Positions 1 to 64,000 of a stretch of DNA of 64,000 nt are shown here, in pieces. How positions within the stretch are numbered: position 1 is the first letter of the stretch; the number at the start of each line of letters is the position of its first letter. Under the pieces are notes generated by a model. The model saw only the letters and a program-made list of their open reading frames with translations. It was not told the DNA's origin and ran no database searches. A program made the translations under genes and the position numbers. This DNA comes from an uncultured Nitrososphaerota archaeon (lineage in GTDB: Archaea; Thermoproteota; Nitrososphaeria; Nitrososphaerales; Gagatemarchaeaceae): the NCBI GenBank assembly GCA_963718895.1, contig CAVRAG010000007.1, forward strand, positions 448,001 to 512,000, written 5' to 3'.

Positions 1-1
1 C

Positions 2-2044
2 ACCCTGGAACTGCCCCTCGACGAGCATCGGGTTGATCAGCTTGCCGCAGTCGTCGACCCCGAAGTACTTGTTGAGCTTCACAACGCCGGTCTCCCTGTC
101 GACCTCGACGACTGCTATGTGAGTCCCGAACGGGAACGTGTAGTTGGGGGGAGCGTAGGCCGTGTAGGCGAAGAGCGTCGACTCCATCCCCTCGGGGAGG
201 GCCTCCGGGTCGTAGGCCAGCTTTGCGACCTCCTCGAACTTGAGCGACTTGCTGGGGTTGTTCTCGGCGTAGATCTTTCCGTCCTGGAAGACCATCTTCC
301 GTGCGTCCGAGAGCTGCATGTTGTGGGCCGCTATCCGCCCCATCTTTTCCTTGAGCTTCCGAGCGGAGAGGAGGACGGCCGTCCCGGTGAGGGCGCCCGA
401 CCGGCTCCCCGCGGTCATGGAGGACCACGGAAGCATGTCGGTGTCGCCGTGCTGGACGGTGAAGCTCTCGACGGGGACACCCAGCTCGTCTGCCGCGACC
501 TGGATCATTGTGATGGCGTGGCCCTGGCCGTGGGGGTGTCCCCCAATCGTTATCACTATCCGGCCGTCCTTGTGGATCGTGACGGCCGCGGTCTGGGCCA
601 TCCCGGGCCCGAAGCCGCATATCTCGGTCCAGGTCACGATCCCGATCCCGAAGAGTCGTCCGGCCTGCCTTGCCTCCCTCTGCTCCTGAAGCAGCCCCTT
701 GTAGTCGGAGACCTCGAGAGCCTTGGTCATGTTCGTCTCATAGTCGGCGCTGTCGTAGGTGTACCCTCCGGGCGTCTTGAAGGGGAACTTGTCCTTGCTG
801 ATGTAGTTGACCCTGCGGACCTTGACCGGATCAAGCTTGAGCTGGGCCGCCAGGACGTTCATGGTGCGCTCAAGCAGATAGGCGGCCTCGGGGCGGCCGG
901 CACCCCTGTAGGCCCCGTGCGGGACCTTGTTGGTGAAGACGGAGAAGACGTCTGCCTCGTAGGCTGGGATGTCGTAGACTCCCGTCCCCATCTTCGCGGT
1001 CAGCTCCGGAAGCCCGGTCGTGGCGCCGTCGGAGTACGCGCCCCCGTCCGAGAGAATCTTGATCTTGTACCCAAGTATCTTGCCATCCTTGCGGACGGCG
1101 ACCTCGGCCCACTGGTTCTGGCCCCGTCCGTGGGTCATCGTGAGCATGTGCTCGCGCCTGCTCTCCTCCCACTTTATCGGGCGCTTGAAGAACCTCGCCG
1201 CGTAGCAGACGACGACGTCCTCCTGGTAGGCTGCCGACTTGCCCCCGAACCCTCCCCCGACGTCGGGAGCGATGACGCGCACGCTCGAGGCGTGGACCCT
1301 CAGCAGGTCGGCCAGCGTGTCCCTCATGTTGTGGGGGTCCTGGGTCGAGAGCCAGACGGTCAGCATGTCGTTCCCCGAGTCATAGCTGGCCGCGAGCCCC
1401 CTCGGCTCCATCGAGACGGGGTGGACTCGCTGGCTGATGAGCTTGACCTTGACGACCTTGTCCGCGTTCCGGAAGGCCTCCTTTATGTCGCCGTGCCTGT
1501 GGACGAGACGGTAGCCGATGTTGTCCGGGATCTCTTCGTGGACCTTCGGGGAGCCCGGTCTGATTGCGGCCTCCACGTCGACGACCGCCTCGAGGGGCTC
1601 ATAGTCGACCTCCACGAGCTCCGCCGCGTCCTCCGCCTGGTAGGCGCTCTCGGCGAAGACGACCGCGACCGCCTCACCCGCGAAGTTGACCTCACCGACG
1701 GCGAGCATCTTCCTCGTCGTCGCCTTCTTCACGCCCTCCGTCGTCGTGGCCCCCTCTGACCCGGCCCTGTCCACCGTGGGCATGGGGTCGACCTTGCCCT
1801 CGAGGTCCTTTCCCGTGAGGGCCCCGAAGACCCCGGGGGATGAGAGCGCGGGCTCGACGTTCACGCTGAGGACCTTGGCGTGCGCGTGCGGGCTCCTCAC
1901 GAATACCGCGTAGAGCATGTTTGGAAACTTGAGGTCGTCAAGGTAGCCCCCGGCGCCCGTCATGAACTTCGGGTCCTCGGTCCGCCTTAGCGATTGTCCG
2001 ACCAGGCGCTTCCCCTTCTGGACTGTCTGCTGTGCTAGAGCCAT
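2..2044 (-). CDS. Xanthine dehydrogenase/CoxL-family molybdopterin large subunit (form II-like), runs off the left edge
   Basis: Manual translation from ATG 2044: MALAQQTVQKGKRLVGQSLRRTEDPKFMTGAGGYLDDLKFPNMLYAVFVRSPHAHA; active-site loop AYRGAGR at 913-893; GGGFGGK motif. Confidence 0.9.
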   Translation of the reverse strand, partial: MALAQQTVQKGKRLVGQSLRRTEDPKFMTGAGGYLDDLKFPNMLYAVFVRSPHAHAKVLSVNVEPALSSPGVFGALTGKDLEGKVDPMPTVDRAGSEGATTTEGVKKATTRKMLAVGEVNFAGEAVAVVFAESAYQAEDAAELVEVDYEPLEAVVDVEAAIRPGSPKVHEEIPDNIGYRLVHRHGDIKEAFRNADKVVKVKLISQRVHPVSMEPRGLAASYDSGNDMLTVWLSTQDPHNMRDTLADLLRVHASSVRVIAPDVGGGFGGKSAAYQEDVVVCYAARFFKRPIKWEESRREHMLTMTHGRGQNQWAEVAVRKDGKILGYKIKILSDGGAYSDGATTGLPELTAKMGTGVYDIPAYEADVFSVFTNKVPHGAYRGAGRPEAAYLLERTMNVLAAQLKLDPVKVRRVNYISKDKFPFKTPGGYTYDSADYETNMTKALEVSDYKGLLQEQREARQAGRLFGIGIVTWTEICGFGPGMAQTAAVTIHKDGRIVITIGGHPHGQGHAITMIQVAADELGVPVESFTVQHGDTDMLPWSSMTAGSRSGALTGTAVLLSARKLKEKMGRIAAHNMQLSDARKMVFQDGKIYAENNPSKSLKFEEVAKLAYDPEALPEGMESTLFAYTAYAPPNYTFPFGTHIAVVEVDRETGVVKLNKYFGVDDCGKLINPMLVEGQFQG

Positions 2045-2084
2045 CGGGCACCGGTTCGAGACGACCTACGTTATCAAAGTTTTG

Positions 2085-3314
2085 TTATGAACTTCTCTGC
2101 ATCGTCGCCGACCGCTCCTCGCCGGTGGAGACGAGAGTAACCTTCACCTTCAGCTCGTCCTCGAGGAATTCGACCAGCTGCTCGGCGGCCTGCGGCAGGT
2201 GGTTCTCCCTCAGCTCCAGGCCGAAGAACGAGGGCATGGTTTGGTACACGGGCTTCGCCTCGGCGAGCCTTGGGAGGGCCCTAGAGAAGTCGCTCGACTC
2301 CTCGCCGTCGAGCGAGTAGGCCACACAGACCTTCATCTCCTTGACCTTGGTGAGTATGTCTACCTTCATGAGCGCGAGCTCGGAGACCCCGTTCAGTCTC
2401 ACCGCGTACTTCAGCCCCACCAGGTCCAGCCAACCGACCCGTCGCGGCCTCCCCGTCGTCGCGCCGTACTCCTTCCCCTCTTTCCTGATCTTCTCGCCGC
2501 TCTCACCCGGTATCTCCGTGGGGAACGGTCCGCCCCCGACCCGGGTCGTGTAGGCCTTGGCCACCCCCATCACGTCCCCGAGGGCACTGTTCGGTATCCC
2601 GAGCCCCGCGGGCACGTAGCTGGCGAGGGTGTGGGCCCCGGTCACATAGGGATAGGTTCCGAAGATTAGGTCGAGGAGCGTCCCCTGCGCGCCTTCGAAC
2701 ATCACCGAGTGCCCGGCATCGTTGAGCGCCATCACCTCTCCCCCTACGTCTCCCATCTTCCCGGCGAGGACCTTCCTGGACTTCTCGGTCCATGGGCCTA
2801 GGTCGGGGATCTCCTTCAGGAACGACCTGTAGAAGTCTACGGCCGAGCTCAGGTCGAACTCTCCGTTCACGAGGTCGCCTGCGCGGGGCGTCAGGCGGAG
2901 CGCTCGCATGGCGTACGATGGACCGATGCCTCGCCTGGTCGTCCCTATCGCCTTGCCCCCCCTAAGTCCCTCGATGAAAGAGTCCATCTCCTTCTCGAGC
3001 GGGGTGACCAGCGTGCAGCGCTCGTCGACCATGAGGTCCGCCTGGCCGCCCTCTCTCGCCAGCATGCTCAACTCCTCGTCCAGGGTGAGTGGGTCGAGCG
3101 CGACTCCCGGCCCGATAAGCAGCCTCTTCTTCTTGAGCGAGCCGGACGGGAGAAGATGGAAGACGAAGGACCTCCCGTTGATGACGATTGTATGACCGGC
3201 GTTGCTCCCGCCATTGTACCTTATGACCGCCCTGAACCTATCAGCGTAGTAGTCGACAATCTTCCCTTTGCCTTCGTCGCCCCATTGAAGGCCTACGATG
3301 CAGAGATTGCGCAC
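2085..3314 (-). CDS. purA: Adenylosuccinate synthetase
   Basis: GLQWGDEGKGKIVD, GGSNAGHT, EGAQG, GATTGRPRRVGWLD motifs. Confidence 0.97.
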   Translation of the reverse strand: MRNLCIVGLQWGDEGKGKIVDYYADRFRAVIRYNGGSNAGHTIVINGRSFVFHLLPSGSLKKKRLLIGPGVALDPLTLDEELSMLAREGGQADLMVDERCTLVTPLEKEMDSFIEGLRGGKAIGTTRRGIGPSYAMRALRLTPRAGDLVNGEFDLSSAVDFYRSFLKEIPDLGPWTEKSRKVLAGKMGDVGGEVMALNDAGHSVMFEGAQGTLLDLIFGTYPYVTGAHTLASYVPAGLGIPNSALGDVMGVAKAYTTRVGGGPFPTEIPGESGEKIRKEGKEYGATTGRPRRVGWLDLVGLKYAVRLNGVSELALMKVDILTKVKEMKVCVAYSLDGEESSDFSRALPRLAEAKPVYQTMPSFFGLELRENHLPQAAEQLVEFLEDELKVKVTLVSTGEERSATMQRSS

Positions 3315-3774
3315 ATGCCACGAGTTGGCTCCGAGAGGATTTAACTGTATGCGGCACGGGGAAGACAGGCTCGACTAGTCGGAGGGACGGACGCCGCGTC
3401 TGCGCATTCCTAGAGCCCCAGCTTGCCTTCGCGGTCGGGCGGATCCTCACGTAGGAGTGGCCGTCCTCGCACAGGACCTCGGCGGTGCCTCTGACCTCGA
3501 CCCCGCGGGCTCTCCACGGGCTCGTCGAGACCACGTCGTCGATCACGACCGCCACCTTCTCGTTCTGGAGGAGCTGGCGGAACTTGAGGCTCTTCGCCAG
3601 GCGCCTTCCGCTGAAGTAGATGTAACGTCCGTCGAACTCGAAGAGGACGGGGACGACGTGAGGCTGGCCGTCTCTGGAGGCGGTGGCTATCCTGGCCAGG
3701 CCTCCGTGACAGAGGAAGACCGCCTCCTTCTCGGTGAAGACGCAGGGTCCCGGTTGGAGCTCCATCAGATGCAC
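3241..3774 (-). CDS. Pyridoxamine 5'-phosphate oxidase-like (PPOX class, possibly F420-dependent) protein; true end probably near 3410
   Basis: LARIATASRDGQPHVVPV, VAVVIDD, PWRARGVEVRG; the tail overlapping purA is likely due to an indel at WG. Confidence 0.8.
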   Translation of the reverse strand: MHLMELQPGPCVFTEKEAVFLCHGGLARIATASRDGQPHVVPVLFEFDGRYIYFSGRRLAKSLKFRQLLQNEKVAVVIDDVVSTSPWRARGVEVRGTAEVLCEDGHSYVRIRPTAKASWGSRNAQTRRPSLRLVEPVFPVPHTVKSSRSQLVACAQSLHRRPSMGRRRQREDCRLLR

Positions 3775-3982
3775 GGTGGGGACCCCGGTAATATAGTAGG
3801 TAGTTATCCCCTACTAAGTAGGTAGACAGGAGCTTAGCTGGTCAAGTCCGGGTTACCCCCGCGCTCCCCTCGCGGGTCCCACCTCGGCGAGGACGCTGTC
3901 AGGCGGATGGAGGAGATCCGTGGTCCTCGTGGGAGACGGACGTGCAATAGACTTAATTTTTCCGACAGTCCCCGGGAGTTCG

Positions 3983-5431
3983 ATGAAGGAGTACGACGTC
4001 ATCGTCATAGGAACGGGGTCCGCGACGAACCTGCTCGATCCGATGATCCAGAGAAACCCCAAGATCAAGATAGCGGCCATCGACAAGGACGAGCCGGGTG
4101 GCATCTGCCTGACGCGCGGCTGCATCCCGTCGAAGCTGCTGCTCTATCCCGCAGAGCTCGTGAGGACGTTGGAGAAGGGAAACGACCTCGGGGTCTCAGC
4201 TGAGGTGAAGGTCGACTTTCCCAAGATCATGAGGCGGATGAGGACACTCGTCGACAGAGACATCAATTCCATCAGGGAGGGCCTCTCGACCAGCCCGAAC
4301 ATAGACTACTACCACGCCTCGGCCGAATTCGTCGCGCCTTACACCTTGCAGGTGGCGGACGAGACGATACGAGGGAAGCAGCTCTTCCTCTGCACCGGTT
4401 CCCGCACAGCCATTCCGCCGATAGAGAACCTTGAGAAGGTGGGTTACCTGACCAGCGACAGCGTACTGAGACTCACGAGGCTCCCCGCGAGCATCGCCAT
4501 AATCGGAGGGGGGTACATCGCCGCCGAGTACGGCCACTTCTTCTCGAGCATGGGATCCACCGTCACGATACTGGGGAGGAACAGCCAGTTCCTGCCCGGT
4601 TACGAGCCGGAGGTCGCGCTCGTCGCGCGGCGGGAGCTCGAGAGGCACATGACGATAATCACCAACAGGGAGGTGGTAGAGGCTGGGGAGAAGGACGGTG
4701 TGAAGACCCTGAAGGCAAAGGACAATGAGAGCGGGGAGATCTCGGTGGTTGAAGCGGAGGAGGTGATGGTCGCCGCGGGGAGGGAATCGCTCGTCGACAT
4801 TCTCCATCCCGAGAGGGCCGGAATCACGACGGGTCCCGGCGGCTGGATCGCCGTAGACGAGTACATGCAGACGAGTCAGCCGAACGTCTGGGCGCTGGGT
4901 GACGCCGACGGCAGGTACCTCTTCAAGCACGTAGCGAACTACGAGTCGCGGGTAGTCTACTACAACGCGGTCTTGGAGCAGAGGATGAAGGCGGACTATC
5001 ACGCCGTTCCCTCACGCGGTCTTCACCTACCCGGAGGCCGCCGGGGTCGGACTGACTGAGAAGGAGGCGGTCGAGCTCAACGGGGAGGAAGACGTCGTGA
5101 TCGGGTTCTATCAGTACGAGAACACCGCCAAGGGCGAGGCGATGGGCGCCAAGGACTACTTCGTCAAGGCCGTCGTGCAGCGCAGCTCGATGAGGATCCT
5201 GGGAGCTCAGATAGTCGGTCCCCACGCGTCTATCCTGATACAGGAGATCGTGAACGTGATGTACACCCCCGAGCAGAGCGCCTCGGTGGTGAACCAGGCC
5301 ATGCACATCCACCCGGCATTGAGCGAGGTCGTACAGCGAGCATTCTCTCGCTCGTGCCCCCTGGCGACTACCATCACATGCTTGGTCACCTCGGACTCGA
5401 GGCCCACGAGGACGACCACCACGACGAGTAG
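3983..5431 (+). CDS. Flavin disulfide oxidoreductase (dihydrolipoamide dehydrogenase/mycothione reductase-like), frameshifted near 5010 and 5345
   Basis: IGTGS, GGICLTRGCIPSK redox disulfide, GGGYIAAE, HIHPALSEVV in the downstream frame. Confidence 0.88.
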
Positions 5432-5509
5432 CGCCCACAGCCGCGGAGCAGGACCACACCCTCGGCGGGCGTCACGCTCTTAAGCAGGAAGGAGTGTGTC
5501 CTGGCGACC

Positions 5510-6073
5510 GTGATCATACTGCCTGACGCCTTCAACTTCGGGGAGGCCGACACGGTCGTCACCTTCGTCAGCTCCCTGGCAATTATCCTGGGCGCCGTCT
5601 TCGTCGTCTTCGAGCTGAGAGACAACAAGAGGATGGTCGCCGCAGCGAACGAGCAGGCAAGGGCCGCCACGCTCCAGGCCAAGGCGAGCACCGAGCAGAT
5701 GAAGCAGACCAACACCATCGCAGACATGGACATGATCATGCGACTCTACGAGTTCGCCAACACCAGGGAGTTCCAGACCTCGTGGCTGACCGTGCTGAAC
5801 TCAAGGCTCAGTTCCTTCGAGGAATTCGAGAAGCTGCCGAGAGAGGAACAGGTCGCGTTCTACCAGGTGGCCTCGCTCTTCGAGTCGCTGGGAGTCCTGG
5901 CGAAGATGGAGATCGTCAAGCTCGAAACGGTGGAGGACATGTTCGTCCCAGAGACCGCATGGACGGCGATGAAGCCCTTCCTGGAGGGCGTCCCATCGAA
6001 GTACGGTGGGGAGGGGTTCACCTACTTCGAGAAGCTGAAGGACGACATCGCCAAGCTCCACGCGCAGCCCTGA
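5510..6073 (+). CDS. Membrane-anchored hypothetical protein (DUF4760-like)
   Basis: N-terminal TM helix, coiled segment, FESLGVL motif; host-like codon use. Confidence 0.65.
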   Translation: MIILPDAFNFGEADTVVTFVSSLAIILGAVFVVFELRDNKRMVAAANEQARAATLQAKASTEQMKQTNTIADMDMIMRLYEFANTREFQTSWLTVLNSRLSSFEEFEKLPREEQVAFYQVASLFESLGVLAKMEIVKLETVEDMFVPETAWTAMKPFLEGVPSKYGGEGFTYFEKLKDDIAKLHAQP

Positions 6074-6166
6074 GCCGGGCAAAGTCGTCAACGGCCGACC
6101 GGTACCTCTCGTCCACGCCTCGAGGACAGCGGGCCGGACGGAACCTGATCCTCCTGCGACCTCACG

Positions 6167-6607
6167 CTACTGGTTTTCGCCGAGTATTGTGAAGAAGGTC
6201 TCAGCTGTCATGTACGTTCCGTCCGAGGGGACGTGGAGACTGCACCTCATCGGCTTGATGTACTTCGTCGGTTCTGCCAGCTTGATGACCAGCATCTCAT
6301 CGCTCTCGGTCTTGCCGGAGCTCGCCAGATACTCGTCGAGTTCCTGACCAGAGAGGCACAGGTCGCCCCCGTACCGCCGGACTCCGCTGACGGGCTCACG
6401 GGACACGCTCGAGACCCTTCCCTCTGCGTCGAGGAACCTCGCGCCTCCGGAGACATACAGGAACGCCCTGTCTCCCGGCTCGAGGTCAGACGGAAACTCG
6501 TCGACGAAGAGCGCGATGATTGGGCGATGGTGTAGCACCCTGTTTATGGTCTCCCCTTCGAGGGGCAGTATTATCCCGGTGACGCCGTTCTTGCCCACGC
6601 CGGGCAC
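6167..6607 (-). CDS. Hypothetical protein, PUA/ASCH-like (DUF365-like)
   Basis: LEPGDRAFLYVSG...AEGRV pattern; abuts the stop of the HoxN gene. Confidence 0.55.
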   Translation of the reverse strand: MPGVGKNGVTGIILPLEGETINRVLHHRPIIALFVDEFPSDLEPGDRAFLYVSGGARFLDAEGRVSSVSREPVSGVRRYGGDLCLSGQELDEYLASSGKTESDEMLVIKLAEPTKYIKPMRCSLHVPSDGTYMTAETFFTILGENQ

Positions 6608-7705
6608 CTACGGCTGTGCGCTGATAGAGCCACCGGTCGGGGCCGAGACGGCCAAGATGTTGGAGTACTTCTGTTCGAACCCGTTCAGCCGCCAGTAGGC
6701 CATAGAGACGACCCAAGACACGACGAAGAGACCTACGATGCCGAAGCCGATGGTCTCAAAGTCCAGGCCCTGTACCCAGATCCAGAAACCGCCCGAAAGC
6801 CTGAGTTCTGTCGAGAGGACCTGGAGCACCTCTATCGAACCGACGACCCACGCCACCATCACCGAGATTATCGTCACCGTGAGGTTGTAGTAGACCTTCC
6901 TCAGCGGATGGAGGAAGGCCCACCCGTAGGCGACCCTCATCAGGACCCCGTCGGTCGTGTCGACGAGGACCATCCCGCAGGTGAACATCAGGGGCAGGAC
7001 CAGGATGTAGTAGAGTGGTATGCTCGTGGACACCCCGACCCCCACGCTGATCGCGATCAGCGCGACCTCGGTCGCCGTGTCGAAGCCCAGGCCGAACAGG
7101 ACCCCAATCGGGTAGATCTGCCACGGCTTCTTGACGATCTTGAACAAGGGATGGAAGTACCGGTTCAGGAAGCCGCGGTTCTCCATCAGTCTGTCGAGCT
7201 CGGCCTGGTCCGTCTTCCCTTCCTTCATTGCCCTGAAGATCCTGTAGACCCCTAGGACGATCAGGACGTTCACGAGGCCGATAATCCACAGGAACCCTCC
7301 GGAGATCAGGGTGCCGAAGACGTTGCCAGCAGCCTGCAATTCAGGTATGCTCGCGCTGACGGCTCGAGTGGCCACCACGAGCGCCACGATAAGCCCCACT
7401 ACGATCGTGGAGTGACCCAGAGAGAACCAGGTCCCGACGGTCAGGGGACGCTTGTTCTCCTGAATGAGCTTCCGGGTCGTGTTGTCTATTGCCGCTATGT
7501 GATCCGCGTCGACCCCGTGGCGGAGGCCGAAGACGTATGAGACGAGGCCCAGCCCAGCGAGGACGATCGCCATGCGCCCAATGGCGAATGACGCAAGGAA
7601 ACCAAACACCGTGACAGCTATTATGAGTCCATAGAGCAGGACCACCCTGACCTTCTCGGTGCCGGTGAGACCCATGACCGACTCAGCCTCTCGTGCCACT
7701 CCCAT
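6608..7705 (-). CDS. HoxN/HupN/NixA high-affinity nickel/cobalt permease
   Basis: LRHGVDADHIAAID, FSLGHSTIVV, LGFDTATE signatures; about 8 TM helices. Confidence 0.95.
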   Translation of the reverse strand: MGVAREAESVMGLTGTEKVRVVLLYGLIIAVTVFGFLASFAIGRMAIVLAGLGLVSYVFGLRHGVDADHIAAIDNTTRKLIQENKRPLTVGTWFSLGHSTIVVGLIVALVVATRAVSASIPELQAAGNVFGTLISGGFLWIIGLVNVLIVLGVYRIFRAMKEGKTDQAELDRLMENRGFLNRYFHPLFKIVKKPWQIYPIGVLFGLGFDTATEVALIAISVGVGVSTSIPLYYILVLPLMFTCGMVLVDTTDGVLMRVAYGWAFLHPLRKVYYNLTVTIISVMVAWVVGSIEVLQVLSTELRLSGGFWIWVQGLDFETIGFGIVGLFVVSWVVSMAYWRLNGFEQKYSNILAVSAPTGGSISAQP

Positions 7706-7776
7706 CGCCCCTTTAACCTCTCAGTTTGCAAAAACAGTGGTGACGGAGGAGCATCACGCTCCTCCGTCCGTCGTTC

Positions 7777-9234
7777 TCAGTTCTGCAGTGCCTCCGCCGT
7801 GTTCGCCAGGTAGCCCTGGTACGGGTGAGGCAGGTACGGGAAGTTGCTCAGGTAGGGCACGGGGTTGGTGGTTCCGTCGTTGAGCAGCGACGCGGCTGCG
7901 TCGGCGGTGAACTTGCTGTTCACGAGCGGGATGGTCGCCCCTGCGATCGCCTGGAGCTCGATTGCCGTCACGTTGTCGAAGACCCTCCGCCCGTTCGGGA
8001 AGCCGGAGGCGTCTCCTCCCAGGAGCCCCAGCCTGTTCGAGGCGTTCGCGGCAGGGTTCGTCGTGGTTATCGCTGGCGGGATGGCCAGGTTCAGTCGCAG
8101 CTCGTCCGCCTGGACGGTGCCCGTGTAGTTCTGGAAGCCTGCGATGATCCCGGTCGGGATGCCCGTGAGCAGGATCGCGACGAGGTCGGGCCGCGTGCTG
8201 TTCGAGGTGGAGTAGGCCGCGAGGTTCGGGAAGACGCCCGGGTAGAGGACCGGCAGCAGTCCCTGGAGCTGAGGGCTGTTGTACGATGCCAGGAACTGAG
8301 AGTCGGCCGCCGGCGCCTGCTGGTTCCAGTAGTCCTTCTGGAGGAGGGGGATCATGACCTCGTTGATCAAGGGGTTCCCGAGGCGGGAGACCTGCAACCA
8401 TGGACCCGCGAGCTCTGCGATGGGTGCGTTGTACTGGTCGGTCTCGAGCACCCTGACCCTCTGGCGGCTCGCGGAGCTCCAGACGCCTATGGTCGCGTTG
8501 GGATCGCTCACGCCTGTCGGGAGCTTCCCCGTGCTCGTCAGTTCGGTGATCGGGACCTGGATCGCTATCGAGTGGACGTTGAAGCTGCTCGTCCCGTCGA
8601 CGCCAGTGGTGGTCGGCGGTGTGGGTATCAGGTGGTCGCTTGCGAAGGGCCTCAGTGTGCCGAGGTCGAAGATTGACCCGAGGTCGACGTAGAACCCGTC
8701 TGCCCTGGGTCCCGCGAAGACGGTCTGGCCCGTCGCCAGCGTGTAGACTGTGTTGGGGAATATTGCGGTGTCGTAGTTGGCGGTCGACCTCGGTCCGATG
8801 TCGGGAGGTGGGACCAGCAGCCCGGTCGCTAGGGTGACGTTGTCCGACGAGAACTGGTCCCTTCTTGACCCGTTGACCTTTGTGACGCTGTACGTCTGCC
8901 AGACGTTCAGGTTGGTGAAGCTCTTGGTGCTCGAGTTGTACGATATCGGTCCGACGTTGTAGAGGAAGGTGGCGCTGTTGGCGACGTGCGTCTGGAACCG
9001 GAACTGGTACGTGATCTCCTCCGCCCCGTCCCCGTCGTTGTCTATCATTATCTCGTAGAGCACGTTCGGGTCGAACCGATAGAAGTTCGGCCCCGCGGCC
9101 GCGCCCTGAAGCGGGATGAAGTTCGAGATCAGGGTCACCGTTGAGGGCTTGTCGGGGCTTACGAAGGCATAGACGTCAGTGTTGTCCGCGGCCGGGTCCG
9201 AGGATATTCCAGGAGCTTCTCTGTGGGAGGTCAT
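7777..9234 (-). CDS. DUF4331-domain protein
   Basis: SHREAP, DNTDVYAF, QVSRLGNPLINE, GFPNGRR motifs. Confidence 0.9.
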   Translation of the reverse strand: MTSHREAPGISSDPAADNTDVYAFVSPDKPSTVTLISNFIPLQGAAAGPNFYRFDPNVLYEIMIDNDGDGAEEITYQFRFQTHVANSATFLYNVGPISYNSSTKSFTNLNVWQTYSVTKVNGSRRDQFSSDNVTLATGLLVPPPDIGPRSTANYDTAIFPNTVYTLATGQTVFAGPRADGFYVDLGSIFDLGTLRPFASDHLIPTPPTTTGVDGTSSFNVHSIAIQVPITELTSTGKLPTGVSDPNATIGVWSSASRQRVRVLETDQYNAPIAELAGPWLQVSRLGNPLINEVMIPLLQKDYWNQQAPAADSQFLASYNSPQLQGLLPVLYPGVFPNLAAYSTSNSTRPDLVAILLTGIPTGIIAGFQNYTGTVQADELRLNLAIPPAITTTNPAANASNRLGLLGGDASGFPNGRRVFDNVTAIELQAIAGATIPLVNSKFTADAAASLLNDGTTNPVPYLSNFPYLPHPYQGYLANTAEALQN

Positions 9235-9235
9235 C

Positions 9236-9553
9236 CTAGTCGAACCTCGCGTGGATCGCGCTCCTCAGCTTCGAGGCGAGCGCGGCGTCCTGTATCTTGA
9301 TCCCCTGAAGACCGCTGTAGCTGCTTACGATGTCCCCTTTGATGACGAGGACGGTCGTCCCTGTGGGGTCCTGCGAGGCCGTGCCGGTGCCCGCTGCGCT
9401 CGCGGGCAGGCTCGCTGGCTTTGCCGGGGCGTTCTGGACCGGGCTTGCCTGAACCCCCCCGGAGAGGTTCCCAAGGTATGGGGCCGCGGCCAGGGCCGCA
9501 GTTGCCGCCATCGCTCCCTTGATGGCATCTCTTCTTGAAAGATAGATTGACAT
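9236..9553 (-). CDS. Small protein with twin-arginine signal peptide
   Basis: MSIYLSRRDAIKGAMAATAALAAA from ATG 9553; stop ends 1 nt before the DUF4331 ATG. Confidence 0.75.
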   Translation of the reverse strand: MSIYLSRRDAIKGAMAATAALAAAPYLGNLSGGVQASPVQNAPAKPASLPASAAGTGTASQDPTGTTVLVIKGDIVSSYSGLQGIKIQDAALASKLRSAIHARFD

Positions 9554-9743
9554 GAACCTAAATTCTGGGGTTACCGTCTTTATACTTAGGCCGAGATTAC
9601 ACCCAATTCTCGCCCGAATCCTGTCTGTGATGAGATTCCTGCAATAATTGTGCAGAACTCTGGTCTGAAGCGCATAACCTACACCAAAAAGGGTACGGCC
9701 GGCGCGCCGAACGTTTATTGAGCGTCCGTGGAAGCGTGGGCCT

Positions 9744-10214
9744 ATGGAGAATGGGGCGAATGTGTTAATCGACCGCGCCGCGGTCGCAGACACGGTCACG
9801 AGGCTCTTCGTCAACACAGATGAGAGAAACTGGAAGGGTGTGGCGGACTGCTTTGCCTCCAAAGTTCTCTTCGACATGTCCTCACTCTCGGGAAGCAAGC
9901 CTTCGAGAGTTGGCCCCAAGAAGATCGTCGATCAGTGGGAGTCCGGGCTAAGAGGGCTGACGGCGGTCCACCACCAGATAGGGAACATGCTGGTCAGCGT
10001 GGAAAGTGGTGAGGCGATGGCGTTCTGCTATGCGACCGCGACCCATTACTTCCCCAACCCGACCGGGAACGAGACACGGACCTTCGTGGGGACCTACGAC
10101 ATCCACCTAATGAGGTCCGAGGACGGCTGGAGGATAGACGCGTTCAGGTTCAATCTGAAGTTCAGTGAGGGCAACGCGCTCCTCTCCGACTTGGCAAGGA
10201 AGGCATCCCGGTAG
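9744..10214 (+). CDS. NTF2/SnoaL-like domain protein
   Basis: DRAAVADTV...TDERNW, VHHQIGN, GTYDIHL..DGWRI. Confidence 0.85.
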   Translation: MENGANVLIDRAAVADTVTRLFVNTDERNWKGVADCFASKVLFDMSSLSGSKPSRVGPKKIVDQWESGLRGLTAVHHQIGNMLVSVESGEAMAFCYATATHYFPNPTGNETRTFVGTYDIHLMRSEDGWRIDAFRFNLKFSEGNALLSDLARKASR

Positions 10215-10225
10215 GAGCGGAGCCA

Positions 10226-10753
10226 TCACGCGGGGCCCGGATGCTCTACGGCGGCGGGCTCCAAAGTCTCCTTGACCAGGATCACCTCTCCCGGGACGAC
10301 CCACATGCTCCTGTACATCGACAGCGCCTTGAACGCGCCGTACCTCTTCGAGACCTGGCCGAAGTCGGTCCTCCTGAAACCCTGGCCTTTGAAGAGGGCG
10401 TTCGACTCCACGTTGTGCTCCCCCACAGACGCATACACCTCGACTGCCCGAGCTCGGGCGAAGAACTCGATCGAGTCCTTCACGAGTCGGCCCCCGATCC
10501 CTCTCCCGCGGAAGGAGGGAACGACGGCGATGTAGTAGACGTAGCCCGCCTCTTCTCCTAGTAGTTTTAGCATCGCAAGACCGATCGTCTCGTCGCCGAG
10601 CCGGGCGACCCTGACCGATTCCACCTCCTCCAGAATCCGCTTCGCATGCCTAAGGTAGATACCCGTGAAGCTCTTCTCCAGCACCTGGACGAGCGAGTCT
10701 CTCTCCTCGGGCGCCGCGTCCCCGATCGCCACGTCGGCCGCCTCGGAAGTCAA
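10226..10753 (-). CDS. GNAT family N-acetyltransferase
   Basis: YIAVVPSFRGRGIGGRL acetyl-CoA motif; N..S..LF..QGF. Confidence 0.88.
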   Translation of the reverse strand: MTSEAADVAIGDAAPEERDSLVQVLEKSFTGIYLRHAKRILEEVESVRVARLGDETIGLAMLKLLGEEAGYVYYIAVVPSFRGRGIGGRLVKDSIEFFARARAVEVYASVGEHNVESNALFKGQGFRRTDFGQVSKRYGAFKALSMYRSMWVVPGEVILVKETLEPAAVEHPGPA

Positions 10754-11619
10754 AGTCGGAACACCCTGGTCGCGTTCTTCCAGAGGATCCTCTCAACATC
10801 TCCGGCATCGATCCGGAGTTTCGCAACCAGCTCGAGCGCCAGCGAAGGAGTCGATACAGGATAATCCGTCCCGAAGATGACCTTCTCGGCCCCTCCTGCG
10901 TAGTAGATGGCCCGCGTGACCTGCTCGGCCACAGAGTCGAGATAACCCGGCAGGTACTTGCTGCCTCCCACGATTAGGCCGGAGATATCCGCGCAGACGT
11001 TCGGATGCTTGTAGATCAGCTCGCCGACGTCCGAGATCCATGGGTTGCCGAAATGGCACGCGACCACGATCAACCCGGATCGTCCGTTCGCAAGACGGTC
11101 AAGCGTCAAGGGGCGGGAGTGCTCTAGGCTGCCGGTCGCGCTCGCCGTGTCACCGGTGTGGAACATCACGGGCAGGCTCTCCGACTCCGCGTAATCGTAG
11201 AGGCCGTCATAGACGGGGTCGTCAGCGTAGACCTCCAGGTATCCGAGCCGGATCTTGAACCCCTTCACTTCGGCGCGGTTCCGCTTGGCGAGGTCCACCG
11301 CGCTGGCCACGTCGGAGGAAGTAGGCTCGACGGTGAGGATGGGAGAGAGCAGGCCGTCGCTCCTCCTGCAGAGGTCCAGGACCCTCTCGTTGGGGAGCGG
11401 CGCCCCGCCCTCGATTGGGGGGCTCAGCAATAGTCCCCGTGTGATGCCGTGCTCGCGCATGAGAGAGAGCGCCTCGTCGAGGTTGTACTTCAGGCCGTTC
11501 AGCGAGGCGTACGGGATGAGCTCGTCGCGCGGATGCTCGGAGAGGTGCAGGTGAGCGTCGATAATCCGGGACAATCTAGACGGCTGCCGCTGGTTTTGGG
11601 ATAAACCTTTGCCTGTCAA
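10750..11619 (-). CDS. Amidohydrolase_2 family metal-dependent hydrolase
   Basis: IDAHLH, PVMFHTG, VACHFGNPW, IFGTDYP. Confidence 0.9.
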   Translation of the reverse strand: MTGKGLSQNQRQPSRLSRIIDAHLHLSEHPRDELIPYASLNGLKYNLDEALSLMREHGITRGLLLSPPIEGGAPLPNERVLDLCRRSDGLLSPILTVEPTSSDVASAVDLAKRNRAEVKGFKIRLGYLEVYADDPVYDGLYDYAESESLPVMFHTGDTASATGSLEHSRPLTLDRLANGRSGLIVVACHFGNPWISDVGELIYKHPNVCADISGLIVGGSKYLPGYLDSVAEQVTRAIYYAGGAEKVIFGTDYPVSTPSLALELVAKLRIDAGDVERILWKNATRVFRL

Positions 11620-12720
11620 CCCTGGACGGGGGTCGGACCCGCCCGAGTAGAGACGTGGTACCTGTTCCAGAGCATCCTGAAGAAGAGGGCCATCACTAGG
11701 TCGCCCAGCAGCGCGACTGGGACGGTTATCGTTGCGATGAGTCCGATCGCCGCTATTGGCATGATCAGGCCGAAGGAGAGGGCAATGACCTGGGGTTGGT
11801 TATCGGACGATCCGGCTACCCTGAGGACGTAGACCAGGAAGAGCCCCTGGGCGAAGATCACCAGAAGGAGGACGACGAGGGCGGGCGCGCCTACCCCCAT
11901 CCCGAATGAATCGACGAGGAGGGCGACCGGATAGAAGAGAATCCCGAGGACGGCCATCCTCCTGGGGGAGACCTTCGGCGCGCGGGTCGCCGCCAGCGGC
12001 ATATTCGGTGCTCTCCGGGCAAGCCAGACTAGGAAGGCGATGGCGACGAGGCTCATGAGGAATATGGGGTCGTCCATCCAGAAGTGCTCGCCGAAGAAGA
12101 CGACCAGGGAGAGGGACGTGACGTCTGCGACGAGAATCGCGAAGACCAGCGTGATCCTCCTCCGGGAGAGCAGGCTCCTACCTCGGGTGGAAGGGAGAGC
12201 CAGGCCGAGGAGGAGAATCGGGATTGAGATGCTGAATATCATGTGCACGGGTATGATGGTGGCCGACCAAATCCAGCTGACGCCCTCCCAGTGGCCGAAG
12301 TATCCGAGCTGCCCGACAGGGCCCGCCTTCGAATAGAAGAGGGTGCTGAGCGCGACCCCCTCCTCGAGAATCCCATAGGCCGCCCCTAGGAGGAGCACCG
12401 AGGCCCATCCCTTGTTCCACCTTATCATGGCCTCGCGGATGAGGAGGACGCCCGGGCCGTAGAGTCCCAGGTTCGCCGCGAGCTGGAAGATGAACTGGGG
12501 AGGGTTCAGTGCTATCGCATAGAGAGGGCTGGAACTCGAGAGATACTCCGGGATTCCTGGTGTAAGAAGGAGCAGGCAGAGAATCGGATGACGCTTCAGG
12601 AAGGAGAGGGCCCTTCCCAGAAGCCCTGCGCGGGCGAGCGGTACCACGTCATCGGAAGAGGTGGATGGATGAGAGCTCGGATCACCGTCGCGCGATTCCG
12701 GGGCGAGGGCTGCACCCATG
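11616..12720 (-). CDS. Multi-pass membrane protein of unknown function
   Basis: About 10 hydrophobic helices; LYGPGVLLIRE, AYGILEEG; start taken at MGAAL. Confidence 0.75.
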
Positions 12721-12903
12721 AAGAAACGGTCGGCCGCAGGTAGATGAGCATTTTCCCGGTCAGCACGGAACGAACACCTCGGGAGCGACCACGGGATATA
12801 CCTGTCTGAGTGAGACATTGATCGCGGTTCAACCCCGCGAACCACTTCCCGAGTCGGAACGCCCGACTTAATAATCCGCGACGAAAGCGGACTCGGAAGA
12901 ATC

Positions 12904-14055
12904 ATGCCAGGGCAGATCTCGGATGAATTCCCGCTGACCAGGAAACTCTCCTACCTCAACACGGCGGGAGCCGGACTGATACCGAAGTCGACGATCGAAT
13001 CCGCCCACGCCCTGTACCATCGCTACCTGACGGACATCCCGTTTCCCGACATGTTCGACGAATTTGGAGAATCCGTCGAGAGGGCGAGAGGCGTCTTTGC
13101 GGGGTGGATCGGGGCGACCGGGGAGGAGGTCTCGTTCCAGACCAACGCCTCGACGGCCCTCAACCTGGTCGTCTCTATGGTCGCTCCGAAAAAGGGGGAG
13201 AACGTCGTGGTCGACGACCTCGGGTTCCCGAGCGGGACTTTCCCATTGATGGCACTTCAGAAGAAGGGGGTGGAGGTCCGGTGGGTCAGGAACCGGAACG
13301 GCTTCATCGGGGCCGAGGATTACCTGAGAGTCACAGACCACAAGTCAAAGCTGGTCGTAGTGAGCCTCGTGTCCTGGGTCAACGGCCTCAGGGCCGAGGT
13401 CGAGGAGATAACGAAGATCGCTCACGAAAGGGGCGTGTACTCCATGGTCGACAGTACCCACGGCACGGGGTACCTGGGGATTGATGCCGATGAGTGGAAG
13501 CTGGATTTTCTCGCCACGAGCAACTACAAATGGCTCCTCTCCACTCACGGCGCTTCGGAGTTCTTCTGCGCAAGGAGGTTGCTTGAGGAGTTCGACCCGC
13601 CCATGCTCGGATGGCACTCGACCCCTGGAGGCGCGCGGGGGCTCAGCGCAGAGAATCTCGAGGTTGCGAAGACGGCGAAGAGGTTCGAGCCCGGGAACCC
13701 GGACTACATCAGCATCCTCACACTCATCAAGTCCCTCGGGTTCATGTCTCGCTTCGGGAGGCGACGGATCACTGCGCAGACGCTCAAGCTCTCGAGGAGG
13801 GTGAATGAGGGTCTGAGGAACCTGGGATTGAGGGTGCCGACCCCCGCAGACGACCGTCATCTCTCAGGTATCAGCTTCGCCTACGCCAAGAAGATGACAG
13901 GAGTGGAACTCGCCCTAAGGCTCAGGAAGGCGGGAATCATCGTCGCTCCTAGAGAGTACCAATCACACTCAGGAATCAGGGTCTCACCATACTTCTACAA
14001 CGATGAAGACGACGTAGATGCACTCCTCGATGCCACAAGGAAGATAGTCAGATGA
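12904..14055 (+). CDS. Class V PLP-dependent aminotransferase (cysteine desulfurase-like)
   Basis: YLNTAG, VDSTHG, SNYKWL (PLP lysine), IRVSPYFYN. Confidence 0.9.
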   Translation: MPGQISDEFPLTRKLSYLNTAGAGLIPKSTIESAHALYHRYLTDIPFPDMFDEFGESVERARGVFAGWIGATGEEVSFQTNASTALNLVVSMVAPKKGENVVVDDLGFPSGTFPLMALQKKGVEVRWVRNRNGFIGAEDYLRVTDHKSKLVVVSLVSWVNGLRAEVEEITKIAHERGVYSMVDSTHGTGYLGIDADEWKLDFLATSNYKWLLSTHGASEFFCARRLLEEFDPPMLGWHSTPGGARGLSAENLEVAKTAKRFEPGNPDYISILTLIKSLGFMSRFGRRRITAQTLKLSRRVNEGLRNLGLRVPTPADDRHLSGISFAYAKKMTGVELALRLRKAGIIVAPREYQSHSGIRVSPYFYNDEDDVDALLDATRKIVR

Positions 14056-14159
14056 CAGCCCGAAGCCGCCTGTAAATCTAGCTGAACGGCCGCGCAGGCG
14101 AAGGCCCGGTGCCCTAGGGCGCCACAATCAACCTTAAATCTCCTGGGCAACACCAAAGG

Positions 14160-15359
14160 GTGCGATTGGCGGACCAGCAGCTCCAGACGGAAGACTGGAT
14201 TCTCTTCTCGAGCACCGTCCTGGGCACCCTGGGGATGGTGGCGACCAGCAACCCGATGTACTACTTCTATGGGCTGACGGTCGGCGCGTCGAGCAAGGCC
14301 CTCCTCTCGCTCGGTCCAAACTGGAGGAGTTGGGAGGACTGGCTCCTCTTCGCCGGAGCGTTCTCAGGTTCCATTGGGTCCTCCCTGAGCGGGAACAACG
14401 AGTACATGCTGTACGGGCTCATCCTGGGGGCCATAGGCAAGTCGCTGCCGTCGCTCGCACAGTACCACAACAGCCTCGAGGACTGGCTGCTGTTCCTGAT
14501 ACCTCTGCTGACCGGCATCGGATCTGCGCTGACCTCTCAGCAGGGCCTCGCGATGGTAGGTCTCTTCTTCGGGATGATCGGCAAGTCGCTGGCCAGCTTC
14601 AACCCGGCCGCCGACGGCGGGCCGCAGCCGCCCCCTGTCCCTTCAGCCGGTCCGACTCCCCAGCCTTCGGGCTTCGCCGGGAACCGTAACTATATCTTCT
14701 GGAACCAGTGCGTGCCGCTGGTCAACCCCTCGGTCACGTTCACGGCAGCGACCGACATGAGGGCGAGCGGAAACTGGGACCTGCAGGTGAACGCCTACGC
14801 TCCGTCCGGGGCCGACGCATACATGCAGTTCGTCATCGCCGTCACCTCATCCGGGGAGGTTCAGTGGTCCATCGAGAACTGGCCGCTATCAGGCAACAAC
14901 CTGTTCAATACTTGCGACCAGCCTCTGTACAAGCTGCCCTCCGGTTTTCTGCCCAAGGGGTACTCGATCGGGGTGAAGATGAGCACAGACCCGAACACTG
15001 GCAACGTCACCTCTCTGGAATTCAGCGTCAGCGACGGGACCGGCGCCCAGGTCGCGCGCGTCACGGTCCCGCTCAACTCGAAGCTCCCCCTCTGCAGCGG
15101 CAGCTGGAACGACTCCTATCTCTCACAGGTGATAGGCTTCGAGCCCAACATAGTCGGCTACAACGGCGGGGTGGCGGTGGCCTTCTCCTCCGGGAGTCTC
15201 GGTAGCCTGGCTTGCGCAGCTGACTCGATCGCCCCCAGTTCCTCGATTCCAGCGTGCGCCGAGACGAATGCTGGTACAGTGGAGGACTCGAACCTCCAGT
15301 ATTCGGTCGCCGTTCAGGTCTCTCGCTCTCTGGTCACAGTGAGCAGTTTCGTCCCGTGA
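14160..15359 (+). CDS. Membrane protein with three 48-aa hydrophobic repeats, Pro-rich linker and probable extracellular beta-rich domain
   Basis: EDW.LF repeats at 14190, 14334, 14478; PQPPPVPSAGPTPQP linker. Confidence 0.75.
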   Translation: MRLADQQLQTEDWILFSSTVLGTLGMVATSNPMYYFYGLTVGASSKALLSLGPNWRSWEDWLLFAGAFSGSIGSSLSGNNEYMLYGLILGAIGKSLPSLAQYHNSLEDWLLFLIPLLTGIGSALTSQQGLAMVGLFFGMIGKSLASFNPAADGGPQPPPVPSAGPTPQPSGFAGNRNYIFWNQCVPLVNPSVTFTAATDMRASGNWDLQVNAYAPSGADAYMQFVIAVTSSGEVQWSIENWPLSGNNLFNTCDQPLYKLPSGFLPKGYSIGVKMSTDPNTGNVTSLEFSVSDGTGAQVARVTVPLNSKLPLCSGSWNDSYLSQVIGFEPNIVGYNGGVAVAFSSGSLGSLACAADSIAPSSSIPACAETNAGTVEDSNLQYSVAVQVSRSLVTVSSFVP

Positions 15360-15383
15360 ATGGGGCACTCTGATAGTAGGAAG

Positions 15384-15401
15384 GCGCCGGGAGTGGGATT
15401 T
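15384..15401 (-). repeat. att core: 18-bp duplicate of the tRNA-Ser 3' end
   Basis: gcgccgggagtgggattt identical to 35273-35290. Confidence 0.92.
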
Positions 15402-15403
15402 TA

Positions 15404-15446
15404 GCGTCTAATTAGACGCCCGAACACAGGATTTCTTGACGTTTCC
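15404..15446. repeat. Left imperfect terminal inverted repeat (pairs with 35234-35276), including a 16-bp perfect palindrome
   Basis: Reverse complement ggaaacgtcaagaaatcctgtgttcgggcgtctaattagacgc vs ggaaacgtataaaaatgtggtgtttgagcgtatagataagcgc, 30/43 ungapped. Confidence 0.7.
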
Positions 15447-15650
15447 TGGCATCCTGCACATTCTTGCCCAAGGCGTATTCGGATGGAGTCCGTTCCACTC
15501 ATTCTGACTTGCAATCTAACAAAGAGTGATTAGTAAGTAGCTCCCGTAACGGACGGCGGCACCCGCTCCGAAGACCACAAGAGATATCGAACGAAACTGG
15601 TCTGGCAACCCCAAGGAGACAGTCTGGTTTATTTCGAAGCCTATGCCCCC

Positions 15651-15968
15651 GTGTTGGTAGTTTGGGTTGTAGATGACAGGGACGAAAAAAGGGTGAACCC
15701 TATCGCCAGGACCAATGCCGACTTTCGCTTCCACCTCGCGGCGCCGACGGTGAGGACGTTCGAACTGGTCTATTCAGGAGGGAGGACCGACATATTGCTT
15801 TCAGCGGAGACGGTGGAGGACATGAGGAAGTATGCAGGGCTGCTCAGCTTGGTGTACGGAGGAATGAAGTTCGAGAGTGCTGAACCTCATCCTGATTTCT
15901 TGAGAGAGTTGCCTTCCACTGTGGGCCTGACTTCCCGGCGTTTTTCGAGGTTCGGACAAAAGTATTAA
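15651..15968 (+). CDS. Hypothetical protein resembling the N-terminal accessory domain of coupling-protein-like ATPases
   Basis: FELVYSGGRTDILLSAE...LVYGGMKFE pattern; frame open back to 15537; ends inside the 26-bp site. Confidence 0.5.
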   Translation: MLVVWVVDDRDEKRVNPIARTNADFRFHLAAPTVRTFELVYSGGRTDILLSAETVEDMRKYAGLLSLVYGGMKFESAEPHPDFLRELPSTVGLTSRRFSRFGQKY

Positions 15969-15975
15969 TCAGGAA
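15950..15975 (+). repeat. Repeated site, copy 1 (gttcggacaaaagtattaatcaggaa)
   Basis: 25/26 identical to the reverse complement of 20381-20406. Confidence 0.85.
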
Positions 15976-15976
15976 A

Positions 15977-16480
15977 TTGCCGCCGCGAGCTACGAATTGG
16001 TCTGACATGGTCCCCCAGCTCCAAGATCGTTGTTTGGCGGGATTCATGGACCTAGCTGAGAAGGTAAGCGGGGGGCTGTTCGTGGCTGCTTGGGTCGTCT
16101 TTGCCTTCGATATCATCGGGTACTGGTATAATGGGATCACCTTTGTGCTGCTCTTTCTGCTGAGCGGTCTCATATTCGGTTTTGACTTCTTCACCAAGAG
16201 GACGAGGCCCCAGAGGAGAAGCAAGGCCATTGCCGCCTGCATAGTCATCGGGATCTTCCTGTTCTTCTTCGGCCCCGACCTGCAAACGGGAGTGCTCCCG
16301 AACGGTCAAGACAGCGGCTTGATCTGCAACGGCAATGACACCAACTGCTCCGGCATCACTCAGCTACAATCGGTCACGGAATACCTCTGGTGCTGGGGGC
16401 CGGAGTACAACATCGCGCTGCCTCCCACAGTCGAGTTCGTGGTGACGTTCGGATGCCTGCCCAACTTCCCTGTGACATGA
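15977..16480 (+). CDS. Cargo membrane protein (3 TM) with Cys-containing C-terminal domain
   Basis: Hydrophobic helices followed by CNGNDTNC...GCLP. Confidence 0.65.
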   Translation: MPPRATNWSDMVPQLQDRCLAGFMDLAEKVSGGLFVAAWVVFAFDIIGYWYNGITFVLLFLLSGLIFGFDFFTKRTRPQRRSKAIAACIVIGIFLFFFGPDLQTGVLPNGQDSGLICNGNDTNCSGITQLQSVTEYLWCWGPEYNIALPPTVEFVVTFGCLPNFPVT

Positions 16481-16575
16481 TCAACGATGAACTCGTATGC
16501 GCCGCTTTTCTCAGTGACGGTCACCGGTCGAGAGCCGGATTTGGTCTTTGTACCCTTAGAACATTGTGACGGACA

Positions 16576-16812
16576 TCAAGATCCTTCGCAGCTCCAGACT
16601 CTTTCCGGGCGGGACGAACCCACGGACAGCGCCAGCGCCTGGCAGATGGCCTTGACCGCCATGGCAGATCTCACTGTCTCGTTGGTGACCTCGATCCAGC
16701 GGATTCCTGCCCTGTAATAGAAATCCACCTTGGAGTGGTCGTGAATTGAACTCTTTGCCCCTGATATTCCTATAACTATTCGCTTCTCTCTGCTGACCAC
16801 GAGGTCAGGCAG
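16576..16812 (-). pseudogene. Start-less duplicate of the C-terminal 78 codons of the nuclease at 18085-18603
   Basis: Ungapped, 60/78 aa identical; the IEV glutamate is replaced by Gly. Confidence 0.8.
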
Positions 16813-16832
16813 GGATGCTTGCATCCCGAGTC

Positions 16833-18026
16833 TTAAGGACTCAGGGCGAATGCCGTAGAGTTGACCATGAAGCAGTATGCGTACGGAGACCCCGTGTCGC
16901 CAGGTACACTGAACATGCAGTTGTCCCCCGATGGTTCCCCAGACTTCCCGGAGTACGGGTACCAGACCGTTATGGTGTAGCTCTTGGCGCTCCAGGGTCC
17001 CGAGGATGGGACCTGGGCGGTGCATCCAGAGGTCGAAGCGGCCTGGGCGGCGCAGTTGAAGATGAACGCCTGCGAGAACCCCGAGGCGGTACATGGGACT
17101 GGATTGTTGTTCTCCGCGCAGCCTCCTCCGTTGGCTAGGAAGCTCCCCACCTCTGGTAGGTTGTGTGACGCCACGACAGAAAAGTGCAGAATGGTCAACT
17201 GGCCCCACTCGTCGCCGGCCACCAGAGTGTAGTTCGCGGGCAGGGACGACCCGAGTGAATTGTAGCCCAATCCAGCGGTGGAGTTAGCGGCGTAGATGCT
17301 CTCCTGTACGGCCATCCTCGTTGGGAATGTTCCCTTGGCTAAGGACTCGGTGTTGTTCGCAGTGTACGTGCACACCCCCGAGTTGCACACGGGCGGCGGT
17401 TGAGCGCCCGGGACGGCGTAATAGCCGGCGTAGGTCCCGTTGTCACGTCCAGCGAGCAGGGAGTAGCTGGTGATGCTGTGCAGGGGGTAGTACTGGTTGC
17501 CGACCGAGACGCCGTCGGAGACACATTCCACAAGGGCCCACACCGAAAGCGGCTTCCCTGCACTGGAGAGGTTGTTCAGCCCATACGTCCCCCTGAAGAC
17601 GCCTATGCCGACCGGAAAGAATAGCTTGTTGGTACTGTTGCCAAGGTCGCACGGTCCAGCGCTCAAGCCACCGATCGCCCAGGCGTTGGACGCGGTCAAG
17701 TTGTTCGCAGTGGGTAGGGTGTTCAGGACCGAGGTGGTGATGTGGATGGCGTCCTGGCTGGGTATCATCGTCGAATTGACCGACAACGTGAGTTTCAGGC
17801 CCAAAGATGACGAATTGGTGGTTACGGTCGCTGATCCGGGTCCAGTGTAGCTTGTTGTCTCGGTGCCTTGTGAGGACGACGCGAGGGAAACAGCCGAAGA
17901 GGAGCTACTGCTCTTGGATGCGCTCGGCGAAGAAAACGTAACGAAGGCGAGCGTCCCTGTGGCGACGACGATTATCACTGCGACGACGATAACGGTCGTA
18001 CCTATTGCTTCCCTTGCACGCCTCAA
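16833..18026 (-). CDS. Cargo: membrane-anchored Ser/Thr-rich surface protein (paralog of 19512-20339)
   Basis: N-terminal hydrophobic anchor, Ser linker, NNLTASNAW, PVGIG, YTLVAGDEWG, many N-x-S/T sequons and Cys. Confidence 0.8.
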   Translation of the reverse strand: MRRAREAIGTTVIVVAVIIVVATGTLAFVTFSSPSASKSSSSSSAVSLASSSQGTETTSYTGPGSATVTTNSSSLGLKLTLSVNSTMIPSQDAIHITTSVLNTLPTANNLTASNAWAIGGLSAGPCDLGNSTNKLFFPVGIGVFRGTYGLNNLSSAGKPLSVWALVECVSDGVSVGNQYYPLHSITSYSLLAGRDNGTYAGYYAVPGAQPPPVCNSGVCTYTANNTESLAKGTFPTRMAVQESIYAANSTAGLGYNSLGSSLPANYTLVAGDEWGQLTILHFSVVASHNLPEVGSFLANGGGCAENNNPVPCTASGFSQAFIFNCAAQAASTSGCTAQVPSSGPWSAKSYTITVWYPYSGKSGEPSGDNCMFSVPGDTGSPYAYCFMVNSTAFALSP

Positions 18027-18055
18027 GCCGATTCTTTGGTTAGGACCCCAGCGTT

Positions 18056-18078
18056 TGATTAATAGTTATGTCCGAACG
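18056..18078 (-). repeat. Repeated site, copy 2 (cgttcggacataactattaatca)
   Basis: 22/23 identical to 20385-20407; starts a few nt after the nuclease stop and precedes the cargo gene. Confidence 0.85.
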
Positions 18079-18084
18079 ATACCG

Positions 18085-18603
18085 TCAAGCCTCTTCGCAG
18101 CTCCAGATTCTTTCCAGACGGGACGAACCGACAGACAATGCGAGCGCCTGGCAGATGGATTTGACCGCCTCGGCTGATTTCACTGTATCGTTAGTGACCT
18201 CAATCCAGCGGATGTCGTGCTTGTAATAGAAATCCACCTTGGAGCGGACGTGAATCGAGCTCTTCGTACCTGATACTTCTATTACGACACGCCTCTCGCG
18301 GCTCACCACAAGGTCAGGAAGATACACTCTCGGGAGAGCATCGCCGCCACAGCTTTCGCAAGCGACTGAAGGTAGAGTGTCGTGAGGACCTATGATTGGA
18401 GCATCGGTGCGTTCGACGGAGAACTCACGCCCGCATTTGGAGCACTTCATTGAAGACCAGTCCACTATCCTGCAGTCGCGCTCCGCCGCTATGCCGTACC
18501 AGTTGAGGGAGGCGAGGAACGAGGCTTCGGAGTCGGTCTGCGAGACCCTGAATTCTGAGCGATTCCTTGAGAATCTGTTGCTCGTCGGAGGAGATGTGGT
18601 CAT
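18085..18603 (-). CDS. Putative PD-(D/E)XK (DUF559/Vsr-like) nuclease with CxxC..CxxC zinc ribbon
   Basis: CSKC, CESC, YLPDLVV, VIEVSG, SIH; ATG overlaps the HNH stop (ATGA). Confidence 0.65.
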   Translation of the reverse strand: MTTSPPTSNRFSRNRSEFRVSQTDSEASFLASLNWYGIAAERDCRIVDWSSMKCSKCGREFSVERTDAPIIGPHDTLPSVACESCGGDALPRVYLPDLVVSRERRVVIEVSGTKSSIHVRSKVDFYYKHDIRWIEVTNDTVKSAEAVKSICQALALSVGSSRLERIWSCEEA

Positions 18604-19235
18604 TTGATTTGGACGATCTCCAACGCATTCTTTTTGTGGGGACAGCCGTGATAGTGAGACTTGGCAAAATTGCAGTTGTGGCACAACACTTGGAAGCCTT
18701 CGGGGTACCCGTGGAGCTTGAGCCATTGCTCTATTGTGCCCTTGAAGGTCTTACGATGCTTACAGCCATCATTGTAGATATGGTCAATGGCAAGAAACTC
18801 AATGGTTCCTTCCCCGCAACAGGAACAATGAGGTGGATCTCCACCATAGTGAAGCATGGCAGCGGTTCGAATTTTATGACGGCTCCTCTTAGCGAACTCG
18901 CGTCGCATTTCGGGACGTCGCGAGAAGTACTGCTCTCTCCCGTAGAGGTTCTTGTGAGCGTTAGAACAGTATTTTCTTGTTGGCCAAGTTGAAATGAATG
19001 CGACGCCGCAATACTTGCAAACACATGATCTGGTCCACGACTTCCTAGGACCTTGGATTACTCCGGCGACGCGCAAACTATGTAACTTGTTCTTGATTGA
19101 AAGTTGGTTTCGACCCACCAATCTGGCCGTTTCGTCTAGTGTTGCCGTCTTGTAGCAACCCAGCAGAATTTGGACTTGTTCGTCGGTCCAATAGTATGGG
19201 TAAGAGTGGATTTCGCTGAATCGCGCCGATGTCAT
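18600..19235 (-). CDS. HNH endonuclease with N-terminal HTH-like and zinc-finger modules
   Basis: WTDEQVQIL, CKYC..RKYCS, CSCCGE..LAIDHIYNDG..FQVLCHNCN; lower GC. Confidence 0.8.
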   Translation of the reverse strand: MTSARFSEIHSYPYYWTDEQVQILLGCYKTATLDETARLVGRNQLSIKNKLHSLRVAGVIQGPRKSWTRSCVCKYCGVAFISTWPTRKYCSNAHKNLYGREQYFSRRPEMRREFAKRSRHKIRTAAMLHYGGDPPHCSCCGEGTIEFLAIDHIYNDGCKHRKTFKGTIEQWLKLHGYPEGFQVLCHNCNFAKSHYHGCPHKKNALEIVQIK

Positions 19236-19238
19236 GAG

Positions 19239-19481
19239 TCACTGTGCTCCCGTCTGCTGAATCTCTCCGGGTTGCTCGGACTTGTGGTCGTTCGACTCCT
19301 CCCCTGTTTCTATTACATCCGCCTTCTCGGGTAGCTGCACGATCCCGAGATACCTCGTAACTACACGCCCGTCGACCCTGTAGACCTCCTGAGCGAAGGC
19401 GTAGGGGCCGGTCCTAGCCGCCTTTGGATAGATCCTGCCGTTGATCCGCTTCCTGTAGAAGACTGTGGCGCACAAATCCAC
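19239..19481 (-). CDS. Small basic protein, putative DNA-binding (DUF6788-like pattern)
   Basis: GPYAFAQEVYRVDGRVVTRYLG. Confidence 0.6.
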   Translation of the reverse strand: MDLCATVFYRKRINGRIYPKAARTGPYAFAQEVYRVDGRVVTRYLGIVQLPEKADVIETGEESNDHKSEQPGEIQQTGAQ

Positions 19482-19511
19482 CGCTATGCTGCGAGGGCAA
19501 TTAAGCCCCCA

Positions 19512-20339
19512 TCAAGAGACGGTGAAGTACGCTATGGCCGAGGTGCCCCATTCGTCCTCCGCCAGGACCGTGTACGTCCCCTTTGGGAAGCTCGTGAAAC
19601 CGCCGCCGTTCTGGCTCCAATACCCTCCAGCTGTCACTTCGACGGATACTTTCTCGGTCAGGCACGGGCCGGTCCCGCAGGACCCGTAGACCATGGCTGA
19701 GTCATTCATGGGCTGGAAGACGTACCTGGCAATATCGGAGAGCCCTGCGGGACAGCCGAAGGTGGCTCCCGGGTTGACGAGGTCCAGGAACTTGGCTAGG
19801 GTCATGTTGGAGGAAGCATAGTGCCCCTCGGCGATTGCCAGCCCGACGGGGTAGTTACCGGGCCAGCAGGGAGGTCCGTTCAAGCCGTTAAGCGTGAGCG
19901 GCCATTCGTTCGCTGCCGTCAGATTGTTCGTGGTGGCGAGGGTGCTGCGTTCGTCGACGGTGACGCTCACCATGATGCCGCTCGCCGAGGACGATGAGGC
20001 GTTCAGAGAGAGCTGGAGCTGCAGGTTGTTCGCAGAGTCGACGACAGCTTTCGCCGTGTGGGTCGGTTCAGCCGTTACCGAGTAGCTTACGCTCGAGCTA
20101 CTGCTGACCGGCGTGGACGCAGTGGCGAAGGAGATGGAGTAGCCTGTGACGTCCCTCCATGTGCCTCCGACTCCGAAGCCCTCGTATGTCACTGACCCAT
20201 ATCGCAGAAAGTTGCAGCCGTTCGCGGGACAGGCGAATGCTCCCGGAGGGGGCGCATAATAGACAACAGGGACGAGGAACAGGAAGGCAAGGATGAATGC
20301 GATAGCAGCTCCAACAGCGACCTTTCGATTCACCTTCAT
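19512..20339 (-). CDS. Cargo: membrane-anchored surface protein (two-module chimera)
   Basis: N-module LFLVPVV..CP..C..SVTY like 25934-26221; C-module NNLTAANEW, YPVGLA, YTVLAEDEWG like 16833-18026. Confidence 0.8.
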   Translation of the reverse strand: MKVNRKVAVGAAIAFILAFLFLVPVVYYAPPPGAFACPANGCNFLRYGSVTYEGFGVGGTWRDVTGYSISFATASTPVSSSSSVSYSVTAEPTHTAKAVVDSANNLQLQLSLNASSSSASGIMVSVTVDERSTLATTNNLTAANEWPLTLNGLNGPPCWPGNYPVGLAIAEGHYASSNMTLAKFLDLVNPGATFGCPAGLSDIARYVFQPMNDSAMVYGSCGTGPCLTEKVSVEVTAGGYWSQNGGGFTSFPKGTYTVLAEDEWGTSAIAYFTVS

Positions 20340-20380
20340 ACTACTGTCCTCATCCCAGAATAGAGGTCATGATAGGTCGA

Positions 20381-20406
20381 TTCCTGATTAATAGTTTTGT
20401 CCGAAC
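20381..20406 (-). repeat. Repeated site, copy 3 (gttcggacaaaactattaatcaggaa)
   Basis: Inverted relative to copy 1 and direct relative to copy 2; upstream of cargo 19512-20339. Confidence 0.85.
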
Positions 20407-20476
20407 GCCCAATTCATCGATGAGTGACAATGCCGTCGGAGTTCCCGCGTTATAAGCCGCCATACTCCTACATCGC

Positions 20477-22858
20477 GTGTCCCGCACAATCGACGACGAG
20501 GAGATGATATTCCACGCGCTCTTCATCGGCTCAACCGGCGCTGGAAAGACGAACGCGATGCTGTTCTGGCTGCGCAGGCTCTTCTCCAACAGGAAGGACG
20601 TCGCTCTCGTCCTCATCGACCCCCACGGGGATGCCGCCGTCGATCTCGTGCGCCTCATCCCGAAGTCTGAGAGGGAGAGGATCACGATACTCGACCCGAC
20701 CTACGTATCGTTCGGGCTGAACCCGCTCTCGCTCCCAGCCAGTATCGATGGTTTGAACAGAGTCCAGATACTCCAGACCCAAGTGGAGGAGCTCTCCGCC
20801 CTCCTCTCCGACGTCTTCAACACCGACGCGGCCACCGCCCCTAGGCTGATGTGGGTCTTCAAGGGCGCCCTCTACTACCTCTACACTCTCGACGACAACC
20901 CCACCTTCAGGGACCTCTACCGCATCCTCGTAGACTTCATCTCGATGCCTCGGTCGGAGATCGAGTGGATGCTCAGGAGCAGGGAGCTGGAGGACGAGAT
21001 AATCAGGAGCACCATAGACGCCATCTCCAAGCTCCCCAAGGACGCATTCGCGCCGGTCGTCAACAGGATATCGAACTTCGTCCTCCCTCCTCAGTCGATA
21101 ACCTCCAGGACGTTCTGCTCGAGGACGAGCAAGCTCGACTTCGACGAGATGATGGTCCCGGGAAGGCTCACGATATTCAGGATAACAAAGACGCTCCCCT
21201 ACGATTTCCGGAGGCTGATCTCCGCTTCCATCGCGATGAGGTTCTACTTCACGGTGGAAAAGAGGGCGGCCAGGCTCGAGCGGGAGGGCGAGCCTCCTTC
21301 GGCGCGGACCCCGGTCGTGCTTGCGGTCGACGAGTTCCAGAACATCAGCGACCTGAAGCTGCTCGACACGATCCTCTCGGAGTCGAGGAAGTACGGCCTC
21401 TACCTGTGGATGGTTAACCAGAACATCCAGCAGATACGGCCGGAGCTCTTCAGCTCGGTGAGCGGCAACGTCGGCCCCGTCTACGCATTCAGGGTGGGGC
21501 CTGACGACGCATCGAAGATATCCGAGCTGATCTCGCCCGAAAGGAAGGATGAGGTCAGGAACGCCCTCATCTCGCTCCCGGACTACTCCTGCGTGGTGAG
21601 GAAGAGGCCCCACGGGGAGGACGTCGCTGGCAAGCCCTTGCTGCTGGAGCCGTTCCCGAGGGTGGGCGAGTGCCTGTGCGGCACGAAGGAGGTCATCGAC
21701 TACATGAAGAAGGAGGTGGAGGATAGGTATGGCGGCGCCCACGAGGCGACGGACCTGGTCTACAAGAGCCCCGGGGAGGAGATCGCGGGAAAGTCAAGCT
21801 CGAGGGTCCCGTTCACGCCGGTAACCTGGAGGATACTGACGGCCGGCTACCTCAAGCTCATGTCCGACGCCTATCCGCTCGAGTTCTCCCGCATCCGGAC
21901 CGAGTTCTTCGCGAAGCACTCGTGGCGGACCTCGGACGTACAGGAGGCCCTCAACGCCCTGGTCAACAGGGGGTTCCTCACCCAGACCTTCGCCCGTCAG
22001 GAGTACGTCATGAAGGGGAAGGACGTGAACGGCAACCCGGTCATGCTCCCGCCCGACCCCTCCGTGGCGGACCAGATGGAGAGGACGAAGACGGTAATCT
22101 ACAACCTGACGCCGCTCGCACTGGAGTACCTCCAGATGAGGGTCGGGTCGTCGAAGGCGGGGGACCCGAAGCACCTGCGGGTGATAGAAAAGCTGCTGAA
22201 GCAGGAGTACTGGACGATGGGATACTTCACCGTAGTTGACTGGGGCGAGGGCAGCGGCGGCAAGCCCGACATAGCGGTGCTGAAGCCGTGCGTGAGGGAG
22301 GTCAGGGACAGGGACGGGAACGAGCTGCGGATGCCCGACCCATACTACTGGGACTATTCGTCAAAGATCGCGGTGGAGGTCGAGATGGCTCCTCAGAAGA
22401 ACGGGGAGCAGGTCCAGAAGAACTACCGCAAGAACGCGGAGGTCTACGCCTCCATCAGGTTCGTCGTGACTTCCGACATCAACGCCAAGCAGCTACAGGA
22501 GATTCTCAGCGAGGACGTCAAGGCCGACCCCGAGAAGTACAGGATAGACAAGATCGAGTTCGAGAGCCTGAACGAAGTGGAACCGGCCAAGAGCGAGGAA
22601 CCAGCAAGCCCGCAGGTGCAGGTTCTTGAGCCTCTGGGACCGGCTGAAGAGATAGTGCTCTCCCTAGTCCTATCAGGCGGGTACACCAGCAGGGAGGAGA
22701 TCGCGAAGAAATGCAGTGATGCGGGGCTCGACGTGGGTGAGAGGTCGGTCTCCCGGTACCTCAGGAATCTGACCGAGAGAGGGCTCCTGAGGAGGGTCGG
22801 GAACGGTTACGAGCCGACGGAACTGTCGAGGAAGCTGTCTCGTCAGGATACTCTCTGA
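20477..22858 (+). CDS. VirD4/TraD/HerA-superfamily ATPase fused to putative PD-(D/E)XK and winged-helix domains
   Basis: Walker A GSTGAGKT, IDPHGD, Walker B LAVDEFQN, ESRKYG; KPDIAV..IAVEVE; C-terminal RSVSRYLRNLTERGLL. Confidence 0.88.
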   Translation: MSRTIDDEEMIFHALFIGSTGAGKTNAMLFWLRRLFSNRKDVALVLIDPHGDAAVDLVRLIPKSERERITILDPTYVSFGLNPLSLPASIDGLNRVQILQTQVEELSALLSDVFNTDAATAPRLMWVFKGALYYLYTLDDNPTFRDLYRILVDFISMPRSEIEWMLRSRELEDEIIRSTIDAISKLPKDAFAPVVNRISNFVLPPQSITSRTFCSRTSKLDFDEMMVPGRLTIFRITKTLPYDFRRLISASIAMRFYFTVEKRAARLEREGEPPSARTPVVLAVDEFQNISDLKLLDTILSESRKYGLYLWMVNQNIQQIRPELFSSVSGNVGPVYAFRVGPDDASKISELISPERKDEVRNALISLPDYSCVVRKRPHGEDVAGKPLLLEPFPRVGECLCGTKEVIDYMKKEVEDRYGGAHEATDLVYKSPGEEIAGKSSSRVPFTPVTWRILTAGYLKLMSDAYPLEFSRIRTEFFAKHSWRTSDVQEALNALVNRGFLTQTFARQEYVMKGKDVNGNPVMLPPDPSVADQMERTKTVIYNLTPLALEYLQMRVGSSKAGDPKHLRVIEKLLKQEYWTMGYFTVVDWGEGSGGKPDIAVLKPCVREVRDRDGNELRMPDPYYWDYSSKIAVEVEMAPQKNGEQVQKNYRKNAEVYASIRFVVTSDINAKQLQEILSEDVKADPEKYRIDKIEFESLNEVEPAKSEEPASPQVQVLEPLGPAEEIVLSLVLSGGYTSREEIAKKCSDAGLDVGERSVSRYLRNLTERGLLRRVGNGYEPTELSRKLSRQDTL

Positions 22859-23127
22859 GCGCCTGCCATGACTGCTTTGGACAGCGATTCAAGACTCGGT
22901 ACCGCGCGGGTGAGTTTGTAACAAATTGGTGATGTCCGGTCCAAAGTCAAAATCCTTCCCCGCGTTTTCTGGTATAAAGACACCCGTCTTCGAATCAGGA
23001 ATCCGTCTTTTTTCAATAGAATCCCTATGGAATCAGCTCATAAGAACAAGGATGCATCAAGTAACCTTTCATGTGTTTCTCGAATTCGTGTGAGAGTCAT
23101 CATACTGCTTTGAGGCGCGATTCCAGG

Positions 23128-23658
23128 TTAACAGTAAGCCACGAGGAGCCCGTCTTCGACCGTGATTCGAGGTTCTACTCCTGTCGCGGCTTTGATCATC
23201 CCCGCAATGTAGTACTTGAGAAACGCAGACCATTTTGGTCCGTGAACGTGCTCAAACATCAGCCTCCGACTCGGGCCACTCCGAGAAGAGCTAAAAATAT
23301 ACCAGCCTGAGAACGAGCCGAGTGGTTCGAAACAATGCTCAATCAAATTGTCTAGATTGTACTCGATGTTCAGGAAAGAGAATGTTTTCTTTATGATGTG
23401 CGGACCAAGTTCTTTGCCGACTCTTTCCATTCGTTCCTCGGTCGTGCTATCCAGCATTGCAGCAAACAATTGCTGATTCAGCGGTATTGCCCGGAGGTGT
23501 TCGGTAATTCTGTCAAAAGAATCATGCTTTTCGAGGGTTGCGTTAACCAGCGCATTGATGTTGGTCTTGTGATGCTTTGCTTCTTCCGCGAGTCGATCCT
23601 TCAGGCGCTGGCGTATGCGGATGCTGACATAAACAAACTTGTCATTCGAATTCTCCAC
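23128..23658 (-). CDS. Ribbon-helix-helix domain protein
   Basis: VSIRIRQRLKDRLAEEAKHHKTNINALVN; AT-rich. Confidence 0.65.
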   Translation of the reverse strand: MENSNDKFVYVSIRIRQRLKDRLAEEAKHHKTNINALVNATLEKHDSFDRITEHLRAIPLNQQLFAAMLDSTTEERMERVGKELGPHIIKKTFSFLNIEYNLDNLIEHCFEPLGSFSGWYIFSSSRSGPSRRLMFEHVHGPKWSAFLKYYIAGMIKAATGVEPRITVEDGLLVAYC

Positions 23659-23811
23659 GGACTCCTCATCGCCGGACTATGTATAGTCTAACTGGTTATT
23701 TGAGGATTGGTATGAATTTCATCCTTGGCAACGCCCTCTTCGTTTTCGTCTAGGGTAGGGGAAGGGCCTTCCCTTCGAAGATGCCGCCAAGCAACCGGCT
23801 ACTAGTTCCGC

Positions 23812-24205
23812 CTACGGTTCCTCTCTGGCAGCCCTGACCGCCTCAAATACAGCAACACCCAGCGCAATAATCATGACAGTCTGAGCAAACCGTTCGGCAT
23901 TGATCATGTCATTGCCAAATATCACGAATTCAACCAAGAGAGCGAGTCCAAAGAATACCACGTAGGCAACTTGGTATGGTATGGCCATCCTTCTCACTCT
24001 GATCATGTTCTCCAAGATAACCCTGTCAACAACGTACCCGCCGCCTTCTTCCTTGACGAGTCCGCCGTGGAGGAGTTTCTTGACGTGATAATCGGCGAGG
24101 GAAGGGGAGCTTTAGGCTCACGGCCCTCTGCATCTCCCGCGTGTTCTTTTGGCTCCCAGCCTTGAACAGAAAGCGGTAGACCTTCAGCGTCGTACCCTTG
24201 AGCAC
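23812..24205 (-). CDS. Winged-helix protein with two C-terminal TM helices, frameshifted near 24112
   Basis: Joined frames read VLKGTTLKVYRFL..TREMQRAVSLSSPSLADYHVKKLLHGGLV..then hydrophobic helices. Confidence 0.65.
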
Positions 24206-24229
24206 TCAAGCTTCGGCACCTAGACCCCG

Positions 24230-24500
24230 GAAGACATTAACTCAACCGGCTTCCAAATGCGTCCCGAGGCACGAGGTCCCTGCCTACTCCACCATCTGGG
24301 AGAGGACCAAACAGCTTGATTTGGCCCTGGATGGGGCGAGGACAGACCAGCCCATCTACATCGCCCTCGACTCGTCGGGGACCTTCGGCGAATAGGTATC
24401 GGCCAAGAAGTTCGTGAACATGGCCAAGGAGATGGGCCCCCAAGGTCTCGATCTACAACATGTTCATGCGGATGACCCCTCACGGCGGAGGTAATTGCCG
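24230..24500 (+). pseudogene. Internally deleted IS5-family transposase remnant
   Basis: PAYSTIWER..IYIALDSSG joined directly to FGE*VSAKKFVNMAKEM..IYN. Confidence 0.55.
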
Positions 24501-24541
24501 AACACAACACAGGGGACGCAAGGCTTTTAATTGCTAAAGCC

Positions 24542-25051
24542 GTGATTACAAGATCGATGCCAGATCTCCGGTCGCCGAAAGTCCGCAATGGGCTCATTGC
24601 CGGAATCGTAATATTGGTGCTCGTATTCTCCGTCGCCTACTACGCTAGACTAGAGCCGTTTCGAAGTAATTCAACATCCTCAACATCAGAGACTTCGCTC
24701 AATACCAATATTACTAATCACCTCTACTATTCGGTCTCTATCAATTACAGCGGCTCTTGGAACCTTGTTTATTGGGGTGAAAATGGAACGGTACCACAAA
24801 ACAGTAGCACAATACCTGGGCAGCCGCAATGGCAATACAACGTCAAGGGAGATTTGAACGGTTCAGGAAATTACGAGGCAAAGATAACGACCTACGGAGT
24901 CGGTTATGGGGCGAATGCGCTCTGCGCAAAGGCAACAAAACTGGATTCGCAGAATCTCACATTGACCCTGACCGTCTTGACTCCGCAGCTCACTAGCAGC
25001 ACCACCCCTTCCAATCCATCGGTCGAGGTTTGCGCTACCTACGGAGGATGA
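24542..25051 (+). CDS. Cargo: single-TM anchored S/T/N-rich surface protein
   Basis: TM LIAGIVILVLVFSVAYYA; N-glycosylation sequons; YSVSINYSGSW. Confidence 0.7.
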   Translation: MITRSMPDLRSPKVRNGLIAGIVILVLVFSVAYYARLEPFRSNSTSSTSETSLNTNITNHLYYSVSINYSGSWNLVYWGENGTVPQNSSTIPGQPQWQYNVKGDLNGSGNYEAKITTYGVGYGANALCAKATKLDSQNLTLTLTVLTPQLTSSTTPSNPSVEVCATYGG

Positions 25052-25169
25052 CTCTCAAGATGCGTTAGCCTTGAAGAGAAGGTAGAAGAAGACCAAATCT
25101 CACATTGTGCATACGGGGCCGGCAGGCGAGAGGATTGATCGAAACGCACTTCTCCGCAATTCGGATTCT

Positions 25170-25407
25170 CTATGGCAGCGAGTATGCCACAGCGAGCTCC
25201 GCCCAATCGTCACCGCTCGGTGCTGCCCACGGAGCCGTCGTGGAACCGTATGTCCAGCCTGGACCGAACTCGGCGGCAGCGTACCAACCGGTACTGCTGC
25301 CCATCATGTAATAGTACTGACCGGTCTGCCAACCACCGCCGGTCCTAGCCGCCTTAGGGTACAGCCTGCCCCTGATCCACTTTCTGTATAGGATTGTTGC
25401 GCACAAA
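25170..25407 (-). pseudogene. Chimera: 5' copy of gene 19239-19481 fused to an unrelated G/Y/W-rich tail
   Basis: 25338-25407 aligns ungapped to 19407-19476, including an exact 18-mer. Confidence 0.6.
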
Positions 25408-25603
25408 GTGAACTCTGTTGCGGCAGTCCAGATAAGCGCCCCTCATGTTATAGAAATAGGGTTCTGATTGATGGTTTACGTTGGCGTTGTCGTGGCTAGG
25501 ATGCCGAGTTTGGCGCATCGAGGCATGAAGTTCAGGGAATCGGGGCCAAACCATCCTACCTGAGGGAATTGCCTGAAATGGTAACGTAGCCCGGGCCTGT
25601 TTT

Positions 25604-25909
25604 CTACCCGTCAGTTGTGCTGACGACAACGATTCCGGAGCTAGCCGCAACGTAAAGGTCATGGTTTGAAGGGTCGTACACGAGCGATGAAGCACCCGGT
25701 ACGTTGATGCTAAGCAGCTCTGCGTTGGTCGCCCCATTGACGGCAACGACAGTTCCGCAGGCTGACATGAACGAGATTCCCCTCACTGAATCGTAGGCGA
25801 AGCCGTCGAACTCGCTTCCCGTTCCGCCCGAGCAGGGGACGGTAAAGTTCCCGACCATCGTCGTACCGTTGATCTCGGTGTTGTACCCGTAGGTGATCCA
25901 CCACGTCAT
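25604..25909 (-). CDS. Beta-propeller (YncE-like) fragment
   Basis: FAYDS..GTVVAVNGATN..LVYDPSNHDLYVA. Confidence 0.55.
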   Translation of the reverse strand: MTWWITYGYNTEINGTTMVGNFTVPCSGGTGSEFDGFAYDSVRGISFMSACGTVVAVNGATNAELLSINVPGASSLVYDPSNHDLYVAASSGIVVVSTTDG

Positions 25910-25933
25910 GGAAACCGGCGTTCAAAGAAGCCA

Positions 25934-26221
25934 CTACACGCCTGGTGCGCAGATCCACTCGTTTGCGGCTACGCTGCAGTCATGCGTCGATATCCAATAC
26001 TGCGCAGGGGTATTAGTCATCCATACTAGCACGGCTCCCCTGCTGACCAAGAAGTAGGTCACAGACACATGAGCGACGGGGGTAAAAACGAGGCCTCCTG
26101 GGCAATCCGGACAATAATAGTAGTGAATCTTCTCCGGAACGACGGGGGCGAGAAACAGCAGCGCGCCCAATCCGACGATGAGTAGCGCCATCGCCCCAGC
26201 CTTCTTCAGCGAAATCATCAT
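25934..26221 (-). CDS. Cargo: small membrane-anchored Cys-containing protein
   Basis: LLFLAPVV..CPDC..SVTYFL, similar to the N-module of 19512-20339. Confidence 0.6.
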   Translation of the reverse strand: MMISLKKAGAMALLIVGLGALLFLAPVVPEKIHYYYCPDCPGGLVFTPVAHVSVTYFLVSRGAVLVWMTNTPAQYWISTHDCSVAANEWICAPGV

Positions 26222-26310
26222 CGCGCAAGGAGAAGGGCGAGGAGTTTAGTCTTTCACATATCATTCTGGGAAATGTTGATATGTTGAGGAAGCGGGTTTC
26301 GCCATGACTT

Positions 26311-26854
26311 GTGAAACCCCGCACCATCTTCCTCTGCCTGCTGCTTGCCTTTGCCTCTCTCGAGACAGCAGTCGCCGTCATAGGCGCCTTCGCACCCGGC
26401 ACGGCCGCCCTTGGCAGCACGATGGGACTGAACGGATTACATGCGCCGACCAACCCCGCGTTTCGCTACTCTGTTCCTCTCGCGGCGGGGGGATGGATCG
26501 CGGTCGGCGCCATCCTTTTTCAGGGCCGGATAGCCAGCGGCTTCAGGCGCTCGCGGGTCAAGAGTCTCTTCGCGAGCAGGGGGTTCGGACCTGATGTCTA
26601 CGATCTCATCGATCACGATGCGCGGCGGAGGCTCCAGGATAACGCTCCTCGAGAACATGGAGACCCCGAAGAACAGGCTCGAGCTCTCCGAGCTGACCGG
26701 AATCGACTGGAGGGAGGTCGACAGGGAGGTCTCTATACTCGAGAAGTACGGGCTGGTGAAGATCTACGCGCAAACAGGGACCGTGAAGATGTACCAGGTG
26801 ACGGAGCAGGGCAAGCTGCTGATGAATCTGGTTGGAGAATTGAACGGCAAGTGA
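26311..26854 (+). CDS. Membrane-tethered winged-helix (ArsR-like) regulator, frameshifted near 26610
   Basis: Two TM helices, then MRGGGSRITLL..NRLELSELTGIDWREVDREVSILEKYGLV. Confidence 0.65.
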
Positions 26855-27579
26855 CGCGTCTTGGCTCGAGGAAGTTGCCCAGGCCCACCATCGGCATAAT
26901 CGGGGCGACCCTGCTGGTCATAATAGGTTTCGCCGTCTACTTCGCTGGGCGGTACCTTGGATTATCTCATGCCAAACCTAAAATAGTTTTGCGGCGCAAA
27001 TCTCCAGCGAAGCCTATTCAATTGCGTGGCTCTAAGATGACAGGAACAAGCTCGGGTAGGGCAGCCCTGGTTCTCATGTTAATCCTGGTCTTCGCCGTCG
27101 TTTCGTATGTACTTCTGGGCCCCGATTCCTCAGGAGGTGGTCCACCAGTAGGGGAATCTACTAGTGCCCCGACAACCAGCTCCACCACTACCTCCGCAAC
27201 AACCCATACTAAGAGTTCTGCCACGCAAAGTCAGACAACTTCTCCCGGTTCAGCCATTAATGCAGGAGGGACCAGTGGTCCACTGGGTGGATCATTCCCA
27301 AAAGAGGGCTCTTTCGAAGTGACCCTAAACTCTAGTATGTACGCTGAATTAGTCTGGAATGCGACTGGTATCATCGATGTGCATCTCTATAATACGACTG
27401 GAGGACAGGCATTCTCGAATACTGGACAGCAGTCTGGAAATTACACTTTCTGTGTTCCCACGACAGGCAGCTATGACATCAAGTTTCAAGATCCCAATGT
27501 CTTGAACAACGCGCCTGTTATCCAATCGAGCGTGTATGTGTATGAAATCAAAGGCGGCGCATGCTCCCCTTCACCATGA
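26851..27579 (+). CDS. Membrane-anchored Thr/Ser-rich surface protein (start may instead be ATG 27038)
   Basis: Hydrophobic helices, T/S linker, beta-rich C-domain. Confidence 0.6.
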   Translation: MTRLGSRKLPRPTIGIIGATLLVIIGFAVYFAGRYLGLSHAKPKIVLRRKSPAKPIQLRGSKMTGTSSGRAALVLMLILVFAVVSYVLLGPDSSGGGPPVGESTSAPTTSSTTTSATTHTKSSATQSQTTSPGSAINAGGTSGPLGGSFPKEGSFEVTLNSSMYAELVWNATGIIDVHLYNTTGGQAFSNTGQQSGNYTFCVPTTGSYDIKFQDPNVLNNAPVIQSSVYVYEIKGGACSPSP

Positions 27580-27597
27580 GGCGATTGGTGCATTTCA

Positions 27598-28863
27598 GTG
27601 AAAGCGACAAAGCAAAGGCATGATTCAGTAGACCTAGCATGGAAGCGAGTCTTCCGTGAGGCGGGCTGGTCGCTCGTTATTGTGGTCGTCCTGACATCGG
27701 GCCTGGTGGCTTGGATACTGATACCTTCGGTGGCGACAAGCCTGGAGACCGGGGTTGACGCCTACTCGAACAGCGTGGGGACCTACATTGTGGTCAATAC
27801 TGGTGGTGGTCGGTGCGTACCGGCTTTCGGAGGATGCGCCTCTCTGCTGCCTCAGAATGTCACGGATGCCATCGCCAGAATCCCGGGGGTAGAGAAGACG
27901 TACCCGATAATCCTCAATCTCACCACACTATACGTAAGGAATTCTACTGGTCAGGTCACGATGTACGAAGGCGAGACCAGCGCCCTGCTCGGCGGTCCGA
28001 AGGGCTTTCCACCAAGCCTCTTGGTTCTTGCCGCAGGAAGATATCCGAGTAACGCACCCGAGTTCGACATAAACAGGGCGCCGAACGTTCAGTTGAACGC
28101 CACAGAGGAGGTGGACATCGCATGCCAGTTCTGCCTCCACCCGGCCCAATCCCACGGAAACGTAACGGACCCCTTTGAAGCGACTGCTGTGGGGTCGCTC
28201 GCGCTCAATCCTCTGTTCGCCAATGTCTTCATTCTCTGGAACTCAACACTGATGCTTCACAAACTCGGCCCTACATTGTACAGGCAGACGTGGGATGGGA
28301 ATGGAAGCAACTACATCATAGTGAAGGTCGATAGCGTCGCTGACGTCCCACGCGTTGTCAACGCGACCCAGCAGCTTATCCAGCCACCCCAGTACGGCCT
28401 CTTCACCGTAGTCTATAACCAGGCGTTGTCTCAGAGCCTGCAGTCGTTAACCTCTCAGACCGCGCCGCTGTACGAGCTCATCGGGGCCGTTTCGCTCATC
28501 GCAGTAGCAGGAGTCTCGTTTCTGGTGTCGCTCTTGATTGCCAGAAGAAGGGACTGGGAGGCGGGCGTCTACCTCACGCAGGGCTGGAGTTGGAGAGAAG
28601 TGTACACCCTGTACTCTGCCTACTTCCTCTTCCTCTCGCTGGCCTCTTTCGCCATCGCGGCCGTCTTGTCGACGTTCGCCAGTCGCTACTTCACCGCCAC
28701 ATACAACGTGTATGGCACCTTCACCACCTTCACTGCGGCGGTCGTTCCTCTCTACCTGATCAGCGGCCTCGCATTCGCCATCGTGCTGGCCTTCCTTTCA
28801 TCATACATCATCGTCAGGAGGCAGAAGCGGATGGGACTTGACGATATCGTGAGGGAGTACTAG
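27598..28863 (+). CDS. MacB/FtsX-type ABC transporter permease
   Basis: TM1, large external domain (IARIPGVEK), IIVKVDSVADV, RRDWEAG..QGW, three C-terminal TMs. Confidence 0.85.
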   Translation: MKATKQRHDSVDLAWKRVFREAGWSLVIVVVLTSGLVAWILIPSVATSLETGVDAYSNSVGTYIVVNTGGGRCVPAFGGCASLLPQNVTDAIARIPGVEKTYPIILNLTTLYVRNSTGQVTMYEGETSALLGGPKGFPPSLLVLAAGRYPSNAPEFDINRAPNVQLNATEEVDIACQFCLHPAQSHGNVTDPFEATAVGSLALNPLFANVFILWNSTLMLHKLGPTLYRQTWDGNGSNYIIVKVDSVADVPRVVNATQQLIQPPQYGLFTVVYNQALSQSLQSLTSQTAPLYELIGAVSLIAVAGVSFLVSLLIARRRDWEAGVYLTQGWSWREVYTLYSAYFLFLSLASFAIAAVLSTFASRYFTATYNVYGTFTTFTAAVVPLYLISGLAFAIVLAFLSSYIIVRRQKRMGLDDIVREY

Positions 28864-28864
28864 A

Positions 28865-30138
28865 ATGAAGATCACACCGAGGGTGATGACCCAACGACCC
28901 GAAGGGCACTGAAACTCAGCACCAGTCGAGCGCTGCGCGAAGTAGGCTGGTCGGTCGTCATAGTCGGTGTCCTCACCTCCGGCCTCACCGCCTGGATCCT
29001 GATACCATCGATTGGCTCCACGCTCAGCTCTAATCTGACAACTTACGCCAACGGCGTGGGCACCTACATCTCTGTGGAGGGAAGCGGGGGCGCGGTCCCC
29101 CAGAGTACGATACGCAACATCTCGGCCATCCCAGGCGTCCAGGAGGTCTACCCATTCGTCGTCAATGGGACCTACTTCGTGGTCCACAACTTCAACACCA
29201 CCCTTGGTACCGGGCAATGGCATGTAATCCCCCTGGCCAGCTTCGGGGTTTCAAGCGTGCTCGTTGGCGGACCTGGCGGTTTCCCTCCTGCTCTGCTCAC
29301 CCTCTCCTCAGGCAAGGCTCCGGGAAACGAACCAGCTTTCGCCTTCGAACCCTACTTGGAGGATTCACAACCTCCCCAAACCGATGTCCAACTCGGAGTC
29401 GCCCAGGAGGTGGCAATCGGGTGCGGGGCCTGCGCCAATGTCAGCATAGTCGGTTCGCACTTTAACGCCACAGCAGTTGGCGAGGTAGCAGTAAATCCGC
29501 TATTCAGCGACATAGCCCTCTTCTGGAACTCCACGTTCATGATGAACCACCTCGGGCCGCAGCTGTACCAAGAGGAGTGGGGGAGCAACAGGAGCAACTA
29601 CCTGATAGTCAAGGTGGACAGCGTGGCCGACGTCCCGAGGGTGGGGAGCGCCATCGGCCAGCTACTCCCTCCTCCCTTCCAAGCCAACTACGACCAGGTC
29701 TTCGCCCAGGACGCCCAGAGCTTCGTGACCCAGACGGCCCCCCTGTATGAAATCATCGGGCTCATCTCCCTGGTCGCGGTCATTGCGATAACGTTCCTGG
29801 TGTCCCATCTGGTCGCGGGCAAGAGGAGCTGGGAGGCGGGGATGCTGCTGACCCAGGGGTGGAAGTGGAGGGAGCTCTACTCTCTCTTCTCGTACTACTT
29901 CCTGATGCTCTCAATAGTATCGTTTGCCTTGGCCGCCGTCATCTCCGTGGCCGCCAGCCACTTCTTCACCTCCACCTACTACATCTTCGCCCAGCAGGTG
30001 ACTGTCACGGCCGCAGCCGACCCGTTCTACGTGGTCACCGGCCTCCTACTGGCCATACTGATGTCCCCGTTCGCCTCCTGGACGGTCGTCCGAAGACTAA
30101 AGAGGATGGGGCTCGACGGAATCCTGAGGGCGTACTAG
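28865..30138 (+). CDS. Second MacB/FtsX-type permease (paralog); 5' end frameshifted or read-through
   Basis: REVGWSVVIVGVLTSGL, LIVKVDSVADVPRV, KRSWEAG..QGW, KRMGLD. Confidence 0.85.
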
Positions 30139-30139
30139 C

Positions 30140-30757
30140 ATGATCAAGCTCGAAGGGGTCTACAAGAACTACGGCGCCATCAGGGTGCTTGAGGGGATTG
30201 ACCTGCAGGTCGAGGAAGGAAAGCCGCTCTGCCTTCTGGGAAGGAGTGGCTGCGGAAAATCAACCCTCCTGAAGCTCGTCGCGCTGATAACGAGGCCGGA
30301 CAAGGGAACCCTGACCATCGACGGCAACGACGTAACCAAGATCAGCGACCCGGAGATGGATGAGTTGAGGAGGGAGAAGGTGTCTTACACCTTCCAGGAG
30401 CCACTCCTGATCCCGTACATCACCGCGCTGGAGAACGTCACAGAGGTCACCGGGGCGCCGAAGGAGAAGGCGGTGGAAGTGCTGACCCAGCTCGGCCTCG
30501 GAGACAGGCTGAGCCACCACCCAGCGAAGCTGAGCGGAGGGGAGAAGAAGAGGGTGGACGTGGCTCGGGCCATACTGAGGAACACTCACATCCTCGTGGC
30601 GGACGAGCCTCTCTCCAATCTGGATCCGGAGACAGGTGAGAAGGTGATGGCGTTGCTGAAGGCGCACGCTGAGAGGGGCGGTATCCTCGTCTACTCGTCC
30701 GTGGAGCCCTCGGAGACGAGGTACGCAGCCCAAGTCATGAATATGGAGCGCAAGTAG
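30140..30757 (+). CDS. ABC transporter ATP-binding protein (LolD/MacB-like)
   Basis: GRSGCGKS, LSGGE, VADEP. Confidence 0.92.
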   Translation: MIKLEGVYKNYGAIRVLEGIDLQVEEGKPLCLLGRSGCGKSTLLKLVALITRPDKGTLTIDGNDVTKISDPEMDELRREKVSYTFQEPLLIPYITALENVTEVTGAPKEKAVEVLTQLGLGDRLSHHPAKLSGGEKKRVDVARAILRNTHILVADEPLSNLDPETGEKVMALLKAHAERGGILVYSSVEPSETRYAAQVMNMERK

Positions 30758-30920
30758 CTTCTCTCGAGCAGAAGCTGCGAGAGAGGATGGCCAGAGACGA
30801 CTAGCGAGAGCAACAATTGAGATAGATAGTGAACTAGAGAAGGGTGCGTCGCTGTGCAGAACGGGCAGTCCGTGCAGCGCTGTGCAGTCGTTAGATCCTT
30901 GTGCAATTCGGGAGAATCTC

Positions 30921-32144
30921 TCAAAGAAGCTGTAAGACGCTCGTCAGTGAATCACTGCACGCCTTCTCCGACTCCGGGTCGCCGTTCACGAGCATAAGAG
31001 GGGTGGTCACTCCCCTGAAGCCCTTCACTCCGTCTTGAGGTATCACGGTAGCCCAGATCCTGCCATTGGCGAGGTTCTCCACGAACAGTATCAGGGGCTT
31101 GCCCTCCTTCGTCGCCAGCCTCAGCTCTGCGACCAGCTTGGCCCGGGGTATCCACCTCTGCTTTGCCGAGCCCTGCTCCGACAGGGTCAGCGCCTTGAAT
31201 GCGGCGATGGACCTCACACTCCCGTCGTCTTCCAAGAAGAGCAGGTCAGGCGCTCCGTGAAGGAGACTAACTTTGCAGTTCTTACCAAGATTTCTCAGCT
31301 TCTCATGGAAGCGCATCAGGGCCTGGTTGCCCTTCTCCCTGTTCGCAAGACCGTCCTCCCTCGTCAGCCTGTGAGGAGGGTCAATAGCGACGGTGGCACT
31401 CGGAAGCAAAGCCGGCTGGGACTTATCGGCTCCAAGTAGCGCTTGGTTCTCCTGTTCCGGATTCCAACTGATTTCGCCGAGTTCTTCTTCGACGATTTCT
31501 GCCCTTTCTACTAGGGATTCCAGGTTGCTGGATACCCGATTGATTATCGCCGCATCGTTCTTGTGCACGTCGGCCCATCTTTGATAGCTCCTCAGCACAT
31601 GATCAATCACCGAGTTTTCGTGTCTCAGCTCAAAAAGAACAGAGTCGACCGTTGGGATATTGTCAACTATGGAATGCTTCAGATCCTGGAACGCCGCGGC
31701 GAGTTTCGAGCTCCTCTCGTCAGCGGAAGTCCTATCGACCTTTGCGGCCTCCTGCAGCTCGCTGATTTGCTTCTGCATGGGAGCGAGCACCTCATCGACC
31801 CTCTTCGCCACCAGCTCTATGATGTTCACCCTCTCCATCTGGACGCGCTGCGAATGGTCGAGCATCCTGTGGTACAGCCCCCAAGAGAAGACGAAGGAGA
31901 AGAGCAGCACCGGAATCCAAACGACTAACAGGATCGGACCCTGAAAGACGCTCGAACTCCGCGCGACCCCGCCGAAGATGACCTCCATGAGGTAAGCGGC
32001 TATGAGCGAGAGGGTAACAACGGCGATGAGCCTCCTCATGGTCTCAAGCAGGGTCTGCCGAGAGAAGTGCGTCGTCACGTCCAGAGTCACATAGGCGACC
32101 ACGTACAGGACCGCCCAAGTCGACAGATCATCGACGATGGCCAT
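30921..32144 (-). CDS. Three-TM, coiled-coil protein with putative C-terminal restriction-endonuclease-like domain
   Basis: Hydrophobic N-terminus, heptad region, GAPDLLF..IAAFK. Confidence 0.65.
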   Translation of the reverse strand: MAIVDDLSTWAVLYVVAYVTLDVTTHFSRQTLLETMRRLIAVVTLSLIAAYLMEVIFGGVARSSSVFQGPILLVVWIPVLLFSFVFSWGLYHRMLDHSQRVQMERVNIIELVAKRVDEVLAPMQKQISELQEAAKVDRTSADERSSKLAAAFQDLKHSIVDNIPTVDSVLFELRHENSVIDHVLRSYQRWADVHKNDAAIINRVSSNLESLVERAEIVEEELGEISWNPEQENQALLGADKSQPALLPSATVAIDPPHRLTREDGLANREKGNQALMRFHEKLRNLGKNCKVSLLHGAPDLLFLEDDGSVRSIAAFKALTLSEQGSAKQRWIPRAKLVAELRLATKEGKPLILFVENLANGRIWATVIPQDGVKGFRGVTTPLMLVNGDPESEKACSDSLTSVLQLL

Positions 32145-32340
32145 CCCCGTTCCCCTCCTCGATCTCCAGGAGGCGCAACCAAAGGCAGACTTTTACGACG
32201 AAATCTTCAGCGTCTATCCAATCGTCTTCCATGGCGATGAGAAGCTTCAGGGCGGTGGGAAGGCGGCTTCTGGAGCTGAACTCCTTGAAGTGCCTCAAGC
32301 AGAGCATCTTTGTCGTTCTTGCTTCCAGTCCCACTCGCAA
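32128..32340 (-). CDS. Small hypothetical protein
   Basis: Overlaps the start of 30921-32144; TATA-like ttatata upstream. Confidence 0.4.
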   Translation of the reverse strand: MRVGLEARTTKMLCLRHFKEFSSRSRLPTALKLLIAMEDDWIDAEDFVVKVCLWLRLLEIEEGNGDGHRR

Positions 32341-32450
32341 GCATCACCCCTATCACGATTATACCCGATATTCATGGTATATAACATTTATGACCGAAAA
32401 TGCTGGCATAATCTTATATTCTGGAGCGGCAAGCGCATGCCATTAGAAAC

Positions 32451-33194
32451 ATGCCAGAAGAGACCCTCGTAGTCAACGGAAAGGAATACCTCTACTTCTC
32501 ATTCTACGATTCTGCGACCAAACAGAAGAAGCGGCTATACTGCGGACCGAAGTCCGACCCCGAGGCCAAAAAGAGGGCGGAGCTGTTCGAGGAAAGGCAC
32601 AAACTGGGCCAGCAACGAAGAAAAACGACGATCGGGCGTTATCTTAGAATCATGAGTCTGGGGGCCGAGGCCGCCATTTACAATACGGACGAAAGCAAGC
32701 AAGCTATCCAATGCCTGGTCGATGCTTTTCCTGATCTCCAGTGGGTCGGGGGTGACTACACGGCCCTGTTCGGATGGCTCAACGGGGATGAGCGGATGCT
32801 CGACAGGCTCGAAGGAGTTCGCCAGAAACTGCAGGATGACATGAAGAACATACAGGACGTCGAACCAAACTTCAGGGAATTCCTTCGAGAAGCATACCCC
32901 GATTGGTTCAACCACGTCAGATATCGGAAGAGCGAAGATGAGCAGGAGAGGCCTGAACGGGATCCCGCATGGAAGTACCACATTGACCAGAGCCCGGGCA
33001 ACATCGTTCTCGAGATGCTCAAGGGCGGAATCGACGCACACGAACACGCTCTGATGCGAATCGACACCTCTCTGGGAATCGCGCGCAACAACCATCTGGA
33101 CGCGATTGTCGAAGCAATCGAATTCCTAGGCCTCACGAAAGCAATTACAGACTCAAGAGCGGTCTTTCGGGAGGCGCTTGAACTTGCGGCCTAG
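32451..33194 (+). CDS. Hypothetical protein with N-terminal beta-sheet DNA-binding-like module
   Basis: VVNGKEYLYFSFYD..KKRLYCGP. Confidence 0.65.
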   Translation: MPEETLVVNGKEYLYFSFYDSATKQKKRLYCGPKSDPEAKKRAELFEERHKLGQQRRKTTIGRYLRIMSLGAEAAIYNTDESKQAIQCLVDAFPDLQWVGGDYTALFGWLNGDERMLDRLEGVRQKLQDDMKNIQDVEPNFREFLREAYPDWFNHVRYRKSEDEQERPERDPAWKYHIDQSPGNIVLEMLKGGIDAHEHALMRIDTSLGIARNNHLDAIVEAIEFLGLTKAITDSRAVFREALELAA

Positions 33195-33205
33195 CTCGTT
33201 ATCAA

Positions 33206-33514
33206 TCACTCAGTCGACGTTGACTCTGACTCATGTACTCTCGTACTCTTATTCAGCATTTCTGAAACGACCTTTCTTGTGCCAGCTTTGGCCCATTCCA
33301 CTTCCTCGTTGATCTGCTTTCTGCTCTTTGTCTGCTTTTGCAGTTTAGACGTCGTCGCTTCGAGCCTGCCGAGCCTTTCCTCCCCGTAAAGCATCTGCTT
33401 GATGGCAAACCGGATGAACTCGCTCTTCGTAGCGTACTCTCCGGCTTCGACCAGCATCTCTATCCTCTGCGAGTCTTTGTCAGGAAGGTTCAGGAGCAAC
33501 TTGCTTCCCATCAT
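33206..33514 (-). CDS. Ribbon-helix-helix (CopG/Arc-like) antitoxin or regulator
   Basis: LNLP...IEMLVEAGEYATKSEFIRFAI. Confidence 0.8.
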   Translation of the reverse strand: MMGSKLLLNLPDKDSQRIEMLVEAGEYATKSEFIRFAIKQMLYGEERLGRLEATTSKLQKQTKSRKQINEEVEWAKAGTRKVVSEMLNKSTRVHESESTSTE

Positions 33515-33551
33515 CTATCACGTATAGGTAATGCATATACTTTACATATAT

Positions 33552-33965
33552 TTATGCCTTCAGAAGCTCCCTGGTCTTCCAGACCTTGAACCTTCCCTTC
33601 ACAACGTCGAAGTCTTTGTCGCTCGACCAGATGCCATCATGGTCCTTTAGGGTCAAGGCCAGAGCGACCAGAGGGATATCCGACTTGTCCCTCTTGCCTA
33701 TGAGCTCGTTGGCCTCGTTCAGTTTGCTCTCGATGATATCGTTGTTCGCGACCAGCACGGGCATCGACCTGATCAAGGCTTGAGCCTCAGAGCTGCCCAG
33801 CCGTCTCTTCGTGGTAACGATCCTGTAGATCTCCGCTAGAGTGAACTCGGTCGTGACGAATATGAGGTCGCCGGAGAAGAGAACCCTGTTCTCGAGGCCC
33901 CTGTATACCAGCGCGGAATAGAGCACCGTTGCATCCGCGAGCAGGACGCGAGGTCTGTAGGTCAT
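33552..33965 (-). CDS. PIN-domain (VapC-like) ribonuclease
   Basis: LADATVLYSAL, TLAEI, RDKSDIPLVALA, IWSSDKDF. Confidence 0.85.
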   Translation of the reverse strand: MTYRPRVLLADATVLYSALVYRGLENRVLFSGDLIFVTTEFTLAEIYRIVTTKRRLGSSEAQALIRSMPVLVANNDIIESKLNEANELIGKRDKSDIPLVALALTLKDHDGIWSSDKDFDVVKGRFKVWKTRELLKA

Positions 33966-33975
33966 GTGAACCCAC

Positions 33976-35211
33976 TCACGTCGGAAGTTTGACCACGACT
34001 TCGGAGTCCGGCAGCTGAGCGATGTACTCCCATCCCTGGCTTATGTGCGACTTCAGCTCGCCGACCGGGATCACCTTCTGCCTGTTCCCGTTGTTCGCCA
34101 TAGCCCCCAGCAGCCTCTCCCTGACCATCTTCTGGAACTCCTCGTCCGACGTGTCAGCGAAGTTGATCTTCTCGATCTCCTCGGGCTTGAAGCCGGCGAC
34201 GAGCAGGAGCTGCTCCTTCAGCTCGCTCTTGACGTTCGCCTTCTCCTGGTGCAGGATGGTGAGCGTGGGTATGCCCTTCGCATACTCCGCCATCAGTTCG
34301 TCGTTGGACGGCTTCATGTAGCTGTTTGAGACCCCTATGGAGTGTCCCATCAGTAGCTCGGTTATGATCGGCCTGACCCCGGCGACCTCCATCCTCGTCT
34401 TGAAGAACTTCCTGAAGCCGTGCACCTGCTGGAACTCGTGACGCAACCCCTCCTTGTCCGACCTCAGCCCTATGCGCGCGTAGAGCCGCCCCAGCTGGTC
34501 TCTCAGCGTCTTCGAGGTGACGGGCGCAGCCTTCGACGGGTCTTTGGCGCCCTTGTAGGTCCCCCAGTCGTCTCTTATCAGGGGGCTCTCGGGACCCACC
34601 TGCTCGCCGGCCTTCTCTCTCATGGCCCGGTACTCCTGCAGGTACTTGTAGCACTCCGGCGTCATGAAGGAATGGTACTGTTCGTTCTCCCCGTGGTACA
34701 CGGTAAGCTTGGCGAACTCGTAGTCCCCCAGCCTGACGGGCTCGAGGTCGCGCCACTTGAGCCAGTCGAAGGCCCCCATGCGCACGCCGCTCGAGGTCAG
34801 AACGAGGACGACGCACTTCATGCGCAGGTCGCAGCTGTCGAGGATCTTCCTCAGCTCGTCGGGAGTAGGCGCCCGGTCTGAGCCGTACCTCCTCGTGGGA
34901 GGAAGGATCTTGCCGATGCGGACCCAGTTGAGCGTGTCGGAGTCGTTCATCGACAGGAAGAGCCTAAGCGCGACCCTGAAGATGCGGATCGTGTGCCCCG
35001 AGACCTGCTCCTTCCGTGCCTGGATGTAGGAGGAGACGAGCCGTTCGGCCTTGGCGGGACTCTTCTTCGCTATGGCGACAAAGTCATCCGGTTTGACGCC
35101 GCAGGAATCGAAGAACATCCTGAGCTTTATGAGGTAGTTCTCCTCCGTCTGGTCGTTCCTGAAGGCCCGCTTCAGATTCTCGATAGACCGTCCTTCTAGC
35201 CCGTGCGACAT
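33976..35211 (-). CDS. Tyrosine recombinase/integrase
   Basis: SSGVR (R), HGFRK (HxxR), LMGH, SNSY; start at MSHG 35211. Confidence 0.93.
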   Translation of the reverse strand: MSHGLEGRSIENLKRAFRNDQTEENYLIKLRMFFDSCGVKPDDFVAIAKKSPAKAERLVSSYIQARKEQVSGHTIRIFRVALRLFLSMNDSDTLNWVRIGKILPPTRRYGSDRAPTPDELRKILDSCDLRMKCVVLVLTSSGVRMGAFDWLKWRDLEPVRLGDYEFAKLTVYHGENEQYHSFMTPECYKYLQEYRAMREKAGEQVGPESPLIRDDWGTYKGAKDPSKAAPVTSKTLRDQLGRLYARIGLRSDKEGLRHEFQQVHGFRKFFKTRMEVAGVRPIITELLMGHSIGVSNSYMKPSNDELMAEYAKGIPTLTILHQEKANVKSELKEQLLLVAGFKPEEIEKINFADTSDEEFQKMVRERLLGAMANNGNRQKVIPVGELKSHISQGWEYIAQLPDSEVVVKLPT

Positions 35212-35273
35212 GGTTCCCGGCGGGATTGGGGCTGGAAACGTATAAAAATGTGGTGTTTGAGCGTATAGATAAG

Positions 35274-35390
35274 CGCCGGGAGTGGGATTTGAACCCACGA
35301 CCCCACTAAAGGAGACAGGCTCACTAGCGTGAAAGCTTCCAGGCTTACGCAAACGCTGATCTGCGCCCTTCCAGGCTAGGCGACCCCGGC
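35274..35390 (-). tRNA. tRNA-Ser(GGA) with two introns (29/30 at 35345-35360; 37/38 at 35322-35336)
   Basis: Acceptor GCCGGGG/TCCCGGC, G73, T-arm GTGGG-TTCAAAT-CCCAC, long variable arm; splicing gives CAGGC-CTGGAAA-GCCTG; both introns form BHB-type motifs; TTTAAG box ~25 nt upstream. Confidence 0.9.
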
Positions 35391-35584
35391 AGGAGGCCCC
35401 CTACGAACCTCGGCTTAAATGTCTGGGGGGTGCAACATGGGGTGCGATGGTTTGATGGGGCCCGAACCCGGAGGGATGGACGTCCGTCTGCAGGTCCGTG
35501 CAGAGGATCCTCGACCCCCGGGCCAGCAAGGGCAAGTTGGAATCGAACCGCCCGCCGCGCTCCCCCCGAAGAAAGGTTAGGGGT

Positions 35585-36007
35585 TCAATCGTCAGCGACT
35601 TCCAACACCATCTCGGTTCTATCTTCAGTCTCGGTGAGTCTCCCACAGTTGAACTGCCTGCACTGGGTAGGCCTCCTGTCTCGTTCGATCACGCAGCCGG
35701 ATTGAGGATTGTGGTACTGACACCACTCAGGGTCGATACCCTTGGCAAGAAGAGCATCCCACTGCGCTTCGTGGCCTTTCATGTGGACTTCCAACGGGTC
35801 GAACAGTGGTTCAACACCGTACTCCTCAGGGTGATCATGAAAACCTCGCGCCCATTCTTCGAACGAAGAAGGTCTGTCACGGGTGATGTCTTCGTCTCTG
35901 GCGTAGATCCTGCAGCAGGAGTGCGTCGGACACTCTCTGCATGTCTTCGCGTTTTCGTACTCCACGAGCGTTATGGTCGACGCGTCCCGTTGCTGTGAAG
36001 CGCTCAT
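35585..36007 (-). CDS. YkgJ-family cysteine-cluster protein
   Basis: CRECPTHSCC, WCQY..GCVI..RPTQCRQF. Confidence 0.75.
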   Translation of the reverse strand: MSASQQRDASTITLVEYENAKTCRECPTHSCCRIYARDEDITRDRPSSFEEWARGFHDHPEEYGVEPLFDPLEVHMKGHEAQWDALLAKGIDPEWCQYHNPQSGCVIERDRRPTQCRQFNCGRLTETEDRTEMVLEVADD

Positions 36008-36049
36008 GCCGATCCACCCGCAGCCCTAGTGCGTTGAGACGGTGCCACA

Positions 36050-37085
36050 TCAGAAGCCTTCAGGTATGTCGGACTCGTCAGATTCCTTGTGCTCTGACGC
36101 CTTCTTCCACATCTTCGGATAGGTCCCCTGGTCCATCATGACCCGCTTCACCGGGAAGGCAATCCCCTTCTTGGCTGCCCTGAGCACCTCCTCCGTGCTC
36201 ATCGAGGCCTCGGCTATGGCCACGAGCTCGCCCTTGGCAGACAGGAGGACGACCGTCTCGCCCTTCTCGATCCCCGTGGAGAGCGAGAGGATGCCCGGTA
36301 CCGCGAGCATCGCCCCGTGGCAGACCGCGTCCACCGCCGCGTCCTTCACCACGACCCTCTTGATCCCTCCGAGGCTGCTCTCGATGGGCCAGACGACGGA
36401 CCTGCGTATCCGGGACTCGTCGCCCGTTCCTTCATCCTGCAGACGGCGTGTAGAGGTCGTGCAGCGTGACGAAGCCCCTCTCCTCGGTCAAGGGTCCCAC
36501 CTTCGTCCGCCGAAGCTCGACCATCGTCGCGCCGACGGCGAGCACCTCCCCCATGTCGTAGATCAGCTTCCTGATGTAGGTCCCCGCCTGGCAGAGGCAC
36601 CTGATCAGGAAGAGGTTCCCCTTCTGCTCGAGGATCTCCATCTCGTAGATCCTCCGGCTCCTGACCTGCCGCTTCACCGAGGAGCGCTGCGGCGGCCTCT
36701 GGAATATCTCGTCCGTGAACTCCTGCGACGACGCGGTCCACCTCCTCCCGCGGGACGGAGGAGTGGATCCTCATCACGCCGACGTACTCCTTCGGGAAGA
36801 GGAGGAGGAGGCCGAGGGCCTTGGTCGCCCTGGCCCAGCCCGATCGGCAGGAGCCCAGAGACCCCGGGGTCGAGGGTGCCGCTGTGCCCCGCCTTGTCGA
36901 TCCCCGTCAGCCGCCTCACCCACGACGACCTCCTCGTGGCTCGTGGGACCGCGGGTCTTGTCGAGAGGGATGAGGCCGTAGTTGAGGTAGAGCGTTGATC
37001 GGTCTCTTCGCCGGCTCCGAGCCGTGGCTGCGGTCGGTCGGCTCCTCGGCTACGGTACCATCTCCCGATTCTCCGGCTGGGGTCA
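36050..37085 (-). CDS. cbf5: H/ACA pseudouridine synthase Cbf5 (frameshifted)
   Basis: KAGHSGTLDP, CQAGTYIRKL, ELRRT, PUA domain DAAVDAVCHGA. Confidence 0.9.
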
Positions 37086-37664
37086 AGAGCGTCTTATCGC
37101 TGCTGATGTAGTCCATTGATCTCCTTGGCAACCTTCTCGGCGGCGACTCCGTCCGTCCCGACGACCAGCTGGAACGGCGAGAGGTCCCTTCCGAACTCGA
37201 TTCCGTAGAGGCTTCTTGTAGAGCACGTAGTTCTCCCTGTCCCTCTTCTCGATCATCTTGAGCGCACTCCTCTGGGGAGGAGGAGTCGCGCTTGGCCATC
37301 CTCTCGGCCCTGCTCTTCGGATTGCCCGAGAGCCAGACCTTGACGCCCTCCTTGGTGAGCCACGGGAGGGTGTAGCTGGTGATGACCACGTTCCCCTTCT
37401 CGCCCTTCTTGAGGAGGCGCCTGTCGACCTCCTTGTCGAACTTCGGGGAACCCGCTCCTCCTCCATGAACTTCATCCCCTCCGTCGGTGTCCCACCAGTC
37501 GTCGCCCGCCGCGTTGTACCCCTCCTCGAGGGCTATCTCCTTGAGGATGTCCCCGCCGCCGACGAGCGTGAAGCTTGAGCTTCGAGGCGATCGATCTTCG
37601 CGACGGTGGTCTTACCCACGGCGGGCATTCCGCAGAGCATTATGATCTGCATCCAAGGCTCCAT
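37083..37664 (-). CDS. cmk: Cytidylate kinase (frameshifted)
   Basis: GMPAVGKTT, VVITSYTLPWL; conserved position upstream of cbf5. Confidence 0.8.
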
Positions 37665-38143
37665 CACGTTGGGAGGTGCCCAGGAGCTTGCTCAGCAGGG
37701 TACAGAACGAGAGGGACGAGAGGAAGTACCACCAGATCAGGACCATGGTCCCGCTGGAGACGATGAACGGGATGGGAAGCGGCGAGTGGCGCCACGGCGA
37801 CGCAGATGCTGAGGACCTCCGAGCTGCTCCAGCCATGAAGTAGTAGACGAGCGATGAACGGGAGCCAGGTGACTATGAGAACCTTGAACCGCCCCGTCGA
37901 GGCCTTGAGCTTCATCTGGTCCATCTGGGGCTTCTTCTTCTTGAGCTTCTCCTCCTTCTCCTTGTCCTTCTTCTGTATCGCTTGCCTGAGCTCCTTGTCG
38001 AAGGCCGCCGTCTCGGCCCTCAGCCTCCTCTCCTTCTTCAGGTCGACCAGGAGCCTCGTGGCGACGTTGGACATGAAGCCGAGCCCGATCGCGGTGAGAG
38101 TGACTAGGATGGTCGACTCGGGGATACCGAGGGGCAGGCTCAC
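37664..38143 (-). CDS. EMC3/TMCO1 (DUF106) Oxa1-superfamily membrane protein (frameshifted)
   Basis: TM, Lys-rich coiled coil, WWYFLSS; position between adk and cmk. Confidence 0.8.
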   Translation of the reverse strand: MSLPLGIPESTILVTLTAIGLGFMSNVATRLLVDLKKERRLRAETAAFDKELRQAIQKKDKEKEEKLKKKKPQMDQMKLKASTGRFKVLIVTWLPFIARLLLHGWSSSEVLSICVAVAPLAASHPVHRLQRDHGPDLVVLPLVPLVLYPAEQAPGHLPT

Positions 38144-38726
38144 TTGGTCGCACTCCTCACAATCGCCGCGTATCTGTTCCGCGGCTTCATCAGACTTTCC
38201 CTCCTCGTTCTGGATGAATGACATCGGGGCGCCGCTGACCAGCGAGGCCGCTGAGAGGAAGCGTCCTAGCGAGCGTCAGCTCCGCAGCAGACCTCGTCCT
38301 CGGTTATCTTGTCCCTGTACCTGGTCTTGTCGTTCTCTCGCCTGCGAGACGTATCTCCGCAGGGGCGGCCTCGATGAGCATGAGGTGCGTCGGCTTCAGG
38401 GCTGGATGACGGCCGAGGGGAAGCCCGGGCCAGAAGCCCTCGGGGGTCCTGATGAATAGGTGCGTGTCGATGAAGACGACCTTGCCCCTCCCGCGGCTTA
38501 TCTTCGCGCGGCGGCGCGTCCTGGAGGCTGCTTCTGCTTCTCGACGGGGAGCTTCCGCATCTCGTCCCTGTGCTTCACCCACTTCAGCCTCCTTCGCCGC
38601 GTCGAACATGCAGTCCCGAAGACTGGACGGCGGCGCCCTCGATGGCCTCGACTGACTTCTGGCCACGACGGTGCTCTTCCCCACCCCGGCGATCCCGACG
38701 ATGACTATGCGGAGACCCATGGGCAT
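38140..38726 (-). CDS. adkA: Archaeal adenylate kinase (frameshifted)
   Basis: GIAGVGKST, IDTH..RTPEGFWPGLP. Confidence 0.85.
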
Positions 38727-40161
38727 CACCCGACGTCTGCCCCAGGACTCCCGCGAGCCTCGGCGAGAACTCCTCCAGCTGCTCCTTCACGAGCATCTGG
38801 TAGTACTGGAGTACGATGTCTACCATGAGCAGGAGGCCTATGCCCGTGCCGAAGACGCCGAAGACGTCCGAGATCGACGCGACCAGACCCGATGATGAGG
38901 CCTCCGATTATCGTGATTGGCGGGATGTACCGGTTGAGCACCTGCTCGAGGGAGAGGCCCGACCTCCTGAACCCCGGCACCTGGACGTCGGCGTTCATGA
39001 GGTTCTTCGCGACGGCCCTGGACGAGAGCCCACCTATTTCCACCCAGATCCTGGCGAACAGGACCGCGAACGTCACCAGGAAGCCGACGAAGATGAGAGC
39101 CCTGGACCGGGTCTGCCGCGGTGGCGGCTAGGCCCGTTGGGCGGCGAGATGTAGTAGACTAGGCCTCCGGTCGGGTTGCCGTTCGTGTCGTATCCTGAGA
39201 CGATGCAGTGGACCCAAGAGGCGGCCTCCAGCGTAGTTGGAGAGGAGCGCGTGAAGAACGGAGATGTTCGCGGTGAGCGCGGAGACCAGGATGACCGGGA
39301 TGTTAGAGACGTAGAGGAGCTTGATGGGATACACGCCCTGGAACCCCTTGAACTTGACAGAGGTGATCGGCACCTCCACCCTCATCCCCTCGATGTAGAT
39401 GATGAAGAGAATGACGGCGATGCTCATGACGAAGGTGAACAGGTCCGGGAACTGGTTCGGCCGGATGAAGACGATGCTCCCGCGGCCTGCTGGCTGAAGA
39501 GCGCTGATGAGCGCTGGGACGAAGCCGAAGATGACCGGTCGGGCCGCCTGTCTGGTTTGTCGTGCTGACGAGTTGGGGCGAGAAGGTGTACCACCATGAA
39601 GGTCTGCGCGACGCCGCCGAGGATGAAGAGGCTGATCCCGCTGCCGATGCCCCAGCCCTTCTGTATCATCTCGTCGAGGAGGAGGACCACCATGCTGGCG
39701 CAGAAGAGCTGGAAGAAGATGACTATGGCCTGGGTGCTCTGCGAGGGTGCCGAGCGCGCCGCCCAGGATGTACGCCCCGCACTCCACCGCGATGACGACG
39801 AAGGTGAGTATCTTGGTGGCCGTGCCGAAGAGCGCCCTGTCGTCCGGGTTCCCGAGGTCGAGCTTCAGGAGGTCGCTCCCCTGCAGCAGCTGGAGGATGA
39901 GCCCCGCCGTGACGATGGGGCCGATGCCGAGCTCCATCAGGGTTCCCTGGCTCGAGGCGAAGATTATCCTGAGGAACGCGAACTGGTCGGTCTGGTTGCC
40001 GAAGTGGAAGAGCGGGGTGATCGCCATCACCATGTAGAGGACCAGCGCGCCGCCGGTCCAGATGAACTTCTCAGAGAGGCTCGGGCTTCTTGCATTGGCT
40101 TCGGAATCTCTGGGAGGACGGTCGCAACGCTCTTGACAAAGTCTGCGTAATGAGAACCAAG
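38726..40161 (-). CDS. secY: Preprotein translocase SecY (frameshifted)
   Basis: GTLMELGIGPIVTAG, KGWGIGSGISLFI, YPIKLLYVSNIPVIL, QVPGFR. Confidence 0.93.
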
Positions 40162-40181
40162 GCTAGTTGCGAACTCCGGTC

Positions 40182-40596
40182 TCACTCTGTACGTATCTTG
40201 CCACCTGCTTCCTCAAGCTTCTGTCTTTGCCCTCTCGGTATATAAGAGACCTTCACGTTGAAGGCGCGCTTCACGTTCCCGGAGCCCAGCAGCTTCTCCA
40301 CGCCCATTGGCGGCAAGGTCCAGCGATGATGGGACCCTCCGTAGCTCCTGTCTCGGCGAATCGCCCGAGGTCGCCCACGTTGGCCCACTTCGAGACCTTG
40401 TGGCGCCGGGGCTATGAACGGGTCCCGCCCGAAGTGGTCCGGGTCGTTGATGTTGAGCCAAGACCACTTGTGCTTGTGCAGGCCGGCGTTGCCGTGCCCG
40501 CCCTGCTTTCCCGAGTGCCTGTGCTGTCCTATCTGGCCGTAGCCGTGCGTCCTCGAGCCGCGCATGCCTCCTCATCTTCCGAAGTCTGGTCGGCAT
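40182..40596 (-). CDS. rpl15: 50S ribosomal protein uL15 (frameshifted)
   Basis: RGSRTHGYG..HR.SG..GG.GNAGLHKHKW. Confidence 0.9.
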
Positions 40597-40598
40597 CC

Positions 40599-41070
40599 TT
40601 ACATCATCCTCCGGACCATATCTGGCAGCGTGGGGTTCTCGCCGAGGATTCCTCCCTCCCTGAACTGCCTCCGCGAGGAGCGCTTGAACCCTCCCTCGGG
40701 GCGGCGAGAGTCCGAAGAAGGGCTTCAGCCCCTGGGACCGACGAGAGGATGTGAACCTCTCCTTGATCATCTTCGAGGCCAGGTCTGAGTGGTCCTTGTA
40801 TCCCAACGGCTTCAACGCTTCCTCGTCCAGGGTCTTCGAGTTGCTTACCCGCCCCCTGGTCTTCAGGAGCGACCTGAGCAGCTCGGCGTCGACCTGGCTC
40901 CAGGCGACGTAGTCCTTGCAGAGGTGGAGCGCGCCCACCGTCGACGGGGTCGTCGCCGACGACCGTCGCGGCGAAGCGCTTCCCGATCCCCAGCTCGATG
41001 AGCGTGGTGCGCACCTCGGACCTCGGGTGTTTATCAGGCCGTGGAGGTTCACGACGAGAAGGCTAGTCAT
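40599..41070 (-). CDS. rpl30: 50S ribosomal protein uL30 (frameshifted)
   Basis: LLVVNLHG, KDYVAW, KPFFGLSPPRG. Confidence 0.85.
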
Positions 41071-41082
41071 TCTTCCAATCAC

Positions 41083-41716
41083 TCACACATTCAATCCTCT
41101 GGACTTTGAGAAGGCGTCGTAGACTGCGTTGGCGAGCGATGAGAGCGTGTCGGTGGAGCCGAACGTCCTTGACCCAGACGTCCTTGACCCCGGCGAGCGC
41201 GAGCAGGTTCGTCAAGTGCGGGGCCTGCGACCGTCCCGAGCGACCGTGGCGCCGGGCAGGAGCTCAACCCGGACGCTTCCCGCCTTGCCCCACGATCCTG
41301 TACGGGACAGAGTGCTTCGTGCCGCACCTGCACTCCCAGCTCCCGCATCCAAGCTGGACCGGAATGACGTTGAGAAGGGCGTCGTTGGTCGCCTTGTCGA
41401 TTGCGGACTTCATCTGTGCGGCCTTGCCCTTGCCCGACTCCGAAGAAGCCGTTCCCGTTCCCGACCGCCACCACAGCCCCGAACCGCGTGAGCTCTCCGG
41501 CGTCGGTCTGCTTCTGGACGATGCCGACGCAGACGACCTCCGATTTCAGGTCGGGGACCAGCTTCTTGACGATCTCGGGCTCCCTCAGCTTGAGGCCGAG
41601 CTGGAATATCTCGTCCAGCGAGGTCATCTTGCCCTCCTGGACCATGTTGCCGAGCTTGGTGCGCGGGACCCAGGGCGCCTCTTCCTCTGCTCGTCTCTCC
41701 TTCGACGGTCCGACAT
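41083..41716 (-). CDS. rps5: 30S ribosomal protein uS5 (frameshifted)
   Basis: WVPRTKLG, VQKQTDAGE..F.AVVAVGN. Confidence 0.9.
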
Positions 41717-42293
41717 CACTTGGCCCCCACTATCGCATCCTTGATGCGAGCATAGTTCTCGGCGTAATCCTCGGGCTTGAATCCCTTCTTGAGGAGCCCG
41801 GAGAAGCGCTTGTCGTAGACGCTCCTTGTCCTTGGCAAGCTCCTTGGCGTACTTCGCGATGTTCTCGCCCTTCAGCCTCTCCTCGGAGGGCATCGCCTCG
41901 TCCGCGAACGGGATCTGCACGCCAGCGTCGATGACGCCTTTGACGAACGCCGAGATCCTGGAGCCCTTGACGAAGGGCGCGACGCCGTTGTACAGGAACG
42001 CGCTTCTCCACTCCCTTCTCCTTGGCCTTCTTTCCCGCCCACAGCCCGAGCAGGTAGCAGGCGGGGACGTGACTTTAGCGAGCCCTTCCAGCCGAGCTTC
42101 GTGAGGCGTGGAGTGTGCGGATGCGAGGACCAGGTCGCCCTGTCACCGTTGGCTTCAGGAACTGGGCGCTGACGTTCTTGTTCGAGATCCTGACTGCTAG
42201 CAGGGTTCCTCTGGAAGAGATAGCCTTCCTGCGCGCGCCGTAGTTCGTCGCGCCGCTCCTCCTCCTCCGGTACATCGGAACATAATCTGCCAT
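41716..42293 (-). CDS. rpl18: 50S ribosomal protein uL18 (frameshifted)
   Basis: RRRRSGATNYGAR, VRISNKNVSAQ. Confidence 0.88.
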
Positions 42294-42295
42294 TT

Positions 42296-42731
42296 CTATC
42301 GCCGCGACTCCTTCATCATCTCGATCAGGTGCTTCACTCCCCTGACCTGGCCGCCCTTTGACCTGCCTGTAGAGCTTCCGGTACTGGTCCTTCGATATCT
42401 CGTTGCGCTCCCGGGCGACCTTGAGCCTCCACCTGAGCGCCCTGACCTTCATGACCCACGCCTGTCTTCCTCGGGGTCCTTGCAGTCTTGGCGCCCCTGA
42501 GCGAGCCCGTGGCCCCGAGACTTGCCCTTCTTGTGCTTGGTCCTGGCCCTCCCTCTCGAGATGCCCTGCACCGGGGCCACCTTGATCGCCTCCCAGCCCG
42601 GCGAGCCCGCGGATAGTGCTCCTCGTGATCGCGTCCTGGATGAGGTCCTGCGCCTCTGGGTCGAAGATTATCCTGTCCTTGCCGACGCCTAGGACGTCGG
42701 CCGCGAGCCTTCTCTTACTTCTTAGGTTCAA
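42296..42731 (-). CDS. rpl19e: 50S ribosomal protein eL19 (frameshifted)
   Basis: NLRSKRRLAADVLGVGKDRI, WVMKVRALR, YRKLYRQVKG. Confidence 0.9.
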
Positions 42732-43155
42732 TCACTCTCAACCTCTGTGGGTTCAGGACCCTGAGTCCCAGCTCTGAGGCCCTCTTCAGGATCTCCACCC
42801 GCTTCCTTCCGCCTACGGTACGGCCTATCCTGACGACGTCCTTCTCCGGGACGACCTTCGTCAGGTCGTGCGTGTTGTATACCAGAACCTCGATGTGCCC
42901 GCTCGAGTGATACCCCCGCACCTCGTGCGGTCCCCTGTAGCCCACCTTGACCCGCTTCGGGTAACCCTTGAACGACTTTCTGATCTTGTTGTCCAGCCCC
43001 TTCGGCTTCCTCCACTCCGGGTGGAGGCGGACGTACCTCCAGCTCTCTGGCCTGAAGAACTCCGGCCTATGCTCCGCTATGCTCTTCCTGACCTCGAGGA
43101 GTTTCTCGAGTTTGGGGGCCTCTGTGTCCATCTTTTTTGCGGATTTCTTGGGCAT
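42715..43155 (-). CDS. rpl32e: 50S ribosomal protein eL32
   Basis: F.RPESWRY..WRKPKGLDNKIR. Confidence 0.95.
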   Translation of the reverse strand: MPKKSAKKMDTEAPKLEKLLEVRKSIAEHRPEFFRPESWRYVRLHPEWRKPKGLDNKIRKSFKGYPKRVKVGYRGPHEVRGYHSSGHIEVLVYNTHDLTKVVPEKDVVRIGRTVGGRKRVEILKRASELGLRVLNPQRLRVIEPKK

Positions 43156-43158
43156 TGT

Positions 43159-43706
43159 TTACCAGCCTTTCTTCTTCTCGTAGACGTAGACGCCATCCAA
43201 GAAGATTCGCTGGTCCTTGCGCTTTATCTTGGTGGCCTGCTCTACGATTAGCAGAAGTCTGTCCAACGTCCTCGAGCGAGACACCCTTAATAATAATATC
43301 GTCGCCGTCTACAGTCACCTTGCAGTCACCGACTATCTTGGTTACCCTCGCGGAACGCTCGCCCATGAAGTTCTCGACCACCACCGTGTCGCCCTTTACC
43401 TTGACCGTGACAGGGAAGTGGGCGAAGACGACCTTCATCTTGTACACGTAGCCCTGGGTCACGCCCGTGACCATGTTCCTCACGAGCGAGGAGACCGTGT
43501 TGGAGGAGACGACGTCCTTCTTCTTGCCCGATGAACGATGTTATCTTGACCTTGCCCGAATCGACGTCGACGTTGACGTGAATCTTGTTGAAGTTCTTCT
43601 TCACGGTCCCGAGGGGGCCCTTGACCGAGAGTATCCTCCCGTCGACCGATGCGCTGACGCCGTCGAGGAGGTCCACGGCGTGGACCGCAGGCCCCTTAGT
43701 AGACAT
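43159..43706 (-). CDS. rpl6: 50S ribosomal protein uL6 (frameshifted)
   Basis: VKGPLG, NMVTGVTQGY, AHFPVTV, NFMGER, FLDGVYV. Confidence 0.9.
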
Positions 43707-44082
43707 AGCCAAGTAATCTCCCTCCAACGTTCTTCTCCTGCGCTTCTGTGTGCGACAGCACCCCTTCGGCGTCGAGACGATGAGCATCCCCACTCCGACC
43801 GCAGGAAGGTACCTGCTCTCCCACTTGTGTAGTCCTTCGCTTTATCGGGAACCGCGGGAGACCGCCCCGCACTTGTTGATCCTACCCAGAAGCTGGACCC
43901 TGAGCTTGCCCGAGACGCCGTCGTCGATGAACTCGAACTCGCCGATGTACCTCTTCTTCTGGAGGACGCGCATCACCTCGCTCGCCAGGTTCGAGGCGGG
44001 GATGACGACGCTTCCTTCTTCTCCTCATCTCCGAGTTCTGCAGGGAGGTGAAGAGGTTTGCGAGGATGTTGGTCACTGTCAT
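43696..44082 (-). CDS. rps8: 30S ribosomal protein uS8 (frameshifted)
   Basis: [37 protein letters not shown]. Confidence 0.88.
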
Positions 44083-44095
44083 CTAAGCATCTCTC

Positions 44096-44257
44096 CTAGT
44101 CGTACTTCCTGAAGCCAAGCTTCTCGGCAACCTCTCTGAAACACTGTCTGCAGAGGAACAGGTCGTAGCTCCTAATGACCGCTCCGTACTGTCCGCAGCG
44201 CCTGCAGTAGCGCGTCGACTTGCCATACTTTCTGACCTTAGGATGTCTCTCCTTCAC
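44096..44257 (-). CDS. rps14: 30S ribosomal protein uS14
   Basis: Manual translation: [45 protein letters not shown]. Confidence 0.93.
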
Positions 44258-44785
44258 TCTATGGTTACCCCGAATTCGCGCTTGAAGTACTCAATCGCTT
44301 CCGTCCTTGCTGACTACGTGGCTCCTTCCCGATGCCGTCCCGGCTTGTGCAGCCGTCCTCGAGACCCTGCCTCCCGGTCTCTCGAGGAGCACGGAGACGT
44401 TCATCCCCCAGATGCCTATCTCTGGGTCGTACCTTATGCCCGGAATCTCGATGTGCTCCTTCAGCCCGAAGGAGACGCTGCCTCTGTCGTCGAAGGTCGA
44501 CTCGTTCATCTTCTTCTCCCTGGCTGCCAGGAGGCGGGCTATCAGTTCCTTGGTCCCCTCGCCCCTTATCGTGACGACGAGCCCGATGGGCTCGCCCTTG
44601 TGGGTCCCGAAGTCCCTGATGGACTTCTTCGACTTCCTCGCGTTGGGCTTCTGTCCTGTTATCTGCTCGAGGACCTTCCTCGCCCTCTCGACCGCCTCGC
44701 CCGACTTGCCGACTCCGATGTTTACCACTACCTTGCCTACGGTGATTCGCCGCATGGGGGCCTCGACGGTCTGCGTCTGGCTCAT
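44254..44785 (-). CDS. rpl5: 50S ribosomal protein uL5 (frameshifted near the 3' end)
   Basis: [39 protein letters not shown]. Confidence 0.93.
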
Positions 44786-44786
44786 T

Positions 44787-45510
44787 CTACTCTTGCACCT
44801 CTATCGCCGGGTTCTCGGTCCCGACCGGGAAGACCAGCCTCGCCGGGAGCTCCGTCTCTCCGCTCGGGAGGGAGATCGTGACCATCTTCTCCCTGGAGAC
44901 TCGTGCCCTTCTTCACGTCCGATTATCTTGCCCACCTGACCCGCCCTCTCTCCCGAGAGGACGAGGCCGAGCGAGCCCTTCGCCAGCTTGACGCTCGAGA
45001 CGACGCTCTGCTCCGGGACCTTCATGACCACGGCGTCGCCGGGTGACAGGCGCCAGCTTGTCGTCGAGCATCGACCGGCCGTCGTGGAACCCGTACTGGA
45101 TGTGCCCTCCGGTGACCTTGACTTCGAGCTTACCCGGCAGAGCTTCAGGTTGGCCTGCTCCTTCGCGACCTTGCCGCGGCCTGAGCCCGTCGGACGATGG
45201 TACAAGCCGGAAGGCCATCCCCTCCTTGGGCACGGCTATCACGTTGAACAGCCCCACCGGGAAGGAGGCGTCGTGCCGCGCGACGCCGTCGACGAGGACC
45301 TGAGAGTGCGAGAGGACGTTGTCGATCTCCCTCTTGTTCTGCGACCAGATGGAGGAGGTCGCGCTGATGGCCACTCCCAGCGAGTAGGAGTTCTGGATCG
45401 AGTAGGGGCCGGGGAGGGCTTGATGATGAACCGGCTGGACTTCCTCTCATGTCCCATGAGCGCGGGGCGCTCAGCCGCTTGAGACTCTTGCTACCGCTCT
45501 TCTTTGCCAT
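44787..45510 (-). CDS. rps4e: 30S ribosomal protein eS4 (frameshifted)
   Basis: [28 protein letters not shown]. Confidence 0.9.
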
Positions 45511-45517
45511 TCTAGCT

Positions 45518-45806
45518 CTACTCTCCCTGCACCCTTCTCTTCCTGAGCTTGTCGTCGAGGTTGAGGCTGGTGACGACTACCTTCGAGGCGTCTATCTGCG
45601 CCAGCGCGGTCCCTCCGGCGATCTTCTCCCTGTTCACCCCTTCGACGAAGAGCTTCCCTCGCTGCGCCGTCGACCCGCGAGACCTTCCCTTCGATTCCCT
45701 TGAACCCGCCCCTGACTATCTTGACCGCGTCGCCCTTCCGGGGCCTGATCGTCTTCTTCTTGTACTTCTCGCGCAATTCGTCAGACAGCGGAGAACCAAA
45801 TTTCAT
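45518..45806 (-). CDS. rpl24: 50S ribosomal protein uL24 (frameshifted, short N-terminus)
   Basis: [30 protein letters not shown]. Confidence 0.88.
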
Positions 45807-45817
45807 TTCATCATCAC

Positions 45818-46251
45818 CTATACAACTATCGAGGCGATGTTAGCAAGCCTTGGCCACTTCTCAGCTGCCTCGCTCGCCACGGGTCCCTTTATATCGGTAC
45901 CCTTCATCTCGCCCTCTGGGGTCACCAGGACCGCGGCGTTGTCCTCGAAGCAGACCCTCAGCCCGCTCACCCTTCTGACGGCGTACTTCTGCCTCACGAT
46001 CACTGCTCCGAAGATCTGTTTCCTCAGATCTGGAGGGCCCCTCTTCACGACGCAAGGATGTGGTCGCCCACGGAGGCGGCGGGATACCTGGCTGAGCCTG
46101 GTCTTGGCCTTGGATACCATGATGACCTTCAGCGTCTTGGCGCCGGTGTTGTCTGCGCAGGTGATGACCGCGTTGAGCGGGAGAGCCGCGTGATGTAGGT
46201 CTTGAACTCCTCGACTCCCTTGGCGGATACGGCTCTGGACTTGGTGGACAT
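45818..46251 (-). CDS. rpl14: 50S ribosomal protein uL14 (frameshifted)
   Basis: [32 protein letters not shown]. Confidence 0.93.
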
Positions 46252-46253
46252 CT

Positions 46254-46580
46254 CTACTTGCCGCTCCTAGTCTGGACCACGACGAACGAGATGGTCTTCG
46301 AAAGCGGCCTGCACTCGGCTATCGTGACCACGTCCCCCTCCTTGACCTCGATGCAGGGAGACAGGTGGGCGTGGACCTTGCCCCTCCGCCTCTCGTACCT
46401 GTTGTACTTTGGAATCTTGTAAAGGAGCTCCCTCTGGATTACGACCGTCTGCTTGTCCGAGATGGAGACGACTCTTCCGGTGAGTATCTTCCCCCTGACC
46501 TTGACGTGGCCGTGGAACGGGCAGCGGGAGTCGCCGCAGGTCTTCTTCGGTGGAGGCACCATCAGGCCGGCGGAGCTCAT
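46254..46580 (-). CDS. rps17: 30S ribosomal protein uS17
   Basis: CPFHG..VRG, KYNRYERR, AECRPLSKT. Confidence 0.95.
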   Translation of the reverse strand: MSSAGLMVPPPKKTCGDSRCPFHGHVKVRGKILTGRVVSISDKQTVVIQRELLYKIPKYNRYERRRGKVHAHLSPCIEVKEGDVVTIAECRPLSKTISFVVVQTRSGK

Positions 46581-46819
46581 ACCTTGGACCCCCTTGCGAG
46601 CCTGTCCTCTATCCTTCCGTTCATCTCGTCGCCATCACAACCTTACCGCTGTCCTTGATCTGGAGCACCGTCCCCGTCTTGGTCAGGACGACCTTCCGCT
46701 TCCCGGAGACAATCGTGATCATCCGCATACTCTCGAGCACGAGGGTGCCATTGACGCCAACCATGAGACGGGTTGGAGCACTGGACGACAACCACATCCT
46801 TTCCAAGGACTTGCATCAT
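46577..46819 (-). CDS. rnp1: RNase P protein Rpp29/POP4 (frameshifted)
   Basis: VGVNGTLVLES; GRIEDRL; conserved position between rpl29 and rps17. Confidence 0.7.
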
Positions 46820-47022
46820 TCTGTGACACCCTTCTCCTTCATGACCGTCAGGACCCGGGCGATGTCCTTCCTTATCCGGGGTATCTTCCCGGACTGCTTC
46901 TGGATCATCCCGCTGGCCGACAGGCCATTTAGCTTCATGAGTTCGCCCCTGAGCTCGAAGAGCCTGTCCCGGAGCTGATCCGGGTCCTGCTCTCTAAGGT
47001 TCTTAGCTTTCACTCTTGGCAA
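46816..47022 (-). CDS. rpl29: 50S ribosomal protein uL29
   Basis: LFELRGEL..GKIPRIRKDIARVLT. Confidence 0.92.
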   Translation of the reverse strand: MPRVKAKNLREQDPDQLRDRLFELRGELMKLNGLSASGMIQKQSGKIPRIRKDIARVLTVMKEKGVTE

Positions 47023-48020
47023 CTTGTTCCACCGTTTGTACCGCGGCCGGCTCTACCGTCTCGTTCACCCCGGCTTCGACCCCGGGCACCTCGGCCACTT
47101 TCTCGTCCGTCACGGCCTCGCTGGGTTCGACCTTCTCTTCGGCCTGAGTCTGCGTCGTCTCCTCGGACTTTGGTTCGGCTGCCGGTTCAACCGCCGGTTC
47201 GGTCTTCGTCTCGGCGACCGGCTCTGGTGCCGTTTCCGCGGCTGGCTCCGCCTTGGGCTGCTTCCGACGAGTCCTTGTGTGGATGGCTGGTTTCACTTCG
47301 GCCTGGGGCGTCTCGACCTTCTCCCGGGGACCTGCGGAGTCACCGGCGCGCCCTCCGCTGCGGCCGGGGCCTCAGGGGCCGGGACGGCCTGCGGGGCCTG
47401 CGGCGCTTCGGCAGGTTGTTCCACATACTCCACCATCGGAGGTACCAGCGTCCTTGAGCGCTATCTTCACCTGTATGCCGATAGAGCCCGAGCTTGAGCA
47501 GAACATCCGTGGTCGCTTCCGACGACCCGCTTGGAGGCCTCGCCGCTCTTGGGGACGACGCCCATCCTGTACTTCTCGCTGTGCGACCTGTCACTCCTGA
47601 GCTTCCCCGCGACGCCGATCTCGACCCCTGCGCTCCTGCGGCCATGATCGAGTTCATGGTCCAGGTCGCGGCCCTCCTGAACGCCGTCCCTCGGGCGACT
47701 ATCTGCGCCGTCCGTGCCGCCATGATCCGCGGGTTGAGCTCGGGTTGCTCAACCTCGGAGACCGCAATCTGTGGGTTCGGGAGAGGGAACTTCGCTGCGA
47801 CCCGCTCCGTGAGATCCTTGATCCCCGTGCCCCGCCTGCCTATGGCGAGACCGGGACGAGTGACGAAGACCGTTATTCTGGAACCGACGGGGTTCTTCTG
47901 TATGTCGACGCCTGCGTAACCGGCTTCTCTGAGCTCTTTCTCTAGGTACTCGTCAATCTCCGCATAGGTCCGGTGCATCGCGAGGAGACTCTTCACTGCG
48001 CTCTTCTCAGAGGCAGACAT
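47003..48020 (-). CDS. rps3: 30S ribosomal protein uS3 with acidic Pro/Ala/Glu-rich tail (frameshifted)
   Basis: AGYAGVDI, RPGLAIGRRG, PELNP, AFRRAA. Confidence 0.9.
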
Positions 48021-48482
48021 CAGAGTTCTCTCCCGACGAATTCGACATGGACCAACACGTGAAAGTTCGGGCTGCTGCTCCCGTGCGCTCTGGGGACGAA
48101 GTCCTTCAGGACCCTCCCGGCCAGGGCGGAGGAATGGATAAGGCGAACTCGGTCGGGGTCCAATCCCTTGAACTCGCAGTTCGCCTGCAGGTTGCGTAAT
48201 ACTGCGAGGATGGCCTTGGCCGGCTTGACAGGATAGGAGCCAGACGGGAACCCGACCAGCTCGCTCCTGTGTCCGACCTTAAGCTTGTGACGCCTGAACG
48301 GGATCGGGCTCTTCATCTCCTCGACGTTCTCGAGGAGCGCTATCGCCTTTGTGAGTGTCATCAGCCGTGATGGTATTGCAGATCTCACGGGCGGCCTTGG
48401 GCGAGATGTCAACCTCCCTCCCGCTAGCCCTGACATGAATCGCTGGGTCAAATGCCTTGAAACTGTATGCGAATTGAGGCAA
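48020..48482 (-). CDS. rpl22: 50S ribosomal protein uL22 (frameshifted)
   Basis: DISPKAAREIC, PIPFRRH, YPVK, PRAHG. Confidence 0.9.
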
Positions 48483-48656
48483 CTACCGGCTTCCGTAAAC
48501 CACGCTCGATTTCTGAAGAGCATAAATACTTTGCGAGGTCACAACGTGCTCCACCACCCGCCGGGTAGGAGAATCCGGTCGAGAGCGCAAGGGAATTGCA
48601 CTCATCACGCTTATACGGGTGGCCCTTGAGTTCGCCCAAGGCTGAGCCATCCGCAA

Positions 48657-50415
48657 TTGTGGTCCAAGGATTCTCACGTCAGTGAAATCGCGGTCGACGA
48701 CTCCTCCTACGAGACGGTTTCGTGCGATGTGCTGATTGTCGGCTCGGGCGGCGCCGGTCTCCGGGCCGCGATCGAGTCCTTCGACCGTGGCGCGAGCACG
48801 CTCATAGTATCGAAGGTCCTGATGGGGAAGGCTCACACGGTGATGGCCGAGGGAGGAATCGCGGCGGCCCTCGGGAACGTCGACCCGGGCGACAGCTGGA
48901 AGGTGCACTTTTCGGATACCATCGTCGAGGGCCAGAGCCTTAGCAACTGGCGGATGGTCGAGGTCTACTCGAAGGAGGTTATCGAACGGGTGCACGAGCT
49001 CGAGCAGTACGGGGCGCTCTTCGACAGGACTCCCGACGGGAAGATAATGCAACGACCCTTCGGCGCCCACACGTATCGCCGGCTCTGCTACATAGGAGAT
49101 CGGACGGGCTTGGAACTGATAAGGACGCTCGAGGATCAGGTCCTGAAGCGGAACATACCCTTCATGGATGAGGTCGAGATAACTGGGATCTTCAAGGATC
49201 CAACGCGACGGTCGCGTCGCCGGCGCTCTCGGCATCAGGATCTCGACGGGGGGGCTTCTGCTCTTCAAGTGCAGAGCAATCATCCTGGCGACCGGCGGCT
49301 GCGGGAGGGTCTACGAGGTTACCTCCAACTCCTACGACTGCACAGGGGACGGTCTCTCTCTTGCCTATCGGGCGGGCGCGGAGCTGCTCGATATGGAGAT
49401 GCTCCAGTTCCACCCGACGGGTATGATCTATCCGGAAGGAGTCAGAGGCTTGTTGGTCACCGAGGCCGTCAGAGGGGAGGGCGGCATCCTAACAAACGCA
49501 AAGGGCGAGCGGTTCATGGAGAGGTACGATCCGAAGCGCAAGGAGCTCTCGGCGAGGGACGTCGTGGCCAGGGCGATCTTCACAGAGATATCCCAGGGAA
49601 GAGGGACTGCCAACGGAGCCGTCTACCTCGACGTCACTCACAGGGGGGGCGAGTACATCAGGAAGAAGCTCCCAAGTATGTACTCCCAGTTCAGGGAGTT
49701 CGCCGGGGTGGACATCACGAAGGAGAAGATGGAGGTGGCGCCCACGTTCCACTACCAGATGGGCGGAATCAGGGTGGAGCCAGAGAGCGGGAGGACCAAG
49801 GTAGTGGGGCTGTACGCCGCCGGCGAGGTAGCGTGTGGCCTCCACGGTGCGAACAGGCTAGGGGGAAACTCGCTCGGCGACATCCTCGTCTTCGGAAGGA
49901 GGGCCGGTCTTGCGGCCGCGGAGTTCGCCAAGGTCTCTGACCCGGGGGAGGTGTCGGAGAAGGACGTCCAGCTTGAGGCGACGCGGATCCTGGGGCCGTT
50001 CGGGGTGAAGCTCGGCAAGAACGCTTTCGCGCTCAAGGAGCGAATCGCGGCGGTGATGTGGAAGTACGTCGGGATCGTCCGAACCCAGGCCCAGCTCGAG
50101 CAGGGCCTGGCCGAGATACTCGCCATAGGGGAGGAGGCGCGGGATGTCCAGGCCGTGGGCAAGAGGGCCTACAACCAGTCGTGGCTCAGCTCCCTCCAGG
50201 TCTGGAACATGGTCCTCGACTGTGAGGCGATCATTAGGTCGGCGATGGAGCGGAAGGAGAGCAGGGGGGCGCACACCAGGTCGGACTTTCCAGAGAAGGA
50301 CGACGGGAAGTGGCTCGTAAACATTATCACCAGGGAGGAGGATGGAAGGATGTCCCACGAACTTGTCCCCGTCCAGAAGCCTCCGGCGGAGCTACAGGAA
50401 CTCATCAAGGAGTAG
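48657..50415 (+). CDS. sdhA: Succinate dehydrogenase/fumarate reductase flavoprotein (frameshifted near 49210)
   Basis: GSGGAG, KAHTVMAEGG (FAD His), QFHPTG, EAVRGEGG, HYQMGG, HGANRLGGNSL, RKESRGAH. Confidence 0.93.
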
Positions 50416-50422
50416 CTAGGGG

Positions 50423-51181
50423 ATGGCTACATCTGCTGTGGGAGCGAAGAAGGAAGTGAGGCTCAGGGTGTTTAGGGGAGTCGGCGACGACGCCTCTACA
50501 TACAGGTACGACGTCTTCACGGTCCCCCACGTGGAGGGCATGGTCGTCCTGAACGCGATGCACTACATCCAGAGCCACCTGGACCCCTCCCTGGCCGCCC
50601 GTTGGAACTGCAAGGCGGGCAAGTGCGGCTCGTGCTCGGCCGAGATCAACGACGTGCCGAGGTTGATGTGCAAGACTCCGGTCGATAGGTTCGAGGGAGA
50701 GATCACGGTCGAGCCGATGAAAGCGTTCCCGCTCATTCGCGATCTTGCGACCGACGTCTCTGAGAACTGGGCGGTCGCCAGGACCATCCCTCCCTTCACC
50801 CCCAGGGACAACGGGGGGAAGCCTTGGACGTTCTACGAACAGGATGTGGAGCGCTCGAGGGAGCTGCGGAAGTGCATAGAGTGCTTCCTCTGCCAGGACG
50901 TCTGCCATGTGGTGAGAGAGCACAAGGCGGACTACGTCGGGCCGAGGTGGGTGGTGAAGGCCGCGTCTCTCGACATGCACCCGATGGATGCCCTTGACCG
51001 CTCCGGGTACCTGAAGGACCAGGCAGGACTAGGCTACTGCAACATCACGAAGTGCTGCCAGGAGATCTGCCCTGAGCACATAGTCATCACGGACGACGCC
51101 ATAATCCCCGAGAAGGAACGGGTCGTCGACAGGAGCTACGACCCGATCCTCTGGGTCTACAGGAAGTTGCGCGGGAAGTAG
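50423..51181 (+). CDS. sdhB: Succinate dehydrogenase iron-sulfur subunit
   Basis: NCKAGKCGSC, CIECFLCQDVC, CNITKCCQEICP. Confidence 0.93.
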   Translation: MATSAVGAKKEVRLRVFRGVGDDASTYRYDVFTVPHVEGMVVLNAMHYIQSHLDPSLAARWNCKAGKCGSCSAEINDVPRLMCKTPVDRFEGEITVEPMKAFPLIRDLATDVSENWAVARTIPPFTPRDNGGKPWTFYEQDVERSRELRKCIECFLCQDVCHVVREHKADYVGPRWVVKAASLDMHPMDALDRSGYLKDQAGLGYCNITKCCQEICPEHIVITDDAIIPEKERVVDRSYDPILWVYRKLRGK

Positions 51182-51191
51182 CCGCTGGGAC

Positions 51192-51380
51192 TCAGCCGAG
51201 CGCGATCGCGGAGACGAGGACCGCTAGCCCCAGAGCCCCGATCGCCGCCTCGTCGTTAGCCGTGGCCCCCATCGAGCTCGCGCCCACCTCTCCGAGCACG
51301 AGTATCACCAGGCCCAGCAGGAAGAGCGGGTACTTCCACGCCTTTCGGAACCTGGGTTTGGTCTCTCGCTCCAACTGCAA
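51192..51380 (-). CDS. Small two-TM membrane protein
   Basis: Two hydrophobic helices; directly downstream of the Sdh anchor gene. Confidence 0.55.
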   Translation of the reverse strand: MQLERETKPRFRKAWKYPLFLLGLVILVLGEVGASSMGATANDEAAIGALGLAVLVSAIALG

Positions 51381-51384
51381 CCAC

Positions 51385-52077
51385 CTAGGATATCCTGAAG
51401 TCGACCGGGAGGCCCGCCTGGACCGCCCTCAGATAGAGGTCCGCGAAGATTATCGTGAGGAGGCTTATCCATGCGAGCTGCTCGTGGTGCCCGTTCCACC
51501 AGCTCTGCACACCGAAGACGGACCTGCGGGCGCTCCCGGCATAGGCGCAGGAGTAGCAGTCGATGTTTCCGCCCGCTAGGTGCCTGAAGGCGTGGCATGA
51601 CAGCGTCCAAGCGGTCAGCATGAGCGCGTTGGCGAGCAGGACCAGGCTCCCGAGCCTCAGGGAGAGGACTCCGGCGTAGACCAACGAATGATAGAAGTCG
51701 TAGTAGAAGAAGGGGAGGATTGCGATCCCTGCGTAGAGGAAATACCTGTGTAGGTTCTCGATCTGGAAGATGGCGCTCCTCTCCCCGGTGTACGGCTGCT
51801 CGTGGGTCTCAGACCGGTTCGGGTTGCTGCAACCGAGCGGGTGACGGAAGAGGTGCCTGTGATAGTCCTTGCGGTAGGCGTAGCAGGTCAGCCTGAACGC
51901 GCCGGGAAGCGGGACTATGAGCACCGTGGGGCTGTAGAACGGGTCGATGTACCCGTTCACCTGGAGGAGCGGGAACATGATGAGAGCACCGAAGCCCACG
52001 GAGAGTATGGCAAGCAGGCTCCAGAATCTCCAGTTGACCTCGATGAGTTCGTACGGGAGAAGGTACTTCTTGCTCAT
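51385..52077 (-). CDS. Sdh1-type (type F) succinate dehydrogenase membrane anchor
   Basis: FRLTCYAYRK, NLHRYF, SCHAFRH motifs as recalled for Rv0249c-like anchors. Confidence 0.8.
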   Translation of the reverse strand: MSKKYLLPYELIEVNWRFWSLLAILSVGFGALIMFPLLQVNGYIDPFYSPTVLIVPLPGAFRLTCYAYRKDYHRHLFRHPLGCSNPNRSETHEQPYTGERSAIFQIENLHRYFLYAGIAILPFFYYDFYHSLVYAGVLSLRLGSLVLLANALMLTAWTLSCHAFRHLAGGNIDCYSCAYAGSARRSVFGVQSWWNGHHEQLAWISLLTIIFADLYLRAVQAGLPVDFRIS

Positions 52078-52147
52078 TGTGATGAGGGTCCTTCCGTTGT
52101 CTGGCCTTTTGCGCCGATAATTAAGCTTGGCACGAAGAGGTGGGCAA

Positions 52148-52558
52148 CTAGTGGTCGGCGGGCTCTTCGAGGGCCGTCCCCAGATAGCCATAGACGCCCG
52201 TCTTCAGGACCTTCATCGAGAGCAGGGCGCACTTTATCCTCGCTGGGCCAAGGTCGGAGGTGCCAAGCATCTTCAGTATGTCCTCCTTTGAGAGGACCTT
52301 CACCCATTCGAGCGGGCGTCCCTTTGCCAGCTCCGTCAGCATCGAGGCCGAGGCCTGGCTTATGGCGCATCCCTTGCCGAGGAACCTGATGTCCTCTATC
52401 TTCTTGTCGGCCGAGACCTTGACCTGAATCTCTATCTCATCTCCGCAGAGAGGGTTCGAGTCTCTCGAGTCGATGTCGTGAGGGTCTAGCTTCCCGAAGT
52501 TCCGGGGGTTACGGTAGTAGTCGAGTATCAGCTCCCGGTAGATGTCGCTGCTGCTCAT
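52148..52558 (-). CDS. sufU: SufU/IscU-type Fe-S scaffold
   Basis: NPRNFG, NPLCGDEI, GCAISQASAS, RIKCA. Confidence 0.93.
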   Translation of the reverse strand: MSSSDIYRELILDYYRNPRNFGKLDPHDIDSRDSNPLCGDEIEIQVKVSADKKIEDIRFLGKGCAISQASASMLTELAKGRPLEWVKVLSKEDILKMLGTSDLGPARIKCALLSMKVLKTGVYGYLGTALEEPADH

Positions 52559-53792
52559 AGACAGAATATCCTCCGGGCCTTGGAGAGCGCGCCCATTAGC
52601 GCGTCGACGTCGTCGCGGGAGTTGTAGACGTAGAAGCTCGCCCTGCTGGTCGCCGATAGGCCGAGCGTCTCATGGAGCGGCTGCGCGCAGTGCATGCCCC
52701 GACCTAATCGCGACGCCCTCCTCGTCGAGGATCGACGCCAGATCGTGTGGATGGATGTCTCCGAGGTTGAACGAGACGACCCCGCCCCTCCTGGACGCGT
52801 CCTTGGGCCCGTATACCGTTATGCCGGGGACGGACCCCATCTGCTCGAGCGCGTAGGCGGTGAGTTCCTGCTCGTGGCTCCTGACCTTCTCCATCCCGAG
52901 CGACTCAAGGTAGTCGATCGCCGCCCCGAGGCCCACGGCGCCCTCGACGTTCTGGGTTCCGGCCTCGAACTTGTAGGGCAGGTCGTTCCAACGGGCGCCC
53001 GAGACGTGCACCTCCTTGATCATGTCACCGCCACTCTCGAAGGGCTCCATGTCCTCGAGCACCTCCCTCCTCCCGTAGAGCACGCCTATCCCGGTGGGTC
53101 CGAGCATCTTGTGTCCCGAGAAGGCCAAGAAGTCGCAGCCCATCTTCTGGACATCGACCGGCATGTGGGGCACAGACTGCGCCGCGTCGACGACCGTCGT
53201 CGCGCCTGCGCGGCGGGCCAGAGAACAGAGCTTCTCGGCGTCGTTTATCGTCCCGAGAACGTTCGAGGCCTGGGTGAAGGCGACGAGCGCGGGCGACCGA
53301 TCCATGAGGCGACTCGAACTCGTCGTCCCTCAAGGTGCCGTCCGGGTTTATCCCGACGTATTCTATGCGGGCACCGACCTCCTTCGCTAGGAGCTGCCAC
53401 GGGACGATGTTGCTGTGGTGCTCCATTATCGTGAGGACGATGAGGTCGCCCTACTTGATGTGGCTGCGCCCCCATGCGTATCTGACGAGGTTTATCGATT
53501 CGGTGGCACCCCTCGTGTAGAGTATCTCTTCGAAAGCCCGTGCGTGGATGAAAGAAACGGCCTTCTTCCTGCCCTCATCGAATGCCTCAGTGGCCTCGAT
53601 ACTGAGCTGGTGGACTCCCCTGTGCGGGTTGGCGTTGTGCTTGCTGTAGAGGTCGACTATTGACCTGATGACTGACCTAGGCTTCTGCGTCGTGGCCGCG
53701 TTGTCAAGGTAGACCAGGCGGTTGCCGTGTATCTTCCTCTTCAATATGGGGAAGTCCGCCCTCACCTTCTCGACCTTGAGAGACTCCGACAT
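52555..53792 (-). CDS. sufS: Cysteine desulfurase SufS (frameshifted)
   Basis: YLDNAATTQKP, MEHHSNIVPWQ, FSGHKMLGPTG, KFEAGT, IRSG. Confidence 0.93.
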
Positions 53793-53816
53793 CAACAAAA
53801 GCGACCACCCAACACG

Positions 53817-54134
53817 CTAGACCTCGACGAAAATCGCATCTTCCTCTATTTTAACGTTCAGGACGCGGAGTGGCAGCGTCGCCGGAGGGTTGTAGACCTC
53901 GCCTGTCTTGAGGTCGAACTGAGAGAGATGGAGCGTGCAGACCACGGCCCCGTCGAGGATGAACCCCTGGGAGAGGTCGTACTCCTCGTGGGTGCAGACG
54001 CCTGAGACTGCGTGGACCTCGCCATCGAGATTGGATAGCAGGACCTTCGTGCCCTCGAGCTCGACGCCGGCCATCGTGCCCGGCTGCAGGTCGGAGAGGG
54101 ACATGGCCCGCACAAAGTGGACCAGGACCTTCAC
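53817..54134 (-). CDS. Rieske-type ferredoxin
   Basis: CTHE..CTLH.SQFDL.TG. Confidence 0.9.
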   Translation of the reverse strand: MKVLVHFVRAMSLSDLQPGTMAGVELEGTKVLLSNLDGEVHAVSGVCTHEEYDLSQGFILDGAVVCTLHLSQFDLKTGEVYNPPATLPLRVLNVKIEEDAIFVEV

Positions 54135-55554
54135 GCCCTGTACTTGTAGTGCCTCTCGAAGACGTCTCCCGATTGCCTGACCTCGACCGGTCCCTCTCCG
54201 GTGATCGCCATCAGCGCCTCCGTGTCGATGAGCCTCCTCCTCTCGCCGTACCACTTGCCCTCGATTATGAACTTCGCACCTTCACGGGCCATCTCGACCG
54301 GAATCCTGGACACGACGGGCTCGAAGAATCCGAGCACAATCATCTTCTTCGCCTCGTCTTCAGGTAGCCCCCTCGCTCTCAGGTAGAAGACCTGGTCTTC
54401 GTCGACCTGCGCTACCGAGGCCGAGTGCGTCGCCTTGACCTCGTTCGTCTCGATGTCGAGGCCAGGGATGCCGTCGGAACGGGCGCCCTTGTCCAGTAGC
54501 ATCGCGTGGTGCGCAAGATAGGAGCTGGCGTTCTTCGCAATGTGGTTAATCTTGATCATGCCCTTGAATATCGACTGTGACTCGATCCTTGAGCACGCCC
54601 CTCGCGTGAAGAGCGGCGGTGGTGTCCGGGGAGTTGTGGATGAGGTTCGACTCGAGGTCGAACCGCTGCTTCCCGTTGCAGAAGAAGACCTCAAATCCCT
54701 CGACTGTCGAGCCCCTGCCGTTGAGGTCACCATGTCCATTCGGGACCGGGAGATCGGTCGACCGCCGAGGAGGATCGACGTGATGTTTACGCGTGAGTCG
54801 CTTGAGGCGTCGACCCGCTTGTTAGTGAGATAGGTCGCCTTCTCGTCCAGGAGCTGCAGCGAGCTGGCGTCGACGTGGGAGGAGCTCCCGGCCCTGACCT
54901 CGAGCAGAGAGCTGACGAGGTAGTCATGCTCGGCCGCGCCCGTGTAGAGCTCCTCGAGGAAGTTCAACCTCGAGGTATCCTCGGCGTAGATCATCGTCTG
55001 GTCGACACGCTCGTACGCAGGGTTCTTCACTACGAGCATCTTCCGAAGGGGAGACGAGACCTCGACCCCTCGGGGACATGGATGAAAGTTCCGGAGTTGA
55101 AGAAGGCGTTGTTGAACGCCGCGTACTTCTCCCCGTTCGACTTCGCCAGCTTGTCTCGAACAGGCCTCGCATCAGGCCCTCCTTCTTGGCGATGGCGTCG
55201 TGGATGCTCATGACCTCGAGCCCGCTCTTCGCGTAGCGACTCGTCGAGGTCGACGTGGATCGTGGTCGAGTTACCCTGGAGGATGATGTTGGTCTCCTTC
55301 CCCGTGAGGTAGCCCTCGAAGTGAGTCCGGAGGTCGAGGACCTCGTTCGGGGGCGCGACCGAGAACTGCGCCGGGTCGAACGGCGGAGACCCCTGCGTAC
55401 TTCGTGTAGAGCGGGGAGAGCTCGAGAGGGAGCTTGAGGAACTCGCTGAGCGCGTCGACCCGGAAGTCCCTGAGCCAGCTCGGGCTCCTGCAGGCTCCTG
55501 GACAGAGCGATCGACCTTCTCCTCGGTGAACGCGCCCATCGTTTGCTGGGCCAT
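54131..55554 (-). CDS. sufD: SufD (frameshifted)
   Basis: IPGLDIETNEVKATHSA, DQVFYLRARG, IVLGFF. Confidence 0.88.
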
Positions 55555-55581
55555 GGGAACACCTCGACTTGGCGGTGTTGT

Positions 55582-56995
55582 TTAGCCTACCGCGCCGGTC
55601 ATCTCGAGCGCCATCAGCCGGTTGAGCTCGATCGCGTAGATCATCGGGAGCTCCTTGGTGAAGGGCTCGACGAAGCCGTTGACTATCATGCTCAGGGCGT
55701 CCCTCTCGCTGATGCCCCTGGCCATGAGGTAGAAGAGCTGGTCCTCGCCGACCTTGCCGACGCTCGCCTCGTGGGTGACCGTGGCGTCGTCCGCCATGAC
55801 CTCCATGTACGGGAATGGTCGAGGTCTTCGACTGCTCGTCGAGGAGGAGCGCGTCGCACCTCACGGTGGACTTCACGTTGTGCGCGCCCCTCGCGATGTG
55901 CAGGAGGCCGCGGTAGATGGCCATCGCCTCCGTCCTTGGAGACCGACTTTGAGATTATCTTGGAGGAGGTGTCGGAGGCGAGGTGGATGACCTTCCCTCC
56001 GGTGTCCTGTATCTGGTTGGCGCCGGCGTAGGCCATCGAGAGTATCTCCGCCTTTGCGCCTTGCGCCGAGGAGGTAGATCGACGGATACTTCATGTTCCT
56101 GCCCGGAGCCGACCTCCCCGTTCAGCCAGGTGACGCTCGCGTCCTCGTAGGCGTGCGCCCTCTTCGTAACGAGGTTGTAGACGTTCTTGCTCCAGTTCTG
56201 GATCGTGATGTACCTTATCTTCGCACCCTTCTTCGCGATCAGCTCGACGACGGCGGCGTGGAGCATCGACTTTTGGTACATCGCGGCGGTGCAGCCCTCG
56301 ATGTACTGGACCTCGCTGTTCGGCTCCGCGACGATGAGCGTCCTCTCGAACTGCCCCATCCCCTGGGCGTTGATCCTGAAGTAGGACTGGAGGGGCATAG
56401 CTGATCTTGACGCCCTCCGGGATGTAGATGAAGGGACCGTCGCTCCAGACCGCGCTGTTGAGCGCGGCGAACTTGTTGTCGCTGGCCGGGACTATCGTCC
56501 CCATGTACTTCTTGATGAGGTCGGGATACTCCTTCACCGCGTTGCCGACGCTCGTGAATATGACTCCCTGCGCCTGTCAGGTCCTTCTGGAGGCTGTTGT
56601 AGACCTCCTGGCTCTCGTAGATGGCGCCGACGCCGGCGAGGAACTTCCTCTCGGCCTCAGGGATGCCCAGCTTCTCGAAGGTGTTCCTGATCTCCGGGGG
56701 GACGTCCTCCCACTTCTTCGCGGTCTCCTTCGCAGGTTGGGCGTAGTAGTAGAAGTCCTGGAAGTGTATCGGAGAGAGGTCGACCCCCCACGTGGGTACG
56801 GGGCGGGCCAGGAAGTTCTTCAGGGCCCTGAGCCTGAACTCCTCCATCCAGATCGGCTCGTCACGGATGCCGGGAGATCTCCTTGACGACGTCCTCGTTT
56901 ATCCCCTTGTGGCTGTGGTCGAGGTAGTCCGTCGAGTCGGCGAATCCGTACTTTGTCTGATAATCGTCAGAGACAATCTCGGAAGCAGATGTCAT
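55582..56995 (-). CDS. sufB: SufB (frameshifted)
   Basis: [52 protein letters not shown]. Confidence 0.93.
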
Positions 56996-57051
56996 AGATA
57001 ACTCACATTATTACTATTGTTATAAGTATATAACACTTGCCTCTACCGACC

Positions 57052-57816
57052 CTAGGCCACCACGCCGGCTTGTTCCTTGAGCCAGCTGTACCCCTTCTCT
57101 TCGAGCTTGAGCGAGAGCTCCTCTCCTCCCGAGGCCGTTATCTTGCCATCGTAGAGGACGTGGACGAAGTTCGGCTTGATGTACTTCAGAATCCTCTGGT
57201 AGTGCGTGATTATGAGGACTCCCAACTCGCTCCCCGCAAGCTTGCTCACTCCCTCGGCCACGACGCGCAGGGCGTCGATGTCCAGGCCGGAGTCGGTCTC
57301 GTCGAGGATTGCGAACTTCGGTTTCATCAGGGCCATCTGCAGGATCTCGGCCCTCTTCTTCTCACCGCCGGAGAAGCCCTCGTTGAGGTACCTGTTCATG
57401 AAGGACTCGTCGACCCCCAGGAGCTTCATCTTCTCGTTCATCGCCTCTCTGAACTCAAAGAGGGTCGGGGCCTGGTTCTTCTCGTCGGTGTGGACAGAGT
57501 TGTAGGCCGCGCGCAGAAAGGAGAACATGGTGACGCCAGGAACTGTGACCGGGTACTGGAAGGCCAGGAAGAGTCCGCTCTTCGCCCTCTTGTCGGGGGT
57601 GTAGCCGAGGATGCTCTGGCCGTCGATCAGGATGTCTCCCTTGGTCACCTTGTACTTCGAATGCCCGAGCAGAGTGTAGGCTAGTGTACTCTTCCCTGAC
57701 CCGTTCGGGCCCATAAGGGCGTGGACCTCCCCCTGATTGATCGTCAGGTTGACTCCTTTGAGAATTTCGTTGCCCTCTATGGAGACGTAGAGGTCGCGTA
57801 TTTCCAACTTGGCCAT
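57052..57816 (-). CDS. sufC: SufC ATPase
   Basis: GPNGSGKST, LAFQYP, NEGFSGGEKKR, DETDSGLDID. Confidence 0.97.
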   Translation of the reverse strand: MAKLEIRDLYVSIEGNEILKGVNLTINQGEVHALMGPNGSGKSTLAYTLLGHSKYKVTKGDILIDGQSILGYTPDKRAKSGLFLAFQYPVTVPGVTMFSFLRAAYNSVHTDEKNQAPTLFEFREAMNEKMKLLGVDESFMNRYLNEGFSGGEKKRAEILQMALMKPKFAILDETDSGLDIDALRVVAEGVSKLAGSELGVLIITHYQRILKYIKPNFVHVLYDGKITASGGEELSLKLEEKGYSWLKEQAGVVA

Positions 57817-57880
57817 GGCCGAACGGCTTAAAGTGCCGCGTCTTTGAATATTTAAGGCTTATAACATGAGTTATATTGCC

Positions 57881-57944
57881 CTGATGACCCTCAGGAATAA
57901 TTCCCGACGAACTAGAGTGCCCCGATGAATCGTGTGGCCCCTGA
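57881..57944 (+). ncRNA. Candidate box C/D guide sRNA
   Basis: C ctgatga 57881, D' ccga 57904, C' cgatga 57923, D ctga 57941; TATA ttataa at 57859. Confidence 0.35.
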
Positions 57945-58102
57945 CGTGCGTCTGGACACGTCGGAGCAAGGCCGGGATACTGATCGCCTTGTGGTAGTGC
58001 AAGGCAAACCCTGGAGCGCTGGTAGGGCCTCGCTGGCTCTCGCATGACTGTCCAGCACTACGCTGAGATGATAAAGCAGGTCCGTAGGCTGCCGAACGTT
58101 GG

Positions 58103-58579
58103 CTAGCCGACGCAGTGTCGCGCTATCTTGGAGGCCACAGCTTCCAGGAACTCCCGGTCAACGGATGAGTGCGCGTTCAGTTCGTCGCTGTCGATGTCTA
58201 TCTCTCCTACGACCCTGCCCCCGTAGTGTACGGGGACGACTATCTCCGACTTCGTGTTGGCGAAGCACTCCAGATAGCGGCTGTCCTTGCTCACGTCGGA
58301 GACTATCTCCGTCCTGCCGGATTTGGCGGCCCAGCCGCAGACGCCCTTGCCGATGGGGATGGTCGTGTGGACCGTGGCTGCGGGTCCGGCCCAGGCAGCG
58401 AGGGCCAGGTTCCCACCCTTGACGAGGTATATGCCCACCCAGTTGTAGGTCGGGACCTGGTTCAGGATCTTAACCACCTTCTGCCTCACTTCGGCGCTGC
58501 TGTCCGAGGCCGACGCCCCCTCGACCTGCCCGATCAGCTCCTTGGCCCTCTCTCTGTCCATCCGGGTTCCGTTCTTCAT
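58103..58579 (-). CDS. GAF-domain protein (free methionine-R-sulfoxide reductase-like)
   Basis: NWVGIY, IPIGKGVCG, YLEC..TKSEIVVP, GEIDIDS. Confidence 0.85.
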   Translation of the reverse strand: MKNGTRMDRERAKELIGQVEGASASDSSAEVRQKVVKILNQVPTYNWVGIYLVKGGNLALAAWAGPAATVHTTIPIGKGVCGWAAKSGRTEIVSDVSKDSRYLECFANTKSEIVVPVHYGGRVVGEIDIDSDELNAHSSVDREFLEAVASKIARHCVG

Positions 58580-58589
58580 CGCGCCTTGC

Positions 58590-58760
58590 TCTGGAATATG
58601 CCACTTGAAGAGCATAGCGGCCACCAGCGCTCCGAGTATAGGTCCAACCACGTACAGCCAGTACCGCGAGAGAGGTGTGCTGAAAAGGAGCGAGACCAAG
58701 CGGGGTCGAAGCTCCTCGCGGGATTGGGAAAACGGCACGGGAAGATGATTCAAAACCTCA
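58590..58760 (-). pseudogene. Aquaporin (MIP) C-terminal remnant
   Basis: NPARSFDPA at 58725-58699 and, after a frameshift, WLYVVGPILGALVAA. Confidence 0.7.
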
Positions 58761-58904
58761 GCCTAGCAGGAATCAAGAGAGTAAATCGCGGCTCAACGGC
58801 ACGAAGCTTTGCGCAGCGCTTTGTTCATGAACGGAACATTGGATTTCAATTGTGCAAACCTAAATATCACCGGACAACGGCGCGGTTTAATCAAGTGGGT
58901 TTGA

Positions 58905-61073
<2,169 letters not shown>

Positions 61074-61099
61074 AGAGAATTCGCATGGCAGGCCCGGCA

Positions 61100-61375
61100 G
61101 GGCCCGTCCTGTTCAGAGAGAGCTCGCCTATGGCGCAGAGGCCATAGTGACCGCCGGGTTGAAGCGCGCGCGGGAGACCTGGGCGACCGTCGCCACCCCA
61201 TGGGGGTCGCGACGCCATGTGCGAGGCCGATGAACCCCGAGGCCCAGACCCGCTCCGGCTGGGAAGGTGTGGCAGTCGGCGACTACGGTAATCGCGCCGA
61301 GGCCCAGGAGGGTGAGCACGAACGTGCCGTAGATCTGGGTGATGAGGGCGCTCGGGAGGGGACGCCGCAAATCTT
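61100..61375 (-). pseudogene. Aquaporin (MIP) N-terminal remnant
   Basis: GTFVLTLLG, (frameshift) FIGLAHG, VAQVSRARFNPAVT at 61160-61146. Confidence 0.72.
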
Positions 61376-61460
61376 TACACTGGCGTCCGTCCGCTAATCC
61401 GTATCTAAATGCTGGTAGAACGCGGCGGGTGAGAGCGCGCCCTGGGCCCTGGCACCGCGG

Positions 61461-61799
61461 TCAGGTCGCCTTTTCGCCCGCGCTCGGGTGTCCAGCTGGC
61501 TCCTCGACGGGCTCTGGCTTGCCCCAGCGGCCTACCTTTGGCACGGACTCTGTCCTGAACAGCGCGAGCCCCTTCTGGTAACGTTCGAGCTCGACCTCGA
61601 TGAAACGGATCTCGGACCTGAGGCCCTCCGCAGCCTTGTTCTTCCCTCCTGACTTGTTCAGCGCGTCCAGTCTCGACCTCCTATCGGCGATCATCTGACT
61701 CAGGAGGTCCTCGTACTCGGTGGCCAAGGCAAATAACGGGATGCGTCGGGCCGTGTATAAACGCATTAGGCCATGTGCCACGTGGCAGAGCCCATCCAA
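61461..61799 (-). CDS. Hypothetical coiled-coil protein (start uncertain)
   Basis: Helical charged ORF with host-like codons. Confidence 0.5.
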   Translation of the reverse strand: MDGLCHVAHGLMRLYTARRIPLFALATEYEDLLSQMIADRRSRLDALNKSGGKNKAAEGLRSEIRFIEVELERYQKGLALFRTESVPKVGRWGKPEPVEEPAGHPSAGEKAT

Positions 61800-61822
61800 G
61801 AATATTAACCGTAGGCTCTGGA

Positions 61823-62260
61823 TGGATGGCAGTGAAGATCTACAGAGACGAGGTCGAGTTCTTCGGCCACCCGATGGTACGGTCGCGGCACCCTACGACC
61901 ATAGAAGTGACGCGTGACTCGCACCTGACGCTCAGAGGCGACTGCATCATAGGGGTGCGCGCCGACAAGGGTGTCTCTGACCTGTCGAAGGAGGTGAGAG
62001 AGTCGATCATGGTCGACGGCAGCGAGGTGCTCATCACGATAGAGGTCCCCCAGGAAGGCTTCCTGGTTCGAGCGGCTGGAAGCAGCAGGCTCTCCCTCGA
62101 GGACGCCCACGAGATCGTGATGCGGAAGAGCGAGTTCATCTCCGCGAGGACGCTCGCCATAAGAGCCGACGCCGCCGCAAAGGACATACCCAAGAAGATC
62201 GTCGAAAGCCTAAGGAGCCCCGACTGCCGAGGCGTACTCAGGATAGAGGTGCGAGTCTGA
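61823..62260 (+). CDS. DUF371-domain protein
   Basis: GHP.VRSRHPTTIEVTRD.HLT.RGDCIIGV.ADK; RKS.F...RTL. Confidence 0.88.
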   Translation, partial: WMAVKIYRDEVEFFGHPMVRSRHPTTIEVTRDSHLTLRGDCIIGVRADKGVSDLSKEVRESIMVDGSEVLITIEVPQEGFLVRAAGSSRLSLEDAHEIVMRKSEFISARTLAIRADAAAKDIPKKIVESLRSPDCRGVLRIEVRV

Positions 62261-63210
62261 TGCCGTACACCGTGGTTGCGAATACGATGCAGGCCCTGGT
62301 CAAGTACCACGGGCTCAAGAACTGGGACCTGAGAATCCCATACCACGACAGCATATCGGTGAACACGACCTCGCTCTACTCGGAGGTGAGGGTGACAGAG
62401 GGAAGGGAGGGCAGACTCCTCGTGGAAGGGAAGAGGAATGAGGACGCGCTCCGGAGGATAGAGCAGGTCTCGAAGAGGCTGACCGGGAAGGGGTTCGTGG
62501 AGCTCGGGCTCGACATGGACTCCAAGAACACGCCCGGGGTCGAGGGGAAGGGGCTGGGCTTCTCATCCTCGGCTGGGTCCGCTCTTACGTTCGCGATAAA
62601 CCGTGCAGTGAAGAAAGGCCCGCCCGACCTGCGGGACCTCTCGAGGGTCTCGAGGCTATTCGCTGCCTCAGCATCACGGACGATGGTAGGGGGGTTCTCC
62701 CGGCTGTACGCCGGTCGGGGCGACGAAGACACGTATTCGGAGAAGATCGCCGACGAGAAGGACCTTCCGCTCAGGATGGTAATCGTTCCTCTTCCCTCGA
62801 CCGTCAAGACCGAGACGGCGCACGAAGAGGTTGAGACCTCGCCGTTCTTCAAGGCGAGGATAGAGTCGGCGGCCAAGAGGTGCGACCTAGTGGAGAAGGC
62901 GATAAGGGGAGGGGACCTTGCGAGGCTCGGCGAACTCGTCGAGCAGGACACCATGGAGCTGCACGGCGTGACGATGACCGGCGAGAACAGGATGATCGTA
63001 ATGAGCGGCGATACCATCAACGTCATCACGAAGGTAAGAGAGCTCCGCTCTAACAGCGTGCGGGCCTACTTCTCGATGCAGACTGGCCCCTCCGTCTTCA
63101 TCAACACAAGCGAGGAGGACGAGCAGAAGGTCAGGAGGGCTATGGCGAGGATGGGCTACCGGACCATCTCGTCCGGGGTCGGAAGAGAAGCCAGGGTCAA
63201 GCGCGGCTAG
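62260..63210 (+). CDS. Mevalonate-(di)phosphate decarboxylase-family GHMP enzyme
   Basis: LVKYHG..RIPYHDSISV, GLGFSSS, ASASR; SMQTGPSV at the catalytic loop. Confidence 0.85.
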   Translation: MPYTVVANTMQALVKYHGLKNWDLRIPYHDSISVNTTSLYSEVRVTEGREGRLLVEGKRNEDALRRIEQVSKRLTGKGFVELGLDMDSKNTPGVEGKGLGFSSSAGSALTFAINRAVKKGPPDLRDLSRVSRLFAASASRTMVGGFSRLYAGRGDEDTYSEKIADEKDLPLRMVIVPLPSTVKTETAHEEVETSPFFKARIESAAKRCDLVEKAIRGGDLARLGELVEQDTMELHGVTMTGENRMIVMSGDTINVITKVRELRSNSVRAYFSMQTGPSVFINTSEEDEQKVRRAMARMGYRTISSGVGREARVKRG

Positions 63211-63248
63211 TACTGGTCTATCCTTAATACTGGAGCGGACGTGTTGGG

Positions 63249-63473
63249 TTGAGTCACTTGCCCGAGAAGTCAAGGCTGGTAAGCGGGTACCTCAAGGAGC
63301 TCAGACTGACGCGAAAAGAGAAGCCGACGCAGATCAGGGAGGCCCTGGAGATCTACATCCAACTCTGGGAGAGCGTGGTGAGGAAGGGCTTGGTCAGCCC
63401 CGACGACGAGATTGGAGAGGCGCTGAAGAAGATAGACGCCAGCGGAGGACTCTACCAGGCTGCCCAGGACTGA
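63249..63473 (+). CDS. Small hypothetical protein
   Basis: 74-aa helical ORF with host-like codons. Confidence 0.55.
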   Translation: MSHLPEKSRLVSGYLKELRLTRKEKPTQIREALEIYIQLWESVVRKGLVSPDDEIGEALKKIDASGGLYQAAQD

Positions 63474-63477
63474 AACG

Positions 63478-64000
63478 TCAATCCATCACCTCTCCGCCGT
63501 CGACGACGAGGCTCTGGCCGGTGACGAAGCTCGAGGCGTCGCTTGCGAAGAAGGCGGCCACCTTCGCTACCTCCTCAGGATGGCCGAAGCGTTTGAGGGG
63601 GATGACCTCCTTGTATGACTTGGCCTGCGCCTCGGTCAGCCACTCGACCCAACCAGTCTCTATGGAACCCAGGATCATGCAGTTCACCGCCACTTCAGGC
63701 GCGAGCGTCCTCGCGAGCATCTTCGTCAGCGTGAGTACCGACGCCTTTACCGGAGCATAAACCAACCCGTCGAGGTCACCGGTAAGCACCGGCGTGGAGG
63801 CGATGTTCACGACCCTCCCGCCGCGCGCTTTCATCAGGGGGACCGACTTCTGGGTGCAGAGGAACGTGCCTATGAGGTCGACGCCGAAGACCTTCCTCCA
63901 CATGTCGACCGTGATATCCTCGAGCTTGGAGTTCCAAATCTCAGCATTGGCAAGCCCGGCGTTGTTCACGAGGACGTCGAGGCCCCCGAAATTCCCTCGT
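63478..64000 (-). CDS. SDR-family (FabG-like) oxidoreductase, 5' part beyond the window
   Basis: LVNNAG, VVNIAS, YAPVK, PLKRFG.PEEVA, TGQSLVVDGG. Confidence 0.9.
   Translation of the reverse strand, partial: RGNFGGLDVLVNNAGLANAEIWNSKLEDITVDMWRKVFGVDLIGTFLCTQKSVPLMKARGGRVVNIASTPVLTGDLDGLVYAPVKASVLTLTKMLARTLAPEVAVNCMILGSIETGWVEWLTEAQAKSYKEVIPLKRFGHPEEVAKVAAFFASDASSFVTGQSLVVDGGEVMD

Follow-up and report, generated by a model that had tools for sequence, protein, structure and literature searches.

A repeated 22-bp motif, a probable promoter for predicted surface-protein genes, as an exchange point in a genus of uncultured soil archaea

Related systems and the element in the window

Promoter-anchored gene shuffling is established in T4-type phages (PMC2839356). 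In their PeSLs a conserved promoter recurs about 50 times per genome, in hypervariable regions and ahead of genes of unknown function; when copies recombine, genes are swapped, deleted or inserted and the product still has a promoter in front (PMC2839356, PMC4122927). A promoter element which marks a gene set is also described for Sulfolobus, whose UV-inducible ups promoters carry a hexamer box upstream of the core promoter of co-regulated genes (PMC5817253). As to mobile DNA, tRNA-targeted integrated elements of ICE and cryptic classes are described for Thaumarchaeota; they measure about 20 kb and contain att direct repeats, a tyrosine integrase and one conjugation-type ATPase. The word “promoter” does not occur in this paper (PMC6563490), and the main text of the Gagatemarchaeaceae genome paper contains neither “promoter” nor “island” (PMC10640624). 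A literature search, with supplements and most subscription papers outside its coverage, retrieved no archaeal or chromosomal promoter-anchored shuffling and no paper containing the motif sequence described below.

The stretch analysed here, a 64,000-nucleotide piece of an archaeal contig referred to as the window, harbours an integrated element of the latter kind, with which it has size, att repeats, tyrosine integrase and ATPase in common (PMC6563490). An 18-bp direct repeat delimits it, with its only two matches in the window at 15384 (left att repeat and left end of the element, 15384..15401) and at 35273, the repeat being derived from the 3′ end of the target tRNA gene (35273..35390, minus strand). 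By eye the latter reads as a tRNA-Ser(GGA) with two introns; ARAGORN with introns enabled calls a tRNA at this place but labels it Thr; otherwise neither ARAGORN nor Rfam, which has no match of any kind, reports a tRNA in the window. The tyrosine integrase (33976..35208, minus strand, start codon inferred) is recognised by a PHROG integrase match (E 6.8e-14), Pfam matches being below cut-off. Among the 25 proteins scanned the only recognised transfer gene is that of a VirD4/TraD/HerA-like ATPase with a C-terminal winged helix (20477..22858, plus strand; Pfam TraG-D_C, DUF87 and T4SS-DNA_transf over cut-off). This gene belongs to the backbone of the element, as does gene X (15651..15968, plus strand), for which no family was found. 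In four relatives (L184, L023, L025 and L170) gene X directly adjoins the ATPase gene with no motif copy in between; in others the content of this variable gap differs, and sites are either absent or differently spaced.

In the window the gap is occupied by three units, each led by an exact copy of a 22-bp motif: site 1 (15950..15971, plus strand), a predicted BRE/TATA promoter and exchange point within which gene X terminates, site 2 (18056..18077, minus strand) and site 3 (20385..20406, minus strand), divergent from the ATPase gene. The motif had been noticed in a sequence-only reading of this DNA, and the three copies are real, as 100 shuffles yielded no match. Each faces an ORF whose product has a hydrophobic N-terminus and whose start codon follows at a distance of 29 to 74 nt. 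Cargo 1 (16046..16480, plus strand) is a predicted membrane protein of 144 aa, and three of the four rows of its homologue search, the window itself counted, show the motif. Cargo 2 (16833..18026, minus strand, 397 aa) consists of an N-terminal anchor, a Ser/Thr-rich stalk and a Cys-containing domain; the closest Atlas clusters consist of Nitrososphaerota proteins without a name, which is weak evidence. This domain recurs in cargo 3 (19512..20339, minus strand, 275 aa; 27% over 193 aa, E 2e-10), where an N-terminal anchor is followed by a domain of about 185 aa with four invariant or nearly invariant Cys; none of 91 homologues carries a functional name for it.

Read on the minus strand, the order site, cargo, small gene, HNH gene, nuclease gene, site, cargo and nuclease 3′ copy is present as had been described. 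The small gene (19239..19481, minus strand, 80 aa) has a partial second copy at 25338-25445, and the two flank a 5.9-kb block which is absent from genome G010, the carrier of a 98%-identical copy of the element. The HNH endonuclease gene (18600..19235, minus strand; PHROG HNH, E 1.6e-5) is missing at the equivalent place in G010 and in contigs of runs X2, X4 and X5. The adjoining gene (18085..18606, minus strand, start codon inferred) encodes a putative PD-(D/E)XK/DUF559-like nuclease with a zinc ribbon, the Zn-ribbon matches being below cut-off and the DUF559-like identity a lead from the Atlas only (score 0.87). Site 2 is located 7 nt past its stop codon and 29 nt ahead of the start of cargo 2. 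Homologues of the nuclease occur in 4 of the 22 other genomes of the genus; in six of nine homologues with a homologous 3′ end the motif is kept, starting 5-7 nt past the stop codon, in front of five different cargoes. The proposal that the repeated modules differ in cargo thus holds for the nuclease homologues, while within the window it is qualified by the domain common to cargoes 2 and 3. A second allele of the nuclease 3′ end (16576..16812, minus strand; 237 nt at 81% to the nuclease gene), also present in G010, is not followed by a site, the best motif score there being -23. Two suspected look-alikes fail likewise: that at about 16556-16575 scores -11.7 compared with 41-43 for true sites, and that at 32378-32399 scores 4.3, which is the chance level of the best background matches (4.9 and 4.4).

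Sites 1 and 3 indeed form an inverted pair (26 nt, 25/26 or 96% complementary, 4405 nt apart). In shufflons such as that of R64 (Rci/sfx) inverted repeats beside surface-protein genes lie in the coding frame, and inversion swaps one end of the protein. A shufflon-like switch in which the element integrase inverts the DNA between sites 1 and 3 would accord with the inverted pair around 4.4 kb beside surface-protein genes and with the tyrosine integrase in the same element. Here, however, the sites are upstream of start codons and outside coding frames, no dedicated invertase is adjacent, and the att core is unlike the motif. In G010 the block from site 1 to site 2 has the same orientation and the site 3 segment is missing; none of the 8 joints listed, all from contigs, changes strand, and contigs with no difference (low-depth, possibly from the source study) bridge sites 2 and 3 in the arrangement of the window. 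Moreover, each gene would still follow a copy of the motif after an inversion, which would therefore switch nothing, unlike in a shufflon. We regard such a switch as highly improbable; the inverted arrangement likely reflects two promoter-led genes facing each other. An alternative in which the pair would be the terminal inverted repeats of a 4.4-kb insertion was rejected, since the relatives with gene X next to the ATPase gene lack a site and the others differ in gap content.

Distribution of the motif and its promoter-like geometry

The genome contains about 60 copies of the motif, 19 of them exact and 49 with at most three mismatches, and a matrix search gives 70 matches compared with one in the reversed genome. 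Only 3 of the 67 genomic sites lie in the element, and a site specific to the element was rejected for this reason. The motif is carried by 19 of the 22 other genomes of the genus and by none of 18 outside it, and the viral contigs searched contain no copy. It is concentrated in hypervariable islands, where co-oriented arrays reach seven sites; one such array, in G002, lies close behind an integrase gene. For the motif the element is a carrier like many others and not its source. For the window alone this outcome is deflating, as no switch was found either.

The supposition that the element integrase runs the sites is at odds with the 64 of 67 sites outside the element and with genomes of 14-20 sites which lack a close relative of this integrase. 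The enzyme likely serves solely to move the element as a whole. The link between integrase and motif seen earlier in a GTTCGG near the left end is at chance level; the window contains 48 copies of this hexamer.

Of 284 motif copies, 243 precede the gene of a membrane-anchored protein. An anchored ORF follows 53 of 67 sites; among ordinary first genes the figure is 405 of 2255, and on the strand opposite to the sites it is 5 of 67. The start codon follows the motif at 21-37 nt in 208 of the 243 cases and at a shorter distance in 13. Spacing counts rise at 21 nt, which places motif base 14 at -30, and ordinary TATA boxes (consensus AAnnYTTAWAT, strongest at -31/-30) peak at -29 to -31. The motif accordingly presents the archaeal BRE/TATA geometry, with a TATA-like box (TATTAA) about 30 nt before the start codon, the position expected for leaderless genes, and an A-rich BRE upstream, which supports the earlier suggestion of a promoter. 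Copies in which an exact 5′ half is joined to a different TATA-like 3′ half still precede anchored ORFs in five of five cases. We consider it likely from sequence that the motif is a dedicated promoter of genes whose products are predicted surface proteins with a membrane anchor. Its 5′ half, GTTCGGACAWAA, would be read by an activator or by one of many TFB paralogues (at least 10 TFB genes, by our count from 24 domain matches), and TATTAATC by TBP. As in the ups promoters, a gene set is marked by a conserved, non-palindromic box immediately ahead of the core promoter; the motif differs in being 22 bp long, nearly invariant, concentrated in islands and a marker of exchange points.

Exchange of neighbouring DNA at the motif

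Comparison of 298 distinct sites, with the motif excluded from the flank alignments, reveals relatives which are 90-99.8% identical on one flank and become unrelated on the other within 0-5 nt of the motif. At 95% identity or more on one flank, 12 pairs cross the motif and 9 break at it; at 90% or more, 13 cross and 26 break, 10 being upstream-only and 16 downstream-only. In L048/L258 and L177/L248 an upstream flank 99.8% identical over 600 nt and a motif identical in 22 of 22 positions are followed by unrelated DNA; site 1 in the window shows the converse, as an 82% paralogue at C4:275015 shares DNA downstream only, beginning at the first base of the motif. Among 17 pairs examined there are three one-gene units reaching from site to site (99.8%, 93% and 88%), one of which, 996 bp long, is 99.8% identical in two contexts. 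The one-sided pairs are not independent of each other, were selected for holding the motif and come from metagenome assemblies, from which the crossovers are read. On this comparison the motif is an exchange point at which related genomes swapped neighbouring DNA, and the cargo change at the motif that the sequence-only reading had envisaged does occur in pairs of the genus. None of the four recent differences between the window element and that of G010, however, has both junctions at a site. At the junction 25895..25899 the window lacks 950 bp present in G010, in which a further, fourth site is accompanied by the 5′ portion of a gene for a 391-aa anchored protein.

How strongly exchange is focused on the motif depends on the reference. 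The raw break rates, 0.43 per site and 0.0075 per 52 nt in the remaining DNA, exaggerate the contrast, as breaks that fall within genes are eliminated. Within motif-bearing gaps 35 of 41 breaks fall at the motif (18% expected), and such gaps exceed other promoter gaps in break frequency only about 1.5-fold, with 39% versus 27% at 95% identity or more (p 0.33) and 64% versus 43% at 90% or more (p 0.02). Of the 50 internal block ends at 95% or more, 39 lie away from the motif. Further exchange seams of these islands fall within the nuclease gene, the small gene, anchor-coding regions and tRNA att sites, and the far ends of shared blocks reach another site in just 1 of 15 and 1 of 7 cases.

The small excess at gap level, the mosaic nature of the islands throughout, the lack of any site-to-site event between the window element and G010 and all of the promoter evidence would agree with the motif being only a conserved regulon promoter, the seam reflecting alignments which end at a shared anchor together with selection for genes that keep their promoter. 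Against this speak the flank alignments, made without the motif, in which identity is still lost 0-5 nt from it, and the upstream-only pairs, which cannot arise from a gene travelling with its own promoter. We judge this account distinctly unlikely.

Proposed recombination between copies

Copy number, position ahead of anchored ORFs, a TATA-like part at -30 and a switch of homology within 0-5 nt are observed. They are probably best explained, with some reserve, by a motif which serves both as promoter of predicted surface-protein genes and as exchange point through host recombination acting on near-identical short-homology copies. Selection on promoter function would keep the copies nearly identical, and a crossover between two of them would swap the downstream gene or excise and insert site-to-site units; since it always leaves a working promoter, the products would survive. 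By analogy, promoter-anchored shuffling through short-homology recombination as in T4-phage PeSLs appears to be the best reading. Like PeSLs, the motif is a repeated promoter before variable genes of hypervariable regions, and close relatives differ by exchanges at it. It differs in its host (an archaeal chromosome with integrated elements), in its BRE/TATA type, in a cargo which consists almost only of membrane-anchored proteins and in that exchange is known from contigs rather than circles; a stem-loop terminator of the PeSL type was not found over 50 sites (mean folding z -0.04, -0.17 and -0.08). Exchange is likely generic rather than dedicated, as the islands also exchange at seams other than the motif. 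What weighs against short homology is the 996-bp unit, which a site-specific enzyme would deliver more easily, and, in this element, the differences from G010, none of which runs from site to site. Furthermore, 22 bp is short for RadA-type recombination.

Conversely, a dedicated recombinase or nuclease, hypothetical at present, might cut within TATTAATCA and move promoter-led one-gene cassettes in an integron-like manner without attC. The edges sharp to 0-5 nt, the three site-to-site units, the co-oriented arrays and the near-constant spacing behind the nuclease gene are in line with such an enzyme, as are two features of the motif itself. Mismatches at base 13 occur in 0 of 33 upstream-only but in 9 of 35 downstream-only pairs; it tends to stay linked to the upstream flank, a hint that crossovers may favour a zone in TATTAATCA. 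A single crossover position could not be mapped, as base 10 (11 of 33 and 10 of 35) does not sort cleanly and disagrees with base 13. The extended profile displays, by eye, a weak outer dyad GTTC...GAAT around an odd centre, although no Xer/dif site with inverted 11-6-11 arms was found. On the other hand, searches for PF00589, PF00239, NF040815, the element integrase and the nuclease revealed no recombinase which tracks the number of sites. XerA is over cut-off in none of 23 genomes and a serine recombinase is present in three (not in G000, G001, G002, G010 or G013); G010, whose genome is 77% complete, has 22 sites yet no PF00589 match at E<=0.001. The rarity of the nuclease, the far block ends, the modest gap excess and the many other seams in the islands also disfavour a dedicated enzyme, which we therefore hold to be unlikely, if worth keeping in mind. 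Little credence, to a similar degree, is given to the broader notion that the genus runs a promoter-based equivalent of the integron, in which one 22-bp sequence would be promoter and recombination site, a hypothetical enzyme would cut inside the TATA box and the surface repertoire would be reshuffled across chromosome and elements.

Co-oriented arrays of short genes split by a repeated site, abundant toxin-antitoxin-like gene pairs nearby and units in new contexts are shared with archaeal integrons and CALINs (PMC9668308). In contrast to these, the site here is a predicted promoter heading each gene and has neither attC hairpin nor GTTRRRY core: the motif begins with GTTCGGA, no folding excess was detected, and RYYYAAC is found upstream of 8 of 50 sites. 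The element integrase, which adjoins the tRNA att repeat, has no IntI family match in NCBIfam at E<=0.05. The integron-like interpretation given at the outset is not supported as a system of the element run by its integrase, and that of a recombination site is supported as an exchange point; overall, the initial observation is partly confirmed and its interpretation partly supported.

If host recombination between promoter copies is right, an archaeal genus abundant in peat and acid soil renews dozens of predicted surface proteins by exchange at the promoter they share, so that an incoming gene would come under the common control and be expressed immediately. The motif would also be an unusually clean target for studying how a single TFB out of about ten paralogues chooses its regulon, which would be defined by a TFB or activator dependent on GTTCGGACA, and could serve as a marker for surface-protein genes in this uncultured group. 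An 80-nt sequence upstream of eight sites was rejected as an extended site, being a separate repeat which matches the DNA right behind the 3′ end of 23S rRNA; of its 47 profile matches, eight are followed by the motif.

Copies of the motif in the integrated element

The 22-bp motif GTTCGGACAWAASTATTAATCA is found as three exact matches in the window, at 15950 (+), 18077 (-) and 20406 (-), and in none of 100 shuffled sequences. This confirms the three copies claimed by the sequence-only reading; its inverted pair of copies 1 and 3 is likewise present, 26 nt long, and consists of extended versions of these motif copies. Two weak look-alike sites it had added are no better than background, and GTTCGG at the left end of the element, taken as motif-related, occurs at background level. 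All three sites lie, together with an integrase gene, within an integrated element of 19.9 kb bounded by an 18-bp repeat (att) at 15384 and 35273. The tRNA at 35273-35390 (-), showing two apparent introns of which one is non-canonically placed, reads by eye as Ser(GGA), its ARAGORN label being Thr; neither default ARAGORN nor Rfam calls it, and no second convincing tRNA-Ser(GGA) is present among the tRNAs listed for the genome. A mismatch-free 16-bp palindrome (15404-15419), lying immediately internal to the left att repeat, is possibly an integrase accessory site, and the RHH and PIN gene pair adjoining the integrase (33206-33965) is likely a toxin-antitoxin module. The element also carries two FtsX-family permease paralogues and an ABC ATPase (27598-30757; 98% identical in genome G010). 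The three cargoes, i.e. the genes behind the sites, yielded no family match over the cut-off; their products are predicted to be surface-located from hydrophobicity, Ser/Thr stalks and conserved cysteines. The proteins of 19239-19481 and 32451-33194 each start with a short, basic, beta-rich segment, which we take to be reminiscent of excisionase or arm-binding domains; these segments match no family.

The closest copy of the element, in G010, has counterparts of 15384-18113 and 25338-30759, identically oriented and 98-99.8% alike. It differs by a 509-bp gene insertion in the 3' end of the nuclease gene, at a distance of 36 nt from site 2, by the HNH gene, by a 5.9-kb block which contains site 3 and the VirD4/TraD/HerA-like ATPase and is flanked by two copies of the small gene (19239-19481), and by 950 bp that the window lacks at 25895, whereby a fourth site is removed with one junction mid-gene. 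None of these four differences has both junctions at the motif, and one of the eight junctions lies within 15 nt of one. Two contigs bridge sites 2 and 3 with no difference. Inversion, as proposed earlier, is not borne out by the orientation in G010, nor by the contigs of four sequencing runs, where no strand change occurs among the 8 joints listed (32 of 244 pieces, none bridging site 1); a shufflon belonging to the element is in our estimate extremely improbable. Since gene X (15651..15968) directly adjoins the ATPase in four relatives with no site between, 15.9-20.4 kb constitutes a variable gap, and the idea of an insertion with inverted repeats at its ends was rejected. Independent variation is seen in the left flank: beyond the left att repeat lies a gene (14160-15359) for a 399-aa membrane protein of no family, which G010 lacks, and the DNA preceding 15378 is different in runs X1 and X4. 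The HNH gene (18600-19235), whose N-terminus matches a D5-like regulator, is absent at the same place in G010 and three runs and behaves like a homing endonuclease.

A predicted promoter of the genus

The genome contains 19 exact copies of the motif and 49 within 3 mismatches; a matrix scan gives 70 matches above score 12 versus one in the reversed genome, and the profile has sharp edges at bases 1 and 22. As merely 3 of the 67 sites scoring 14 or more reside in the element, an element-specific system is not upheld. By our own gene calls, most of the sites listed are clustered in islands in which small toxin-antitoxin-like pairs of genes are frequent. Nineteen of the other 22 genomes from the genus have the motif, and it is absent from all 18 outside it and from viral contigs. 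The host is archaeal; the exact motif turns up in 54 stretches of the genome collection, every one with an archaeal title (five Ca. Gagatemarchaeum stordalenia), and each of the five runs in which at least a fifth of the sampled words are found is a soil or peat metagenome, two studies being their source. The motif is a feature of the genome and genus, not of the element. Full-text literature search, confined to main texts, returned no match to its sequence.

In ordinary genes of this genome the TATA signal peaks at -29 to -31 relative to the ATG, and the consensus learned from 1029 upstream regions, AAnnYTTAWAT, aligns with motif bases 10-20. An ORF with a hydrophobic N-terminus (anchored ORF) follows 243 of the 284 sites with enough downstream DNA; its start codon lies 21-37 nt past the motif in 208 of these and closer in 13, a 21-nt spacing placing motif base 14 at -30. 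Such an ORF follows 53 of the 67 sites of this genome; for comparison, 405 of 2255 ordinary first genes qualify, and on the opposite strand 5 of 67 do. Copies combining the exact 5' half with another TATA-like 3' half precede an anchored ORF in five of five cases. From this we infer that the motif is a promoter, in agreement with the earlier prediction. With some ten or more TFB genes in the genome, it is plausible that the motif's 5' part represents the extended BRE of one TFB paralogue, or an activator box.

One copy (G000:C4:225466) has a one-base deletion in the A run, with an anchored ORF still downstream. A second repeat, matching DNA directly 3' of the 23S rRNA end, punctuates the islands (G000:C8:1567914-1567996 and 46 other profile matches on C4 and C8); the motif immediately follows 8 of these 47. 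Locus L180 (G002:C25:788-13850), the most integron-like arrangement among those seen, comprises a tyrosine integrase of 455 aa and, shortly downstream of it, seven co-oriented copies, each ahead of an anchored-protein gene. At L170 ~17500-19500 (G010:C3 ~995.5-997.5 kb), ORF fragments resembling, by eye, a group II intron reverse transcriptase adjoin a motif copy.

Exchange at the motif

Paralogues within the genome have DNA in common on one side of the motif only. For 298 distinct sites, drawn from the genome and 302 loci, flanks were aligned with the motif itself left out. With one flank required to match at 95% or better, similarity carries on through the motif in 12 pairs and stops there in 9; lowering the threshold to 90% gives 13 crossing and 26 breaking pairs. 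All these pairs are non-independent and derived from metagenome assemblies, in which single cases could be misassemblies. Since the breaks comprise both upstream-only (10) and downstream-only (16) pairs, crossover inside the motif is required. On the unshared side identity continues for 0-5 nt past the motif, and nuclease homologues with a homologous 3' end have the motif 5-7 nt after the stop in six of nine cases (one degenerate, score 9.8), followed by five different cargoes. The claim that cargo changes at the motif between relatives thus holds, and that the motif is solely a promoter seems distinctly unlikely. Full inspection of 17 pairs showed three to be one-gene units running from site to site in different surroundings: one of 996 bp (99.8%; 36 nt of sequence being available beyond one end), one of about 800 bp (93%) and one of 731 bp (88%).

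Motif gaps are broken 14 times and crossed 22 times at 95%, compared with 10 and 27 for other promoter gaps (p 0.33); at 90% the figures are 41 and 23 versus 27 and 36 (p 0.02). Within motif gaps, 35 of the 41 breaks are located at the motif, where 18% would be expected. The motif thus sets the position of crossover more than its frequency.

Probable recombination without a dedicated enzyme

Sharp edges of shared DNA at the motif and the clean 996-bp unit would suit a dedicated recombination enzyme acting there. Yet the islands recombine at many places besides the motif: at the 95% threshold and above, the motif accounts for 11 of the 50 internal block ends, genes or uncalled DNA for 22, other promoter gaps for 10, terminator gaps for 4 and other parts of motif gaps for 3. 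In addition, in the smaller set a second site at the far end of the shared block was found in 1 of 15 and 1 of 7 cases, no XerA scored over the cut-off in 23 genomes, and serine recombinases are present in just three of these. The site-rich genomes G001, G007, G011 and G013 (84-96% complete) harbour only distant relatives of the element's integrase, with best matches of 30-48%. Such an enzyme we consider unlikely. Integron-like capture by the element integrase, put forward in the sequence-only reading, is opposed by this lack of close relatives and by the failure to find any attC-like hairpin at motif sites, one of the integron tests drawn from PMC9668308 which the motif fails.

Most likely, in our judgement with fair though limited confidence, promoter copies are kept by selection and host recombination crosses over inside them. 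Selection would hold the long promoter near-identical ahead of many surface-protein genes, so that its copies would become the commonest sequence common to otherwise unrelated island DNA; crossing over inside them would yield products retaining the promoter. A single crossover position within the motif was not mappable from the pooled pairs. The closest working model is provided by the PeSLs of T4 phages, described in PMC2839356 and PMC4122927 as repeated promoters of hypervariable regions which mediate shuffling and form mini-circles. The motif, too, is a repeated, predicted promoter with gene shuffling at its copies, but it has no stem-loop, is of archaeal promoter type and resides in a cellular host; it would hence work like a PeSL without being one.

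At L034:602, L053:1719, L253:2628, L077 and L180 near-identical DNA stops about 105-135 nt past the motif, shortly behind the part that encodes a shared N-terminal anchor, which suggests that outer domains may be swapped in frame behind it.
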